Of a stretch of 64,000 nucleotides of DNA, positions 1 through 64,000 are shown piece after piece. Within the stretch, counting starts at the first letter, position 1. Each line of letters starts with the position of its first letter. The DNA is taken from the NCBI GenBank assembly GCA_036172245.1, contig JAYWIR010000031.1, positions 806,001-870,000 on the forward strand. The letters are read 5' to 3'. Source of the stretch: Raillietiella orientalis (Eukaryota). The position numbers were made by a program, and so were the translations under genes. A model generated the notes under the pieces. That model saw only the letters and a program-made list of their open reading frames with translations. It was not told the DNA's origin and ran no database searches.

Positions 1-1650
1 GTTCAAGTTGCTAATAAATGTCTATAGTAAGTATGATTTTTGATTACTTTATCGTTTACATGTTGTAATGTGTTTGGTAACAAAAAAACCTGATGTATTT
101 GAAACAATATTGCCAGGAACGGAAATTCAAAAAAAAAAGAAGTTTGTAGGGCGTGTTCTGAATTCGCCAGAATCGTAGTTTTATCACCAAAAACCGTAAT
201 CATAACGTTTGTTATGCTGTCTGTATTATCCGTTCCTGTCTTGCAAACGGTAATCCACGACCAAACAGTAATGGATGATGGTGGATCATCGCTTTGTCAA
301 AATTTCTGTCAAAAATTTTAAATGAAAACAAACTTGATTCTTGGTTGCAACTTTGATTTCTTTTTTGGAATGAATTTTTTTTTTTTTATTATTGCATGTA
401 ATTATCCCTGTTTACTATTGATGTCTTTGCCCAGTAGATCAGATGGAGTGTTTTTCTTGCTTATGAGTTTATTAAAAATCTAATCCTTATAACATCCATA
501 GCATGGGATCCGTGAGCCAATCTGCTAAACTTCATAACCAAAAAAGAGTTCAGTAATATTTTATTTCAGCTTTGGGTGGCGTATATTTTCGATATTTTCT
601 AATTGAAACCTCTTTTCATGTCTATATATATATATCACTTCCTTAAGTGCATCTTTGTTTATGTTTTAAATCTATATTTCCATCTTTTCTTTGGCTTATG
701 TATAGTAAATGAGTTTTGGCAATAGTCCTTGCAATCTTAACATAGTTTGTTTAGATGGAATTTAGAAATGATTGTTTGAAAGTTCTTTATGAGATGAGAG
801 AAATGGTAAGCTTGAGGAATTTGATTTTCTGAAAGTATGCAAAGTTTAAAAGGTTCACTTAGAATTAGTGCTTTGCATTTACTTTAGAAAATTCATTTCA
901 CATTTTTACAGTTATACAGCTGTTCATTTATTATGATTCAAATCTTGATAGGTAGTATTTGCAGCATTACAGAGATGATTATATTTCGCGTTTAATTAAT
1001 TCGAGATTTTATGGAATATCCAATTTCACTTTCCTTTTGTGATTATTTTATGGTATTTTTGTAGATTATAGAATATGCTTATATAAGCTTTGGGGAAAAT
1101 AATGTCACCCGTATTTGCTAATAAGCATTATATGCGACTACTGTATTGGTACCGAACACAATTAAAAGTAATGTATTAATGCTAAAAAATTCTCTAGAAA
1201 TCATCTTGTGTGAGTTAAATGTATTTTATTTGTATACATTTGCAAGTTTGGTGTTCTGTGTTTCTTTGCATTCTTTATGTATTCTATTATTTTGTTGTAA
1301 AACGGTTTTTAAAATTTCAATTTTCATAGATTTTTACTTTTGTTGTAAATGTAAAAAGTGATTGGTTATACGTGGATTGCAAACAAAAGTGTTTGTCATT
1401 TGTATGTTCAGTAATGTTTAGCAATGCTTAAATGTTATTCCACATATCTCGCTCCCTGATTTTGTCTCCATGATTTCACTGTATGTTCTTGGTTTTGTTT
1501 CCAGTGATCTTATCTTTATTTATCTTGTTAATGCTTGATTTTGTCATAGTTTGGTGTTGGATATCTCTACAACCTGTGATATGATGTTCCTGTGGGCTCC
1601 TGTGAAATACATGATTACATCAATTGTGTTTCTGCCATCAGTATTTTAAG

Positions 1651-2253
1651 ATGAATAGTTCCCAAATTTCAAGAATGGGTACTACGTTTCCTTGTTGTGT
1701 CTGCAATAGTATTATAGAACTTAGCAATGAGTTGGAGTTGCATCCACTTCTCAATTTGCATACCTGCCTTCCAGGAAGCATGGAATCTGTTAAAAAAAAA
1801 GTCATATCATTGTTCAGCAATGTTGATGTTACATTTGCCAGTGAAGTCATTTGTTCTTGTTGTTTCAATCTTCTGTCCAAGATTGATCAGCTGGAGCAGA
1901 AATTATTGACTGCTAGAGATGACTTCATTAACAAGTTCAATGATACTTTGTATTCCAATGGGCTTCAACCTTTGATTGTTGCTCTGGATATAGACAAATA
2001 TAAGAATCTGGGATTTAATAATAAGGAAAAAACCAGTATTAAAGCTAGAAATATTGGAGAAAAAACTGACAGCTCTCTTTTGGACCTTCCAAAGTCTGAT
2101 GAGTGCTATTTAGAAGAATGTGCTGAAGAACTACTGGATGATGCAGAGTTAAATATTAGTGAACATGAAACACTTGTTTCAGAGGATGATCCTAAAAGGA
2201 AGAGAGGAAGACCTCCAAAAAGAAAACGGGTGAAAGTTGTTAACCAAAACAAG
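1651..2253 (+). CDS. Coding exon 1 of a ZAD (zf-AD-like) / AT-hook / C2H2 zinc-finger transcription factor
   Basis: ATG at 1651 follows the acceptor tttctgccatcag (ends 1641). Two CxxC pairs (FPCCVC...VICSCCFNLLSKIDQLEQKL) have ZAD-like spacing and a trailing helix. AT-hook/NLS KRKRGRPPKRKR. Donor AAG|gtgatt after 2253, phase 0. Confidence 0.85.
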
Positions 2254-4243
2254 GTGATTACAATGACCATATTTGGTCATTTTAATTTTATTAGCATGTG
2301 GGTGTCTAATTGTTTTTCAGTGTCTGTTTCATTTTTATAATGTTTTTGATGTTTTTGCCTTGTAAAATTTTTGTTGTATGTTTTAAGAAATATAAATTAG
2401 CCAACTTCATTGTATGATTGCCTTTTGTGATGAATAGTCATTTTATTTTATATTTGTAATTCTTTATTATTATCATGGTAAGCAAAGAATCTTTCTACAT
2501 AGTAGTATGTTTTTCACCATTGCTAGCCAGTAACCTGTTTTTAAATTTTAATTGTGATGGTATATATCACCTAGAATGCATTTGGTTTTAAAATTTTCAA
2601 GCTGATCATAATAAAGTACAGTGCTAGATTGATCTTTTCTTATAATTATAGGAAGTATCAACTTTAATTTCATTCTAACTTTTCATTTGTTTCTTTTTAA
2701 TCATTGTTTTTGTGATTATTTGGAGTCGACTTATTTTGTTGGTTTAAATCAGAGTGTGATTAAATTTGCTGAAAATGATATTCAGAATTTTGTTCCAGTT
2801 TCCATTTTCATATCAGGACGTAATGCAGTTGAAATTTTTGCATTTTCAAAAAAATGAGGAGTTGTATTGTTTTTTCTTTGTTTTTTTTTATCTATTTTAT
2901 TTTTTTTGCCAAATAAATTGCTGCTACTTACTGCAATGGTTTTCATATGCGAGTAATACTTTGATGAAACCACACAAGTACTGTAAACTGCAAAAGACTC
3001 AAATTTATTTTGAAGTTGGAGCCAAGACCAAATTCTTGTCAAATGCTAAATTCAGCTGCTTCATATAAATGGTTTCTATTTATTAAAGGAAATTTGCTTA
3101 GATTTCCGAAAAGCATAAAGATTTCGATGTCAGAAGGCAATTATCAGGGAGTTTTTGATTTACAGTAATAATATGACATAAACTGTATATGGCCATGAAA
3201 AACAATATCTACAAAATTTCTTTATTTTGTTGCCCCGCATTTTGAATTTTTAGGAGGAAATGAAAAATTTGCTTACAGAATTAGATTGTTCAACCTGCTG
3301 CTTTTATTGATTTGATGCGTTTGTGTGTTTTATTTAGTACATAGTTTTACAATTTGCCATTTTTTATTAGCTTATGTTTGTATGTATGTTTATGTTTGTA
3401 TTCATTTTTGCTTATCATTTTATTTATCCCCAAATTTTGCATTTTGGTGTGCAGAGATTTTGGAAAGTTTTTAACTTATAATTGCAAAAATTCTAATATG
3501 TGGCTTGAAATTCTATGGATTCTTATAAAGATTAAAAGACCATTAATAAAATCATAATTGGTTTTCTATGGTCTTGGCATCCAGGAGAGAAAGTACAATT
3601 CTCTATAAATATTTGACCATTATTGCTCAGTTTATTACCATAAATTGGATGTGTAGAATATTTGGAAAATGAAGTGTTTCAGCACTCTAAACCATTCAAA
3701 CCATTTACTCAATGATTATTTTTGTGTTATTGTTTCCTCAGTGCTTATTGTATGTCAGGCATGTCTGTTGTATGTGAATTTTTTTATTGCATTGTATTTC
3801 TTGATAATTTTGTTTTTTCCATCCCCTCCAAGAAATTGCTCTCATTCGTACAGCCAGACAACAAAGGCATTTTGTGGACATTTGGAAGGCTGAAACAATT
3901 CATGAATACGTGTAGCGAGTTGTCTTGATTGATACCATGTTCGTATGTTCATCTAGGTTAAAACCCCTAGAGCATAATTCTTTTGAGAAAGCGTACATTT
4001 TGATTTCTATATTTTATTCTGAGAATTTAGTCAAACAGCAATAATGAGTAGTGCTTGGTTTCCAGCTTGCAATGCATCATTTGATGAATTAAATCATAAT
4101 TAAACTGGCAATTTGCTACATACATTACTGTAAAATAAATAAAAAGTTAAGCTTTTTGCACATTGATGCCTATATGGTCCACGTTTTTGTAATATTGTGT
4201 TTTTTTTTTTTTTTCTTTTTTTCTTTTTCTCTCCCGTCTCTAG

Positions 4244-5653
4244 AATTTAAGCTTCTCCAGAGAATTGAAAGCAGATGAAGATTCTTCTGGCACTGGTGAG
4301 GATAGTATGAATCAGTTGTATGCAGAACTCAATGGCAAAGATGAGGTAACTGAAATAGAAATGAAAGAAGAGGAAGGAGATTCTCCTTTCCTGAAAGAGT
4401 TTTTGCAAAATAGAAAGGTCTGCCCTTCTTGCAAACGTGTGTTCAGTCGCCCTCGGGATACACTCCGTCATATGTATGGGACTTTATGTCGTAAATGTGG
4501 TGAAAAGGCTCCAGCTACACTTAAGTGTTTTGAGAGTCGCCATTTTGATGGCTCAAGTTTTTTGTGTAAAATCTGTGGGCAAAGCTTTGAGCTTAAATGT
4601 CAATTAGATCAACACATTGAAGCCAATTATCTTAATAGTGAAGGCCGTTATCAGTGCCCAAAGTGTGAGAAAAGCTTCAATATTTATGTGCTATTGGCCT
4701 ATCATTTTGGTATCCATGGTGATGTTGCTTATCGTCATTATCGTTGCTCCCAGTGTGAAGCAGCATTTACTTCCCCAACTGATCTTCGCCATCACATGCA
4801 AAAACATGAAGGTGGTTTTAAATGCAAGATTTGCCCTGAGCAGTTCCCCTCCCTGGGAAAGTGCAAACGCCATTTCAAAAACGAGCATTTTCCTGAGGAT
4901 AATAGCTGCGAGATGTGCGGCAAAAGTTTCTCATCTGCTTGGAGTCTTAAGCTTCACCTTCGTGGTGTTCATGCACAAGAGAAGCTGTATAAATGCAAAT
5001 CTTGCTCTAAGGAATTCGGTCATCAGGGCAATTTTCGGGAGCATATGGCTACTCACAGTGGTCGCAAGCGATTAGTCTGTGATATTTGTGGCTATATGAC
5101 CAACTTCAGTGGAAATATGTCAAAGCATCGTAAACGTCGCCATCTTAAACCACAAGCAGTTCGTACTGAGGAACAAACAACTGCAGTATCTGCTCCAGCT
5201 GCTCCAGTGCATATGAGTACAGCAACTGGTCAAACTGAGTTTCTGACACTGACCACAGTGCCCAGTGGAAGCACATCCCAGGTCAATGTGTATATGGACT
5301 CAACTGATGCCAACAACATTAAGTTGCTAGAGGCTGTTGACTTGGGTGGTGAACGGCCAGTCTACATTTGTCTAGAAAATCTTCAACAGCTACCCCTTTC
5401 ATTAGAAAATTCATTTATGAGTGCTGAGAGTTTGCAATCAGCTTTCGCATTAATAACCCCATCAGAAGACCCAAAAGATGATCAATCCACCCAACAAGAT
5501 TTGGCTACTTTAGCTTTGGTGAAGACTGAGGATTTGGATAAGGATTTGAACTTGTCTGCTTTTAAGCTAGAACTCGGGGATTTTGTTGATCCTCAGTCTG
5601 TAAAACTGGAAGAACCAGTTTGTATGGGACATGTGATTAGTGAATCACCTTGA
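4244..5653 (+). CDS. Coding exon 2 of the same gene: C2H2 zinc-finger array and acidic C-terminal tail (spliced product 670 aa)
   Basis: A long polypyrimidine tract ends in tag at 4243. Phase-0 joining gives ...NQNK|NLSFSRELKADED, in frame with ORF 4265..5653. Six canonical CxxC-x12-H-x3/4-H fingers (CPKC, CSQC, CKIC, CEMC, CKSC, CDIC) follow about three degenerate ones. Stop TGA ends at 5653. Confidence 0.93.
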   Translation, partial: NLSFSRELKADEDSSGTGEDSMNQLYAELNGKDEVTEIEMKEEEGDSPFLKEFLQNRKVCPSCKRVFSRPRDTLRHMYGTLCRKCGEKAPATLKCFESRHFDGSSFLCKICGQSFELKCQLDQHIEANYLNSEGRYQCPKCEKSFNIYVLLAYHFGIHGDVAYRHYRCSQCEAAFTSPTDLRHHMQKHEGGFKCKICPEQFPSLGKCKRHFKNEHFPEDNSCEMCGKSFSSAWSLKLHLRGVHAQEKLYKCKSCSKEFGHQGNFREHMATHSGRKRLVCDICGYMTNFSGNMSKHRKRRHLKPQAVRTEEQTTAVSAPAAPVHMSTATGQTEFLTLTTVPSGSTSQVNVYMDSTDANNIKLLEAVDLGGERPVYICLENLQQLPLSLENSFMSAESLQSAFALITPSEDPKDDQSTQQDLATLALVKTEDLDKDLNLSAFKLELGDFVDPQSVKLEEPVCMGHVISESP

Positions 5654-5948
5654 GTCTTCACAATTGCTAGTCCTTTGTGCAATAATTCACCCTTCCTTAT
5701 TTCCTTATTTATATTTATTAATTATTTCTACTCTGGACCATTCACCCCTAATGTCATGTTCAGCTTAGACCTTTATTGATCTGTTGCTATGCTATGCCAA
5801 ATGTCAATTTAGTCATTGTTGAATCTCAAATGAGTTGCATCTCAATCTAGTCTCTTGTACCTTGCGGATGTTGTTATTTAGATGAAAAAATATATAATTA
5901 ATGGAGATTATGCTGTGTAACTCATTCAGTTGATCTGTGCTTACTGGG

Positions 5949-5954
5949 AATAAA
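5949..5954 (+). promoter_or_regulatory. Candidate polyadenylation signal of the ZAD-ZNF gene
   Basis: AATAAA about 300 nt after the stop, followed by GT-rich sequence. Another AATAAA precedes the A-run near 6530. Confidence 0.35.
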
Positions 5955-8900
5955 AGGAAGGGAGAAAAATTGTGAGTTTCTTAGCTTTTACAGAAGTGTT
6001 TGTAACAGAGTGTGCCGAATTTTTCAAAGCTAGAAGTTTCAAGAAACTGACTGACTATACATGTGTTTCAATAAGATTCACATGGTTTAAATTTGAACTG
6101 GAATCAATCTAAACAATTCTTATGAAGACTAATTCTATTAACACAACGGTTCTATTAACACAACGTTATTTTGTCGTTAAGGAGAGGAGGATTTCTTATG
6201 ATCTAAGTTCACTCAGTATGCTAATGTTAGCCATGATATCAGCAATGAAAATTGATGTTCTCGCAAAGCAAAACTGATTATGTGTTGTCCATAAGTACCT
6301 GAAAGCACTTTAATAGTTGTTCAATACAATGTACATTTCAAGTAGAATTCCTCTTTTAATCAGCATAGACTGGTGTTCAGCTGGATGTATATTCAATGAG
6401 CAAGTTACAGTGGATATTTACTTGTGCCTCTTAGACAGAAATATTAAACTTAGTTGCTACCATGTTGTGATCCATTTAGCACGTATCCTGCAGTGTTTAT
6501 TAAGCCCTTTGAAGTTATTGGATATGCAATAAAAAAAAAAAAAAAAAAAAAAAAGTCTCAGCATTTGGTATTAGAACTTTTTAAAAAAACAAAAAATACG
6601 AAAATTAGTTCATGTAACCAATGTTTTTTGGGAACTATGCTTCCATAACTATCTGATGGGACCATCTGCCAGCAAACTATGTGAATCTCTGGTATCCTAT
6701 TTGATGAAACCAATCATGTAAGTTCAGATATGTATAAAACCTTGCTCTGTTCACTTGGCAGTGATTATTACAAATGAATTCCTAGTTATCTTTGAGTCAT
6801 GTTTATGAGTATAAACGATTCATTTCTTTGCTCAGGATTTGCAATTCCGAAGTAAATTCATTTTTAATTGTAAAATTATGTTGGAAAGTGGTTTTTCCTT
6901 TGTGGCAATGTGCAGAGTTGAAATTTGTTAGTGCAAATACAAATGATACTCTCCATATTTCAAATTTATCAGTTTTTTAGGTATCCATTTATAAATTAGG
7001 GCTACGCAATTGTGTTGCAGTTTTGAACAGAGTTTTGACGAGTGGAAAGTAAATTGTTTTTTTTTTTTTGCTTTCAAGCCATTACTGTATTAACGTGTGG
7101 GGTTTTGCTGTTTGACTTTGGTGGTTTGCGGTGTTTTGAGAAATACTTTTCCTCATTACGAATGTTCCGTCGTGGGAGAACATTCGTTTTCTTTTGTACC
7201 GACCTCAGCTGGCGGCATCCCGCGTTGACGTTGACTTGCTTACTTCCCATCCCTGATCAGACCGTAGTTTTGGTTTCCACGTCGATCACAGAGTGAATTC
7301 ATTAAAGTAAGCATCAGGAAGTCCCGCCAAACCACATGACAACGAAACATCTGTTAAGGGGGTTCCCCAAATTGGGAGAATCAGGTGGTTGCGAAAGACC
7401 AGTGGCATCCTTGCGAAATTTAGCACGTTCCCCGCGATATGTGGTGAGCGAGAAGCTGCACAGTTAGATGGTGGTGAATCCAAAGCTCTCATCAGCATCT
7501 CACATCTCCACAAGTCCGAAGTGGTAGCTTAAGGCTTCTCATTTCGCCGAGAAGCAAATTGGGTTTTAACGTGTCGTTGTGAGTTTTCCGTTGAGCGTGC
7601 GTTTTGGTCGAAGGGACCTTCACTGCGAGAATCGGATTCGATGTCTTTGTAAAACATCGGATCTCGGGATCGAGATGTTTGCTGAGCCCCGGGCCGTGTC
7701 GCCACCAAGTAACATTCGGAAAGTTCCCGGAAGTGGGTTTCTCTTCGTCGGTGGCGGCGGCCGGGCAGCGCCATCGGACTTGCGCGAGGTGCTTTTGCAG
7801 GTGGGAAAGTTGTGGCTCCTATCTGCCTCGTTTGGGAATTTTCAACTGGCAGGGATTTTCCATTCCGCGTTGAGGTGGGGGTGAGTTTCAGTTTCCCCTT
7901 TCGTTCCTTCGCGTGGTACAGCCGATCTTTGGGGATAAGATTTCCATTACGTTCTCGGTGATTTGAAACTGCTTAGAAGGATCTCTTGAGGTGTGCTTCG
8001 CTCACGTGTACTGATGTACAAGAAAGATGGTCGTGTAGTTGCGGGCAACAAGTTGTCTGAAACGTTTGCTTTCGTATGGTGCTAGTGAAGTTCCTTTGAT
8101 CATTAAGTAATGTTGATTAGGAGTGCATAGGATACACGAAATTGTTTTTCCTTCTGCCGGTAGAATTCGGTCTTTTTCTGTATAATTGGTTTGCACGAGT
8201 CGCCGCACGTAATGTCTAAAAAGTGCTCGTAAACTGCGCACATTTTTCTTATACGTAGATATGTATACATATACAATGAAAAAAAATCTAATCTGATGAA
8301 CCTCGAATATCTATCGATGTGTTCATATCGATAGTAGTCGACCAGTTCGATACATTGGTAGAAGATTAGAATGTTTTTCAAAAAGCTTGCCATGAAAAGA
8401 GAAAAAAAAAAAAAAAAATCAAGAATTGCTCACGATCCATTTTCGGAGAGACATGTATTCTACTTGTACCAACTTAAAAGTTACTGCAGCGAGCAAGTAC
8501 CGTTTTTGTTCCATTGAAATAACCTGCGGGATTGTGAATTTGAACTTTTAGCTTAGGAAGATCACGAAGTGGAAGCATCCACAGATGAAATACAGTTTAT
8601 CTCTAGGAAAGCAGTCCTAAATTTTAGCAATATAGAATATGATTAGAATTATGATTTATTATTTTTCGAGGAACTAGTAATGGCAGTTTGATTTAGTGGT
8701 TTCTTCTATTTCATTCAGCTTTAATTTCATGGCATTCTATGCGTTGGTTGTGTGTCCTTCGTGCAAGTGAGCGAGGATGGCATACCGTTGCAGAAGAAGG
8801 CTCTAAAACTTACATATGGGTATCGTGGCACATCAGAAAAAGTGAACACCGGGATCATAGCCTTCCGTTAAGTCAGCTAATGGAGATAGGAACAGTAATT

Positions 8901-9043
8901 ATAGCTATTTAGAAGATAACAGTAATTATAGCTTTGTGGAAAGCTCATGTATTCTGTATGAGTAACAAATCTTAATGCATCCCGTACTCAATGCACGCGA
9001 GAATTTCACGAGCTTGGGTCCTCTCTTGAATCTGCTATTTAGA

Positions 9044-9068
9044 AGAGAGAGAGAGAGAGAGAGAGAGA
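9044..9068. repeat. (AG)n microsatellite
   Basis: Visible AG dinucleotide run. Confidence 0.9.
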
Positions 9069-12000
9069 AAAGCAATACTGTCAGCTTTCCACATTAAAAT
9101 ATTAAGGGATATTGCAATTTCCATTAATCTGAAAATTAAGGAAGTTTAAATCGTTTCGAAACAGCTCTCATTGGGAAGCCGTCGAGATAACTTTGTATCG
9201 CCCCCAAAGTTTTTAACGTATGCATTGTTTTTGCCCTCTAAGTGCATTTGATTTCTTTTTTTTTACGCATAAGATTTACTGTATACAAATATTGTACAGT
9301 TGTCCCTAATTCGTGTTGGATTCGAAACTTTACTGTGAAGTCTCTTAAGATGGAATCTTCATTCTAGCATGTTGGTTCATCGCTCAATTCAAGCTCTCCT
9401 TCATCAGCAAGCGAAAGCCATGCATGTCAGAGAACGTCTCAGATTAGTGCTCGATCGTCGTGCTTCACTCAGTACGCCAGAAAAGGATTCATAGGAAGGT
9501 AACGTTGTTATCAAGTTCAAAGAAAGAGGTCAGATCCACCACATCTAGGCGTTTTCGGGTTTGATCCGGCAACGTCTGCGTTTGCTGGACCGACGGGAAA
9601 GCTTGCTTGATCAGGATTACCAGAAGCGGAAGCAGCGTAGCTCATTTGGGTACAGTTGTAGGGCAGCTTGGAGGAGCTCAGCGAACTCTTTCACAGAATG
9701 GGGAACGTTGTCTTCCTTACTACGGAAGCTGTTCAAAAGTGTTTCGCTTAGTGGTCTTTGCAGGTGTGTTGAAAAGCTACTCACCATATGCGGGCAGGTG
9801 GTTTCTGAGGTTTTGTCATTCCCAAGGACCATTCAGTTCAGCACTTGGAGATTAAGGCAGGAATCAATCGTAAGAACACCCGAATCTCCAAGAATTAAAG
9901 CAGTTCCCCATCTCACAGATTTGTGAAACGATGGCATCTTGAAGGAAAACGCATGCTCTCTCGGAAATTCTACTTCCAAGTGATGCGGTCTTGAGAGACA
10001 GATGTTGACGCAGATCCCTGGTGCATCTTCCATGTGTGATTCTCAGTAGGGAACGCGAATACCCGTATTTGCCGTGTATGTAGGCAAGAGGATGGAGGCG
10101 TTACGAGAGCACGTTGCATCAGTGTAGTCTTTGTCCTGTGGAAATACGAGAGTGATGATGGCAGCTGCAGAGTGCACAGTGCCACATGAATGGTAGGAGT
10201 TTGTCGGGAACGCTCAACCTGGGAGATGGCATTTCAGGTGTATTGCGGTGCCGACAGGAAATCGCTCCCGCGACTGAGGCTGCTGCGCTTGAATCTGGAG
10301 CTATCTGTGATACCTGGTGACCACACCCTTAACCGCTCGAGCAGGACAGCTTACCACCCCGAGCTTGTTGTTTCGAAATTCTTTCGTGCCTTCAACTCTC
10401 TGCTTTTCTCCACGTTGCGCTGGCAGATCGTTTCGAGGTGTTGAGGAGAGAAAAAGACAGTGACAGTAGCTGTTGTTCACTGTAGCGCAAATGCTTTTGG
10501 GGGGTAAGGATCGGCTGAGACAGATTGCCTCCAGGAAGAGTGAATGTACTCTGTTAAAGGATCTTTCGCCTTTGGAGTGTTCCTCTCTCGGAGTGGGAGA
10601 AGAAAGTGAATATGGGGATAAAAAAAAAAAAAAAAAATCTTTAGCATTTCAAGCATGGGAAGTCATTGATTGTCTGTTCTTTTTATTGTGTTACATGAAA
10701 ATATTTTTTTTTTTTTTTTTTTTTTTTGTGATTCGACCTAAACATCGGACCAGTAGGCAGCCACGTGCATTGGGACTGAGATGCAGCTTGGCTAACAAAT
10801 TTTCCCTTGGGGAGGAAGATGCAGTTTGAAAATGCCGAACTTTCTTCCACGTAATTTCGTATTTTGTAACCTGCGCATCCTGAATCATGGAGGTGATCCA
10901 CGTTCATCTGAATGTTAAAAAGAAGTTGAAAACACGGGTATTACTCAATAAACGAAATGTTTTAAGAGCGGAATTCCTTAAGCATCGAAGATGAGTGCCT
11001 TAACAACAGCAGAATGCCAGGAACCCAATTCCCCGTCTTACGGGATCAGAGAACTCGATCTTTGTTTTACATTGTATCAGTTTGACAAGATAGTTTGTTG
11101 CCGTTGGTTACTCCAGGTACAGACAACGGGAAAGGGCTATCTACGCATACCACTTGCAGATCCCTTGGAATGGGTATTTTTATCGCGGCCTTCATTAAGG
11201 AGCGAAAGTTATGCAATTCAAATATTTCACAACCAAAGAGAAATTGCTGTTTCAGATTTTTGCTCAGAACCAGTAGGTTTACAAACGAAACACTCATCCG
11301 TTTTATTTATATAGAAAAAAACATGGGACACACGTAAGGGATCTTCCAATGCTTTTGAGTGTAAATGAAAAAACGAGACAGTTAAAAACATGACAACGTT
11401 TGGCTTTCTCATCACTTACGTTTTATAGTATTTTTCAGCTCCTTTGGTGCTCGGGGAAGAGAAGCAACAGAGGAGATTCGCTCCTGAAATATGACATCCT
11501 TGAGCTGAGAGAGCACGCTGATGTTTGAATTTCGGGTTCAATTACCAGCGGGAGAGCACGTCAGCGAGCAAAAGCAATATGCAGATTTCTTCCTTCGGAG
11601 GTTCCCAGTTTAGGGGACGTCCGCTTGGGTTCTGTGCTGAAATCTTTATGTGTCTCCAGGATAATTATCAGCGCAGATGGGCAAAAAGCATGGGGTACAA
11701 GTCAAGCCTTGGAAGAAAGAAACCCAAGCACGGAATGGCCTCAGATGAAGCCCGAAAGCATCCATAACATTCAAACAGGAAATTACATTAACCCTTGGAA
11801 TACCAATAAAACCCGACCGCACAGGAAGCCGTGTACACATATAGCTTACGCTGACACCCTTCACCCGAAGTATACCATTAAACTAAGTCATGTCTTATGA
11901 GATGTTCTATTCCTAATACGTTCCCGAGAGCAAATATCGTACATCCTTCCTTTTATGTACGTGCTTTATGATTTTGCCATGTACGTAACGTGAATCCATC

Positions 12001-13288
12001 TTGAGAATGCACAAGCAGCAATTGGACGAGAATTCCAATTATAGTATTCCACCTGTATTAACAAAAAAGCTTTACATGAAATTCAGATTATTAATTAAAG
12101 TTGCAAGCATTTTACTGTGTTGATGGTAGATTATTAGATGCATTTTTCCACAGGGTTTAGGCTTTTTACGCGTCTAATGGATACACTTTTCTAGGCTCGG
12201 TTTCTTTGCTGGCACTATATCGAACGGCACCATCAAAGTGCATGACTGTGACCATCCACTTAGCCTTCGGTTCTCCTGCGCGTGGAACTTCTGCAGACCA
12301 AAGCTGAAAGCAAAGGAATACAAATTTACAAAAGACAGCAGAATACCTAAATCATGATCTTCACATCAAAGTGATTAGAGTGAATTATACATAGAATAGT
12401 ATCAAATGGGTTAGCATTAGACGACTCAATCTCGAAAATGAATATCAATTTACATTCTTACGAGACATCCTCTTTCGAAATGGATTGAGAGCACCAACAG
12501 CTATCTGTGTGTTGGAAATAAGAATGGCCGTGAATGGACCTCATTAGTGGACACTCGATAGTATGGATTACAGCCTCGCAACTTTTACTCGGGAAAACAC
12601 AAAACTTCAGTAGATAACTCAGTGAAAACAACTGGGAAGATTTTTTTTTTTTTTTTCAAATCTTTGTAATAGGATTTTCGATCCATCTTTAGCATTTCTT
12701 TATTTGTTTTTTATTTCTTGCTTTGATTGCCGGAATCACACTCCAGCTTGGCACTTGTGTTTTCAAAAAGCGCCACCAAAAGGTGAAATGATAATCCCAA
12801 TCATCAAAAAGAATCCTGCTTGCAACGAATAGAAATGATCTATGAAGACTAAGGAATTATACATAAGTAAGTATGCAAACCACTTACTCAAAATTTTCAA
12901 AATTTAATCTAAAATAACGACCATGTGCAATGCATGTCCTCGGCCGCAATGTCTAAATTTGCCTGCTCATTCGTTTCCCCATTTATCGGAAGTGTTAATT
13001 TATGGAAACTTCACAGTTTCGAAAGCAGCCATTGGCAGATCGCTTCATGCAATGGGAAAATTCCAACCCCCAATACGACTGAATAATGAGATGCTGCAAA
13101 AGGTAACATCAAATAATCCAGAAGCCAATGCTACCCTCAAAACCATACAGTACCAGCAAAAAATAAGACCGAAGTGAGACGGATCCAAGTCGCACATTGG
13201 AATGGTATTAAAAGTCCGAGAGCGTAGTCAGTAATCATCTAAGGAAGGGGAAGGAATTCGGGAACAACATCCATGTGTGGTGATACAC

Positions 13289-13363
13289 TCAGTTTCTGCC
13301 GGAGTGTTCGAACCCGCGACGCATGGTGCCACGCGCGGAAGTCTTAACCGCAAAGCCTCCGAC
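13289..13363 (-). mobile_element. Solo tRNA-like head of the SINE-like family (copy D)
   Basis: Close match to 54605-54680 (cagtttctgc.ggagt.ttcgaaccc.cga.gcatggtgccacgcgcggaag.cttaacc.caaagcctcc). The minus strand reads an A-box-like GCTTTGCGGTTAAG and a B-box GGTTCGAAC. Confidence 0.75.
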
Positions 13364-15529
13364 ACTATGCTGTAGGATTTTGCAAGGTGTTGTCTGCAGT
13401 GAAGTCGGTGCACAAAGCCAAGTTTGTCCAATAGGTCTTCACTCCGGACGTTTGCACCTCAAAGAAGAATATCATTGCCAAACTCTAGTAGGGAAAGCGA
13501 TGGTAATTTTCAGGAGCGTCTCCAAAATTCTTTTCTTTACGATAGCATTGGAATCAGCTGAAATCACATGTGCACACGTATGAATCCGACCGTGATGAAA
13601 TGGAAGATGAAACAATACGACTGTGTATTCAGATGGTAGAGCTGTCCGAACTGGAGCCATATCTGAAGGCGCCAAAGAGTAAAAAGGCCAAGTAATTGGA
13701 AAGCCTGCTTCCGAGTACCGAGAAGCTGTTCCTGCTGGAGCTCCATTGCTAATTTGCGCTCGCCGCATCTATGAAGGAAAACAAGGAAAAAAAAAATTGT
13801 ACACGGGAAAAGTGTAAAATAATGTGCAGACTTTTTGTTTTCTTTTTCACAAATTGCTGAAAAACTCATCTTGAATTACCAACTATCTATCTTGTAGAGT
13901 GTGTAATAACAGAGAAATAGTGAGGATGTTTCTTTACATATGGCACTATATTGCTGTGTGTGATAAGAAGTAGCTACGTCTTTCCCAGGCATAAACATAT
14001 GATTGCAAATCATGATTCTAAGAGCTCCTGTTAAACAAAAAACATGAATCCAGACAAAAAGCCGAAAACCTCGGGATGTTTATGATATATTTTTCGCAAA
14101 GCTGGCGGATAAATCCAAAGATTTAAATTTCACCCGCTTTCGGTTCAGACTCTCGATGAAGGAAAGTCTCTTACACGAAGTCTTTTGCGTTCTGAGGCCT
14201 TTTGAGAAATTTCAGAAAGGAATTTGGAAAATGTATGCTCCTTTTAAGCGAGAAATCACAGTTTCTTGGATCCCTTTATTTAAGGAATCTGCACATGCCA
14301 CTGAGATGGTTCAGAAAGGAACTAAGGTCAGTTTTTCAGTGGTTTTAATATCTCCCTGATAGCGGAGAAGATGAGTTTCCATTTTTCATTTTTGCAGAAG
14401 AGGTCTTTTTCTGGGTAAAAGTAATCAGAACCAAGGATTGTTTCCCATGAAGGCGATTGCAAATAGTGATTCTCAATCTTCACATGAATAGGCGGTAAGA
14501 AATTTCACCATGGGTGAAATGATGCTTTTGGGGAACCTAAAAAATACTCTCCATAAGTGACGAAGTACAACTGGCATCTTATTACGTAAGCTCTGAAGCT
14601 CAGAGATGACGGAAAATCACATGGTTTTAAGATGAGACGAGAGTCTATTTCTTAGGAGGTACCCGAAAGAGAAAACAGCAATAATTGGTTCAAGAAGATG
14701 TCATCGTGAATAAAACTACCATATACAACATGTCTAACAGCTCATTCAGTACTCGATATCAAATACCAACTTTGTATCATCTCATAGAATAATCTTTTAG
14801 AAAAGCAGTTTCTAAACACGTAATTATTCAGCTTCACTTTTAGAACGAGTATTAAGTATTTGCTGACACAAGTCAGCGAAGATACGATACGGTCACATAA
14901 TTTACCTTTAGAAAAGAAACTTACCTCATTGTGGAACCTCTGAATAGGCGTCCTCACGTAGAAAGAGACGAAAATTTGTCCATGGCGTCAGAATTGCAGT
15001 AAATGGAATGTTTGTGATGGCCGTCGAACGGAGCACAATCAGTCAAGCGCAAAGATATTGCATACGAAACTCTTGAAAGATTTCCTCTTCCAGGAATTGA
15101 ATGTGGGACCGTTTTGCGGTTCCTTCCTTCCTTTTTTTTTTTTTATTCATCGCGTCACTTTTGATGAATCCGTTTTCATGCAAATTTTTCACTTGCGGGT
15201 TGCTGCTGTTCCCATGCCGCTATGCGCTATGGACTGAAAGAAACCTTCATCGCCCGAGCGGCATTATCGAAATAGGTAATTGCATTAATACGAAGACGGT
15301 TTTTCAAAGACCTGTACCGTATGAATCTGGATTTGTATTTGCTCAAGGCATGTGGAAGGAATTCGCCACTTTCATCCAGAGTCTCTTTCCATACGAATGG
15401 AAAATGAACGCCACCGGATTGTGCGATGAAATGTGTAGCCTTCGAGATACGCTTATTTTATTAACAACTGAAGGTTTGTACGAGGGAGTAATTTTCAAGA
15501 ATCATTTCTCTCAGGTTAAATAAAAAAGT

Positions 15530-15986
15530 TCATTCCATAAGTACGGAATCGCTCCTGGGTCCCCTAGGAAAACTTACGACTCCTTCCGAATATCCCGAGT
15601 TCAACAGTCGTCGGCTGGGAGGCTGCTTTGCCAAAAGGATCTCGTGCTGGGATGACGAAACTAAGGCAACAAATCCTTGTGCCATTTGCGGCTCGCGGAG
15701 ACATCTTAATGAGGTGTTCATCTTTTTCGAGCTCTCCCGGATGCGTCCACTTAACAGTTTCTGGAAGCTGCTAGAAAGTGGAGCAAGTCTGCTTTGCCAG
15801 GCTGCAGCTCAAGTAAGGAAATGGTTCCTGCAGATTGGGAAACCACTGCGATTAGTAGCCAGCGATCATCGATTCCATCCAGAGAGCGAGATGAATCCAT
15901 GCAACTGCTGGAAAATTCTCGCGCGTAAGCGACAGGAATCAGATGCAGAATTCTTATGGGTTCTTGCGGTCCAAGGGAAGCACTGA
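15530..15986 (+). pseudogene. Possible decayed non-LTR ORF2 C-terminus (zinc-knuckle region)
   Basis: An open frame reads NPCAICGSRRHLNEVFIFFELSRMRPLNSFWKLL, loosely like the CxxC...HxxFxC...FW motif of L1-type ORF2. The key H/C residues are not preserved. Confidence 0.2.
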
Positions 15987-16199
15987 GAGGAAATGCTGCC
16001 AGGTTTCCGAAAGGAAGAGTTTGCGAACGATTCGTGCATCGACTCATCCGTAAGTGTTCCCTACCATGTTGTGTTTAGAATGCACTGCGAGGAACGTGCT
16101 TTTGGTGTAGCAAGCTTGGAGCTTTTGAGCACACTTATGAGGAAATTCAACTGATTCTTAAATAAGGGCGTGGTTCAAAATCCCAAGCGACCAAAGGAA

Positions 16200-16680
16200 A
16201 TGAATACATATATTTATTGTATATATTATTAATTATATTAATAAAATGAATCGGCATTCTAAGCTATTAAATCTATTAATATAGTACACGAAATCATTTG
16301 GGTTACATGAATTGTAATGAATACGTGTATTAATTTATATGTAAGTATACATATTAACATGCATAACAAGCACGTGTATTCATTTTTTATGATTTTTGCA
16401 ATGTACATTAATGTATTAATCTTTATTTTAATGTACGTATTAATATATGTGATGCATACATACATCTATTTCTTATGATTTTTAGCTTTCGATATCCGGG
16501 ATTTCGACAACACCTCTTAAATAAACATTCAGATACGTACGCACACGCACACACACAAATAAATAAATAAATATAAATATATATATATAAATTAAAAGTA
16601 AATTTCCATACAGTATGCGTGTGTATTCGATTGAAATTATCATTTTCACCAATCATCCATATTCGCACAAATCATGAATT
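16200..16680. repeat. AT-rich dispersed repeat island related to 47150-47470
   Basis: Shared words: aagcacgtgt (16368/47449), attaaaa(g)taaatttccata (16591/47414) and atccgg...acaaca (16494/47305), within a sharply AT-rich block. Confidence 0.5.
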
Positions 16681-17974
16681 TACGTAAATCAAGTCTCGCG
16701 GGATGTGGATTTCACTTCTGAGTAACAACTGTGCATCAGGAAGTCGAAGACGTTTGAATTGAAATGGAAAAACAAGTTGCCGGGGATTTTCCTTTCCTGA
16801 TTGCAAAAAGATTCTCCTGATGCACGTTTGATGCGCGAGAGTTTTAGTGATATGTGGTCAAACGGCAAAATGAAGAGCAATCTGATATCATCACACTTAG
16901 AAGATGCTTATCAGGGAAGACCTCTTTCATTCTTGATAAGCAGCATCGGTGATGAAGACTTCAGCAAGGGGATCAAAAAACTGGCACCCATTTGCAATAT
17001 ACATTGACGGCATGATTAGCAAATTCCTTGATACCGAACTGAACGTGCATAAAAAATGGGACGTGCAGAAAACTTCACTCAAGGACTAAAAGATGTGACG
17101 TGTTCTCTCTACCAGATGTGGGATGCTGGAAGGGAATTCAGTCGATCTTCCATGGATACGCGTTTTCTTTTTTTTCAATATTTTTCAAAGCATCATCACA
17201 ATGTGAATGGTCCTTTGCAACAGCTAATGTGTGTGTCTGAGCAATCCGACCCTTTTTACTCTTCTCCGAAGAGACTACCTCTTATCCGTGTTTGCATTTA
17301 CGCGTGATACAGACGATGACACGTTCGCAGCACATCGAGGTCTCGGGTTCCAATCGACAGCGTGTCGTAACGTTTCACGAGGCTCCTCCATGTTTCACTC
17401 GGGCACGAGATAGCACGGGAGTTTCGCACATTCCTCCTTCCATTCGAAAACACCATAGAGGGGAAACGCCTCTGAAAAATCTGGCATCCCTGAGAGCTTT
17501 TCAAGCTACGAGTTGATCGTAGTAACGGATCCGCTACCCGCTTATAACAAGGTCGTTGCTGCGTGCACTATCAACTCACGTCCGGCATCATATCCCCCGA
17601 AGATCACCGTTCTTTTTCTTTTTTTCCTCCCCTCTTCTGATACGTTCTTTGAGCTCCGTATGATCCTTCGCCAATGCTCTCTTACCCATCACCATGGGTA
17701 CTCATTATTCTTGGCATGAGTGATAAACCTCATGCACAGTTATTTGTCCTGTTTCACGAAGGCTCCTCTTTGAGGCTTGCTTTGTTTTCAAATGGGATTG
17801 CTCTGCTTGCATGACCTTTTATTTTTTTTCATCTCGAAGGTCAGCAGCGTCCTAACGAGAGGGTCGCTACTATTGGCCTAGGACGACGGAAATCCTTTCA
17901 TCAGGGTTCGCCGAGATACTCAGGAACCGTACTTAGAAACGGGCCCTCGACGATTCTTTCACACTTCGGGAGGA

Positions 17975-18975
17975 CTGTCAGCCTCACCTGAGGGTGCGTA
18001 GAACTCAGACAGATCCCGACGGACCACCCCAATGGATGCAGCCCCCTTCTTCTCTGGCTCTTCCTCTCCTTGGATGCCTCCGAAGCGAACCTCTTCCTTG
18101 CCCTCCCCGACGGAAACTCCCGAAGGGGACCCGGAAGGGATTTGCTCTCGATTTCTTCTCTGGAGGGAACCCGCAAGAGAACTGCTGCTTCATTGCTCCT
18201 CTGAAGATCTCTCCCTGAAGGGAACAGCATGCTCCCAGTACTCTGGAGAGGCATTCATTTCTCCGAGAAAGGTTAACTAGCTCCATGGTACGCGACAGAA
18301 TGTCTCCCCGAGGGGAGGGTCGATCCCATTTGCACAACTGGGGGTGGAGGGGAGTCCTGAATGGAACTGCCCCCCCCTTGGTTTCTGGCAGGACCCCGGA
18401 CAGTCAACTTTCAATCTTGGCCAGTCAACTGAAGTCCAAACTGAAGGACGGATCGACTGCGCTCCACATTGCCTGCAGAAGAAACAACTGGCGACTCGTA
18501 AAGCTTCTGGTTGGCTTCCAGGCTGATGTGAGCGCCAAGGACGCCAATGGGATCACCCCCCTTCAGATAGCTACCCTACAAGGGAACCTCAAGCTCATGA
18601 AACTCCTCTTGGATTGCAAGGCGGAAGTGGATGCCATGAACTGTCTCGGAACGACCGCGCTTCATATTGCTTCTGCCGATTCCGGGAGCTCACTGGCAGA
18701 ACTGCTTCTGCAGTACGGAGCGGATGTCAACGTGAAGAGGACGCTGGACGGATCGACTGCACTTCACATTGCTACAAGCGGCAGACGGTTTCTCGCCAGT
18801 TCCGCACCCAAAATATAGGCCGACCAGAGCTATCCTGTGGAATTGGAAAGGAGGGGAAGAGGAATCGAAACGCATTTCCCATTCTCGGCGCCGCCTCTTC
18901 CCCGGGCGGGATTCGAACCAGCGACGATTGGTTTCGCGTGCGGCAGCCGCAGCCACGCGGCTGCCATACGCAGGC
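17975..18975 (-). mobile_element. SINE-like GC-rich repeat, copy A, interrupted by an ankyrin cassette
   Basis: Body motifs shared with copies B/C (atttcttctc.ggagggaacccg, agctccatggtac, catttgcacaac). A tRNA-like head at about 18869-18975 has a minus-strand B-box GGTTCGAATCC and aligns with 22474-22580. Confidence 0.7.
18285..18818 (+). CDS. Ankyrin-repeat ORF (3 full repeats and 1 partial; 177 aa) whose termini derive from the surrounding repeat
   Basis: DGSTALHIAC...LVKLLVGFQADVSAKD, NGITPLQIA...LMKLLLDCKAEVDA, LGTTALHIA...LAELLLQYGADVNVK and DGSTALHIA, with no internal stops. The domain call is secure, but functional gene status is uncertain. Confidence 0.7.
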   Translation: MVRDRMSPRGEGRSHLHNWGWRGVLNGTAPPLVSGRTPDSQLSILASQLKSKLKDGSTALHIACRRNNWRLVKLLVGFQADVSAKDANGITPLQIATLQGNLKLMKLLLDCKAEVDAMNCLGTTALHIASADSGSSLAELLLQYGADVNVKRTLDGSTALHIATSGRRFLASSAPKI

Positions 18976-20721
18976 TCGTCAGGGCATCTCCCGTCTCCCT
19001 TTTTTACGTTCCAGGACCGAGCTGTGGACAAGTTTCTATAGATTATATACAGGGATCATAAACTTGCTCCCCCTAAGAGTGACGACGTCGGCTCCCAAAG
19101 CCAACACCGCGTGGCTTTTTCATCGAACTCTGTTCCCCCCCCCACCCCTCTTCCCCCATTCCTGAAGAAACGTCCCTCGAGAAGGTCATTCGTCTTCCCC
19201 GTCGCTTAGAAGAGGGGGGCAACTCGTCCTCATCCAACGGGCACATCCCCAGCTCCAGCCCCGCCACTGGGAACCGGCGCGCCCTTTCGCCGCGGGACCC
19301 GGTGTGGGGAGGACCGGAAAAAGTGGGGCGAAGCTTCTGATCGGTCGAAAGTCCGCGCCACGTCACTCTGCGGAGGCAGAGCGTGCCGAAATGGCGGTAG
19401 GTGGTCCCTCCGAAGCGGCCCGCCCCCTCAGTGAGCCCAGCCGAGAGCGAAATGCCCGAGGTCGCTGGCAGGTTTCCTTGAATCGCAGATCCTGGCGTTG
19501 TCTTTCCTTGATAAGCAGTGAATTTTCAGGACGCTCCGTCGGGAGTACCGTTTCTGGTTCTTCCGGAACGTTTCCTGAACGATGCAGCTCCCTTCTCCGT
19601 TTTGCTGGTCAATGGCGGGGGATTCCCGGAAGACCCCCACTCCCGAGAATTCTGTTCTTGGAGACCACGAGGTGCTCACGAGCTTGAATGGGATCCCCGC
19701 TACAGAAGCCCCGGGAATCCCCTCCATTGCCAGCTGCGTTGCTCTTCTCTTCTCCGGAAGCGTGCAGAGGCTCTCGGGAACCTCACTGTAAAAAGGGGAG
19801 GAAGGAGGGGTGACCTCCGTGACCGAAAACGAGGAGGGTCGGTGCACGCCAGGGACCGAAGCATGCAACGACCATCGGGCGTTGGGGGGGGGGGAGGTTG
19901 AGTCGGATTCTCGAAGGCCTTTGCGGAAGAAAAAGATGGGTCAGTAATCTCGGGATGCCCGAAAAGTTCTCTCCAGCTTCTGTTTTCCCCCAACCCTTCA
20001 GGGAGAGTTTAGGCGAGCATTGGTCTGGATGGCCTTCCGGGAAGACTGCTGCGAAAGTGAATGGCAGCAAGGAAAACGCAGCCGAGTTTCTTACATTTCC
20101 CGAAGCTCCCGTGCCGGAATTTTCACAATTAGAGGAACCAAAAGGAACGACCTACCCCACCACCACCACTGGGGGTGGAACAAGGGAGTAAGAGGGAGGA
20201 TTGGTAAGTCAGTATGGAGGTGGGCGGCCCGGCCTCATCTCAATGAGCATGAATTCCCGAGTTGGCAAGGGTGAGGAAGGAGGGCAAAGGGGATCGGGTA
20301 TGCTCCCTGGCTTCGGGTCAATCTGCCCACAGCCCCTTGCACTTCGCATTCCAGACCGGACCGCTCCCAACGCTCTCCGCAAGCAAGCGGTGACTGATCT
20401 CTGGCTTCTCCGTGGGATGGAGGTTGCATCCACCTTTCATTCGTACGCGACCACCACTTCTCGTACATAGAGGAGGGTCGCTACCGAGGGGGAGAGCGGT
20501 AAGCCTCGGAGGCGAAACGAATCTTTTGTTCAGCCTGCCGATCATGCCTGTGGCACCTGACGAAGAGTTCCCCCTACCCCGTAGTGGGTGCATTCCAGGA
20601 TCCTCGGTTCTTCATCTCGGAACAAGGGCGCTCACGGAAGGACTCCGTGAGCGCCTGCGGCAAGCCAAGCATGACGAGTTTCAGTCTGAGGCGGTGTGCG
20701 AGTCACAGGCACTCGGAGACA

Positions 20722-20749
20722 CTCCTCGGCCCTTTGGCTAAGATCAGAG
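20722..20749 (+). pseudogene. U2: 5' fragment of U2 snRNA (3'-truncated)
   Basis: ctcctcggccctttggctaagatca matches the conserved U2 5' end CTTCTCGGCCTTTTGGCTAAGATCA at 23 of 25 nt. Similarity stops before the GTAGTA branch-point pairing motif. Confidence 0.75.
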
Positions 20750-21274
20750 GTCACTTCGGTTCACGGACTACCTCCCCATCCGTGCCGACGACTCATCTTC
20801 TCTTCCTGTGCGTGAAGCGGCCATGGATTCACCGGAGGATTGCTCTTGTGGGAGATGTGGACTGCAGACTCGCATGCGAGAGCCGCTGCACGAAGCATTC
20901 TTTTTAGGCGCGCTGCCAGGCGGGATGCCACCGCAGGAAGCCTCCGCGATACCTCTACCGTCACAGCAGGATGGAAGATGATGTCAACGAACCAGCGCGT
21001 CCCCGGAGCAAGAGCACACCGACTTACGTCCGGAACCGACAAAGGCGACCAGAAGGGCGACTGCCTGGCAATGCTGAAAGTTGTCTGCCATTTGAAAATG
21101 AAGAGACGGCCTTCAGCCCTGCCAGGCACCAAAAGAGGATCCAAGGATTAAGGCATTGCCCTTTCAGATGAATCGAAAAGGATCAACAGCGAGAGTCCAC
21201 GCCTCTAGAATTGGTTCTTTACTTTTTGGAGGCTCGCGTAGCTCTTTAATACTGTTCCACGCCAGCGAGAGTGC

Positions 21275-21790
21275 TCCCCAACTCTTCAAACTGGGGGCAC
21301 CCAGCAGGGGACGACCTTATGAATCCAGGAAGGGACTCCGGAGGAAGGAGGCCGTTCCTCTCCCCAAGGGAGTCTCTTGCTTATTTCCTCCGGAGGTTAC
21401 CACATGATTATTTCTATTCCGAAGGGAACCTAGAAAGGATCCTCTCCTGGAATTTCTGCTCCGGAGGGAACCCGAAACTTTGTTTCCTCCTCTGAAGAGA
21501 ACCCCGAAGGGACGTCTCCGAATTTTTTCTAAAGGGTTACTACCCGAAGAGGGAGCAGCACACTTCTTCACACTCTGAAGAGGTATTGATCCATCAGCTC
21601 CATGGTACCAAATGGAATGAGTTCCCCCCAAGGGGCGGAGGCGGCGTCATTTGCACAACCAGGGTGGAACCTCGAAGGTAACCGGCTCCTTGATTCTGAT
21701 TCCTGAAAGGATCCTAGAGGGTCGACCTCCAGTCCCGGCCATTCATCGGGGGCGTCCGGGGGTTTCCGGCTTTCACCAGTGCCACCGTCT
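21275..21790 (-). mobile_element. SINE-like GC-rich repeat, copy B body
   Basis: tttctattccgaagggaacc.agaaaggatcctctcctggaatttct.ctcc.gagggaacccg is nearly identical to about 54077-54140. ttcatcgggggc.tccggg is shared with about 54499. Confidence 0.85.
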
Positions 21791-22290
21791 TCAGAGTGCA
21801 CTACAGGCGCTCGGCGCGTTCCAAAGAGGCATGCAGGAATGGGCCGTGGTTTGGAGCGCCTTCGTGTCCCCTCCTTCTCCCCCTGATTTCTGTTTGCCCC
21901 CCTCCATGCAGCATTAGAAAGCGGACGAAGGACCTCCTACGGATCGTCCTCTGGGGCAAAGGGAGACCCGGAGTCCGCCTGAAAGACTTGTGCGCCCCCC
22001 TCAGGAACAGTGGCCCAGACCTCCTCCTGACGCTGGAGCAGATGGAGATGCAGCTCTAGCTTTAGACAATTGTCCTCGTGGCAAACCTCTGGAGCACCAC
22101 CTGGTTCCAGCCTACACGTGTCCTCGTCCGAGAAGCCTCCAGAAGGGTGGGACTCGCGTCCTTCCTTGCGTGGCCGTCCACGAAGTCTCATCCACTGAGG
22201 ACTGCATCTTCGGCAGGCGACCAAGGAATTTTTCAATCATAGAAGGATTCATCCAGAGGGACTTCTCGAGCTCCATGCAGGATGCTTAGT
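21790..22290 (+). mobile_element. Internal fragment of an L1/Tx1-type non-LTR retrotransposon ORF2 (post-RT/thumb region), decayed
   Basis: With a frameshift it reads AVVWSAFV/CPLLLPLISVCPPPCSIRKRTKDLLRIVLWGKGRPGVRLKDLCAPLRNSG, matching the L1-clade PP...FLW.gkrp.v....L..P...GG segment. Stops follow. Confidence 0.6.
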
Positions 22291-22404
22291 TCAGGTTTCA
22301 TTGCATTTACTACGTGCGTCTCTGGTAAACAGGAGGCTTGTGAGGTGGTGGAATGAACGACAGCCTGTTAATTTTTTATAAATAAATGTCCTGGCGTGAC
22401 CGGG

Positions 22405-22580
22405 TGTCAACCAGTGTCACCTCACCCCAATAGGAAAACCAGCTTCATACTGCGAGGAAAAAACGAAATCCACGACGCACTCCCCATTTCTCGGCGTCGA
22501 CGCTTTTCCGGGAAGGATTCGAACCCGCGACGCTTGGTACCACGAGCAGAGACCTCAGCCACGCGGCCTCCAGCGCGGGC
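22405..22580 (-). mobile_element. tRNA-like head and linker of the SINE-like family (probably the displaced head of copy B)
   Basis: The minus strand reads GCCCGCGCTGGAGGCCGCGTGGCTGAGG...GGGTTCGAATCC. It aligns with 54556-54685, including caaccag.g.cac and acgacgca. Confidence 0.75.
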
Positions 22581-23394
22581 GAGATAGAATTAGTTCTGCT
22601 GAGATGTCGGGATCCGAACACTGGTAGAGTCTTCCGTGACTTAGGAGTTCCTAAGCTGCGCATTGCCAAAAAAAATATGAGGTAGCTGATAATTGCCTCG
22701 TGTATCTCATGCAGTCCGAGATGTTTGCTGGCTTAGGCATACACCGGGCGATCCAGACGACTTGAAGAAGGATGCCACGAGAGACGGGATGGATGGGCCG
22801 GAAACAGAAGATTATCACCACGAGGAACGTTTTCAAGAGACAATCCACTGTTTACAGGAATCCTGGGTCAAGGTGGAGTCTTCCGAAGCATTCAGCTGAA
22901 GGCATTTCGCCATCCTGGAAGCAAACAAAGGAACGCGCATCCATGGCAACCAAAGTTTCGTGATAATCACACTCTATCAAAGATCCTGATGAAGTATGAT
23001 TTTACCGAAGTTATCGCGAGGGACTATGCGGAACCCTCAGGCATGCCGAGATCGACTCGAGACAGCCAGAGACGGGAAAACATCCAAAGAGGAGAGAGAA
23101 AGAAGGAGAAATCCGAGAGGGAAGAGATTCCTGGATTCTGAACGGGAAAGATGGCTCGAAAAGTATCTCTGTCGAGTTTGCTTCGGTTCCCGAAAAGCTG
23201 CGAAGAAGGTTTGGACGCAAGGAGAAGCTTCCACAAGGAAGGGAGAATCCTACGGGAGAGGCGACGGCATCGAGCTCACCGAAAGCGATGAGTAGCTCTG
23301 TGTCCCTCCTCGCCTGCGGGAATCACGCAGGCGTCCGAAGGGAGGCTAGGTGAGGCGAGTGCATCACGAGTTGATCAAAATCTCTAGAGCGTCT

Positions 23395-23481
23395 TGTGTA
23401 TTAGCCACGATGATTGGGTTTCCGTCCACGGCTGCGAGGAGCCGCATCCCTTTTCCCCCCTACTGTTAGAAGAGGTGGTCC
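23395..23481 (-). ncRNA. Degenerate HDV-like ribozyme motif
   Basis: The minus strand has GGACCAC...GGC-UCCUCGCA-GCC-GUGGAC-GG...GCUAA, i.e. P3/L3, the P1 3' strand, the P1.1 GG and J4/2 in HDV order. P1 has a mismatch and no convincing P2 partner is present. Confidence 0.4.
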
Positions 23482-23649
23482 AGTTCGAGGGTCCGAGGAG
23501 AAAGGACTCCACCCGGTTAGAGTCGGGACTTTGGAAAAGTGAGAGGTGAGGCCCATGCTTCGCCCATAGCGTGGGAAATCCTCAGGGGAAGAGCAAGTCC
23601 AAGTTGCGGTGGTTGCGGTGGTGGTCTTCTCCTTGGAGAGGCTCGACCG

Positions 23650-24015
23650 GGCATGGAACACCCAATAGCACTCAGGTACGGTGTTCCTCGAGCGTAGCCG
23701 CACAATCCGGGGAGCAGCTGTGCCCCTAGAAAGATCCATTTCACAAAACGCGGAGGGGTAGGGAGCGCACTCGATGCTTCTCGTACCCTGGATCAGCAAG
23801 ATTCTTTCCTGCAGCTCTTTGGGAAAATTCCTTAGCAGCAAAGACCGTGTAGAATTTGGAAGGTCTGCTTCTCGTAGGCTGGACAGAGTGCAAATCCGAC
23901 ACTTTACCTTTTTCGTGTCTGTTGGGCTTGTTCGTGTTCAGCAGTTGGGTCCACATGACTGACCACGGATTCTTCTGTTCCAGGGCCAAGGCACGCATCA
24001 GAGGAATTGCATTGT
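23650..24015 (-). mobile_element. Possible second decayed non-LTR ORF2 C-terminus
   Basis: Across frameshifts: PWSVMWTQLLNTNKP / EKVKCRICT / QTFQILHGLC, resembling a W...L.T...CxxC...H...C knuckle region. Heavily degraded. Confidence 0.28.
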
Positions 24016-24120
24016 TTGAATGCATTATTGAATTAACAATTCAATAATGCATTACAAAAGAGGCTCTTTCATATTCTTCCGTGTTTCCTCAGCTGTCTAT
24101 CTGCAGTGCCTTTTGTCCCC

Positions 24121-25450
24121 CTATTCTGCTGCCTTCTCAGAATTGCGCCCTCCATCTCTCAAGGGCTGACCGCTGCGTTTTTCCGGATGCAAGTAGGTTT
24201 TGGTTCTCTTTGGTATTTTTTCTGTGATGTGAGTCGAGGAGATGTCGCTAGCGTATCGGATGCATAAGGCCACCATCCGGTGGGTCATCCTCTCCGAGTG
24301 TGTCCTAGGGACTACAAAACCGTTCAGCACCTCTTCATTACCTGGATCCCAGACCCCGGTGCGCCAATAATGAGAGCTCGCATCCTGCATTGCTTCCCTT
24401 CCTTGCTTAGCTGGAGGGCCACTTGTATTTCTCCACCTTGTTGTTCCTGGCTGGACTCTTCCACCCTCGAACCGGCAGCAGATGCCCAGAACTGCTACGC
24501 CATTACCCTTCTGTAGTATCCGGTCTGGTCGCAAGAGGGACTATACTCCTGGAGCTCTCTGGTTAGTGGACATCAGGGTCCACTTTGCTTCATCCAGTGC
24601 GGCCATCCTGATTGTTTTCCTGGATCTCACCTTGTAGCACAGGCATGAAGAGACGATGGCACCTCTTGCAGGAGTTCAAGATATGAGGAAACGTTTCGTC
24701 CTTTGTCTGGCAGCGCTGACATGTGTGATCTACTAGTTTCCTCCTGGTCTCGGCCCTGAAGATTCAGCCGAAACCACGTGGATGAATTTATAATCTCGGA
24801 ACCTCAGATACTCTCCATTTGTGAGGAAGAAGCTTGAAGCATGAGCATGCCCACATACTGTATGGCCCTCCCCTGACTGAGGTGCTCTTGATCGAGGGAT
24901 TGCCATGCGTGCTCTCTCTGCGATGTCCTCACGCCAAAGGTAAATCTTTTTGTCATATCACTGCTGAAGATGATGCCGCGAATAGTCATTCTGGGCTCTC
25001 CACCAGTGAATTTTCAGCAGGTTATTTTTCTCCCCGAGGCTCTCCTTCCTTCTGACCACAAGCTCTCGATGTCCCTGCCATGCTGAGCGAATTTTCCCTA
25101 GAAAGCGACCGTCATCAACTACTCAAGATCCTCGTCTGATGGTTCGAGGATTCCCTTTCGGACCACTTCTTTAAGCATCTCCAGGGCCAATTTCTTGACC
25201 GCATTACCCGGAGAGGTGAGTTGTTTGAGACAGCTGTCCATGATGAACATGTCTGATTCATCTGCCAGCTTCATCAGTCCCAGGCAGCCTTTCCTTCTTT
25301 CTCCATATAGGTACTTATTGGCAGCCTGGGACATGCAGAGGAAAGAATCTTCACCTTCCATCGAATTTCTCCGTCTTTCTTTATCAAACGAAGACTGCAT
25401 CGTGCGGTGGTCTTTGCTGTTGTCGCGAATCTTGTGGGAGCTGCCAAGTT
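24121..25450 (-). mobile_element. 5'-truncated, decayed RLE-type non-LTR retrotransposon of the NeSL clade, Utopia-like
   Basis: Ordered motifs across stops and frameshifts: ANKYLYGERRKGCLGL..LADESD; GKFAQHGRDIESLWSEGRRA; SQGRA; SSFFLTNGEYLRFRDYKFIH..RLNL; CQRCQTKDETFPHILNSC (CCHC); LRPDRILQK (PD of the endonuclease); ARNNKVEKY; ALIIGA/GVWDPGNEEVL; IRYASDISSTHIT. Confidence 0.85.
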
Positions 25451-27899
25451 CCTCTAATGCTGCTTTCCGGTGCGGAAGGTGGTCGCGGTCGCATGTGTTC
25501 TGGAAGGATGCATGCGAGCGGTTAAGTCGCAAGGGTGTTTGCTGCTGCTACTCGTGAGCTCATTTAGCGGGAAGCAGACATCGGATTTTCCAAAGGAAGC
25601 CATGGTGCTTTCGGCCAGTAAATCTGCTAGAACATGCAGGAAATCTTGAAAAGAACGCAGAGGGAAAGAAAGAAGGTATGCGATGGAAAGTGAGATGTTC
25701 AAAGCAAGGCGAAGAGAGGACCGAAGGCAAGAGTTTCCGGAGGCGTTGAGGGAAGCGAGAAGGCAAATGAAAAGAAGACGCTTGTCCAAATACGGATAAC
25801 TACGGTAGCAGTGCAAGAAGTGAAACACAGCAGGTGCACTTTGCTGAGGATTTAGCTTGATCAGAGACTGGACTGCCCCTTTGATGCAAATGATTCCGAC
25901 AATCACGTTCACCTAAGAAGGTGGTCATCGATGATCCGAAAGACGGTCTGCAAGGGATGAATGAAGGCGAGGATCCTCAAAGAAACAGCTGCGAGCTTCT
26001 CGTGTTCTCAGCTGGACTGGAAGCATGACGTGAAGTGCCCTTTAAAATGCATCTCGTTTTCAAGGAAACCGAAAATCCAAGAACATGCCTACTGGCAGGC
26101 ACCCACGACTTGAGAGTGATGCGGAAAAAGTTTTCCAGGATTCCACTCGACTCCTAGCCAGAGGAGCTAATTGAGAAGCCAGACTAATCACGTGACAGAT
26201 TCCGGAGATAGCAAGGTAACTCGTGGAGAGAGATGGGTTGGCTTTTCCTCGAAAATGAAGCTAGCAAAAACAGTGAACCTTTAGATTCTTCGATTTCAAG
26301 AAATGATAAGAGGACAGAAGTGACGGAGTTCTCTTGCAGTTTGAACTCCGGGGAAGCAAAAAGCTTTCAAAGCAGTGTTGCTCTCGGAAGCCCTCCCAGG
26401 AGGTAATGGCTCCGCGTCCCAGCAGGATCACCTTTCAATTAGTTTATTACTTGGGATAACGACGACCAGTGAGTGAGGGAAAACACGACTTTTGGGGGAA
26501 GTTATGGAATGAATTAAGAACCATCTACGAAAGGCGCTTCCCAATCGAACGCCGAGTGAAGGACCAGATTTGGACAGCCTTCCAAACTCTGAAGACTGGA
26601 TCGATTTTTCTTCCGGAGTTCGTTCTTTACAGATTTCCGCTCTTTCGATAGTTCCCCATAGCTTTCATAACCCGAGGCTTTGGGAATTGATGCAAATGAG
26701 CCCACGGAAACGAAGAAAAACAAATCGGAAATTCACCGGATTGCCCGTCTTCTCAATCTGCTTCTCCTTTCATGTCGGTACTGTAATTGGTAACTCTGAA
26801 GGGCCGCGTGCTGATGCCCAGTATCTTGCTGCAGAGGCCTCACCTGCAGGAAAGATAAAACCACGGACTAAGCTGGAATCACCAGCGTAACCCCTTCCAA
26901 GAGAAGACAGAAATAAAATATAGTCGAAACGTTGTGTTCGTCGATGTGCAGCCACACCCGAGGTAAAAATCAGCGGTCACGTCATTCAATCTAGAGTAAA
27001 GAAGTCGGTGACTTCTTACTCTAGAACGGCACAATGGTGGGATAAAGATCAGTTCTTCCCGTCTTCAAAGCACGCAGATTGTCATGGATGTCGTGCGAAA
27101 TCAATGCAAACGCACAAGGCGTGGAAGATCTTGCAACCTTCTTCACAGATCACTTCACAGCCTCCGATCTAATAACGAAGGAATTTCTTGATAAGCACAT
27201 TAGGATTATTTGGGAGGGGAGGGGGACCTCCAAATCAGAATTGATTCCAAAGATCTCTTGTCAGGATCAATTTTTTTCATCAGTTCTTCCGTTTCTCTCA
27301 TCCTCTAGGGACGATCGGGAAACGAAACCTCAAAAATCGGATTTCAGGGGACGAGCGAAAAAGTTTGGTAGGTGGACGGAATTGGAGCCTCGCTGCAGCT
27401 CTGGTAACCTTGAGAGGAAACCAACAAAGCAGGACAATCAGCATGATGGTTGCTACCACCATCATCTTTGAAGCTTCAATTCTTCAAATCATTGCAGAGT
27501 GCTTCGCTCTTCAGTGTCATTGTGATTTTTTTTCACTCCTACTCGTCTGCGCCAACTGGACGAGTCCAGGCCAGGAACTTGGTAACCCTGCAGCCGGTGC
27601 GCGAGCGCTCGGGAGTAAGCCCCAGGAGAGATTGGTGAGTGGCCGGTGCGGTGCACGCTCAGGAGTCGAGCCACTCTTCCCGCCGGAGAGAGCTCGAGCA
27701 CGCGGCGGCTCGACGCACGAACCCGGAAGCCCGTCGTGATCGCGCGAGTCCGGGAACGCGGCCAGTCGGGAGGTGCTGGGAAGGCTCTCCCTCCAGGAGA
27801 GCCTTCCCAGCGGTTGCCCACGCACGCGGTAGGCGCTGCTGGTCCGGTGCTCCTCGGACTGGCGTTCGATCGGTTGCATCGCGAGCGGCAGGACAAAGT

Positions 27900-28330
27900 G
27901 CCGTCTCGTGTTTCCTGTGCTTCGGGGTTCCGTATCCTGGCAACCCCCCTCCCCCTCTCCTGTTCCGGGAACGGGAACCCGCTCCCTTCTTCGCGGGCTC
28001 GGGAGGATGCAACCGTCATTTTGCGCGCGCATCCCGTCGTGAGGAACGAGGGCATCTTCTCGCGCACCGGCTCGGCACCGTTGCGTTCCTTTTGCCGCCC
28101 GCCTCTCGACAGACAGACCGACCGCTGCACTCTCCGCTCCTGCTCGCTTGACTGAGTGGCCTTCGACGCGCGTGTCCGCAAGATGGTATGCGAGGTGTCC
28201 GCCGATTGTCTGCTTGCAACCTGGTCAACTGCAACCGTACTTTCCAAGTGCCGGGTCACATGATGCAGGCACAAAGGGAGCCGTCCTACCCCTCCTTCTT
28301 CTGCTTCTGCGTGCATGCGCGGTGCGCACG
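27900..28330 (+). pseudogene. Frameshifted extended-PHD (PHF6/PHF7/G2E3-like) finger remnant
   Basis: Across frameshifts and one TGA: SCFLC ... HLLAHR ... RVRKMVCEV/(C)RRLSACNLVNCNRTFQVPG...SFFCFCVH. This follows the ePHD Cys/His order, with several ligands lost. Confidence 0.42.
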
Positions 28331-31300
28331 GTTCCTGCTTGGCAGCGTGCTGGTAGAGCAAGGTTTCTTGCAGGCCTGCGGATCGTCCGAAAGCGGCGCG
28401 TCAGGACCCCCCTCCCACACGTGAAGCCGGGCGGACGGGGGGACGGCCGACTCCGAATTCACTGCGTATCCGGGAAGCGGTCGGCGATTCCTCTTCATCT
28501 TCAGTTGCCTGCCAACCTTTCTCGACGTCCCCTGCGTCGCCGCAGCAGCGAAGCAGTTGCTGCGGATGCCGATAAGCGGCACAGTGATGAGAGCGATCGA
28601 ATGGCACCGATCGGCAGCATCTCAAATTTCTCTCACTGTTGCTACCAATTCGGAGGCAGTACGGCACCTCTGAATAAGTTGGAGTAACTCCTAAGGCCAT
28701 AAGCATTTTCAGGAGGTTTCCTTGGTATCCTAGCGTTGCAGTGATTGCTGCATCACTTTGCAAACCGCTGTTTCCATGTGTATTTTGTTTTGTCTTTCTT
28801 TTCACATGTATTGTAACTTCGGCGACCACAGTTGCACTAATATGTAAAGGAGAGAGTCCTGTGGAGCAAGATCTATGAATTTTACATATGCCTTGGATAA
28901 TTATCGAAGGTCTATTGCCATGCCATCACATCTCTTATTATTCTCGTATTTCGAAAGCTAAATCAGTTGCTTCCGTTCGAAAAGAATGGTCCACAGAACA
29001 GAATATCTCTGCACTTCTTGCTTTTCCTTGTTTACTAAACAGCAGGTTGCATCATCGGTTTTGCAATATGGCAGAAGAAACGAAAACTCTGCTTTTCAGG
29101 AGCGTGCTTGTTTTAAACGTCACACTTATGAGAGGTGCCGTTCCTCTAGTTCATCTTATTCCTCTTACTCCTCTCATTTCGCCAAGTTCTATTTTTGTTC
29201 ACTCGAAATTTAACAGTATTTCTCCAACGAGCGGGGAGATTATCTGTTCGAGTAAAGTTGTGGACACTTTTACGCCACATGCCCTAAGGTCAAAAGCAAA
29301 TGTGCGCGCGCACTTCCGATTCAAATCGTATGGGTTAAATGACGTGCTGCTGAGGAATTAACTTTCGCTTGCCTCTAAGCATGATCCAGCTCGGATTTGG
29401 CTAGGCAGGAAGATCAGCATTCGACGAATAACTTTGATACGATTTGACACTTCCAGTGGCATACGAATCTGCTCGGTAATCCGATCATCGTGACTGTGGC
29501 TGGATCATTTAATGAAATGTGGTGGTCATTCAGCTTTCTATTGTTGGGATTGAGCAAATGTGAGTATCACCTTCTTCACCTTTTGTAAAAAAAAAATAAT
29601 AATAATTAGCGCCACCGAGCATTTACAAATATTATCACCCGACGTTAATGCGGGAGTGAAAATCTTTACGTTTAAGGGTTTGCCGTTTTGCACTTGCAGT
29701 GATGTTTGAGAGCACTCCTGTTGCGAATTTGCACCGCGCGAGGTTCCAAAAATTCCAAGAATGCGTCCCGAGTGTCCCGAAGGAGAACACTTCCTTCGAT
29801 TTGGCGTGTTTCGCTTCGAAACGGGAACAGCTGATACGTTCTCCCGCCTGTGCACTGTCCGTGATTTCGGGAATAGGGAACGTACAGTTCTAAAAGATGC
29901 TTCGACTCTCGAGCACAGGGTTACCGGAATGTGCTGTTGGCCTGGAAGATCGCAGCAACAATGCCTTGGCAACAGTGGCATCCTCATCGGTTGCTCTGGC
30001 ACTTGGGGGATGCGTGGTAGAGCATTGGACCTTGCGGCCTTCGGAGCGAATCATCATCAAAGATAAAGCGTTTTTCTTTTTTTTTTTTTTGGCTCAGACG
30101 AAACCGAGTCTTTCTCGGGGGTTGTGGTTAGTAATTCTCTTTATGTGGTTATTCCCCGTTTCCATCTCTACTATGGGAATCTTACCGTGTTTCCATTCAA
30201 GAGTACCTTTTTCAAGATGATTCGCCTGATTTTTCAAGACGATCTTCTCGATCTTTGGGGCTAGCAAGGAGAGAGAATGTTCCTGCAGCGGTGTGTTATG
30301 CAACTGGGTGAGTGTCACCACGCGATTCGCTCACTTTGAACTTTCTGGAGTTCTCCACGGACAAAAGGATAAGCTCCCAGAGAACTTTTCGAAACTAATC
30401 TGGGTTGAAAGAGTAAACGATATACCGTCTTTTGTAGAGGTCATGCTTTCCTCTGAAGGAAAGCCCGTGGCATTTTCGCCCATTCTTCTCGAAGATGAGA
30501 GTTTTCTGATTTTCGTTCGACGTCATCCTGATCCATTTCAGTTCGAAAAAGTGCATTTCTCCCTCCTCCTCCTCTCCGAAGCTAGAAAGTTTATTCATGC
30601 CTCGAGGACACCATTCATCTTTTCTCAATTAAACATCAGTAACTTCTTAAGGGGAGTCTTGACCTCCGAAATCACTGCTTTCCCTGCCAACAACCGTTTC
30701 AGATAACTGTATTCCAGTGACTGAGCTTCCTATCTGCCTTTTTTTGGTCTCTTAGGTAACGCAAAGGACGTTTACACGTTAGGCTTCATCGCAGACAAGT
30801 CAAAAGCTGACGTTTCGAAGCTGGTCTTTTCTTGACACGCTGCCATCTCCCCGCATTCATCCGAAATGAAGGTTCGTTTGAGATTCCTGGCTCGCGAATA
30901 TCCCAATATCGTGGCTCGGCAGCAGATGTGAACTTTCGAAGAAGTCGTTCTTGCAAGCTCTGGAGCGGGATGTGAAAAATTTCCGATGCGCGCAAATTGA
31001 AAAATAATAGCAACTAAGAAAGAAAAAAAAAATATGAAAACACTCTCCAACTTCGCGAAGAAAGACTTCCCGCATGCGTTTTTGTGACCTGACGAAGGTT
31101 TATTCGGTCCGCTGACCATGGCGGACAGCGCCTCGTTTGCACGCGCGCGAAACCAACGAGAGGAAATCAAGTGGGTGCAGACCCCGTCGTTAGCTCCTTA
31201 ACCGTAATTTAGAATAGGGAGTCCTGGCGGCGTCCGATTTCAGCGGCTCCTTTTTTCCACGGATGTTTCGCATCAGCTTACCTACAGACAATCCCCTTTT

Positions 31301-33241
31301 GTCTGGAGTGAAAATTGCCCGATGGGTTTTCTACATGGCCTCCCGGGCAGATCTGTTTCCCTGTGAAAGCACACGCGCAAAAAAATGACCCTTCGTCCCA
31401 CGGGATCCAGCGAGAAACCTTCGAAACTCCGAAGTGAACTAGTGGCGCGCTCGCTGTTGTTTACTCTTCCCATTGCGTTTTGACCACTGGCCGTGATTCT
31501 GAAGCCTCTTCAGAAGGTGCGCACTGGTGGTGCTGAGGTTTTGCTGGTCCGCTTTGAAAATTGATTTTGCCCTCTGGAGCTGCGCGTTTCCAGACGGACC
31601 CGGTCTTTGAAGTGCCAAACTTGCAGTGCACCTCGAAAGTGAGCCGAGATTAATGCAAACAGGAAAACCCTCAGTCGATTAAAAAGCGAGGTTGGGGGAG
31701 GTGATCTCGCCTCAGAAACTCGAGGGATAGAAAGAAATTCCACAAAGGAAAATAGGGACGGGAGAACGAGGATCACCGGATGCCTGCATGCCATCTCAAT
31801 GATTCTTCTCGATCTTCGGTGGAATCTCACGAGAAAAAAAAGCAAAAAAAAAACAAATCAGATTTTCGATGTCTTCTCGTTTCGAGCCGATTCCAGTGGC
31901 CATCGTCTCTGTTTGCTGTTCCTTGCGTATCGCGGAGGGTTCTGGGTAATTTCTCGAGAAGAGCCATCTGATAAGTTCCACACTCCCTCTCCTTTGAGAT
32001 GTTTCGCTGCAAGAGCAAGGAGGTCCTTTCCCACCTGCTGCAATGCAACAGGTTTTACTCTTCGCCAACATAAGAACACGTACGAGCCCCCTTCCGCGAT
32101 TCGGTCTATGGGTGGAATTATCTATTTATTGCTTTCGAACCGAATTCAATGCGTAAAAATGCTAAAAGGATTTGCATCTTACATGCAAAGCTGTATGAGT
32201 ATTTATCAAGGGTGGCGGAATGCTTGTTTGTATTGGTAACGTGGCTACTTCAGCATCTTTTCTTTGGAAATCACTTCGCTGCAACCAACACTGCGCCTCC
32301 AATGCCGCAGAGGGGAAGAAGGAATACGCTTACATTTATCCATTTTCGGTTCTTGTTGTTGCTGCCTTAGAAGTGTCAACACTTCGAAGGCCACTTTTTG
32401 TAATGGCGTGTCTTCTTGTCCGTCATATAGGTGCTCTCAGCAGTCTTCGTTTTGTAATAAAGCAGGGAGTTACAAGATTATTCTTGCATTTGATACAAGG
32501 TTCACAAGCGCTGAGCTTTGAAAGTAGAGCTGATCTTAAGGAGCTGTTTCTAGAAGGTGCAACAGAGAGGAAGATGAACTCTTTGCTCGTTGAGCCCTCC
32601 GCTGAGCATTCAGTTCTAAAATTTTGCCACATTTCGAAACCACGACCTTACGGTTGAATTGCTCATCATCAACTTCCTTCTGCTGTGATGATCTGCCTTT
32701 TAGTCTCTCCCTCAATTGATGTCAGATAATTTTTCTCACTCTAGTTTTGAAGAAGAAAAAATGCACAATATTGGGTTATTATGTCTGTAACCTGTTGAGC
32801 TCAGCATCACTCACACCTTTCACGAAAGCAACATTCACTGAGGGTCTTTTAGATGCTTTCCAGCGTAGTGCAATTTTCTGTCGTCTGGTCATTCCTTTGC
32901 TAGTGGTAGCAGTGTTGCAATGCCTACTAGCGCTGCAAGAGTGACCCCATTCCTACGCAATCTATCGTGTGAAGATGCTTCGGTATTTGAAGAAATCATG
33001 GGAAATCAAACTGAGACATGATTTTTGGTGAAATTCTGATATATGTTATTAATGTTTTATTGATTTCATGACAGATCTTGCATCATCGATAGTACAAGTC
33101 CTCCGGTATTGACCCATTACCATATTAAGAATGGAATGCTGCAATTAGTTAAATTCACACTTTGTCTTTTGGAATAATATGCCCTCAATATTGAGAATCT
33201 CAAATTCTACTCTGAAGAAGTGCCCAGATTCCTATGTATAC

Positions 33242-33361
33242 CTAATTCGAAAAGATCTTCCTGTGTCCTTTACTTTAATGGTGAACGAAGAACTTGAAGA
33301 ACAATTCGATCCAAGACCAATGTCGGAAAATGATTCGATGTCGGAGATGCTGTAGAATTCT
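33242..33361 (-). other. Isolated exon-like segment (120 nt, phase 2-2) of an unidentified gene
   Basis: Acceptor tttcttcttcacag, open frame EFYSISDIESFSDIGLGSNCSSSSSFTIKVKDTGRSFRI and donor AG|gtatac. No convincing partner exons were found. Confidence 0.25.
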
Positions 33362-36300
33362 CTGTGAAGAAGAAATTGTATTAGCAAGGTCATACCTCTG
33401 AAAAAAAAAAAAAAAAAAAATTTAGAAGACCTCAATTCTTTAAGGTATCGGTAAACTCCCTAAGAAGGGATTGCACATAATATACATTCCGTCTAAAAAA
33501 CACCTCCCCCCCATATTTATAGAATAGATGGCTCTTCATCAGGTGCTAAAAAATTATTAGAAGGCCACAGTTATGAATTTTCTAGGAGGATGTTTTTCCC
33601 AAGCTATCGTCGAATCCGCAAAGCAAATTTATACGTCATTCCTCCAGAAAATTTGAACCGCTCATTAAACTAACTTGTTGATAGAATGCATATTGCTAGA
33701 TTATTGATTAATCTTTTTTTTTTTTTTCCGACATTTGCGCTTTTCGAGAAGGAAAAGGAAGGGTTATTTATATTCCACGCTGCTGCTCAAAACAATTCAA
33801 ACGCTTGTGTTCAGCTGAGGAAACTCGGAGCTCATGTTTCTGTTCGTCAGAAGAGCAAAAGAATGGAGTTCCTGGAGGAGCTTTTTCACTAGACCGCACG
33901 TTGTTTGCAAGCCACAATTAGCAATGCAGCTGGCATTCTTCACATATTTGACCTCTCTGATTCTCCCTATGTGCTTCCATCATCAATAATGAATGCTCCT
34001 ACAGTTCCATGAACTTGAAGTGCATCCAAATAGTATCGAGGAATGCGCCTATCCGAACACTGGAAGCATTGCTTCATTGGTGACCCGAATTTCATCGAAA
34101 GGCGCACCTGCAAGGAACATATGGTTATTTCTTCTCGATCGGTAACTTCGGATTCGAATTGTAAGCTTTGCTGGATTTCAAAATGCAATCTGGACCATTT
34201 TTTAGATGGTTCAGATTGCTATCCGATTACCTCAGTTGGAATGCTTTAGGATGCCCCAGAATTAATTGCAGTTAATGCTTACTACTTTGATGTGAAAATG
34301 AAAATTCAAAATATGCAATCTCAGTTGAATTACACTTTGAGGATACCCAGCATGGTCATCAGCAAGTACCAGGAGGATTTTATTCTTCCTTGATCATTCG
34401 TAGGAGACAAAACAAAGTCAGTGTTAATGGTGATTTTATGTTGCTGGGAAAAAATATGAAGACATATGCAACTGTTCCGGTGTTTTTTTTTTTTTTTTTT
34501 TCCAAAAGAGAAACCATTATATCTTGATCAGAGAGGCAGTTTCTGATGGTAGCACTGCAATCCACATGTTTCGTCTGATCTTCTTTAGAGTCTTAGCAGT
34601 CAATTCCACATGCTTGTTTCTCCGAATATTTTCGCCCCTGCAGTTCTCACATGAACCTCTGGTTGCTGTGAAATTTATGAAGCCAATCTTTGGGTTAGGA
34701 AAGCTTAGGAAACAATTTTGGGGATCGATTCTCAACGACGAGTGACAGACGAATGAGGAATGGGCATAGGAGGACGCGTCCGTTTTGAGAAAGAACAAAC
34801 ATTCTTCTTTCTGAGAGTCGACTTTTCGTGTGACGTCGTGTTCGAGGGAAGGGAGGAAAGATGCCGATACCGAAAACGTGATGGCAACCGAGTGATGAAA
34901 CCCAACTTTTGCTTTTCACTTGTACAGCGAAGCGCAAGAGTTTGGTTTGAGTTGCGAGAAGGAGAAAGGTCACCGGGTTCAGATCGAAGGAAAAAGCAAA
35001 CCGAAGCACCAATGACTTCAGTTCAAAGGACGCGAAGGCAAACGTCATGGCGAGAGTCATGAATTGGGGTTCGTGGCGTTCATGCACAAAGGCCCGAGTC
35101 TTTTTGCATGACTTTGCGCCATGCAGCAACCGTCAGAATGGACACCAAGTACCGCTCAGGTCAAGCTGCTCCACTCCCTGTCTCACATCACTGTCCTGGA
35201 AATCATCTGCCATTTTCCTTGGGGTGAACAAAAATTTCGTTTTTCCTGAGCAAGCGTTTTCGTCTTCCAGTCGACATCGCAACGGTCCATGCATCTGTTA
35301 ACTTGACACAGGAGTGTGGTGGGCGCAGTTTGGAACTGTTTCTCCTAGAGCACTTATCCATCAATACACTTCTCTCCGTGTTGATAAGGTTTCAGGCATA
35401 TCGATAGGCCAAAGCGATTCTTTTCTCTGAGAAGAGTAAATAGGGTTCAGGGTGACTTGCACCCAACATTTCGTCTTCCTATAGGAGGAAGATTCGTAGC
35501 TACAGGTTCCGCTTTCAGAATCCGGGTTGCATCCGTGTTACTCAATTTGAGATTGCGTTTCTAATGGTCAAGTGGGTTGCAAGGGTGAACCACGTAGGCA
35601 CTCCAGTTCTGAAGCACGAACACATCGTCGTGGACTTCGTAACGGCGCAAACACGTTCGAAGCACAGGATCCCATTTGGCCTTTTAATTTCCCAGAGAAA
35701 ACACCAACCTTAGACTGCTTATCCATTTGATCCATAGAAATAGTGAATTTGCGCCCCTGCTATCGAGATTGCAAAACTTTCAAATGACTTCGAAGCTCCG
35801 AACTGCACGAAATTGGTTGAGGTTGCCTTTTCCTTCCAGCGGATCGCAGAAACTGGAAAGAGAAGACGTTTAGCTTTCCTGGTTCCTGCAGGATTCTCCT
35901 GGATATTGAGTTTTTCTAGATCCCGACGCAAATGACGAATGACCTTCGAAGCAACGCAATACTTAGCAACGCGAAGTTCTTTCTCGCTATCTCCAAATCA
36001 AAGTTTTCTCCGTGTCGTATAACAAGATTCATGAATCTACCGCAAAATTTGCTGTGTTTTCGAACACTTCATCCATCACATCTTCGCATACTACCATGGA
36101 ACACTCTGCAATTTTCCAAGAGTCCGACGACGGTTTATCATCATCCGCACCGTCGCGGCGAGTTTTTCTGGAGTGCCGCATCGCAACGTTGGTTGCTATT
36201 CGTGATGTGCAGTTGCGCTACTGCAATGCAAGAGGTCACCAGTCGGTGGTCGTCGACGGTTGAAGATATCCTCCTTGCCGTTTTATCCTTCATGTGTGAC

Positions 36301-39224
36301 TTGCCTCGTGAGTAGTCTCGCGATATGCTACTGTGATTGGATTTGCGGAGCCCGAAAAGGTGCAGGGCCGATTTGTCGAAAACTTACCCGCATTGATCTG
36401 AAACAGCCGGGAAATGGCTTTTGAAAATCGTTTGAGCTCTGCGTAGAATCGTGATCGAATATTTCGAACCCCATGTGAGTTCCTTCTACTGTCTGTCGGG
36501 AAGTGGCTCATTAGAAAAATGAGCTGCTTTTTCCAAACCTTCTTCGTGAAAGAAAAGTCCTAACGGCATGGATCCACTTATTCGAACGTTGGAGGCAAGA
36601 AGTTAAACCTATCCTGATTGTCTTTCCAGGCAAGGAGAAAGAATGAGAGAGAGAGAGAGAAAAAAGGAAATCAGCATATAAGACGGAAATAAAATTACGA
36701 AATTTCTTCAGTTCCTTCCTTGATCGTGTTCTTCCATTTGTTGCATGAGTGGCCATTCTGGCCTTTGGACAAGGTGTTTTCTTGGGAACTGGTTTCCATT
36801 TCACCGTTTTTTTCCAACGCTGGTATGCCCAACATTGCAAATTAACATTCGTTCTTATCATCCGCAGACTCAGCAACTGCACGGTGCACAAGTTGTCTCG
36901 CTTAACAGCTGCATGGTCCATGACTGGTGCTGTTACTAAATAACAGACTCTATCTCATCCTGTAGTGTTCAAAAAAATGCTGCACAGAGGAGTCATCCGA
37001 ACTCTCAGTTTGAAAGTAGGCTCCAGGCATTCATCGAGTGCTTCTATCCTTCCAAAACTGGGTGGAGCTCGCACAAGATTTTCAGATGTATTAGGCGTTT
37101 AGCTTTTGGAGGCAAACCAGACTCCTACGAAACTTCGGATGCGAATCCTGGCGCCACACTTATGAACTCCTACAGTCCGAATCCTTTCATCAAACATTAC
37201 AGAGTGGGTGTGGGACATTGCAAATTGCCTGCACCCCCATTCGAAAGAACGCGCAGTTTTTCTGTTTTGATGCCGGGTGGAATCCAAATGTGCGAATACC
37301 TTTCCAAACGCGAATGCGGATAAACGTGTACAATATTGAATGTATCCTGTTTGAGGAGATCTATCCATAGCAATATCGGCACGCTGAATTCTTCTAAGGA
37401 AAAACAATTCTTCAGGTGATCTGAAATTGTGAAACACTTTTTTCACGGTAAGAGACAGTCATCTGACCATCGAAGCAATGCTTGCTGGCGTCTTTGCTTC
37501 CTATTGTGATCTCTATACATTCCTTAAGACACAGAGACAAGTTGAAATCGAATTCAGCTATGTGCTATTTTTAAATAATCTGCTGAAGAAAGTTTTCAGT
37601 GTCCCTTTATCGAAATATGAAATCACAAGATAGTCGATGCTTCATGCACTCTTTTTTACTTGCAATCATTTTGAGAAAGCATTCCACCTATACCTCATTG
37701 AAAATGAAGACCTCAGTCATCTCCAGAAAGACAGCCAGATAGCACCTCCCTAAGAATTCGTTTTATTTTCAATAAGCACATACAATCAAGGAAATCTTCC
37801 ACGACCTTCTAAGTTTCCTCTGTTTGATCACCTGACTTTTGCTATTTTTTTCTCGCTTTCTTACCATGTTCGTTACATCATCATGCTGTCCTCTCATGTG
37901 TTCTCCGAACACTTTCCTCTTTCGCAGCTATCCCATCGCACTTCCAGAGGCGGCCGTAACTTATTCTTCTGCATCGGGACACTTTTCCACCATCTGTTTT
38001 TTGGAACATTGCATGTGAGCTTTGTGGCACCTACGTGCCGAGGTTCTAAGCTGTTTCGTGAGCGTAGCTGAGCACCTCCTCTTCTGAACCGTGCTTTCGG
38101 GATTGAGATAAACCCTCTTAGCCATGTAACTCGCCAGAGATGCCTCGTTTGAAAGTCTCTTCGCTGACAGTTAGGTTAGGTCCACTGATGAATGGCTTTC
38201 CATGAGGCACGAAGCCTTGGGAGATCCATGGACGACATTGCTCCAAGTCCCTCAAGAGTTCAATTTTTCCTTACCCGTTTCTATCACAAGGAGTCTTTTA
38301 TCGCAGGCAGTTTTCCTTTTATATGTACTAAGGGCAGTACATTGCGATTCAAGTAATTCCATGCTCCGTTTCAACTGAAGACTTCCGTGCGATGGGCTTT
38401 GAAGAAGCGGAGAGTACTAATCACTTCTATCCTTTTTTTTTTTTTTTTTGGTGTCCTCCTGAGAGTCGCTACGTTACCTCCAGAGATGCTGCTATCTCGA
38501 CGACGGCTTCAGATTGAAAGAAGTCTTCAGTCGTTTGTACAATAATACACTTCTCATGTGTTCATGTGATTGGTTCAGTCTCTGAAATCCCCCCCTCCCT
38601 CCCCAAAAGAAATGTTCAGTGCTTTATCTTTCCCTGATCTACATTTCACGGGCGAAAAGGGACAGTTTTGGACCTCGTGTTCTCATATGGCGCGCTGTGG
38701 GATCTCTTAGGAGATCTCTCATGATCTTCTCCTGTGGAGTTTCTCAACCATTCACCGTGAATGGATTTCCATTTACTTAGCGTTCTCAGTGAATTGCGTT
38801 TAGGGTGTCAAAGGGATAGACTTCCTAAGGGAACCGGTGCTCTTCGCTACGACGAAGCACTTCGCTTCCAGAAGTGGACAAGCATCATTTGGGAGTCGAG
38901 TTCCGCGCATTTCACATAACAGCAGTGTTCTCACTCACATCTGCTCACATTTCCTGACTCCGAAGGCAGTTTTCATCTGGGAACTGATTCCTTGTGTTTT
39001 GTTCCATTAAGATATTTCCTTCTGCGGATTGGAAGCAGCCATTCTACCTCCTCCCAGTGGTGTTCCCGGTTACGCAGATTTCAGCGAGCTTCCACAGGTG
39101 AGAACTTTTCTGATTGTGAATAAAAAAAAGTCTGCCGATTTGCGGGGCGTTGGTTCTTCTTCCTGGATGCTGCGCCCCGTTTGAGTGCATCCTCGCAGTC
39201 GGACGATGGGCCGTTCGCCCCCCG

Positions 39225-40614
39225 TCACCCGCTCACGGATCTCTTGCACAGCCTACGATTCAGATGAACGAATGTGCGCGTTTCCGTTGCTCGTGGGCGC
39301 CATTCCATGGTGCCCCCAGTGCTGCACTCGTTTTGCATTCCGTGACGCGAGCGCCTCTTTTCCTCCCGCCGCTGAACCCTGGCGAAGTTCGGCGGTTGCC
39401 CGTATTCTGCAAAAAAGTCAGCTGTCTTCCTGGGGCTGACCTTAAGTACAGCAGGCTCCCGCATAACGCGGAGATACGCCCCGCGTTGTACGCGCCCTGT
39501 GGGTTATACATGGACAATGCAGGAGTGTTGATGAAAGACATAAAGTGTATCTTAAAACGTTATGACAGAGGAACATCTTTTATCTAAATTGAAACAAGGA
39601 AAAAGGAAAAATCGAGTGTTTACTGATTATTTAACTTGAGGCGGGAAAGAAAAAAATAAAAAAATAAAAAGAAGCTTTAAGGGTTCTGCTGCTATTTAAT
39701 CAGCTCAAGCAATTCTGTAATTTCAGCTCTATAGTTCTTTTTGCTTAATACTGTGCCATTTTCATTTACGAAAATTCCAGCAAAATAAAATTAACCTACT
39801 TAAAATCACGTGTTTGTGTCCTTTTCAAGAACGACTGAACCCACGCTGCACCACAGAATTAAAATTTAGCCACAAGCGTGGTACGCAGCTGATTCACTGC
39901 GTTTTACGAGGAATGGAGCCATTTTTTTTTGTGTATGTGCCACCGTGTTGTACGGGGGGTCTACCGTACTTCCATGGGAGGCAGATGATTTCTCCACAGA
40001 TCGCATAGCTCTTTCATGGACGCAGCATCTCCCGATTTCCACGCGAAGAGGTCGTGGACGCACGGCTGCTCATTGCGAAACGCTGCATGTGGTGGTGGTC
40101 CTGGAGTGAAATGCATCTCCCTGTTTGCGTCGCCGTAAGCTGGGCAATTCTTCAAGGCACTGCTCAAGGAAGACTCAGGGAATCTCCACAACGGTTTCCA
40201 AGGGACAGGCTGGTTACAGTTACCAAAGCAGGAAGTCACACCCCCAGAAGATCGTGCCAAGAAGGAAACTTGGGGGAGAACGCGAGGAGAGTGCGATCTC
40301 TCGATTTCGAAGAGCGGCGGAAAAAGCACCCGCGCTGGAGGGTGGAGCAGAGCAACTTTCGAAAGCAGCGGCGTCAGCTGAACTTCTGATTCATCTTCCA
40401 AAGGGACGGGTTCGGAGGAAGGAGCTATCTGACTCGAGGCTAATCGCTGGTGCCAAGCAACTCTGGCAGCCGCGCTCCTCACAGAGTCCGACGTGCGCTC
40501 ATCTGCGCATCGGTCGGCATGGGAAACGTGGCAGATCGTTGCATCGCCACCCGAATCCAGAAGAGCACCTCTGCGTACAGGAAGCGGTGGGCAGGGTCGA
40601 TAAATCAGTGCCAC
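39225..40614 (-). pseudogene. Unidentified reading frame interrupted by the MITE
   Basis: ORF 39961..40614 stops inside the right TIR. Removing the MITE plus one TA joins ...NHLPPMEV to LKVSPRKTADFFAEYG... (frame of ORF 39225..39464). No domain recognised. Confidence 0.3.
39449..39966. mobile_element. pogo/Tigger-like non-autonomous DNA transposon (MITE), about 518 bp, with TA target duplication
   Basis: Left end TA|CAGCAGGCTCCCGCATAACGCGG. Reverse complement of the right end TA|CGGTAGACCCCCCGTACAACACGG. They differ only by transitions and one indel. Internal sub-terminal copies occur (ccgcgttgtacg at 39481, ctgcgttttacg at about 39897), and the interior is AT-rich and non-coding. Confidence 0.75.
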
Positions 40615-41096
40615 AAGCGTTCAGGTGGTGCAGCTTTCTTGGAAAACCGCTTTCCTCAGTCTTCTCTCTCTCTCTTTTTCCTTTTTCTCTTCCTTTTTTT
40701 TTTTTTTTTGCGATAGTTTTTCCGATTTGCCGCGGCCGCCATTTTTCCAGTAAGCCGACCGCCTCCCCGCACGACGAAGTTTTCTGAAGAGGGCACGAAT
40801 TAAAACGAAAGAGACGCGCGCATAATTATAAGGTTGGGGAAATCGTAGGGAAGAGATGTTGTTACTGTTACGCAATTTGCACCCTGACTACGAAAGCCAC
40901 TGACCAGCGTGAAGAGCTGGGAAGACTGGATTTTGCACTTGCTGGTGTCCAGGAGTAGGAGGAAATCCACATGTCTAGCAGCAACAGAATGCCCTCACCA
41001 GTGGGCGAAGATTGGGACATTCATACAAGGAAGTCCACGCAGGGGAAATATGACCCTCAGCTACTCCGTGATTGACCCTTACATCTCTGTACTTAC

Positions 41097-43664
41097 CCGG
41101 TAGTGTGTTCAGTTTCTTCTTCCGTGTTTTGATTTCAGCCAAAAGGTCGAGAAGCGATCTTAGTCACAAGACTTTTTCTTCTGTGCGGAGGGTTTGGTCC
41201 GTCGGGGTCGCATCTCTGTATGTATGGGGAAGCCTCCAAGAGAAGGGGAGTGCTCTCTGCACGGCGAGGCGAGACGATGCAGTTTGCCTTCTCAGCAGCC
41301 TCTTTGGAAGTCAATACGTGGCGGCAGGGGGTGGGAGATGCGAGGAACAGATTCTGGATTCTGGCTTGCCATCAGAGCTGTGGCCCAAGTTCTCTTTGCG
41401 AGCGCTTCGGGAAGCCGTCGCTGCGTTCCTCGGATGCTGTGAGGTAGCTGAGAGGAAGCAGCTAGAACACAGGAGCCTTCTCTGACCAGAAACAGGCGGA
41501 TGGTTTGGGGTCACATGGGATCTGAATTTCGAAGGGAGCGGGGTACCCGAAGAGGACCCAGCCTATCAGCGCACCGGCGCGGAGAATCCGAGTGGGCTAA
41601 AGGGACGGTCCTCATGACGGATTCGGCTGCAGCGGTTTGGAAGTCTTGAACGTGCCATCGTGGTCTGCAAGAAACACCGTTCGGCGATGCAGTCCAGAGT
41701 TTGAGGTGACTTTTCGCTTCCCTTCCTCGTGAGAACAGGCCGACGCATTGGGGAAGGCCCTCCTACAGTGCTTCCCGTACGCTTCCCGTAAGCTGCAGCA
41801 CGCGCGCCAGGCTGCTCATGCTCGGCATCCTGAAAGTTTTCGGCTGCTGCGCGGCTCGTGCGGAGCCGGTGCGCGACCCGTCGACCTATGGTTTCGCTGA
41901 GCGGATGCAGCGCCCGGGATCTTTGTGCCCTGGGCGTACAAAAAACGGCGTGACTGCTGGCTCTTAGGCGCGCGTTCTCAGCTGCTTGCAGATCGGCCAG
42001 CGTGCTCGACGCCGCTGGTGGAGAAGGACTCGTCCTCCTCCGCGTCCAGGAACGGCCACCTCCGCCAGTACCGAGCAAAGAACTCGAAGTCCCGGTCTCG
42101 AAGTTAATTGCCCTGCTTGCAGACCGCTTTGAGAAGGGCAGCTGCTTCCGGGTCGTCCCTCGGAAGGACCGAGGGTTCCCAGGGAGTGAAGGGAAAGGCG
42201 GAAGGGAGCCTCTCGCTCCGAGGTGTCCGGGAAGCAGCGTGCGGACGGCTGCTGGAAGTTCGGTTCCTTCTTCGCTCTCCTCGACGGTTCCGTCGCTGCA
42301 CATCCCGGTGGCCGCGGGCACATGGCCGTCCGATCCCCGGAAGGATTTCTGCTACGCGAGCTTATCGCCAACCTTTGTGACTTGGCACAGGGATCTGCGA
42401 CTCGATCCAAGGTTGCCCGCCCGCTGTCCATTGTTCCCGGAACGCCGGAGGAGTTCCGGGAAAGAGAGCAGGAAGAGGGATCAAAGAGGAGAGCTCGCGA
42501 GGCAAAAGAGGAGCCTGTGCGCGCCATCGAAGATCGACGGGGTCCTTGCATTCTTGCTTCGTCGAGGGAAAAGCAGGAGGAGGAGGAGAACTGGCCGATG
42601 GCATCGGGAGGGAGGCTAGCGGTGGGCCCCCCTGGCGCTTGCGGTTTTGGTGGCACAGTGCCGCCGGCCACGTCACGTACTTCCACGGACGACGGTGCTT
42701 TTGCTTCCGCGCGAGAGGATTTGGTCCGTCGAGGTCGCATCGCCCTCAACGTTAGCGCAGCAACGGCAGATTCCGCGTGGGAAGAATTCAACTTCCTTAC
42801 CCTGCCCTCCTCCTCCTCCTTCTCCTCCTTATACTCCACTTCCTTGCTGCAAGGGCGCAGGAAGGGAGGACAATGGCAGCCGTGCCGGAGAGCGCGCGTC
42901 CTTCGACGGCGGTCGGCGCGCCTCTAGCGGAGGTCTCCGGCATCAGACGAGCGCTCCCTCGCTGTCAGACCCTCTCGAGCGAGAGGGGAGAGAGCCAAGG
43001 GGCCAGCCTCGCTGCTGCCGCATGCTGCTGCGGGCAGGAGCCTTCGTCGTACCAGGAAGAACCTCAAGGAAGGAGGGAACGAGGAAGGGAGCGGTGACTC
43101 GGGGAGGGGGGGAGGACAACCGAAGAATGCCAGGACGGTTGTTTCCTTGCCTCGAGGCAAGGATGGAAGGTCCGCTACGCTACGGCTGCTACCGCAGCCT
43201 TCCCGAGAGACCTTTCACGCTCCGCTGCTTCCCTCGGCTGCGTTGCGTCCCCCTTCGCGGAACCGAGGCGGCGCTTCCGTCAATTCCAGAGGCTCCGCGG
43301 TCGCCTAGTCAACCCAAGGTTCGGCGGTGGCTCCCCCGCCGAACCTTGGTGGCTTCGCGCTGTCTCGACCGCTGGCGTTTCCCTCGGCGGAGGCCATTGA
43401 GGCGACCTGGTGCGTAGCGAACGGTGGCTGTCCGGGTGTGCCAGGAAAAAAAAAGCGGTCCGCGACCACCTTCGAGTCCCGCCACTTCCTCGGCGGCGGT
43501 TGTTCCGCCGCCGGGGGCGCGGCTGCCTCGTCCTTCGTCATTTTCTCCGGCAGCTGCATAGCGACGTCAGTGGTTCTTCCCTTTTCCGCTTCGGGCGCTC
43601 CTTGCCCTCTTCGCTCCTGCCCCTTAGTGGATGCCACGTCTGCTGCCTGAGGCGCTACAAGTCT
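41097..43664 (-). other. GC-rich, coding-like low-complexity region (possible decayed or fast-evolving exons)
   Basis: Long overlapping ORFs on both strands, a minus-strand acceptor near 43664 and a donor gtaagt near 41096. In-frame stops interrupt plausible frames. No domain recognised. Confidence 0.2.
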
Positions 43665-44216
43665 CTGGAGCGAATGCGAGGGATGGTGCAAAGATCAGCG
43701 CCCTCGCTCACGCCTTGGAGACGGAAGAAGAAAAAACACACACACTCTCTCTCTTTCTCCGTTGCCAAGAGCGGATCGTTCCTCTTTCCTGCTTCCTCTC
43801 GCTCGCTTTCTTCGTCTTCCTTCTCCCCACGGCAAAAGCAGAAAGACACCCCTACAGCCACCCCATCCGGATAGCCAATCCACCACGAGCTCAGCTTCCG
43901 GGGAGCCCTGTCTGGGGAGTCTCGCGTTCCGACAACCGCCCTGAGGGGTTTATTGCTGCTTGTCCTCGTGGCTGCGCGTGGCAGGAGAAGAGCACGCCAA
44001 GTGACCAGAAGCGGTGGTGGCAGAGAGGTACGGTCCGTTCTCCGGAAAGCGCCTGCTCGCCCCCGGAGCGAGCACCACCCTTCCGTCCCCCGAAGGCAGG
44101 AGGAGGAGGAAAAGGACGTGAGGGTGTGGGCAGAGCGAGTGACCACCGTGGGGTGGAGAGGGGATCTTCTCTTCCTTCCTCGTTCTTCCACTCTACCCTG
44201 TTTTTCTATTTCCCAG

Positions 44217-44891
44217 GAGTCGTCTCCAGAGGACGCATCCTCGCAAGCGCTCACCGGGCCGGCTTGGGACGGCCCGGAGCAGGGATGGAGAACCAGCACC
44301 TCCCCCTTGGACGAAACGCAGAGCGAGACAGCATGGACTCGGAGCGAGGAAGGAGAAGGGGAAGACTCCGCGAGACGTGCCACCACCCAGAACAGTCAGG
44401 AAGAGGACGCCACCACCGCCACCCCTTCGCAGGCGTGCGAGTCCTGCGGAAGCAGCGCCGCCGTCCACGGGAGCAGCCGCGATGCTCGGAGAGGCGAGGA
44501 GGAGGAAGAGGAGGAGGAGAAGGAGGATCAGCAGCAGCTGGGAACACCGCAGGATGCTTCCTCCCGCGGGCGATCGGACGGCCCCCCGGATGAAGGGGCA
44601 GTGGACGGGGAGGAGGTCCTCCCTGAGGTCGTGGACGGTCTCCAGGATGTCATCGTGGATGCCGGTGATGGAGACGCCAGCATTCGGATCTCCTCCTCGT
44701 TCGTAACCTCCGGTGACCACCTTTCTGTGACCTCCCTGAGGCACTCAGAAGACCTGACGGCGACCAGGACCCTGTCGAACACGTTTGGAGGGAGCGGCGC
44801 GGGAGACACTGTGGCCAGAATACCCACGATGAGGTCAGTCGAAATGGCGAGCTGGAGGGTGGTCGCCCGGTCAACCGCAGGGAGGACTTAA
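44217..44891 (+). CDS. Possible exon encoding an acidic Ser/Thr/Glu-rich low-complexity segment
   Basis: Strong acceptor ccctgtttttctatttcccag ends at 44216. The open frame ESSPEDASSQ...GEEEEEEEEKEDQQQ... runs to TAA at 44891. No domain or start identified. Confidence 0.33.
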   Translation, partial: ESSPEDASSQALTGPAWDGPEQGWRTSTSPLDETQSETAWTRSEEGEGEDSARRATTQNSQEEDATTATPSQACESCGSSAAVHGSSRDARRGEEEEEEEEKEDQQQLGTPQDASSRGRSDGPPDEGAVDGEEVLPEVVDGLQDVIVDAGDGDASIRISSSFVTSGDHLSVTSLRHSEDLTATRTLSNTFGGSGAGDTVARIPTMRSVEMASWRVVARSTAGRT

Positions 44892-47149
44892 TTGCTGCCC
44901 TTGCGGGTGCTCCCCTCCCCACACTTCCCGGGGAGGGGGTGCGTCCTTTCCGCGGACCCCCTGACGCTGAACGCATCCCATCCGTCCGGAAGGGTCCGTC
45001 GGGATGCTCGCTCCCGACTCGCTGTCAGGAACGGGACTTTCCTTTTCCTTGGCCGAGGCCACTCCATTTTCGTTGTCCGGAGAGAACCGTTCCTCGCTCG
45101 CTCTTCCGCTGCTATCTGCCACCGCTCCTGGACTTCCGGGAACCTCTGAGAAAGCGGCTTCCCTCTAAGCCGACGGGCCGGACTGAAGACGATTCTGCGA
45201 AGGGCGTCTCGTGGGACATGAGCAAACAGGGAGGAAGGGTCACGAGTGCATAGGAGGAAGGAGGGGAAGTTGCCTGTTTAAGAAATGCAGCTGCTCTTCT
45301 CCACTGAGCTGCTTGTTCTAACGGTTTCTTGTCCTCCCTCTGGTTTCTCATTGTTCATCTGGTTTCTGGTTCTTCATCTGGTTTCCCGTTGTTCGCTCGG
45401 TTTTCCATTCTTTACGTGACACTTATCGTGGTTTTTGTACACATAACGACCGAAAATTCAGTACCATCTATTTCGGATCTTCAGGGAAATTGCGTATATC
45501 TATTTATCAGCATGGACGACTACTCCAGCGCACGGCACATCAACTGCCTTTGATAAACATAGCCACGTTTGTTGAAAATCCAAGAGAAGGAAGTCACATT
45601 CGTGCCAAGAAGGACTGGCAGGTGCATTGAGCTTAGCCTGTTCCACTTCCTTGATCAGACCTGCAATCGGACTTCCAGAAAATCACTCTCACTTGGAAAG
45701 TAAAATCAAACGGATAACACCATGGACGGATAAAACGGAGGTCAAATAGGAAGGTGTTTGCAGGGTCTATCTCTGTGGGACCTTCATCGTGGGTAGGCTT
45801 CATGGGAGAGTTAATTCGACCGAGTCAGTCCATCTGATCCCAAACACCGGCTACTGGTGTCTCCACTAAGACGCGAACACAAACCTGCGAATCCCAGCTG
45901 GGGGAATGGGGGATCTCTGTCTGGCTGCTACTACCGACAATGTTTACAGCCCTTCCATCCAACATTCCTTCAGAAGAATCCTCAGTGCGGAACCCTAACT
46001 ACCATTTTTGGTCCATGACTATCATGGAATCATACAGTCCTTCCATGAATATCATTCTTGGTTCTTCATTGGAAGTTTGTTTTGAAGCCAAGGTTTCTGG
46101 AAGGGCAGTCGGATGAACATGGTCGAAGCCCTTCTAATCACTTTGGAATCGTTGACTTCTGTTCTGAAGTCAGATTTCTCGCTTTCGTCATGTCACTGAC
46201 GTTATTGAAAGCTAAGAGAAACTATGATTGCCGCCTGAACGTGCGAACAAACATCGTAATTTTTTTTTTAAATGATTTTTTTTTTTTATTGAACTGTGGA
46301 ATCAAGAAAGTCATCGTCTAAAAACGAAAGAAAAGAAAAAGCCACCAATGGCCGTAGTAAATAGCTGTGAAGGATTTGCTCGACCAACAGCTCGGTCCTG
46401 GATGGACACTCTTGTGAGAAGAATATTTTATTTAAAATAAGATTGCTTACGTCAGTATCACAGTGGCTCTCTGATGCTTTCAGCTCACACGTCAACTGTT
46501 GGTGGCAGATGTCTGTTTGGATTCCCGAGGAAGAGTGCAGTCGAACGGATGTGCTTGCACTGGTTGGCAATAAATCTGGCTTTTTTCGGAAAAGCTGTAC
46601 GTGCTCAGCAAAGAGCATTCTCCCGTCTGCCGGCTTCCTCGGAAATCACGCAGTCAGGGTTACCACTCCTCCTCCAAATATTCAGGAAGATCGTAATTCT
46701 TTCGGGAGACACATTGGCTACATCGAAAGGGGAGGAAAAGTTCATATGTTTCAGCAGTTCAATCTCCCATTTCTCCGTCTGTAGTTTCCACTTTGTAGAA
46801 TCCTTTCCCCCAAAAGATGTTTTTCATGATGAGGTCATCGTAAAAAACAACCTGTCGACCGTCTAGCAACACAAGGCGATTTTTCTTTGGTTTCTTGAAT
46901 GTTTGGAGGTTCATTTTGGGACGGCCAAACTCGCAACCGAAAACCGAATGCGGTACCGAAAATTATCAAGGGAGAGTAACTGTCAGCCAACTCAATGACT
47001 TCAGTGCATGCATTTACCCGTTAATTATTGGTACTCTAAGTGCATTTCATAAGTCATGTCATGATTCGATCTGCAGAGATGCTGCGATCTTCACAAACTG
47101 CGATGCAAAGATCAGCGCGAATCTGGTTCAGATCCCGAAAGATCATCAG

Positions 47150-47470
47150 AAATAAACACATGTACTAACTCTACTCTACGCATAGGTATCCAGGGACATT
47201 ACAGATAAAGGATTATAAGAAAATAAATCTTCATTATATGTATTTGTTATATGCATTTGTAATATATTTACGCACATTTATGCGTACATATATGTATTTA
47301 TCTCATCCGGACAACAACTTTTCAATTATATTAATAAAATGTATGTCCCTGAATCTTAATCAATATATCCGCTGCAATAATATAACTGTTAATAAATATG
47401 AATAGATATGCATATTAAAATAAATTTCCATATCAATCTATGTAGAATAAGCACGTGTGTTTATTTTTGC
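47150..47470. repeat. AT-rich dispersed repeat island related to 16200-16680
   Basis: Same shared words as the 16 kb island, in permuted order. Confidence 0.5.
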
Positions 47471-48832
47471 TGATCCTTTGGGACTTCGATCGTTGGCCAT
47501 CTCGGCGTTTCGGAAGGGCACCGCTTCAGAGCGCTTAGTCGGTGTCGACTCAAAATGCCACCAATGAAACGACTTGAGTGAAGATTTCGATTTCTCGCCT
47601 CCTGACGGCAAAATGCTCTGTACCTTCGCAGCGTCCTTGCAATTTTTTTTGGTTTTCTAAAGCCTGTGATGCGGGCAGCGACAATTTTGCACCGTGCTCA
47701 CAAGAGTTTCACAAGAGCTCGGAGTTTCACAAGAGCGCAGAAGAAGGCTAAGGTACCCCCTCACAGGTGGATGGGAGAAAGGGCTACTGTTCCTTTCTTT
47801 TCATCTCTTTGAACTTTCTCCCTTCTCTCCAGGAAGATGCGGTTCTGCTTGGAGCTGCTCGTTTTATTCAAAGGGAGCTCGATTCACTCGATTGCTTTTT
47901 CGAGGGTGCATTTTTGGGAACCTGTGTAAGACCACACTCAGAATCCACGAGAAGGCAGTTGCTCAGCGGATGAGGAATCAAGGGGTTTAGACTCTCATCC
48001 CCAAAGGAAGGTCAATGCGATCTCAAAAGGTTTTCGGTAACTGCTATTGAAACCAAAGTTTCCACGATGCCCCCAAAACGAAGAATTCTGCCTAAACTTC
48101 TCGGTTGCCTTTCACCAATTCTTTGGTATTCAAAGAGAAGAAATCATTTTTTAGGGTCTTCTGGGTAGAACAATCGTACTCTCTCTGTGCATCAGTTTCG
48201 ACTTTCCGTGTCCACGTCTTCCGTTTCTGACATTCCTTCCATCGGTGTTTTCAATCCATGGAATTCCGAGCTAGCCAGACCTCAGAGGTGGATTTATTCG
48301 AGGCTTTGAAAGCCACGAGTATTGCATCATGGGTGGTTTTGAAAGACTCAGGAATCCAGCAACTGCTTGAAGATTCCAGAATGCATCCCCTGATATCATT
48401 ACGACCATTACATCGTGATGACTGCTGCCTACTTGCTAGAATTCACAAGCAGCAGCATCATTTTCATTTGTTGCACAATCATGCCCTATTTTGTTGTGCT
48501 GTTTGGAGTTTTTTCCGAGTTTTTTGATCGTGAACGAAATCGATCCACAGAGCCGTCATTGACCCCCTTCCGTAGGCATTAAAGATTAAGAGGAAGTTGT
48601 CTCTCGAAAGATGTGACCATGAGTCCTCCAAGCGACCGCAATGTACCGCAAGCTGGAAGCTCCGTGAAGTCTTCCGGGGCATCTCTGAAGCAAAGGAATC
48701 GAAAGTGATCACTTTAAGGGGAATTTATCTCGGGACGATACAAGACTCAAGTTGCGTTTTCGAATCATCCCAGCGCGTTTGCAGCTTATTTCTGTGACTT
48801 GGCGAGCTGATTCTCGTTCTTCTATGTTGCAG

Positions 48833-48978
48833 TTTTATACCATTCCTGGCCAAAGATGCAGTTATTCCCAGTACGTCTCATGAAATGAACAGTAAGCCAA
48901 ACACTGAAGTAGACGACAACGAAAGCCCTAAGTATATCACAGATGAAGACATCCCATCCCACAGTAGTGGACAAAACG
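48833..48978 (+). CDS. Probable upstream coding exon of the VWC-domain gene
   Basis: Acceptor ttcttctatgttgcag, open frame FIPFLAKDAVIPSTSHEMNSKPNTEVDDNESPKYITDEDIPSHSSGQN, donor G|gtaaag (phase 1). The start codon or exon was not located. Confidence 0.5.
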
Positions 48979-49036
48979 GTAAAGTCTGTTATAGTCCTCG
49001 TGTTCCTGTCTCATTGAATCTGTGTTTTCCTTTTAG

Positions 49037-49195
49037 AAAACCTACTCAACATCACAAATGATTTCAAGCCCATATTTCCTTCCTTGCAAATCAGACTAAA
49101 TAAAACGGCTATGATGGAACTGATACCCCCTTCCTCGGATATTGGTCATTCTCTTTCGAGCTCTTCGGCTGATATAGCGACGCTGCAATCCAAAG
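49037..49195 (+). CDS. Probable coding exon of the VWC-domain gene
   Basis: A 58-nt intron ends in gttttccttttag. The 159-nt phase 1-1 exon is open (ENLLNITNDFKPIFP...IATLQSK), with donor AAG|gtcagt compatible with the phase-1 acceptor at 51425. Confidence 0.55.
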
Positions 49196-51425
49196 GTCAG
49201 TCGACTTTTTGCTAATTATACGAGAAGACGAAAATTCATTTTTTAAATGCATCCATTTGGTTGAAATATCAGATGCGGACTGTATTATCAGGAACGATGT
49301 GATTCACTGTACATTAAACTTAGGCGTGAGGTGGGTTTTTGTACTTAGCTAAACTCGCGAATGCAGATAACTTAAATTCTCCTCGACATTTTTGTGCCGA
49401 ACACAGAAAACGTACCCTTCCGGTCTTTGAAGCCTTCATCAGAAGCGCAAAACAGAAGAATATCGAGATTGAAAGCATTCGTTCAGGCATCTCCAGGGAG
49501 TTGATGATTACAAAGACACTGGAAAGTAGTAGGGAAACTCGTAACTCCGAACTACTACTGTAGCAAGGTTGAATCGCTGTTCCTGACTTCTTGAATCTGA
49601 GAGTAAATGGAATGATTTTCGCCTCGGTCTTATTCCAAGGAAGTGAAGGAAAAGTATGACAGCTATTATTAAGAAATATATATTCGAAAGCTCATGCGAA
49701 AAGATAAGGAGGTCTTTCAGGACACTTGAAGATTTTAGAAGTTCGCAGAGTGCTATTGCCCTTGGTGAAACTTCAGAGGCTTCTTCAGCTATCAAGCACC
49801 TTATACTCTGTAGAAGTGCCAAACTTCTCGAGCATGCTCTCTCACGTAAATGGTACACTTCTACAGAGTGCGTATGCACTTCGCTTAGAATTCAATTCAG
49901 GATCGAAAGCTTCTGTGTATCCAGAAGGATTTTCTCCCTAAATGTCATCATTATGGGGCATTCAAACCCCAAGACAGCCACTGGTTTAGAACTCAATTTC
50001 TGCAATCCTGTATCTTGAAACTTTCGTGTACGCAATAGCTCCGTGTGCCTTTCACCTTCCTCTAAACTCCTGCAGGTGCTCCGCAGGTGTATCAGAACTG
50101 CTTGTAGCAACCCACAAGGTACACCCAATCTAAGCTTGAAATTGCACCCAAAGTTTCATGATGTAACAAGGGAAGCCTTTTGCAACCAAGGAGGACGCAG
50201 GACTGAACCACGTTCCGTCTTGTGACGTTCGCATCTGCAGCGCATTTAGTGCATTTGCTTGCTGCTCCAGCAGCACTCAACAGCTCGCTCTTTTCCTTTT
50301 TCTGCTAGCTTTGGCACGGAAGCGAGAAACTAGGAAAACTACACCACACCAGAGCTACTGCCACCAAGGAAACAACCGTTCCGAGTGAACGGGCAGTGAC
50401 TACACGAAAGGTGTTGCAATAGGAAGAATCCGTTTTTCCTCTCCCTGAGCGTCATCCGCGACTGAAGTAGCCTGCAATTTTACTCGAGGATGGAACACCA
50501 GACGATGAAGGCTGAGTCTGCTGGAGCCACCATGATTTGTGCTTCGTGCTAGCTGTCTTTGTTTGTTTCAAGTGTTTGGGATCGGACGGCGGGGTTTCAG
50601 TGGCTAATTCTTTGCTATGATGGTGCAACACGTGAGCTAGCAACTTTAAGGCGATCGCAAGCAACACCAGAAAGAAGCACACTAGGTTCCTTGAAACAGC
50701 AATACAGTGATGCATAATTTCGAGCTCTTCGGCATTCACTGTTATATCCAGGATCCGGAGGGATGTTTTAGGAGATCCAAGGGCACTGAGTAGACAGTCA
50801 GCGGATAGTCAAGGAGCTCAGTTCTCATTTTCGTTTTTTTTTTTTTGTTTCTTATCGTAGTTCGCAAAGTTTTTGAACCGTCAGATTCATAAGATCACCA
50901 CTTCCGTATTTATCTTTTTGTTAAATGTGTGAAAGGATGCCAACACAGTCATTGATCTGTTACTCCCCTTCCGCTTTGTCTTCCTTTCCTCCTCTTCTAG
51001 TTTTTCTTTTTTTTTTAAAAAAAAAAAAAAAAAAAACGCATAAGGACGATGAGTAGCAAATTAGTAGTTGCAATTCTCCAAAATGCAAAAAAGGATGGTA
51101 GGGTGAGAGATATAATGGAAGTAATAGAAGATAGCATCACACACAAACAAAAAAAGTGCAGCTACTTTGGGTACATGAATAGGTCCCCAGACATGCTAGA
51201 AGCTGCAGGTTCTGGGAATCCTGTAAGCGCATCTTCAATTCTAGTGTTTCAGACTTCCAGCAGCAGAAGTGCTTCTGGCTGCAGACGCTCCACCCGTAAA
51301 TTCGAATCAAATGAATCAATTCAAATCACATTCGAATCAATCACTTTTTGTGCAACAAGGAAAACGAAAGGAGGCCTCGTGCTTCAGAGGTTTCGAACTC
51401 CACGGTGATTTCACCTCAATTCCAG

Positions 51426-51608
51426 ATCACTGCGTGATAGACGGGAAGCGGTACAGCAACGGCGAACTGGTCGTCAAGAAAGACGCATGCACCATCTGTC
51501 GCTGTTATTTGAGCAACATCCTCTGCCAGAGAACGGAGTGTCCTCAAACTCCTGAAGGATGCAAACCAGAATTTCAGGAAAATTTCTGCTGCCCCGTTTT
51601 CATATGCG
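51426..51608 (+). CDS. von Willebrand factor type C (VWC) domain exon
   Basis: Acceptor tttcacctcaattccag (an alternative in-frame acceptor exists at 51260). DHCVIDGKRYSNGELVVKKDACTICRCYLSNILCQRTECPQTPEGCKPEFQENFCCPVFIC shows the CxxCxC and CCPxxxC VWC signatures. Donor G|gtaatg. Confidence 0.88.
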
Positions 51609-51658
51609 GTAATGACAGATGACCTGATGACTCGCTAATTATGAGATACTTCTTTCAG

Positions 51659-52101
51659 ATAACGATACCATCATAAATAACAAGAACGTAGATTCTCTGC
51701 CTAAACTGAAGCCAATAGGAACAACAACTCTCAAGCAGCCGCACATCTTTGTGAACAGTGAACCTTCCTGGCACCCGCAGGCTCTGAAGCCGATTCGTGC
51801 TCCCAATCTGAAAGTGGTGCCCGCTTCACCAGAGAAGATGAAAGTGATCACTTTCGTGCCTGCCAAAGCTGTCACCGCGTTTAAACCTTTCACGGTGGCG
51901 GAGAGCACGAAGGCACCTCCTTCTACGAAACCTCCATTGATGAGTCTGAGCAATTCGCTTTTCGATTCTTTTAAAACATCCGGATGCCTGATTTACGGAA
52001 GGACATACCGAGTGGGAAGGGTCATCAATGAACTGTCGGGACCATGCAAGGAATGCAAGTGCACAAACATTGGTATTTCCTGCTCGGCCACGAAATGCTA
52101 A
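51659..52101 (+). CDS. Terminal exon: Pro/Thr/Lys-rich linker and a C-terminal half-VWC module
   Basis: A 50-nt intron with a ctaat branch site and tctttcag acceptor keeps phase 1. The frame ends GCLIYGRTYRVGRVINELSGPCKECKCTNIGISCSATKC*. Confidence 0.85.
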
Positions 52102-53869
52102 GAATCCTGAAGATCGAAGATCTGCAAAACTACAGCGGTTTCACATTAAAATGAAGGCTCGTTTGTTTGACGGGAGAAACGAAGGGGGTACTCACATTCC
52201 GTCTGAAATGGGAGAGACGAAGGGGCGGAGTCTTGCCCTGATGTCTCTTTACCTTGAAATGACAAAGAGTTCGAAATAAATCTTGCCTTGTGAGCTTTAA
52301 TCCTCCTCCCCCAGCACTTGAGTGTCGCTTCATTTTATTTCTGTATTTCATCGCATCTAAGTGACAACTAGAAATTCTCATCCTTGGAGACTCAGCTTTT
52401 GCGCTCCGCAGTTCCAGGATCGAAGGAAACGGAAGAGAGGAAGATCCCAAAGTGCCACCTCTTTTTGCAACTTGATATGAGTGGGAAGTGCCTTGCGATG
52501 CGCCCTGCAAGAGCCCATCTCCTTCTACGGTAGGTAGTTCCATGTCACCTCGTTGCCAGCCAAACTCAAGGAGTGCATCTGTGTGTAGACGCTTCTTTTT
52601 TTTTCTTCTTTCTTCCTAACGCCTTGCCTCTAAACACTGCAGCAGCCCAACAAAGTTTCTAAATCTAATTTTCCGTTTAATCGAGACCACTGATCGAAGA
52701 AGCGCCATCATTGCGTGCTGCTAATTCGCGTTAGTGCACAAATGTTTGGCTACTTCCAGTTTGTGAGAGATTTCGGAGCAGCTTTCCGTTTTTGACATCG
52801 ACTCGTCATGGAAACACAATTTCCAGAGCGTGCCTTAGAGAACGGTCACTCACGAACCACAATTCTCTGCCTGAGCTGATCCACCAGTCCTCGAAGAGTA
52901 GGATTGTGGATCCAAGATGCTCCTGGAGTGCAAATGGTGCAAGCTTTTCATTTCGGCATGAAGCTGTAGCTTCTGCAGCTTCAGACTGGAACAAACAAAA
53001 AAATTCCAGGCAGAAGATTCACGGTTCACAGCGGTGGTGATGTTCAAATAAAAAATCATCTAACAAGCCTGCATTGCATCTTGAAAGCATTGTCTCCCCA
53101 GATTCCACAAGATTTCAGACAGGGAAAATGATTTTCAATACCATATAATTTTTTTTTTAATATATAAATGGCCTGTAGGGACCTCACGGGGAGATCGTTA
53201 CTGTTGCCTAGGATGATTATCACCCGATTATGCTGGGGCATTTATTATATGAAGCAATAAAAATACATCGGTATGGTAGAATCCTTAGTTCCACTTGCCG
53301 AAGAGCGACGCGCAGATCGGCTAGATCCGTTTTGAAAGCGTGGGGGAAGGGAAAACAAAAGCAAAAAAATAAAAAAAACAGGGGAGAAGGATTTATACAC
53401 GGGTGAGGAGGGGAGAGAGGGAGGAATCACGGCACGCTTCCAGACGTCCTCTGCATCCTGTTCAGGATGCTGGCAAGTTTCGATAGTGTTCAGGTGAGGA
53501 TCTCCAGGCAGTCTTCAGGAAGATCCGCCCACGTGGATGGCGTCCCTGCCATTTCGGCCTCTTCTTCTGGAGTTCCAGGCCGCCATGATCCTGCAAACGA
53601 AGCAGAGAACTGCAAGAGTCGCGGTGAGTCACGGGCGAGGAGGCGTTTCAAAATGTCCCTGGAGCCTCCCACTGGGGTTCCTAAGGTTGTTGAGAAACGA
53701 TCCCCAAGGATCGAAGGGAAGAGCAGTCCAACAGCAGGTGTGGGAGGGTCTCCTTCCCGCACCTGCCACACTGAGGTGTGCAGTGCTGAAGGCGCGCTTT
53801 GCGCAGGATTTCACCATTCAACACCAGCAAAGCTACAGTTCCTTACTACGGTCCACTCCACCCGATGGT

Positions 53870-54685
53870 GCGTGTCAACTCTTTAGGATTGAGGGTACCT
53901 CGGGAAGGAAGCACCCTGTGAATCCAGAAACGCGTCGGGGGAAGGAGTCCGTTCCTCTTACGCTTGGGAGGGAACTCGGAAGGAAACCCTCGTCCTGGTC
54001 GTCTCCGAAGGCAATCCCAGAGAGAACCTCTTCCGTATTTCCTTCAGATAGGGCACTCCGAAGGAATTCCTCCTCGTTTCTATTCCGAAGGGAACCCAGA
54101 AAGGATCCTCTCCTGGAATTTCTTCTCCAGAGGGAACCCGCAGCTTTGCTTCCTCCTTTGAGGAGAACAGAAGCGTCCCTTCGGGGTTCTCTGAAGAAAA
54201 CCCCGAAGGGACGCTTCCGAAACTCAGAAGGGGCTCTGTAGTTTCCCGCAGGGAATCGCTCAGGCTTGCTTACTTGCACTCTCTGGAGAGGAGGCGACTC
54301 GGAGGGTCCCCCCCGCAACAGAGGAGGATCCGCTCCTTTAAACAACTAGAGAGGTGCCCGTGAGGGCTCCTGCTTCATCTTGAAACCGGAGGGGTCCCCC
54401 GGTGAGGGGGGCCCTCTCTCCGTTGCACGACCGGAGGGGGAACTCCCCACTCTTTGATTCCTGGGAGGACCCGAAGGTCGACTCCCATTGTTCCGACCTT
54501 CATCGGGGGCCTCCGGGCTTTAACCGCTACCGGTGCCACGCCCGGATGTTTCGGCCAACCAGCGCCACTGCAGGAGAAACCCGGAACCCAACGACGCAGT
54601 GGCGTCAGTTTCTGCAGGAGTATTCGAACCCACGATGCATGGTGCCACGCGCGGAAGCCTTAACCACAAAGCCTCCAACGCGGGC
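53870..54685 (-). mobile_element. SINE-like GC-rich repeat, copy C (uninterrupted: tRNA-like head, linker and hairpin-rich body)
   Basis: The head reads GCCCGCGTTGGAGGCTTTGTGGTTAAGG...GGGTTCGAATAC on the minus strand. The body is collinear with 21275-21790 and 17975-18437. Confidence 0.85.
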
Positions 54686-57600
54686 AGTGTTAAAACCGTG
54701 GTAAAACGAAAGGTCAGTTCATTCAGTCCAAGCCGCTTGAAAATTATGAGATATTCAAAGAAGGCACGAAGGCGGGAAGGAACCAAGTGGATACCATCAC
54801 AGAGTATTTGGAAAGACGCCGCATGCTTTTAACATACGGTCCTTTTGCACCTGTAAACGTATCCTACTGTCTTCAAGAAGACGAATATCCTATGATTTTT
54901 CTGCCATCTGTTTCTCATAGCTTCTCTTAGCTCACAGTGTGTGGATGTGGCACTTTCATTTGTGAAGTAGGGATTCAGTACAACCCACTTTACAAATAGG
55001 TTGTACTGCTTTTTTAGCTTCCGACGTAGTTGAAGGGAACATCATAGAAGAAAGGGCCTTGCATGATGGTCAATTCAAAGTAGACGTTATCATCTTCTCT
55101 TTCTTGCGTTACCGCGGGGCACTCAGTGCTGCACACCAGGAGAATGTATCTTGTCTAAAGCCAGCTCAGCGGTGGTGCGAACTGGTGAATGCAGAGAGAG
55201 CACACAAAGGAACTCTCAGGAGATGGGTACCGCCCAGTTCAAAATTATACACTGGAATCGCGAAACGGAAAGTCCAGAAGAGTCTTCCGGTCCCAGAACG
55301 AAGTCACTACGGGAACCAGCTGAGCTCGTCCAAGAGGAAAGGTGACACCAAAAATAGCCACTGGCAACAAAAACATCCATTAAGGTTCCGCCTTTCTATT
55401 ATCTCGATGAGAAATCTACCAGAGGATCATCTGACGAGTTATGTCGCAATGTGCCTGTCAAGGACAAGGCATGGAAATCTGCTTTTCCATTTAAATGTTC
55501 AGTTACCCATGTGACCACGGATTCTTGTCTCGTCTCGATCCAAAGCACTTCTTCCGCAAACAACGACCAGGAGATTCCAGAGATACTTGATGAAACCTTT
55601 CTTGGAGAAACAGGAGATATTTTTCAGTTGTCACTTCAAAGAATTCGGTTAAACCTTCGTCTTCACAAGGGTTGCACACAAGATGGTCAGAAGACAGTGT
55701 TGGTAAGCCCGTCGGAAGGCCGAGGAACTCGAGCGTTCTATCGCTCAGCTTGAGCAGCATTAAGTATACAAGCATGCACGAAATTTCTCCTATCGAAAAG
55801 ACACCACTCCACTTGTGGTCAGAGGAAATTAGGTAGTCCAAGTGACTGTGGCACTCAGCGCCATTACTGCAAGATAAACGAAACAAAGCAGTTCGTTCCT
55901 TCTCTTTTCCTGCTAACTTCGGCACATAGGTTCTTCTAGCCGAGAAGTCACCTCTGTACAGAGGTGTCTTCTTCTATCCTTTCCTTCCAGATCTTCTCGT
56001 CTAGAAGACAACTCTATTGTGACCGAAAAGCCGTTCCGAGTGAATCAGCAATGAGTATAGACAAGAACACTGAGAGTGGAGGAATCTGGGAAAATCAATT
56101 TTCCTGTCCTGTTTTCTATTCGGAGCATCTTTAAAACATCTCCAAAAGTTCCTGCTTTCTTTCTCTTCATGGAGACGCAAATGCTGTGTGCCTTGGCTAC
56201 TCCAGGAAGTTTTCTTGTCTCTTAAACGCCAAGAAATGGCACATTTCAGAAAGGAGGATTGCCAGACAACCAACATGAATGCATGTTGCTGTCCCAGAAA
56301 TTCGCAGCCGTCCCTCTGTCTGGTGAGCTGGACAGGGGACCTGCCCATCTTGCGATTCGCATCCCGATTCTGGTTTTAAAGATGCACGATCTTCCTTGCG
56401 GTGAGCTCCATCATAGAGAAGTTCTCTGGCATCCATAGTCAAGGAACAGGATTCTTGTAGTACATTGTGCCGCTGTTTTCATAGCGGCGAACTGCTTGAT
56501 TGCACCATTTCGACTTCTGGTACTCCATCTTACGGTTCCCCTCTTGAAGTCCTGTCGTCGAAGCTATAAAAGTTGTAGTTTTCACTGCTCCGCAGTGCTA
56601 CTCTTCATATGAAGAAGAAATGTTTGAAGAGCCTCAAAAGAAGTTTCTCCATTGGGCCTCTTCTGGAAATGATCCAGTGTTTTCCAACATCGTTGAATAT
56701 CTATGATTTCGAATGAGTTTGTTCTACATGATCGTGTGGTGTGAATAGCCTGCGTTTTCATCTAAAATTGCCGCTAATAATGTGCTCCCGTTTCTTTTTT
56801 TTTTACTTTAAGATTATGACCTCCACAGCTTCCTGTCTTGTCTGCTGATATTGCAGGTATTCCCGATGCATCCTGTACAATTTGTCTTTTTGTTTTTAAA
56901 GTTTCAGAGCGATGGATTCCATTTATCGTACTGAAATTTGCATTCGTTTGGACGGTCACTGAGACAAAATGGCGTCTCACATTCAATTAAAAACAAACTC
57001 TAATTGGAATGTCCTCTTCCTTGATTTGCAAGTGAAAAAGGATTCCATAGGCTTGATCGCAATACTTCGACTCTGTCACCGAGGATTGACCGACTCTTTG
57101 TTTAGTTTTTCTCTTTCATTTAAGTGGTCAGTGTTTGTAAACTGTGCATCAGAAATTTAAGTGGAGAGCTCTAAAGACAAAACTTTCACTTTCGAAGGCA
57201 CGAGATCTGTGTTGCACTACTCTCCTATTCCTGTGTTATTGACCTTCTCCAGAACACATTTACCCGTGTTTTTTTTTTTTTTTTAAGAACATGCCAATGT
57301 ATGTAGGTTGCAAACAAAATTTGGAAGAAAATCTTGTAAGGGATTTGGGTGTTATTTCCTGTGAAAGAAAAGCCTGCAGATTCAACTCTCACAATATCAA
57401 AAGAGAGTACCTTTTTTCCTAGAGTTCAAAACTGGTTAGTTGGAACGAACGATCATTCGACAGCTCCAAACATCTCTTCAGTTTGTTTCAAATGGACCGC
57501 CATGCCGAAACCCAGAATACAGAATTCTCGAAAATTTCTTGAGAAGGCAAAGGGTAACATCCGTCTCCTCTATGAGGGCGCATTACAGGCTGTCTCTTTT

Positions 57601-60600
57601 GACGTTGGTTGCCTTCGTGAATGATGTACAAATGCAGGCGTCCGGCCATGTACAAAACTCTACATCGACAGGGACACGCTGTGAAGCGCTTCAATGAAAA
57701 CGCATTTAGTTATTCGCATTTGCTGAAGAAAATCACCTACCACATTATATAAAAGTCAAATATTTAAATTCATATTATAATCAAATTATTTATAATAAAG
57801 TGTTTTTGAAAGTAATTTTTTCTGCGTACCGTATCAAATATCAGATTGAAATTTCATGAATTCTAGGAAGAGTAAGCGACTCAGCTTGGCGTCACAGAAT
57901 TTAATATTTTAGCGTTCTCATATTCATACTGTAAGTTCATTATCGTCAGTTCGACTGCTTATTTTCTGAACAGTGTTCGCAGGTCGAACTGTTTATCTGC
58001 TTTTTAATAACTGATCCTGACTGAACTTCAACCTAACAAAAATGTCGCCCAGACCATGTAATATTTACACGTTCCTATCGACGACTGCTCAGAGCTAATG
58101 GTTCCGCCGTCTGGACAACTTCTTAACAAAGTTCTTCATTTCATTTTGCCATGTGAGAAGAAAGTGTCGAGAAGCATTCGCAGATTTCACTCTCGAAAAA
58201 GTATTTGAAAACGGATCCGATGGCGCACCTCTGCTTCTCTATCAGTTGTTCCCCAGGACTGCCAATGGTCGCTTGCGTTATTTCTTGAAAGACGACACGT
58301 GGTCAACCGGGCAAACGTAGAGGCAAGTAAAGGTCAAAGAAAGATTCCAGATTGATGAGCCGATCGGAAAATTAAAGATCAGACAAAAAGTCACCGCAAA
58401 GAAGAACGTTGCATTGATCGTTCCAGTCGAGGAGCTAAAAGGACTCGTTTTTGTTGTACATGGGGATAACATCCAAGTAACGAAAGCCATAGACCGATTC
58501 TGTTCACATTATATTTGTTGTCTGAATGTAAACGCCCATTCGACAATTTCTAATAAGGGAATGTTTTAACCTACACGTGTTCAGCGAAGAACTTTTATCC
58601 ACCTTTATTTGATTTCAGCTGAACATAAAGTAGTAGGCAGCGGCGGTGAAGAAGCAGAGACATCAATGCTAAATCATGCAGCTACTAATAGGAGGATCTT
58701 TAGCTAAGAGTAGTCCGTGCAATCATCAGTTCATGGGGCTAGAGATTTATAAACAAATAAAGCGTCTATTTGTGAAATAAATAATCCTGAGAGTCCTAAC
58801 GAATATTAACAAACTGCATATGTTCTTGTCTCCATAATTGTTTCCTTTTCTCCGGTGATTTCAACCTTGGATTCTGGTGCTTTCCTTTAGGCCACATTAC
58901 ACAACACAAAGCCATCAAACATGTGGGCGAGCCGTTGCAATCGATGCAATAGAGAAAAACAATAAAATTTCCGTTCCTGATGAGAAGTACTCAGTTTGGA
59001 TTCATAAATCTGCTCATACTTGGCATCGTCGACACCCTTTCTTGTGTGCTCTCGGCATCCAAGTGGCATTCACATTTCCAAAGCAATGATGGGTTCTTCC
59101 AGATCCCGAAACCATTGAAAAGCAATACCTTGTTGAAGAAAGAAGAACGAGCGCATCCAGAGAATTCAGCGCCATTCGTGCTGCATTAACAAGAACCTTA
59201 ACGATAGTGACGATATCTAAATTCAAGACCAGACAGGGATAAACGGATTCCTTTAGTTCATCGCTCTGAGACAAATGAAATAAAGTACCCTTTAGTGTTT
59301 CAAAGCAGTGAGCTACAACTCGAAGTCTTTGAGTCATTCGCTGAAACAAAACATGTTTATTGGATCGACTTATGTGATCTCATCCAATCTTTATATAAAT
59401 AGCCCACATGAGATTCAGGAAACATTTTCTAGGAAGACATCATTTGTTTGTTTTTGTTCTTTGGGACGGGATACAAAAGACTTGGAAAAAGTAGAATCCC
59501 ATGCGAAGATTAGCAGAACCTTGAGATTAGGAATTCATCTATAATATTATAGCGGATGGATACGAACTTGAATGAAAATGAAAAGTCAACTTGACACTAA
59601 AACAAGTATCTTTGAAAGGCCAAAAACACCATCGATAAACTGAACAAAGATAGGATAGATAGTGCATCTCTATCTCCATTAGAATAGTTATATCCCCTGA
59701 TTATCTGCTGTAGCTCACGCTCTGCGATATGTGATTCTAAGAAAGTGAAAGTCTGTATCACAGCACTGAGCCAGTAAAATGGTACTTGGATGGAAGTGTG
59801 AAAGAAGAATCCCGAGGGTAGTTGAGTGGACAACCACTGGACTAGTCCTAATTGAGCGGACAAACTTTCGTTCTGAGACTTCTAAATGTATTGAAGTCGA
59901 GTTGAAACTCCAAGCAGATGTATTGGAACAGAGAATAGGCAGCAAAACAATTCAATGGAGAGGACAAGTGTAAATAGCAATCCTCAATAGGTGCCGTCAA
60001 AGAACACTAGTTGCATTCTTGCACAAGTTTAATCAGGATCCAGATGGAATGCCCTGCAATTTATCAATTAAGTTGCTGCAGAGAATTTTTCCATTTCAAA
60101 TGACGCCTTCATAAAGCCTAACTCAGGCAACTGCAACTAAATGAAAGTGACAAATTATCAGAAAGCCCCATTGAGAATGTCTCAATTTTGCTTTTCTACG
60201 ATATATATTCACCTGTTCTAGCGAAATCAACCCTGAGACACAACTGAGTCTTTCCAAAAAGGGAAGAAAATGAGCCTTCCCCTACTGATCAGGAAAAAAA
60301 AAACACGAACTGCACCATCTTGGAGATAGAGGATGCATCCTGTCATGATTTGGCACTCTGACAATTGGAGAACCGAATCATCAATACAACTGTTGCATTC
60401 AGAAATAGCACAGAGGATTATAGGCAGTGGCAGAGTAGAAAATGCACAAAATATGAGGATCAGACGTCTTCCATCTAGAAAAAGGGAGATCACCTGTATC
60501 TGGGTGCCACACTCGTTCAAAGTTCTAGAAGCATGAGATTTTTATAATGGCTAACCACTGGCACCTGGATTTTCCGACTACCGAATAGTGTCTGAATGGC

Positions 60601-60609
60601 TTTCTGTCG

Positions 60610-61745
60610 CTCCTACCGCATACGGAGCGCGCCACGAGAAGCTTCGGTTTCCCGTTGAAACCGCTCTACCGGCTCCTGGTAGCCCACGCATGGATCACCT
60701 GCCGTCCAACGAACTTTGACGCCTGGCGGCAGGAATCGTTGCATGCCTGGGCAAAGCAACAGGATGCTTCGCTCTTGGAACTCCGTTGCGCCAACCTCTC
60801 CCCGTACTTCACGGTGAATGAGGTCTGGAACAGCCAGGAGAAGTGGGCTCTCCTGGCCGTCATGCCCCTCGCTGTCAGCCCTCAGGGCAAGTGATGACAG
60901 CTGCCTGCCGGCGAGGTGGGAGGTCGCCTGCACCATCGCAGGAGCAACCCGACCCATAGGCGGCTGGAGGACTTGCGAACTGGCAGACGCCGCCACGCCT
61001 CACCACATCCCGAAGGGACTCCTTCGGTGAAGTGAACACTTGAGTGTGCCCCCCGAAGAACTTGTGGTCCCTCCCTCCTGTTTGAACACTTCCGTGTTCC
61101 CTTTAACTTGGAAACAGGACGTCATCATGCTGGTGCATTGGGGTTTCCACACCAACCAGCGGACGAACCGTGTTTCCGGGGGAGTTGTCTCCCCGAACTG
61201 TAAACGGTGCGGGGAGGTGGAAACGCTCCTGCACCTGCTCTTGGACTGCGGTGTCCTCCAAGGACTGTGGCAGAGGCTGGCCTCAGCTCTCCAGCACCAG
61301 GAGGACACCGCAAGAGACTTGATGCGCCGCTTCTTCACGCCAGGCGGCCTGTCCTTAGGTGCTGTCATCGCAACGGTCTGTTGCACCCGCGCCATCGACA
61401 AGGCCCACCGAGAGCTGGAGAAGCTGGCGACTTGTCGTCAGGCCACAGGATTAGCCGGCGCTAACATGGCGTCGACTGCCGAGTGGGCCCATCTTCCGGA
61501 AGACGTTAGGAGCGAGATCACCGGCATCCATAGCCGGTTCTGAAGGAAAGGAACGGCCAATCCAAAGACCCCTGTCCCCTCTCCTCCCCATATCTTTATT
61601 TCTATTTTTTATATGTGTTTTTGTGGTCCCCTCCCTCCCGTTCCGGACTTCCGGTACACCGACCTGCGTGTCGGGGATCCCCCCCCTTCGTTTCTTCTGT
61701 GTCCTTTGTCCGGGAACTCTGTTCCTGGATAGTTTAGCAATAAAC
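60610..61745 (+). mobile_element. 5'-truncated L1/Tx1-type non-LTR retrotransposon 3' end (zf-RVT knuckle and 3' UTR)
   Basis: ORF 61040..61543 contains HWGFHTNQR...SPNCKRCGEVETLLHLLLDCGVLQGLWQRL (CxxC-x7-H-x4-C). It is an abrupt GC-rich block with upstream stops, a pyrimidine-rich 3' UTR and AATAAA at 61739. Confidence 0.8.
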
Positions 61746-63439
61746 GCTCCGGAGCACCCGGGTGACAAACTACTGAATAGTGTAATCAGGTGCTCCGTCG
61801 TTGCATTTAAGCATCCAGATACATATACTAAAGGCACATTATTGGTATACTGCTTTTCCTCAAGGATAATGAAACCTCTAGATCTTTATCTTGAAAAATA
61901 AAGTTTCACTGAACACCTTCAAGAGTGATCCCACTAAGTAGGAAGGTCACCATGGAGATACGCAGTACCCATCACACAAAAATTCCCATCACTTTGAAGC
62001 CCAGTTCCAGGAGTTCGGTAAAATCAAATAAACAAATGAAATAGAAAAGTAATAAAAAAATATCTTGAAATCTTTTCATAAAAAGTCTGCACTTCCTCGT
62101 TTCATTTAAACGCATCATTAGAAACTTTTCGTCTGTTAAGGTTATGTTGTGAACAAGAAACTTACGTCATTTTCTACTTCTGTTTGCCGGCTGCTTGAGA
62201 ATGCAATAATGCAAAAATGCTGTGTGAGTGAAAGAATCGTCATTTTAGAAATCCTCCACAAATTTATCAAATAGTTTTTCGATGTGATTAATACTGTTAA
62301 ATGCACTATCGTTAGTGGTGTAGTTCAGTCGCCACTAATTGTTTCTTTGTGAGAAATACAATAAGAGTACGAAAGAGCCTTCTCTCTTTAGACGAGAGTG
62401 TATATATTTGTTGCAGCATCTCTTGGTTTATCAATAATAAACAATTGCAATAATTATCAAGCAGCATTTCCTAAGCTCAATATCAGGTTCAAAGCTGAAG
62501 TGAATCCAGGAAATGGTCACAGAAATTTGCTATCCTAAAATAAGTTGATGTTTCCCAATGAAGAAACTTATTTTTAATGTTGTCCATAAATTTTAGAAAA
62601 GAACGTTCACAATTGTTTTGCTCATAATATTAGTTCACTTTTTGACTTGTCCAAATGATAAGTTCGATTCTTGGGCATTTGCATTGGCGAGTTTTCTAAT
62701 ATTGCTGAATGGTAACGTTTCCATTTATAAAAGTGCAATCATGAAGATTGCAAATTGCAAAGTGCTAATTGATCTCGCGATTCACTTATGGTACAAAGAT
62801 AAGTTCCCTTCATTGGATTTGACTTGTAAATACCATTTCTTGATTCCCTCACGCTAAGATTTTCTCAGCCCTTCTCTTCAGAAATCATGGTAGAGGTATG
62901 TCAGAGATATTTTGCAGATTCAAATCATTCTCGTAGATTCTGGTTCAGTGTTCACTTTCCTGCGAAGACTTTTCAAACATAAACGTGTTTTAAAGATCAG
63001 ACAATCTGCAGAATCCAAATATCGCTACAATTAGCACAATTCGCAATAGAAATCTTATTGTATAAGTCTCTATTTCCAAAGTTTGCATCTTAAAATGGTC
63101 GCATGTGAACGTCGAAATTCAGGGCATATTTCATAGTCTTTTTTTTGAAAATTAGTCCATTTCTTTATCGTAGAAAGTTCTCAATATTCATTTCATTTAA
63201 ACACCTTATATGATTTTAAACAACCATACAAGAAAGCATTGCAACTAAATAACTCATTAACAATCACACGTTATAGTACTGGGAAACCATGGTAACATTC
63301 ACAAAATTTGTGTACTAATTACAATGAGGAATGACACTGTGACAATGTAAGCTTATATCTCTTTATGTGCTTCATGGCTGTTTCCCAGATGATGACCATT
63401 CACAAGGATGTCACTTTCGAGAAAGGTACTTATATATTT

Positions 63440-63590
63440 GTAAATACATCTTCAGACTGCTTTTCTCATAATGATGTGTGCACAGGGCGCAGATCAGGTG
63501 ATTACATTATCGTGAGGAATTCACAAAACTTTTTGGAGGCTTGCAGTGTCTGTGAGTGTGATTTAGGTTCGCATGCTGTGTGATTTTCTG
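63440..63590 (-). pseudogene. Possible Tc1/mariner-superfamily transposase remnant
   Basis: PKSHSQTLQASKKFCEFLTIM*SPDLRPVHTSL*EKQSEDV resembles the ...FI....WP..SPDLNP.D.S.W motif. Several stops, no TIR found. Confidence 0.28.
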
Positions 63591-64000
63591 CATAGTTTGT
63601 CCAATGGACTTATCTCTTTTGGTACATACATTTCTTCATGAGCTGGAGATATCAAATTACATGCATGCAAAAGTAATAAAAAGTTACATAAAGGGTAAAA
63701 TACAGATTTGGATGTTTGATATCCAGTGAAGTATCCACAATTAATTTTCTGCTTCAAAGAATCTGTTATCAGGATGTTAAACATACATAAATACCCAGAG
63801 CGTTAATAATACAGTGTGGCAGCCACCAAATTATACTTTATAAGAACTTTGGGTAGGGAGGCATGCTCCAACTGTGGAACCAGAAATATTGCCCTGAACA
63901 GCATGCATTGTTCTGTAAAATGATACATGATTGATTGATTATTTGATATGTAACCAAACAATTTGATTTGGATTATTAGGGTATGAAAATTCCTGCAGTG

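Follow-up and report, generated by a model that had tools for sequence, protein, structure and literature searches.

How a stop-free stretch of ankyrin-repeat coding sequence came to lie inside a repeat copy, in frame with an ATG that the repeat supplies, is the question raised by this locus. An earlier note on the same DNA had proposed either the capture of a gene fragment by a non-autonomous retroelement or a nascent chimeric gene. We analysed the locus within the whole 64-kb stretch of DNA in which it lies (the window), which is animal nuclear DNA by appearance. Pfam matches elsewhere in the window mark a C2H2 zinc-finger ORF (4244-5653), two VWC-domain ORFs (51245-52101) and a reverse-transcriptase remnant (61031-61543). 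The zinc-finger ORF had 15 protein matches at E ≤1e-30, which were generic relatives only, with at most 32% identity. The Atlas returned clusters of Chordata or Arthropoda. The observed/expected ratio of CpG was 0.3-0.5 across the zinc-finger gene and 0.7-1.1 nearly everywhere else in the window. This mosaic pattern suggests an invertebrate-like genome.

The ankyrin segment is located in a block between 18 and 24 kb with a GC content of 53-58%, where numerous ORFs of at least 120 aa occur in several frames. One of these, an ORF of 212 aa at 18527-19165, overlaps the ankyrin frame in another frame and has no Pfam match. Nor was any Pfam match found in 88 other ORFs of at least 90 aa between 7.5 and 32.6 kb. 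In the GC-rich block around the ankyrin segment, a long open frame is nothing unusual.

The stop-free frame starts at 18219 on the plus strand and comprises 199 codons, followed by TAG at 18816-18818. Its first in-frame ATG is at 18285, inside agctccATGgtac, and the ORF from this ATG to the stop has 177 codons. Residues from about 71 to 190 of the frame matched the Pfam family Ank in three stretches, with an E-value of 5e-25 and 86.6 bits (cut-off 21.1), and the same residues matched Ank_2 with an E-value of 1.3e-22 and 80.5 bits (cut-off 27.3). The curated cut-offs of both ankyrin-repeat families (PF00023 and PF12796) were thus exceeded, and the ankyrin identity of the segment is firm, as is the stop-free cassette in a repeat copy that the earlier note had described. 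The translated repeats read DGSTALHIA..., NGITPLQIA..., LGTTALHIA... and DGSTALHIATSG. They resemble ankyrin-repeat proteins (PF00023, PF12796) in having 3.5 canonical repeats of 33-36 residues with the TALHIA/TPLQIA and LL..GA(D/E)V motifs, but differ from them in that the array is truncated and has no capping repeats. AlphaFold2 run without an alignment on the 177-residue ORF gave an uninformative mean pLDDT of 48.5; the fold class is settled already by the Pfam match.

The Pfam match, the gap in a profile of the repeat (18430-18792) and the GC content at codon positions delimit the ankyrin-coding insert as 18424-18792 on the plus strand. It opens with the tail of one repeat, continues through three full repeats and ends with the first 13 residues of the next, which correspond to the first helix. 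The part that is clearly coding is the core at 18438-18785, and the outer limits are accurate only to about 5-15 nt. Within the core, the GC content at codon positions 1, 2 and 3 is 0.59, 0.43 and 0.62, which is coding-like, whereas the corresponding values are a flat 0.53, 0.56 and 0.58 in 18219-18437. This upstream part of the frame consists of 73 codons of GC-rich repeat, and the stop lies 10 codons past the ankyrin part. Coding periodicity is confined to the insert, and the repeat-derived 5′ part of the ORF has no coding signal.

Our analysis also showed an internal period of 300 nt in the insert. Its second copy, at 18725-18772 on the plus strand, matches 18424-18472, a score reached by 0 of 1000 shuffles. 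Of the 27 nt in the 9-codon core of the period copies, which encodes DGSTALHIA, 24 are identical, and the three codons that differ are all synonymous. Other pairs of repeats within the insert share 14-21 of 27 nt. Since the first and fourth cores differ by synonymous changes only, they would fit divergence inside a functional donor before copying, and the pattern as a whole fits a putative donor gene with a three-repeat (300-nt) super-period, whose units diverged under purifying selection. We also considered an origin of the 300-nt period by a rolling circle or a circular RNA, which is unlikely because the core copies differ only synonymously. The insert begins and stops inside repeats and is therefore a truncated internal piece, which fits about 1.2 periods taken from the middle of a presumed array.

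No donor or close relative of the insert was found in the protein databases searched. Among proteins of 109-349 aa, 715 matched at E ≤1e-3, and the best identity was about 42-46% among the 120 listed. With identities no higher than these, no orthologue or parent of the insert can be named. Longer proteins gave 4298 matches at E ≤1e-20, with at most 39% identity among the 120 listed. Ankyrins with 24 repeats made up most of this second list, and scoring was confined to the 8000 candidates with the most shared words, so a shorter and closer donor may be hidden behind them. Within the 64-kb window, tblastn at E-values up to 10 found no other ankyrin match.

The repeat around the insert was characterised by repeat finding and self-BLAST of the window, which gave three long copies and one head-only copy, all on the minus strand. 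Copy A (about 18080-18986, from the profile and blastn) is the one interrupted by the ankyrin insert, and is divided by it into a body arm (18080-18429) and a head arm (18793-18986). Copy B spans 21240-22586, with arms at 21240-21785 and from about 22401/22437 to 22586. Copy C (53837-54694) is a short form of about 850 nt that carries no insert, and copy D (13289-13363) consists of no more than a 75-nt head module, which shares 91% identity with that of copy C. Copy A is 60-79% identical to copies B and C, so that it is quite diverged, as had been remarked before; B and C are 68-91% identical to each other block by block. Exact-pattern scans of metagenome and viral contigs gave no match to the repeat outside the window. 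The agctccATGgtac motif with its ATG recurs in copy B (ATG at 21602), a correspondence already pointed out in the earlier note and visible in the sequence, and is not kept in copy C.

The repeat had been described as tRNA-headed and SINE-like. ARAGORN at default settings called no tRNA, and Rfam gave no family at gathering level and no tRNA match at E-values up to 10 (13-23 kb). When the thresholds were relaxed to 85%, ARAGORN called the heads of copies A and B (two of the four heads) on the minus strand, at c[18897,18986] and c[22504,22586], among 10 calls in the whole window. The head of copy B was called as tRNA-Leu-like, and the head of copy A (about 18897-18986) contains GGTTCGAATCC at 18909-18919. 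At 80% thresholds (-ps80), and only there, the head of copy C was called as well, as Leu at c[54608,54694], among 46 calls. With two to three of the four heads (90 nt each) called in this way, on one strand throughout, the number is far above background. In addition, all copies carry, near their right-hand end, a minus-strand sequence of the GGTTCGAA type, and we take GGTTCGAA(T/A/C)CC on this strand to be B-box-like. The head is plausibly a decayed derivative of a class II tRNA, as far as such sequence features can tell.

The other marks of a SINE were not found on these copies. No direct repeats of at least 9 nt exist between the flanks of A, B or C, and those of B and C share single 8-mers only. 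No copy has a clear 3′ tail; on the minus strand, 17821-17834 is A-rich, about 250 nt past the point where the homology of copy A is last detectable. Copies of tRNA-derived SINEs are usually shorter than about 600 nt. The heads were called tRNA-like at relaxed thresholds only, neither target-site duplications nor a clear tail were found and the uninterrupted copy C has a length of about 850 nt, so the repeat deserves the label SINE-like at most. A gene-capturing DNA transposon of the Pack-MULE or Helitron type was also considered: as to terminal inverted repeats, none bound any copy, and the only two inverted pairs in the window sit elsewhere. With its tRNA-like head on the minus strand, the element runs opposite to the ankyrin frame, which is thus antisense to it.

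A profile built from copy C and from copy B without its insert was run against copy A with nhmmer, and gave three matches: model positions 310-541 at 18080-18264 (E 1.2e-11), 609-813 at 18245-18429 (E 4e-12) and 839-1009 at 18793-18974 (E 5e-15). The three matches are colinear. Between the last two, 25 model positions (814-838, corresponding to 54505-54529 in copy C) are missing, against 363 nt in copy A. The insert thus maps between 54504 and 54530 of copy C, which has about 25 nt at this place, as expected from the earlier statement that nothing corresponds to the insert there. The earlier note had also placed the end of repeat homology near 18437 and its return near 18787. Colinear arms bear this out, with limits at 18424/18438 on the left and 18785/18792 on the right.

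The left junction is firm: for 18380-18445, none of 1000 shuffles reached the score against B or C, and 18380-18427 can be aligned to both as far as GGCCAGTCA. On the right, the arm is firm from 18851 onwards (blastn), and the segment 18774-18850 taken alone is marginal, as 47 of 1000 shuffles reach its score against copy C and 269 of 1000 against copy B. The stop codon had been regarded as derived from the repeat. The profile arm includes it, starting from 18793, but homology is certain only from 18851; given the marginal homology of 18793-18850, the stop at 18816-18818 is probably, not certainly, repeat-derived.

Whether the two flanks come from independent repeat copies was a possibility raised in the earlier note. 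The arms have the same orientation and are nearly contiguous in the consensus, and they therefore represent one interrupted copy, not two independent copies. The same arrangement bears on a possible assembly error, in which reads of an ankyrin gene and of the repeat would have been joined into a chimera. Repeats are places where assemblies are prone to error, though there is no direct evidence for an error here; both junctions lie inside one colinear copy, and a misjoin is not expected to return to that copy 25 nt further on. We regard an assembly artefact as very improbable.

It also bears on the reading of the segment as an ordinary spliced exon of a larger ankyrin gene, whose other exons would lie beyond the window and in which the similarity of the flanks to the repeat would be that of intronic repeat sequence. 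The intact cassette and its coding composition agree with an exon, and an AG at 18424, where the sequence ggccag ends, follows a moderately pyrimidine-rich stretch. Such an exon, however, must fall exactly in the 25-nt gap of one colinear repeat copy, and it would stop in the middle of an ankyrin repeat. By eye, no good GT donor is found past the ankyrin part (acg|gtttct, 18786-18787), and no further ankyrin exon occurs in the 18 kb upstream or the 45 kb downstream. The CpG observed/expected ratio is 0.8 here, against a depleted gene body at 1-6 kb. A spliced exon is a distinctly unlikely explanation.

The ends of the insert give further indications of its origin. At the left junction, the octamer aactgaag occurs twice (18427-18434 and 18439-18446, plus strand), the duplication that the earlier note had seen. 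GTCA at 18424-18427 is common to the repeat homology and to the homology of the 300-nt period, and is a possible microhomology of 3-4 nt. Neither end of the insert carries an A-run, and AATAAA and ATTAAA are both absent from the plus strand between 18 and 20 kb. No direct repeat marks a target-site duplication around the insert; GCCAGT, which is present on either side, was rejected as one because its two occurrences align to different consensus positions.

These features do not fit a processed retrocopy, a LINE-mediated insertion or transport by the repeat. A processed retrocopy (class 1) is opposed by an internal fragment that ends inside a repeat and has neither an A-tail nor a target-site duplication. 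On the other hand, Onozawa and Aplan (PMC5110952) recognise class 2 templated insertions by a microdeletion, by microhomology and by the lack of target-site duplications and poly(A). They describe them as patches of distant sequence (DNA or cDNA, possibly copied from RNA) at double-strand breaks mended by end joining. Neither a target-site duplication nor a poly(A) tract or signal accompanies the insert, which shows a microdeletion and the GTCA overlap. In the microdeletion, the short overlap or duplication at the junction, and the absence of target-site duplications and poly(A), it is like these class 2 insertions. It differs from them in that a distant template is a defining feature there and the insert here is known without a donor. 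Those insertions are human, moreover, and the present one is an old event in an invertebrate-like animal, with a blurred right junction.

The absence of a target-site duplication and of poly(A), the microdeletion of about 25 nt, the overlap and duplication at the junction and the double truncation of the fragment together favour an origin of the class 2 type. As the leading explanation, to which we give about an even chance, we propose a templated insertion of the break-repair type, in which an internal coding fragment entered an old repeat copy and the extension of its open frame was fortuitous. On this view, a fragment of some 360 nt from the interior of an ankyrin-repeat coding sequence would have been inserted into the already resident copy A, replacing about 25 nt of it, in antisense orientation to the tRNA-like head. 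The fragment would have served as a patch of distant sequence, possibly copied from RNA, when a double-strand break was mended by end joining. By chance, the frame would have remained open through the repeat, which happened to supply an ATG. The repair mechanism is inferred from the junction features of one old locus, and the insertion would have taken place later than the integration of the repeat. Against repair stand the lack of a donor among the proteins searched, the poor definition of the right junction (47 of 1000 shuffles) and the insert nearby in copy B, which may reflect some general property of the element rather than two accidents.

The decay of the cassette was simulated in a simple way, either with substitutions alone or, as an alternative, with an assumed indel rate of one tenth. 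Of the simulated cassettes, 34% were still free of stops at 10% substitutions, a figure that dropped to 9% at 25%; with indels, the proportion was 1% at 10%. The intactness of the cassette, in a host copy that shares only 60-79% identity with B and C, leaves two options: an insert of far lower age than copy A, or one under constraint, which would argue for function.

The earlier note had compared copy A with copy B, a comparison that is not clean: copy B has an insert of its own, unrelated to the ankyrin segment and a few tens of bases away from it in the consensus. The insert of copy B extends from 21786 to about 22400-22436 (about 620-650 nt) and falls between 54539 and 54557 of copy C. The ankyrin insert showed no relation to it (z -0.5), to the middle part of copy C (z 0.8) or to any sequence elsewhere in the window. 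We considered the B insert as a second gene fragment and rejected it, as each of its six frames is broken by stops and Pfam gave no match.

The two insertion sites raise the possibility that a mobile subfamily carries and spreads the ankyrin segment as cargo. Foreign sequence would have entered at a point 50-100 nt behind the head, for instance when the reverse transcriptase switched templates, and copy B would carry another cargo there. Two of the three long copies do have unrelated inserts, both 50-100 nt behind the head and 11-50 consensus positions apart. By a rough estimate, two random hits would fall that close in an 850-nt element in about 8% of cases, so the closeness of the two sites is suggestive, not significant. 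The head is also found as a separate module in copy D, which makes the family look modular. Against mobile cargo, the ankyrin insert is present in one copy only and in none of the three other copies in the window, and the scans of metagenome and viral contigs gave no external copy. The copied RNA would need to have been an antisense transcript, as the ankyrin sequence is antisense to the element. Two switches would be needed, out and back to a nearly identical point. On the element strand, TTTT (window positions 18810-18813) lies between the head and the insert. Transport as mobile cargo is therefore an unlikely account of the ankyrin segment, and the earlier proposal of capture by a non-autonomous retroelement, in the sense that the element carried and spread it, is not supported, given these observations and the absence of poly(A) and a target-site duplication.

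In SVA elements, the acquired sequence is at the 5′ end, in the sense orientation of the element. It is common to the whole subfamily there, in contrast to the ankyrin insert, which is internal, antisense and confined to one copy; an SVA-like transduction is thus opposed by cargo that is missing from the other three copies in the window and antisense to the head. The likeness is that SVA elements with MAST2 exon sequence (PMC6139936) are non-autonomous retroelements carrying a gene fragment, that is, a host coding fragment inside a non-autonomous, SINE-related element.

Chimeras formed by template switching have both parts in one orientation, a poly(A) tail and target-site duplications. The shared orientation, the poly(A) and the duplications are all absent from copy A. 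What copy A has in common with them is a small pol III-type module joined to mRNA-derived sequence, as in the U6/L1 and tRNA-mRNA chimeras attributed to LINE reverse transcriptase (PMC4476161; bioRxiv 10.1101/2025.02.02.635956).

The remaining question is whether the locus may be a nascent chimeric gene, which is compatible with any mechanism of insertion. The repeat would then provide the start codon and the 5′ part, the cassette a folded domain, and the ORF at 18285-18818 would be transcribed and translated. The frame of 177 codons from ATG to stop is intact, the ankyrin repeats are well preserved according to Pfam, and the cassette has stayed open inside an old host repeat. However, the 5′ part has no coding periodicity, and the last ankyrin repeat is cut after its first helix. 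The frame that starts from the ATG at 21602 in copy B ends after 34 codons, as read by eye, and no poly(A) signal occurs on the plus strand within 1.2 kb downstream. Long ORFs with no Pfam match are also frequent in the block, including the overlapping one of 212 aa. From these sequence features, a nascent chimeric gene seems improbable; most likely, the 177-codon ORF is fortuitous and the fragment non-functional. The interpretation of the earlier note was half right, in that an insertion into one repeat copy did take place, but no evidence was found of capture and propagation by the repeat, or of a gene.

A bolder reading joins the insertion site to the ORF: the repeat family would have a preferred entry point for foreign sequence 50-100 nt behind its tRNA-like head, taken by the ankyrin fragment in copy A and by about 640 nt of unrelated sequence in copy B, and in copy A this would have led to a young intact ORF with a repeat-supplied start codon and an ankyrin domain of 3.5 repeats. 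We regard this combination as doubtful, with only a slight chance of being correct. If both parts of it were true, they would represent a SINE-borne route to new chimeric proteins.

In the ordinary reading, that of a repair patch, the locus is a further pseudogenic gene fragment produced by DNA repair, with no wider consequence, and it illustrates that a captured domain can by accident obtain a start codon and an open frame from a repeat. Should the same insert recur in other copies of the repeat, the family would be a rare SINE-like element with protein-coding cargo. Should the ORF be expressed, the locus would exemplify domain capture as a source of new genes.

The long copies of the SINE-like repeat, A (~18080–18986), B (~21240–22586) and C (~53837–54694), all lie on the minus strand and carry a tRNA-like head near the right-hand end. 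Our analysis also showed a copy consisting of the head alone (D, 13289–13363), which has 91% identity to the head of copy C. This suggests that the head may form a distinct, younger module within the family. The head of copy A contains a perfect 9-bp hairpin at 18942–18965, with arms GGCAGCCGC and GCGGCTGCC and the loop agccac, which is private to this copy and absent from copies B and C. Copy C contains a 48-nt stretch that is 92% palindromic (54170–54217), and another palindromic stretch of ~350 nt, 60% self-complementary, was found at 47133–47483.

Copy B is interrupted by an insert of ~620–650 nt (21786–22436), unrelated to the ankyrin coding fragment inserted in copy A (~18424–18792, + strand). 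The two insertion sites are near each other within the repeat. All six frames of the copy B insert are broken by stops, no match to it was found in Pfam, and an AATAAA is present at 22381–22386, close to its right end.

Two blocks, 18001–24000 and 40001–46000, are GC-rich (53–63% GC, against 40% in their surroundings), and many of their frames hold long ORFs. The blocks may represent clusters of repeats, promoters or another kind of sequence. Among the ORFs scanned against Pfam in these blocks (only one, 43875–44891, in 40001–46000), the ankyrin cassette was the only one to match. On the + strand, two ORFs matching the von Willebrand type C domain (51245–52101; E 1.4e-6 and 5e-3) are probably exons of a single gene, and a remnant at 61031–61543 is similar to a reverse transcriptase zinc-binding region (zf-RVT, E 9e-4).

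At the start of the window lies a zinc-finger gene (ORFs 1615–2340 and 4244–5653). The paired-cysteine motifs of ORF 1615–2340, as judged by eye, recall a ZAD domain, although this ORF had no match in Pfam. The CpG observed/expected ratio is 0.3–0.5 in this gene (window 1–6000) and 0.7–1.1 in nearly all of the window outside it, a mosaic resembling invertebrate gene-body methylation.

Follow-up and report, generated by a model that had tools for sequence, protein, structure and literature searches.

A 5'-truncated LINE fragment probably accounts for the split copy of a SINE-like repeat in Raillietiella orientalis

In a 64,000-nt stretch of Raillietiella orientalis DNA (hereafter, the window), one copy of a dispersed repeat (copy B) is split by a segment of about 600 nt, raising the question of whether this split is a property of the repeat or the mark of an event that befell this copy. 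The first-pass annotation, made from the letters of the same stretch, had proposed that the linker between the body and the head of the repeat is an insertion or template-switch hotspot and that the family acts as a shuttle for different cargos. The present analysis, in which copy B was compared with the other repeat copies of this one window, points to ordinary transposon nesting: copy B is very likely an older repeat copy that was later hit in its body-head linker by a truncated, antisense LINE of putative L1/Tx1 type (Table 1).

Copy B belongs to a dispersed, non-coding, SINE-like repeat family of ~0.7-0.85 kb, with its sense on the minus strand. Searches with find_repeats, blastn and nhmmer recovered three copies with body and head (A, B, and C) and one head alone (D), and the nhmmer body and head profiles detected no additional body or head within the 64-kb window. 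The three complete copies end at ~21240 (B), 53837 (C), and 17961 (A) on one side and at 22580, 54685, and 18975, respectively, on the other. The family is SINE-like in that its copies are dispersed and non-coding, the order of head and body is fixed, and all three bodies share one orientation. The alternative raised in the first-pass annotation, that head and body are separate families only occasionally adjacent, is disfavoured by the nhmmer results, as a head in the same orientation adjoins every body (3/3); a single head among four (13244-13374), however, lacks a body. The head carries the motif GGTTCGAAYCC on the minus strand (GGTTCGAATCC at 22516-22526 in copy B, as read from the sequence), called box-B-like here for its likeness to the box B consensus, and the strand of this motif identifies the minus strand as the sense strand of the repeat. 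It is the sole tRNA-like feature visible, which falls short of a tRNA-derived head; ARAGORN predicted no tRNA gene in the window, and Rfam gave no matches at the gathering score across the window and, for the B and C heads, none up to E 1. The body profile also gives matches on the strand opposite to the repeat body (E 9e-8, 9e-5, and 0.004; 53956-54255 and 18092-18234), and within C, 54170-54217 shows 92% inverted self-similarity, indicating that the body is made of palindrome-prone units. Exact-pattern scans with two conserved stretches of the repeat returned no matches in viral contigs and none in genome contigs.

Table 1. Coordinates of the repeat copies, the LINE fragments and their junctions (positions are those of the window).
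Feature	Position	Strand	Evidence and remarks
Copy A	17961-18975	minus	nhmmer, alignments
Ankyrin-coding insert in A	~18430 to at least 18772	sense on plus	Pfam Ank matches in ORF 18219-18815
Copy A linker and head	from 18796 at latest (= B 22411)	minus	nhmmer, alignments
Copy B	21240-22580	minus	nhmmer, blastn, alignments to A and C
Copy B body	21240-21786	minus	positions 1-615 of the nhmmer body profile (E 8e-159); aligned to C by blastn and local alignment
Left copy of probable target-site duplication	21775-21786	plus	ACCAGTGCCACC; find_repeats, 12 nt at 92%; aligns to C 54529-54540
LINE fragment in B, 5'-truncated, ~623 nt	21787-22409	plus, antisense to repeat	end of ORF2, decayed C-terminal region, 3' UTR and tail
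ORF2 remnant downstream of RT domain	21856-22170	plus	tblastn of P0001; two in-frame stops
LINE 3' end in B	22381-22410	plus	AATAAA, then non-poly(A) tail ending in CCGGGTGTCAA
Right copy of probable target-site duplication	22410-22421	plus	ACCAGTGTCACC; find_repeats, alignments
Copy B linker and head	22410-22580	minus	E 1.8e-46 with the nhmmer head profile; aligned to A and C
Copy C	53837-54685	minus	uninterrupted at B's insertion site; blastn, nhmmer, alignments
Copy C motifs	54529-54540; 54558-54568		first, single target motif; second, paralogous sub-repeat
Copy D	13244-13374	minus	head and part of linker, without body; find_repeats, nhmmer
Second LINE 3' fragment	60592-61768	plus	different family, same tail; outside any repeat copy
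B-C block 1	B 21240-21361 = C 53837-53958		70% identity; blastn, colinear
B-C block 2	B 21411-21502 = C 54077-54168		91% identity; blastn, colinear
B-C block 3	B 21697-21785 = C 54455-54539		75% identity; blastn, colinear
B-C block 4	B 22514-22580 = C 54619-54685		78% identity; blastn, colinear

Elsewhere the window is animal-like in content, with a C2H2 zinc-finger ORF, VWC-domain exons and an ankyrin fragment (Pfam). The zinc-finger ORF (4244-5650) is 469 aa long and looks intact, and the VWC-domain coding pieces lie at 51245-52098; both are probably host genes, and a search with the zinc-finger ORF returned generic matches only (<=35% identity). Two further regions gave no Pfam or LINE match: 41500-45300 (58-63% G+C), where long open frames of up to 338 aa overlap on the two strands and inverted arms rich in GAG/CTC lie at 42807-42847 and 44494-44534, and 18990-21240 between copies A and B (~57% G+C), with many overlapping open frames.

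The interruption of copy B itself was confirmed by comparison with copy C. Blastn, local alignments, nhmmer and MAFFT revealed that the match of B to C stops at 21785/21786 and resumes at 22410, and the ~623 nt in between (21787-22409) are missing from C. No second copy of this 623-nt insert was found by blastn elsewhere in the window.

The insert is a remnant of a LINE ORF2, and the first-pass annotation had named its kind rightly, as evidenced by phmmer and tblastn homology to an RT-bearing protein (P0001). When 1.84 billion representatives were searched exhaustively by phmmer with 21790-22056 as query, two matches emerged, the better of which (E 4.7e-17) was P0001, a protein of 619 aa with an RVT_1 domain at residues 125-396 (Pfam). 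When P0001 was searched against the window by tblastn, its residues 436-539 matched 21856-22170 with 59% identity over 105 residues (E 3e-28); the match begins only at residue 436, downstream of the RT, placing the truncation at the 5' side of the element. Pfam gave no match on the ORFs of the insert (150 of the 152 window ORFs of at least 100 aa were searched, the set leaving out 61454-61885 on the minus and 61455-61898 on the plus strand), and searching the window with the insert in six frames by tblastn yielded nothing convincing (best E 0.007). Long relatives of P0001 numbered 243, the best 120 of these 243 at <=30% identity, and they carry APE (PF03372), RVT_1 and zf-RVT domains (two checked against Pfam). 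This APE/RT/zf-RVT architecture is seen only in such distant relatives, and the fragment in B itself has neither RT nor endonuclease; the L1/Tx1-type assignment, which draws on the domain architecture of distant relatives, thus appears right as to kind. The first nucleotides of the insert (21787-21855) have no significant protein match and are assigned to the LINE by position only, so that its 5' boundary is set by the duplication described below. With its stops and its decay after 22170, the fragment is dead and has no present function. Seven loci distantly related to P0001 were found in metagenomes; by tblastn, six of them are 22-35% identical to it and the seventh reaches 61% over 28 residues, and neither the repeat nor the LINE tail occurs in any of the seven. 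No P0001-related locus was found in viral contigs.

At its other end the LINE in B runs to the duplication with an intact 3' end, the final A of its tail being countable either with the tail or with the duplication. The same ending closes the second LINE fragment of the window, which was recognized by a match to P0001 residues 533-589 (tblastn, E 6e-6) and a zf-RVT remnant (Pfam). A tblastn search of the window with 120 long LINE relatives matched 61073-61276 inside this second LINE and revealed no third LINE fragment; a match of these relatives on the zinc-finger ORF (4478-5008) was read as an artefact. The second LINE lies in unique sequence, its tail being AATAAA ... CCGGGTGACAA, and the copies of a 15-bp target-site duplication lie on either side of it (ACTACYGAATAGTGT; 60577-60591 and 61769-61783, 14/15 identical or 93%; find_repeats). 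In both fragments AATAAA is followed ~20 nt later by CCGGGTGWCAA, a motif with exactly two matches on both strands of the 64 kb, namely the 3' ends of the sole two LINE fragments found. The 35-nt tails of the two LINEs aligned with a score of 28, compared with 10.5 +/- 2.2 in shuffles (0/2000 reached 28), whereas the insert and the second LINE as a whole did not match significantly at the DNA level (24 vs 21.6 +/- 2.3 shuffled), the likeness being confined to the tails. Since the second LINE carries the same tail and a duplication of its own at an unrelated site, the tail can be assigned to the element. An exact-match scan of both strands showed the tail motif to be absent from the 3' end of the repeat.

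The junctions of the insert are framed by two motifs that are identical at 11 of 12 positions and lie exactly at the two homology breakpoints. The first-pass annotation had equated them with two adjacent sub-repeats of copy C. Both of these C motifs exist (54529-54539 and 54558-54568), but the equation fails, as local alignments and MAFFT place both B motifs on the first of them; the second aligns by MAFFT to B 22438-22451 and A 18823-18834, and in all three copies the second motif follows the first at a spacing of 28-29 nt. A single motif of the repeat is therefore present twice in B, exactly at the breakpoints, with both occurrences mapping to one motif in C, which argues for a target-site duplication, (A)CCAGTGYCACC; this is very probably what the framing motifs are. 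Because short direct repeats are common here (find_repeats listed seven such families, 11-14 nt long, in the 711 bases given to it) and CCGG sub-repeats are abundant, the argument rests on position and colinearity with C and not on the repeat alone.

The insert thus combines ORF2 homology, a 3' end held in common with a second LINE, a truncated 5' end, and a duplication at its junctions, and 5' truncation with an intact 3' end and a duplication is the standard outcome of target-primed reverse transcription. As the duplication belongs to the LINE and lies inside the repeat, the LINE arrived after the repeat copy was in place. To the observed identity and orientation of the LINE, its common tail, its duplication and its absence from C, established non-LTR biology would add the mechanism of reverse transcription as well as the positions and order of the nicks. 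The sense strand of the repeat would have been nicked at ...CACTGGT^GAAAG, and reverse transcription would have been primed at the 3' tail of the LINE RNA itself (AATAAA ... CCGGGTGWCAA, no poly(A)); an early stop would have left only the last ~623 nt of the LINE, and a second nick 11-12 nt away would have produced the duplication (A)CCAGTGYCACC. In its truncated 5' end, intact 3' end, junction duplication, and decayed ORF2, the LINE in B resembles ordinary nested 5'-truncated members of the L1 superfamily, from which it differs by a fixed non-poly(A) tail, CCGGGTGWCAA, in place of an A-run.

Copy A is likewise interrupted, here by an ankyrin-coding piece. Its body stops at 18429, which is profile position 580/615 (nhmmer) and corresponds to B 21745, and alignments put the insert 0-30 nt from the site in B, in keeping with the earlier estimate of a few tens of nucleotides. 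No duplication flanks the ankyrin insert and no LINE tail ends it, and ~6-35 nt of the repeat were lost with it. Because of the missing duplication and tail and this small loss, the ankyrin piece is best read as a separate kind of event from the LINE in B, for example a repair patch. Templated patch insertions at repaired double-strand breaks are similar in being internal gene fragments with no duplication or tail and a small loss of host sequence; the likeness holds for copy A only, as copy B has the hallmarks of retrotransposition. A search for the parent ankyrin gene returned generic ankyrin proteins only (the best 120 of 6560 at 32-45% identity). The head of copy D is 91% identical to that of C (find_repeats) and covers head profile positions 46-175 (nhmmer, E 9.6e-29). 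Its left boundary is firm at 13244, and a possible extension to the same motif at 13148 is borderline (p 0.05). A linker-only profile built from A and B recovered neither D, leaving this extension unconfirmed, nor even copy C, the linker being too diverged for a profile test. The linker of D looks closer to those of A and B than to that of C. The AT-rich left flank of D matches neither the repeat nor a LINE (LINE p 0.29-0.91).

These neighbouring breaks bear on the proposal that the linker is an insertion hotspot. Part of that proposal stands, in that an insertion lies at the body-head linker of B with a second, unrelated insert ~0-30 nt away; its generality does not follow from a single LINE-in-repeat case. 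By our own estimate, two inserts would land by chance as close together as 30-45 nt on an ~800-nt repeat with a probability of ~1/10, and the breaks in A, B, and D are possibly three within ~80-100 nt, which is suggestive at best. The junction in B lies ~80-105 nt from the head core. From the positions of these breaks, a locally favoured insertion site at the linker is possible.

A more specific reading, which we regard as tentative though by no means far-fetched, is that the linker motif is the preferred nick site of a repeat-homing LINE lineage and that this nick also gave rise, as by-products, to the breaks in A and D. Consistent with it, the right junctions of B (22410/11) and A (18796 at latest), and possibly D (13148, p 0.05), fall on the same repeat coordinate, while the left sides differ between copies, a pattern that priming of reverse transcription at a fixed nick would produce; moreover, of the window's two LINE fragments, one lies inside a repeat that covers ~3.5% of it, and the LINE tail bears a weak likeness to the target. 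Against it, there is a single LINE-in-repeat case (n=1), and the second LINE, which ends in the same tail, has an unrelated target. The linker of D is left unconfirmed by the profile, and the left flank of D is not LINE-like (p 0.29-0.91). Furthermore, when the 26 nt at 18770-18795, immediately before the motif in A on its left side, were compared with LINE tails, no match emerged (p 0.72, 0.99, and 0.74); they include 18778-18795, which is assigned to neither the ankyrin insert nor the linker. The 26 nt share 11/15 bases with B 21752-21766 in the left flank of B (p 0.13; against C, p 0.98 and 0.45) and may be native repeat sequence, in which case the junction of A would move 10-30 nt away from that of B.

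With respect to the tail, its last ~12 nt appear to resemble the target weakly. The tail in B compared with the right motif of B gave an empirical p of 0.009 and with the motif of C 0.012, and the tail of the second LINE (~61 kb) compared with the motif of C gave 0.042; these are the three of eight comparisons with p < 0.05, the remaining five lying at p 0.11-0.86, and two of six comparisons with longer tails reached p < 0.01, all of these tests having been chosen post hoc. GTGWCAC, the core of both the LINE tail and the target motif, is nearly its own reverse complement (22397-22421; 61756-61768), which makes the orientation of the likeness ambiguous. The resemblance could equally reflect a SINE-LINE tail relationship or mimicry of the target. 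The fullest version of the homing reading, in which (A)CCAGTGYCACC would be the fixed nick site of a homing L1/Tx1-type LINE whose non-poly(A) tail mimics the target, and reverse transcription or repair at that one nick installed the LINE in B, the ankyrin piece in A and perhaps the replacement of the body in D, is unlikely.

More improbable still is an origin of the framing motifs within the repeat, according to which they would be neighbouring sub-repeats of B, the LINE would have inserted bluntly between them, and 'GACCGGGTGTCA' would be repeat spacer and not LINE tail. CCGG-rich sub-repeats fill the repeat, so that a short direct repeat could be native, which counts against a duplication; copy C does have two such motifs 29 nt apart, MAFFT also aligns the tail in B to repeat sequence upstream of the motif, and this tail resembles the left flank of B (p 0.003). 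However, the register that this origin demands requires a 29-nt gap in C, and the same tail ends a LINE lying outside the repeat copies. In forced global alignments of B, the first-motif register outscored that of the first-pass annotation in all four gap settings (44 vs 12, 26 vs -3, 19 vs 5.5, and 8.6 vs 7.6), and it was favoured in 4/4 settings for A as well. A tiny LINE-tail insertion between the two motifs of C was also considered and rejected, A and B having the same second motif at the same spacing of 28-29 nt.

Least credible of all is the cargo shuttle, in which a cargo would enter the linker by template switching and then travel with the repeat: empty, ankyrin-filled and LINE-filled linkers do occur within one window and both cargos read on the plus strand, but the duplication surrounds the LINE piece inside the repeat and not the composite, each cargo is present only once in the window, both are antisense to the presumed transcript of the repeat, and the ankyrin piece has neither tail nor duplication, so that the shuttle is left unsupported. 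In composite retroposons such as SVA and LAVA, the foreign segment belongs to the unit that transposes and is present in every copy. Copy B is similar to them as a non-autonomous repeat with a foreign segment inside, whereas its segment is single-copy in this one window and has a duplication of its own around the cargo, which sets it apart from a composite retroposon.

The nested LINE in copy B may also be set beside LINEs with known target preferences. In Kojima 2015 (PMC4494074), Tx1-clade LINEs are described as preferring fixed positions in other transposons: crocodilian Tx1-Mar families lie in Mariner-N4_AMi, around position 240 and in the opposite direction, Tx1-8_Crp and Tx1-4_AMi lie in LTR elements, and Tx1-9_AMi lies in Harbinger, a LINE being counted as target-specific when one kind of sequence makes up >20% of the flanks of its family (PMC4494074). 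The LINE in B is similar in being a putatively APE-type LINE antisense inside another mobile element, and differs in that its host is a SINE-like retroposon instead of a DNA transposon and that a target preference is not evident within the window, where one of two LINE fragments lies in the repeat. A LINE targeting a SINE goes unmentioned in the titles and abstract openings that a narrow literature search on Tx1 and target-specific non-LTR elements returned, which is no proof of novelty. If the preference for this repeat held genome-wide, the LINE would be a further case of the Tx1-like kind, with a retroposon as host.

In summary, the annotation of copy B is corrected, its split being a dead LINE insertion with its own duplication and not a property of the repeat. 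On its own the finding settles no open question, and the mechanism is ordinary. Should the site preference be confirmed, it would provide a short, testable target sequence together with a tail that possibly pairs with the target, and if it held genome-wide, a retroposon-type target would be added to those of LINEs living inside mobile elements. If the fullest version of the homing reading were true, the repeat copies would constitute landing pads across the genome, at which fragments of host genes are captured as well.
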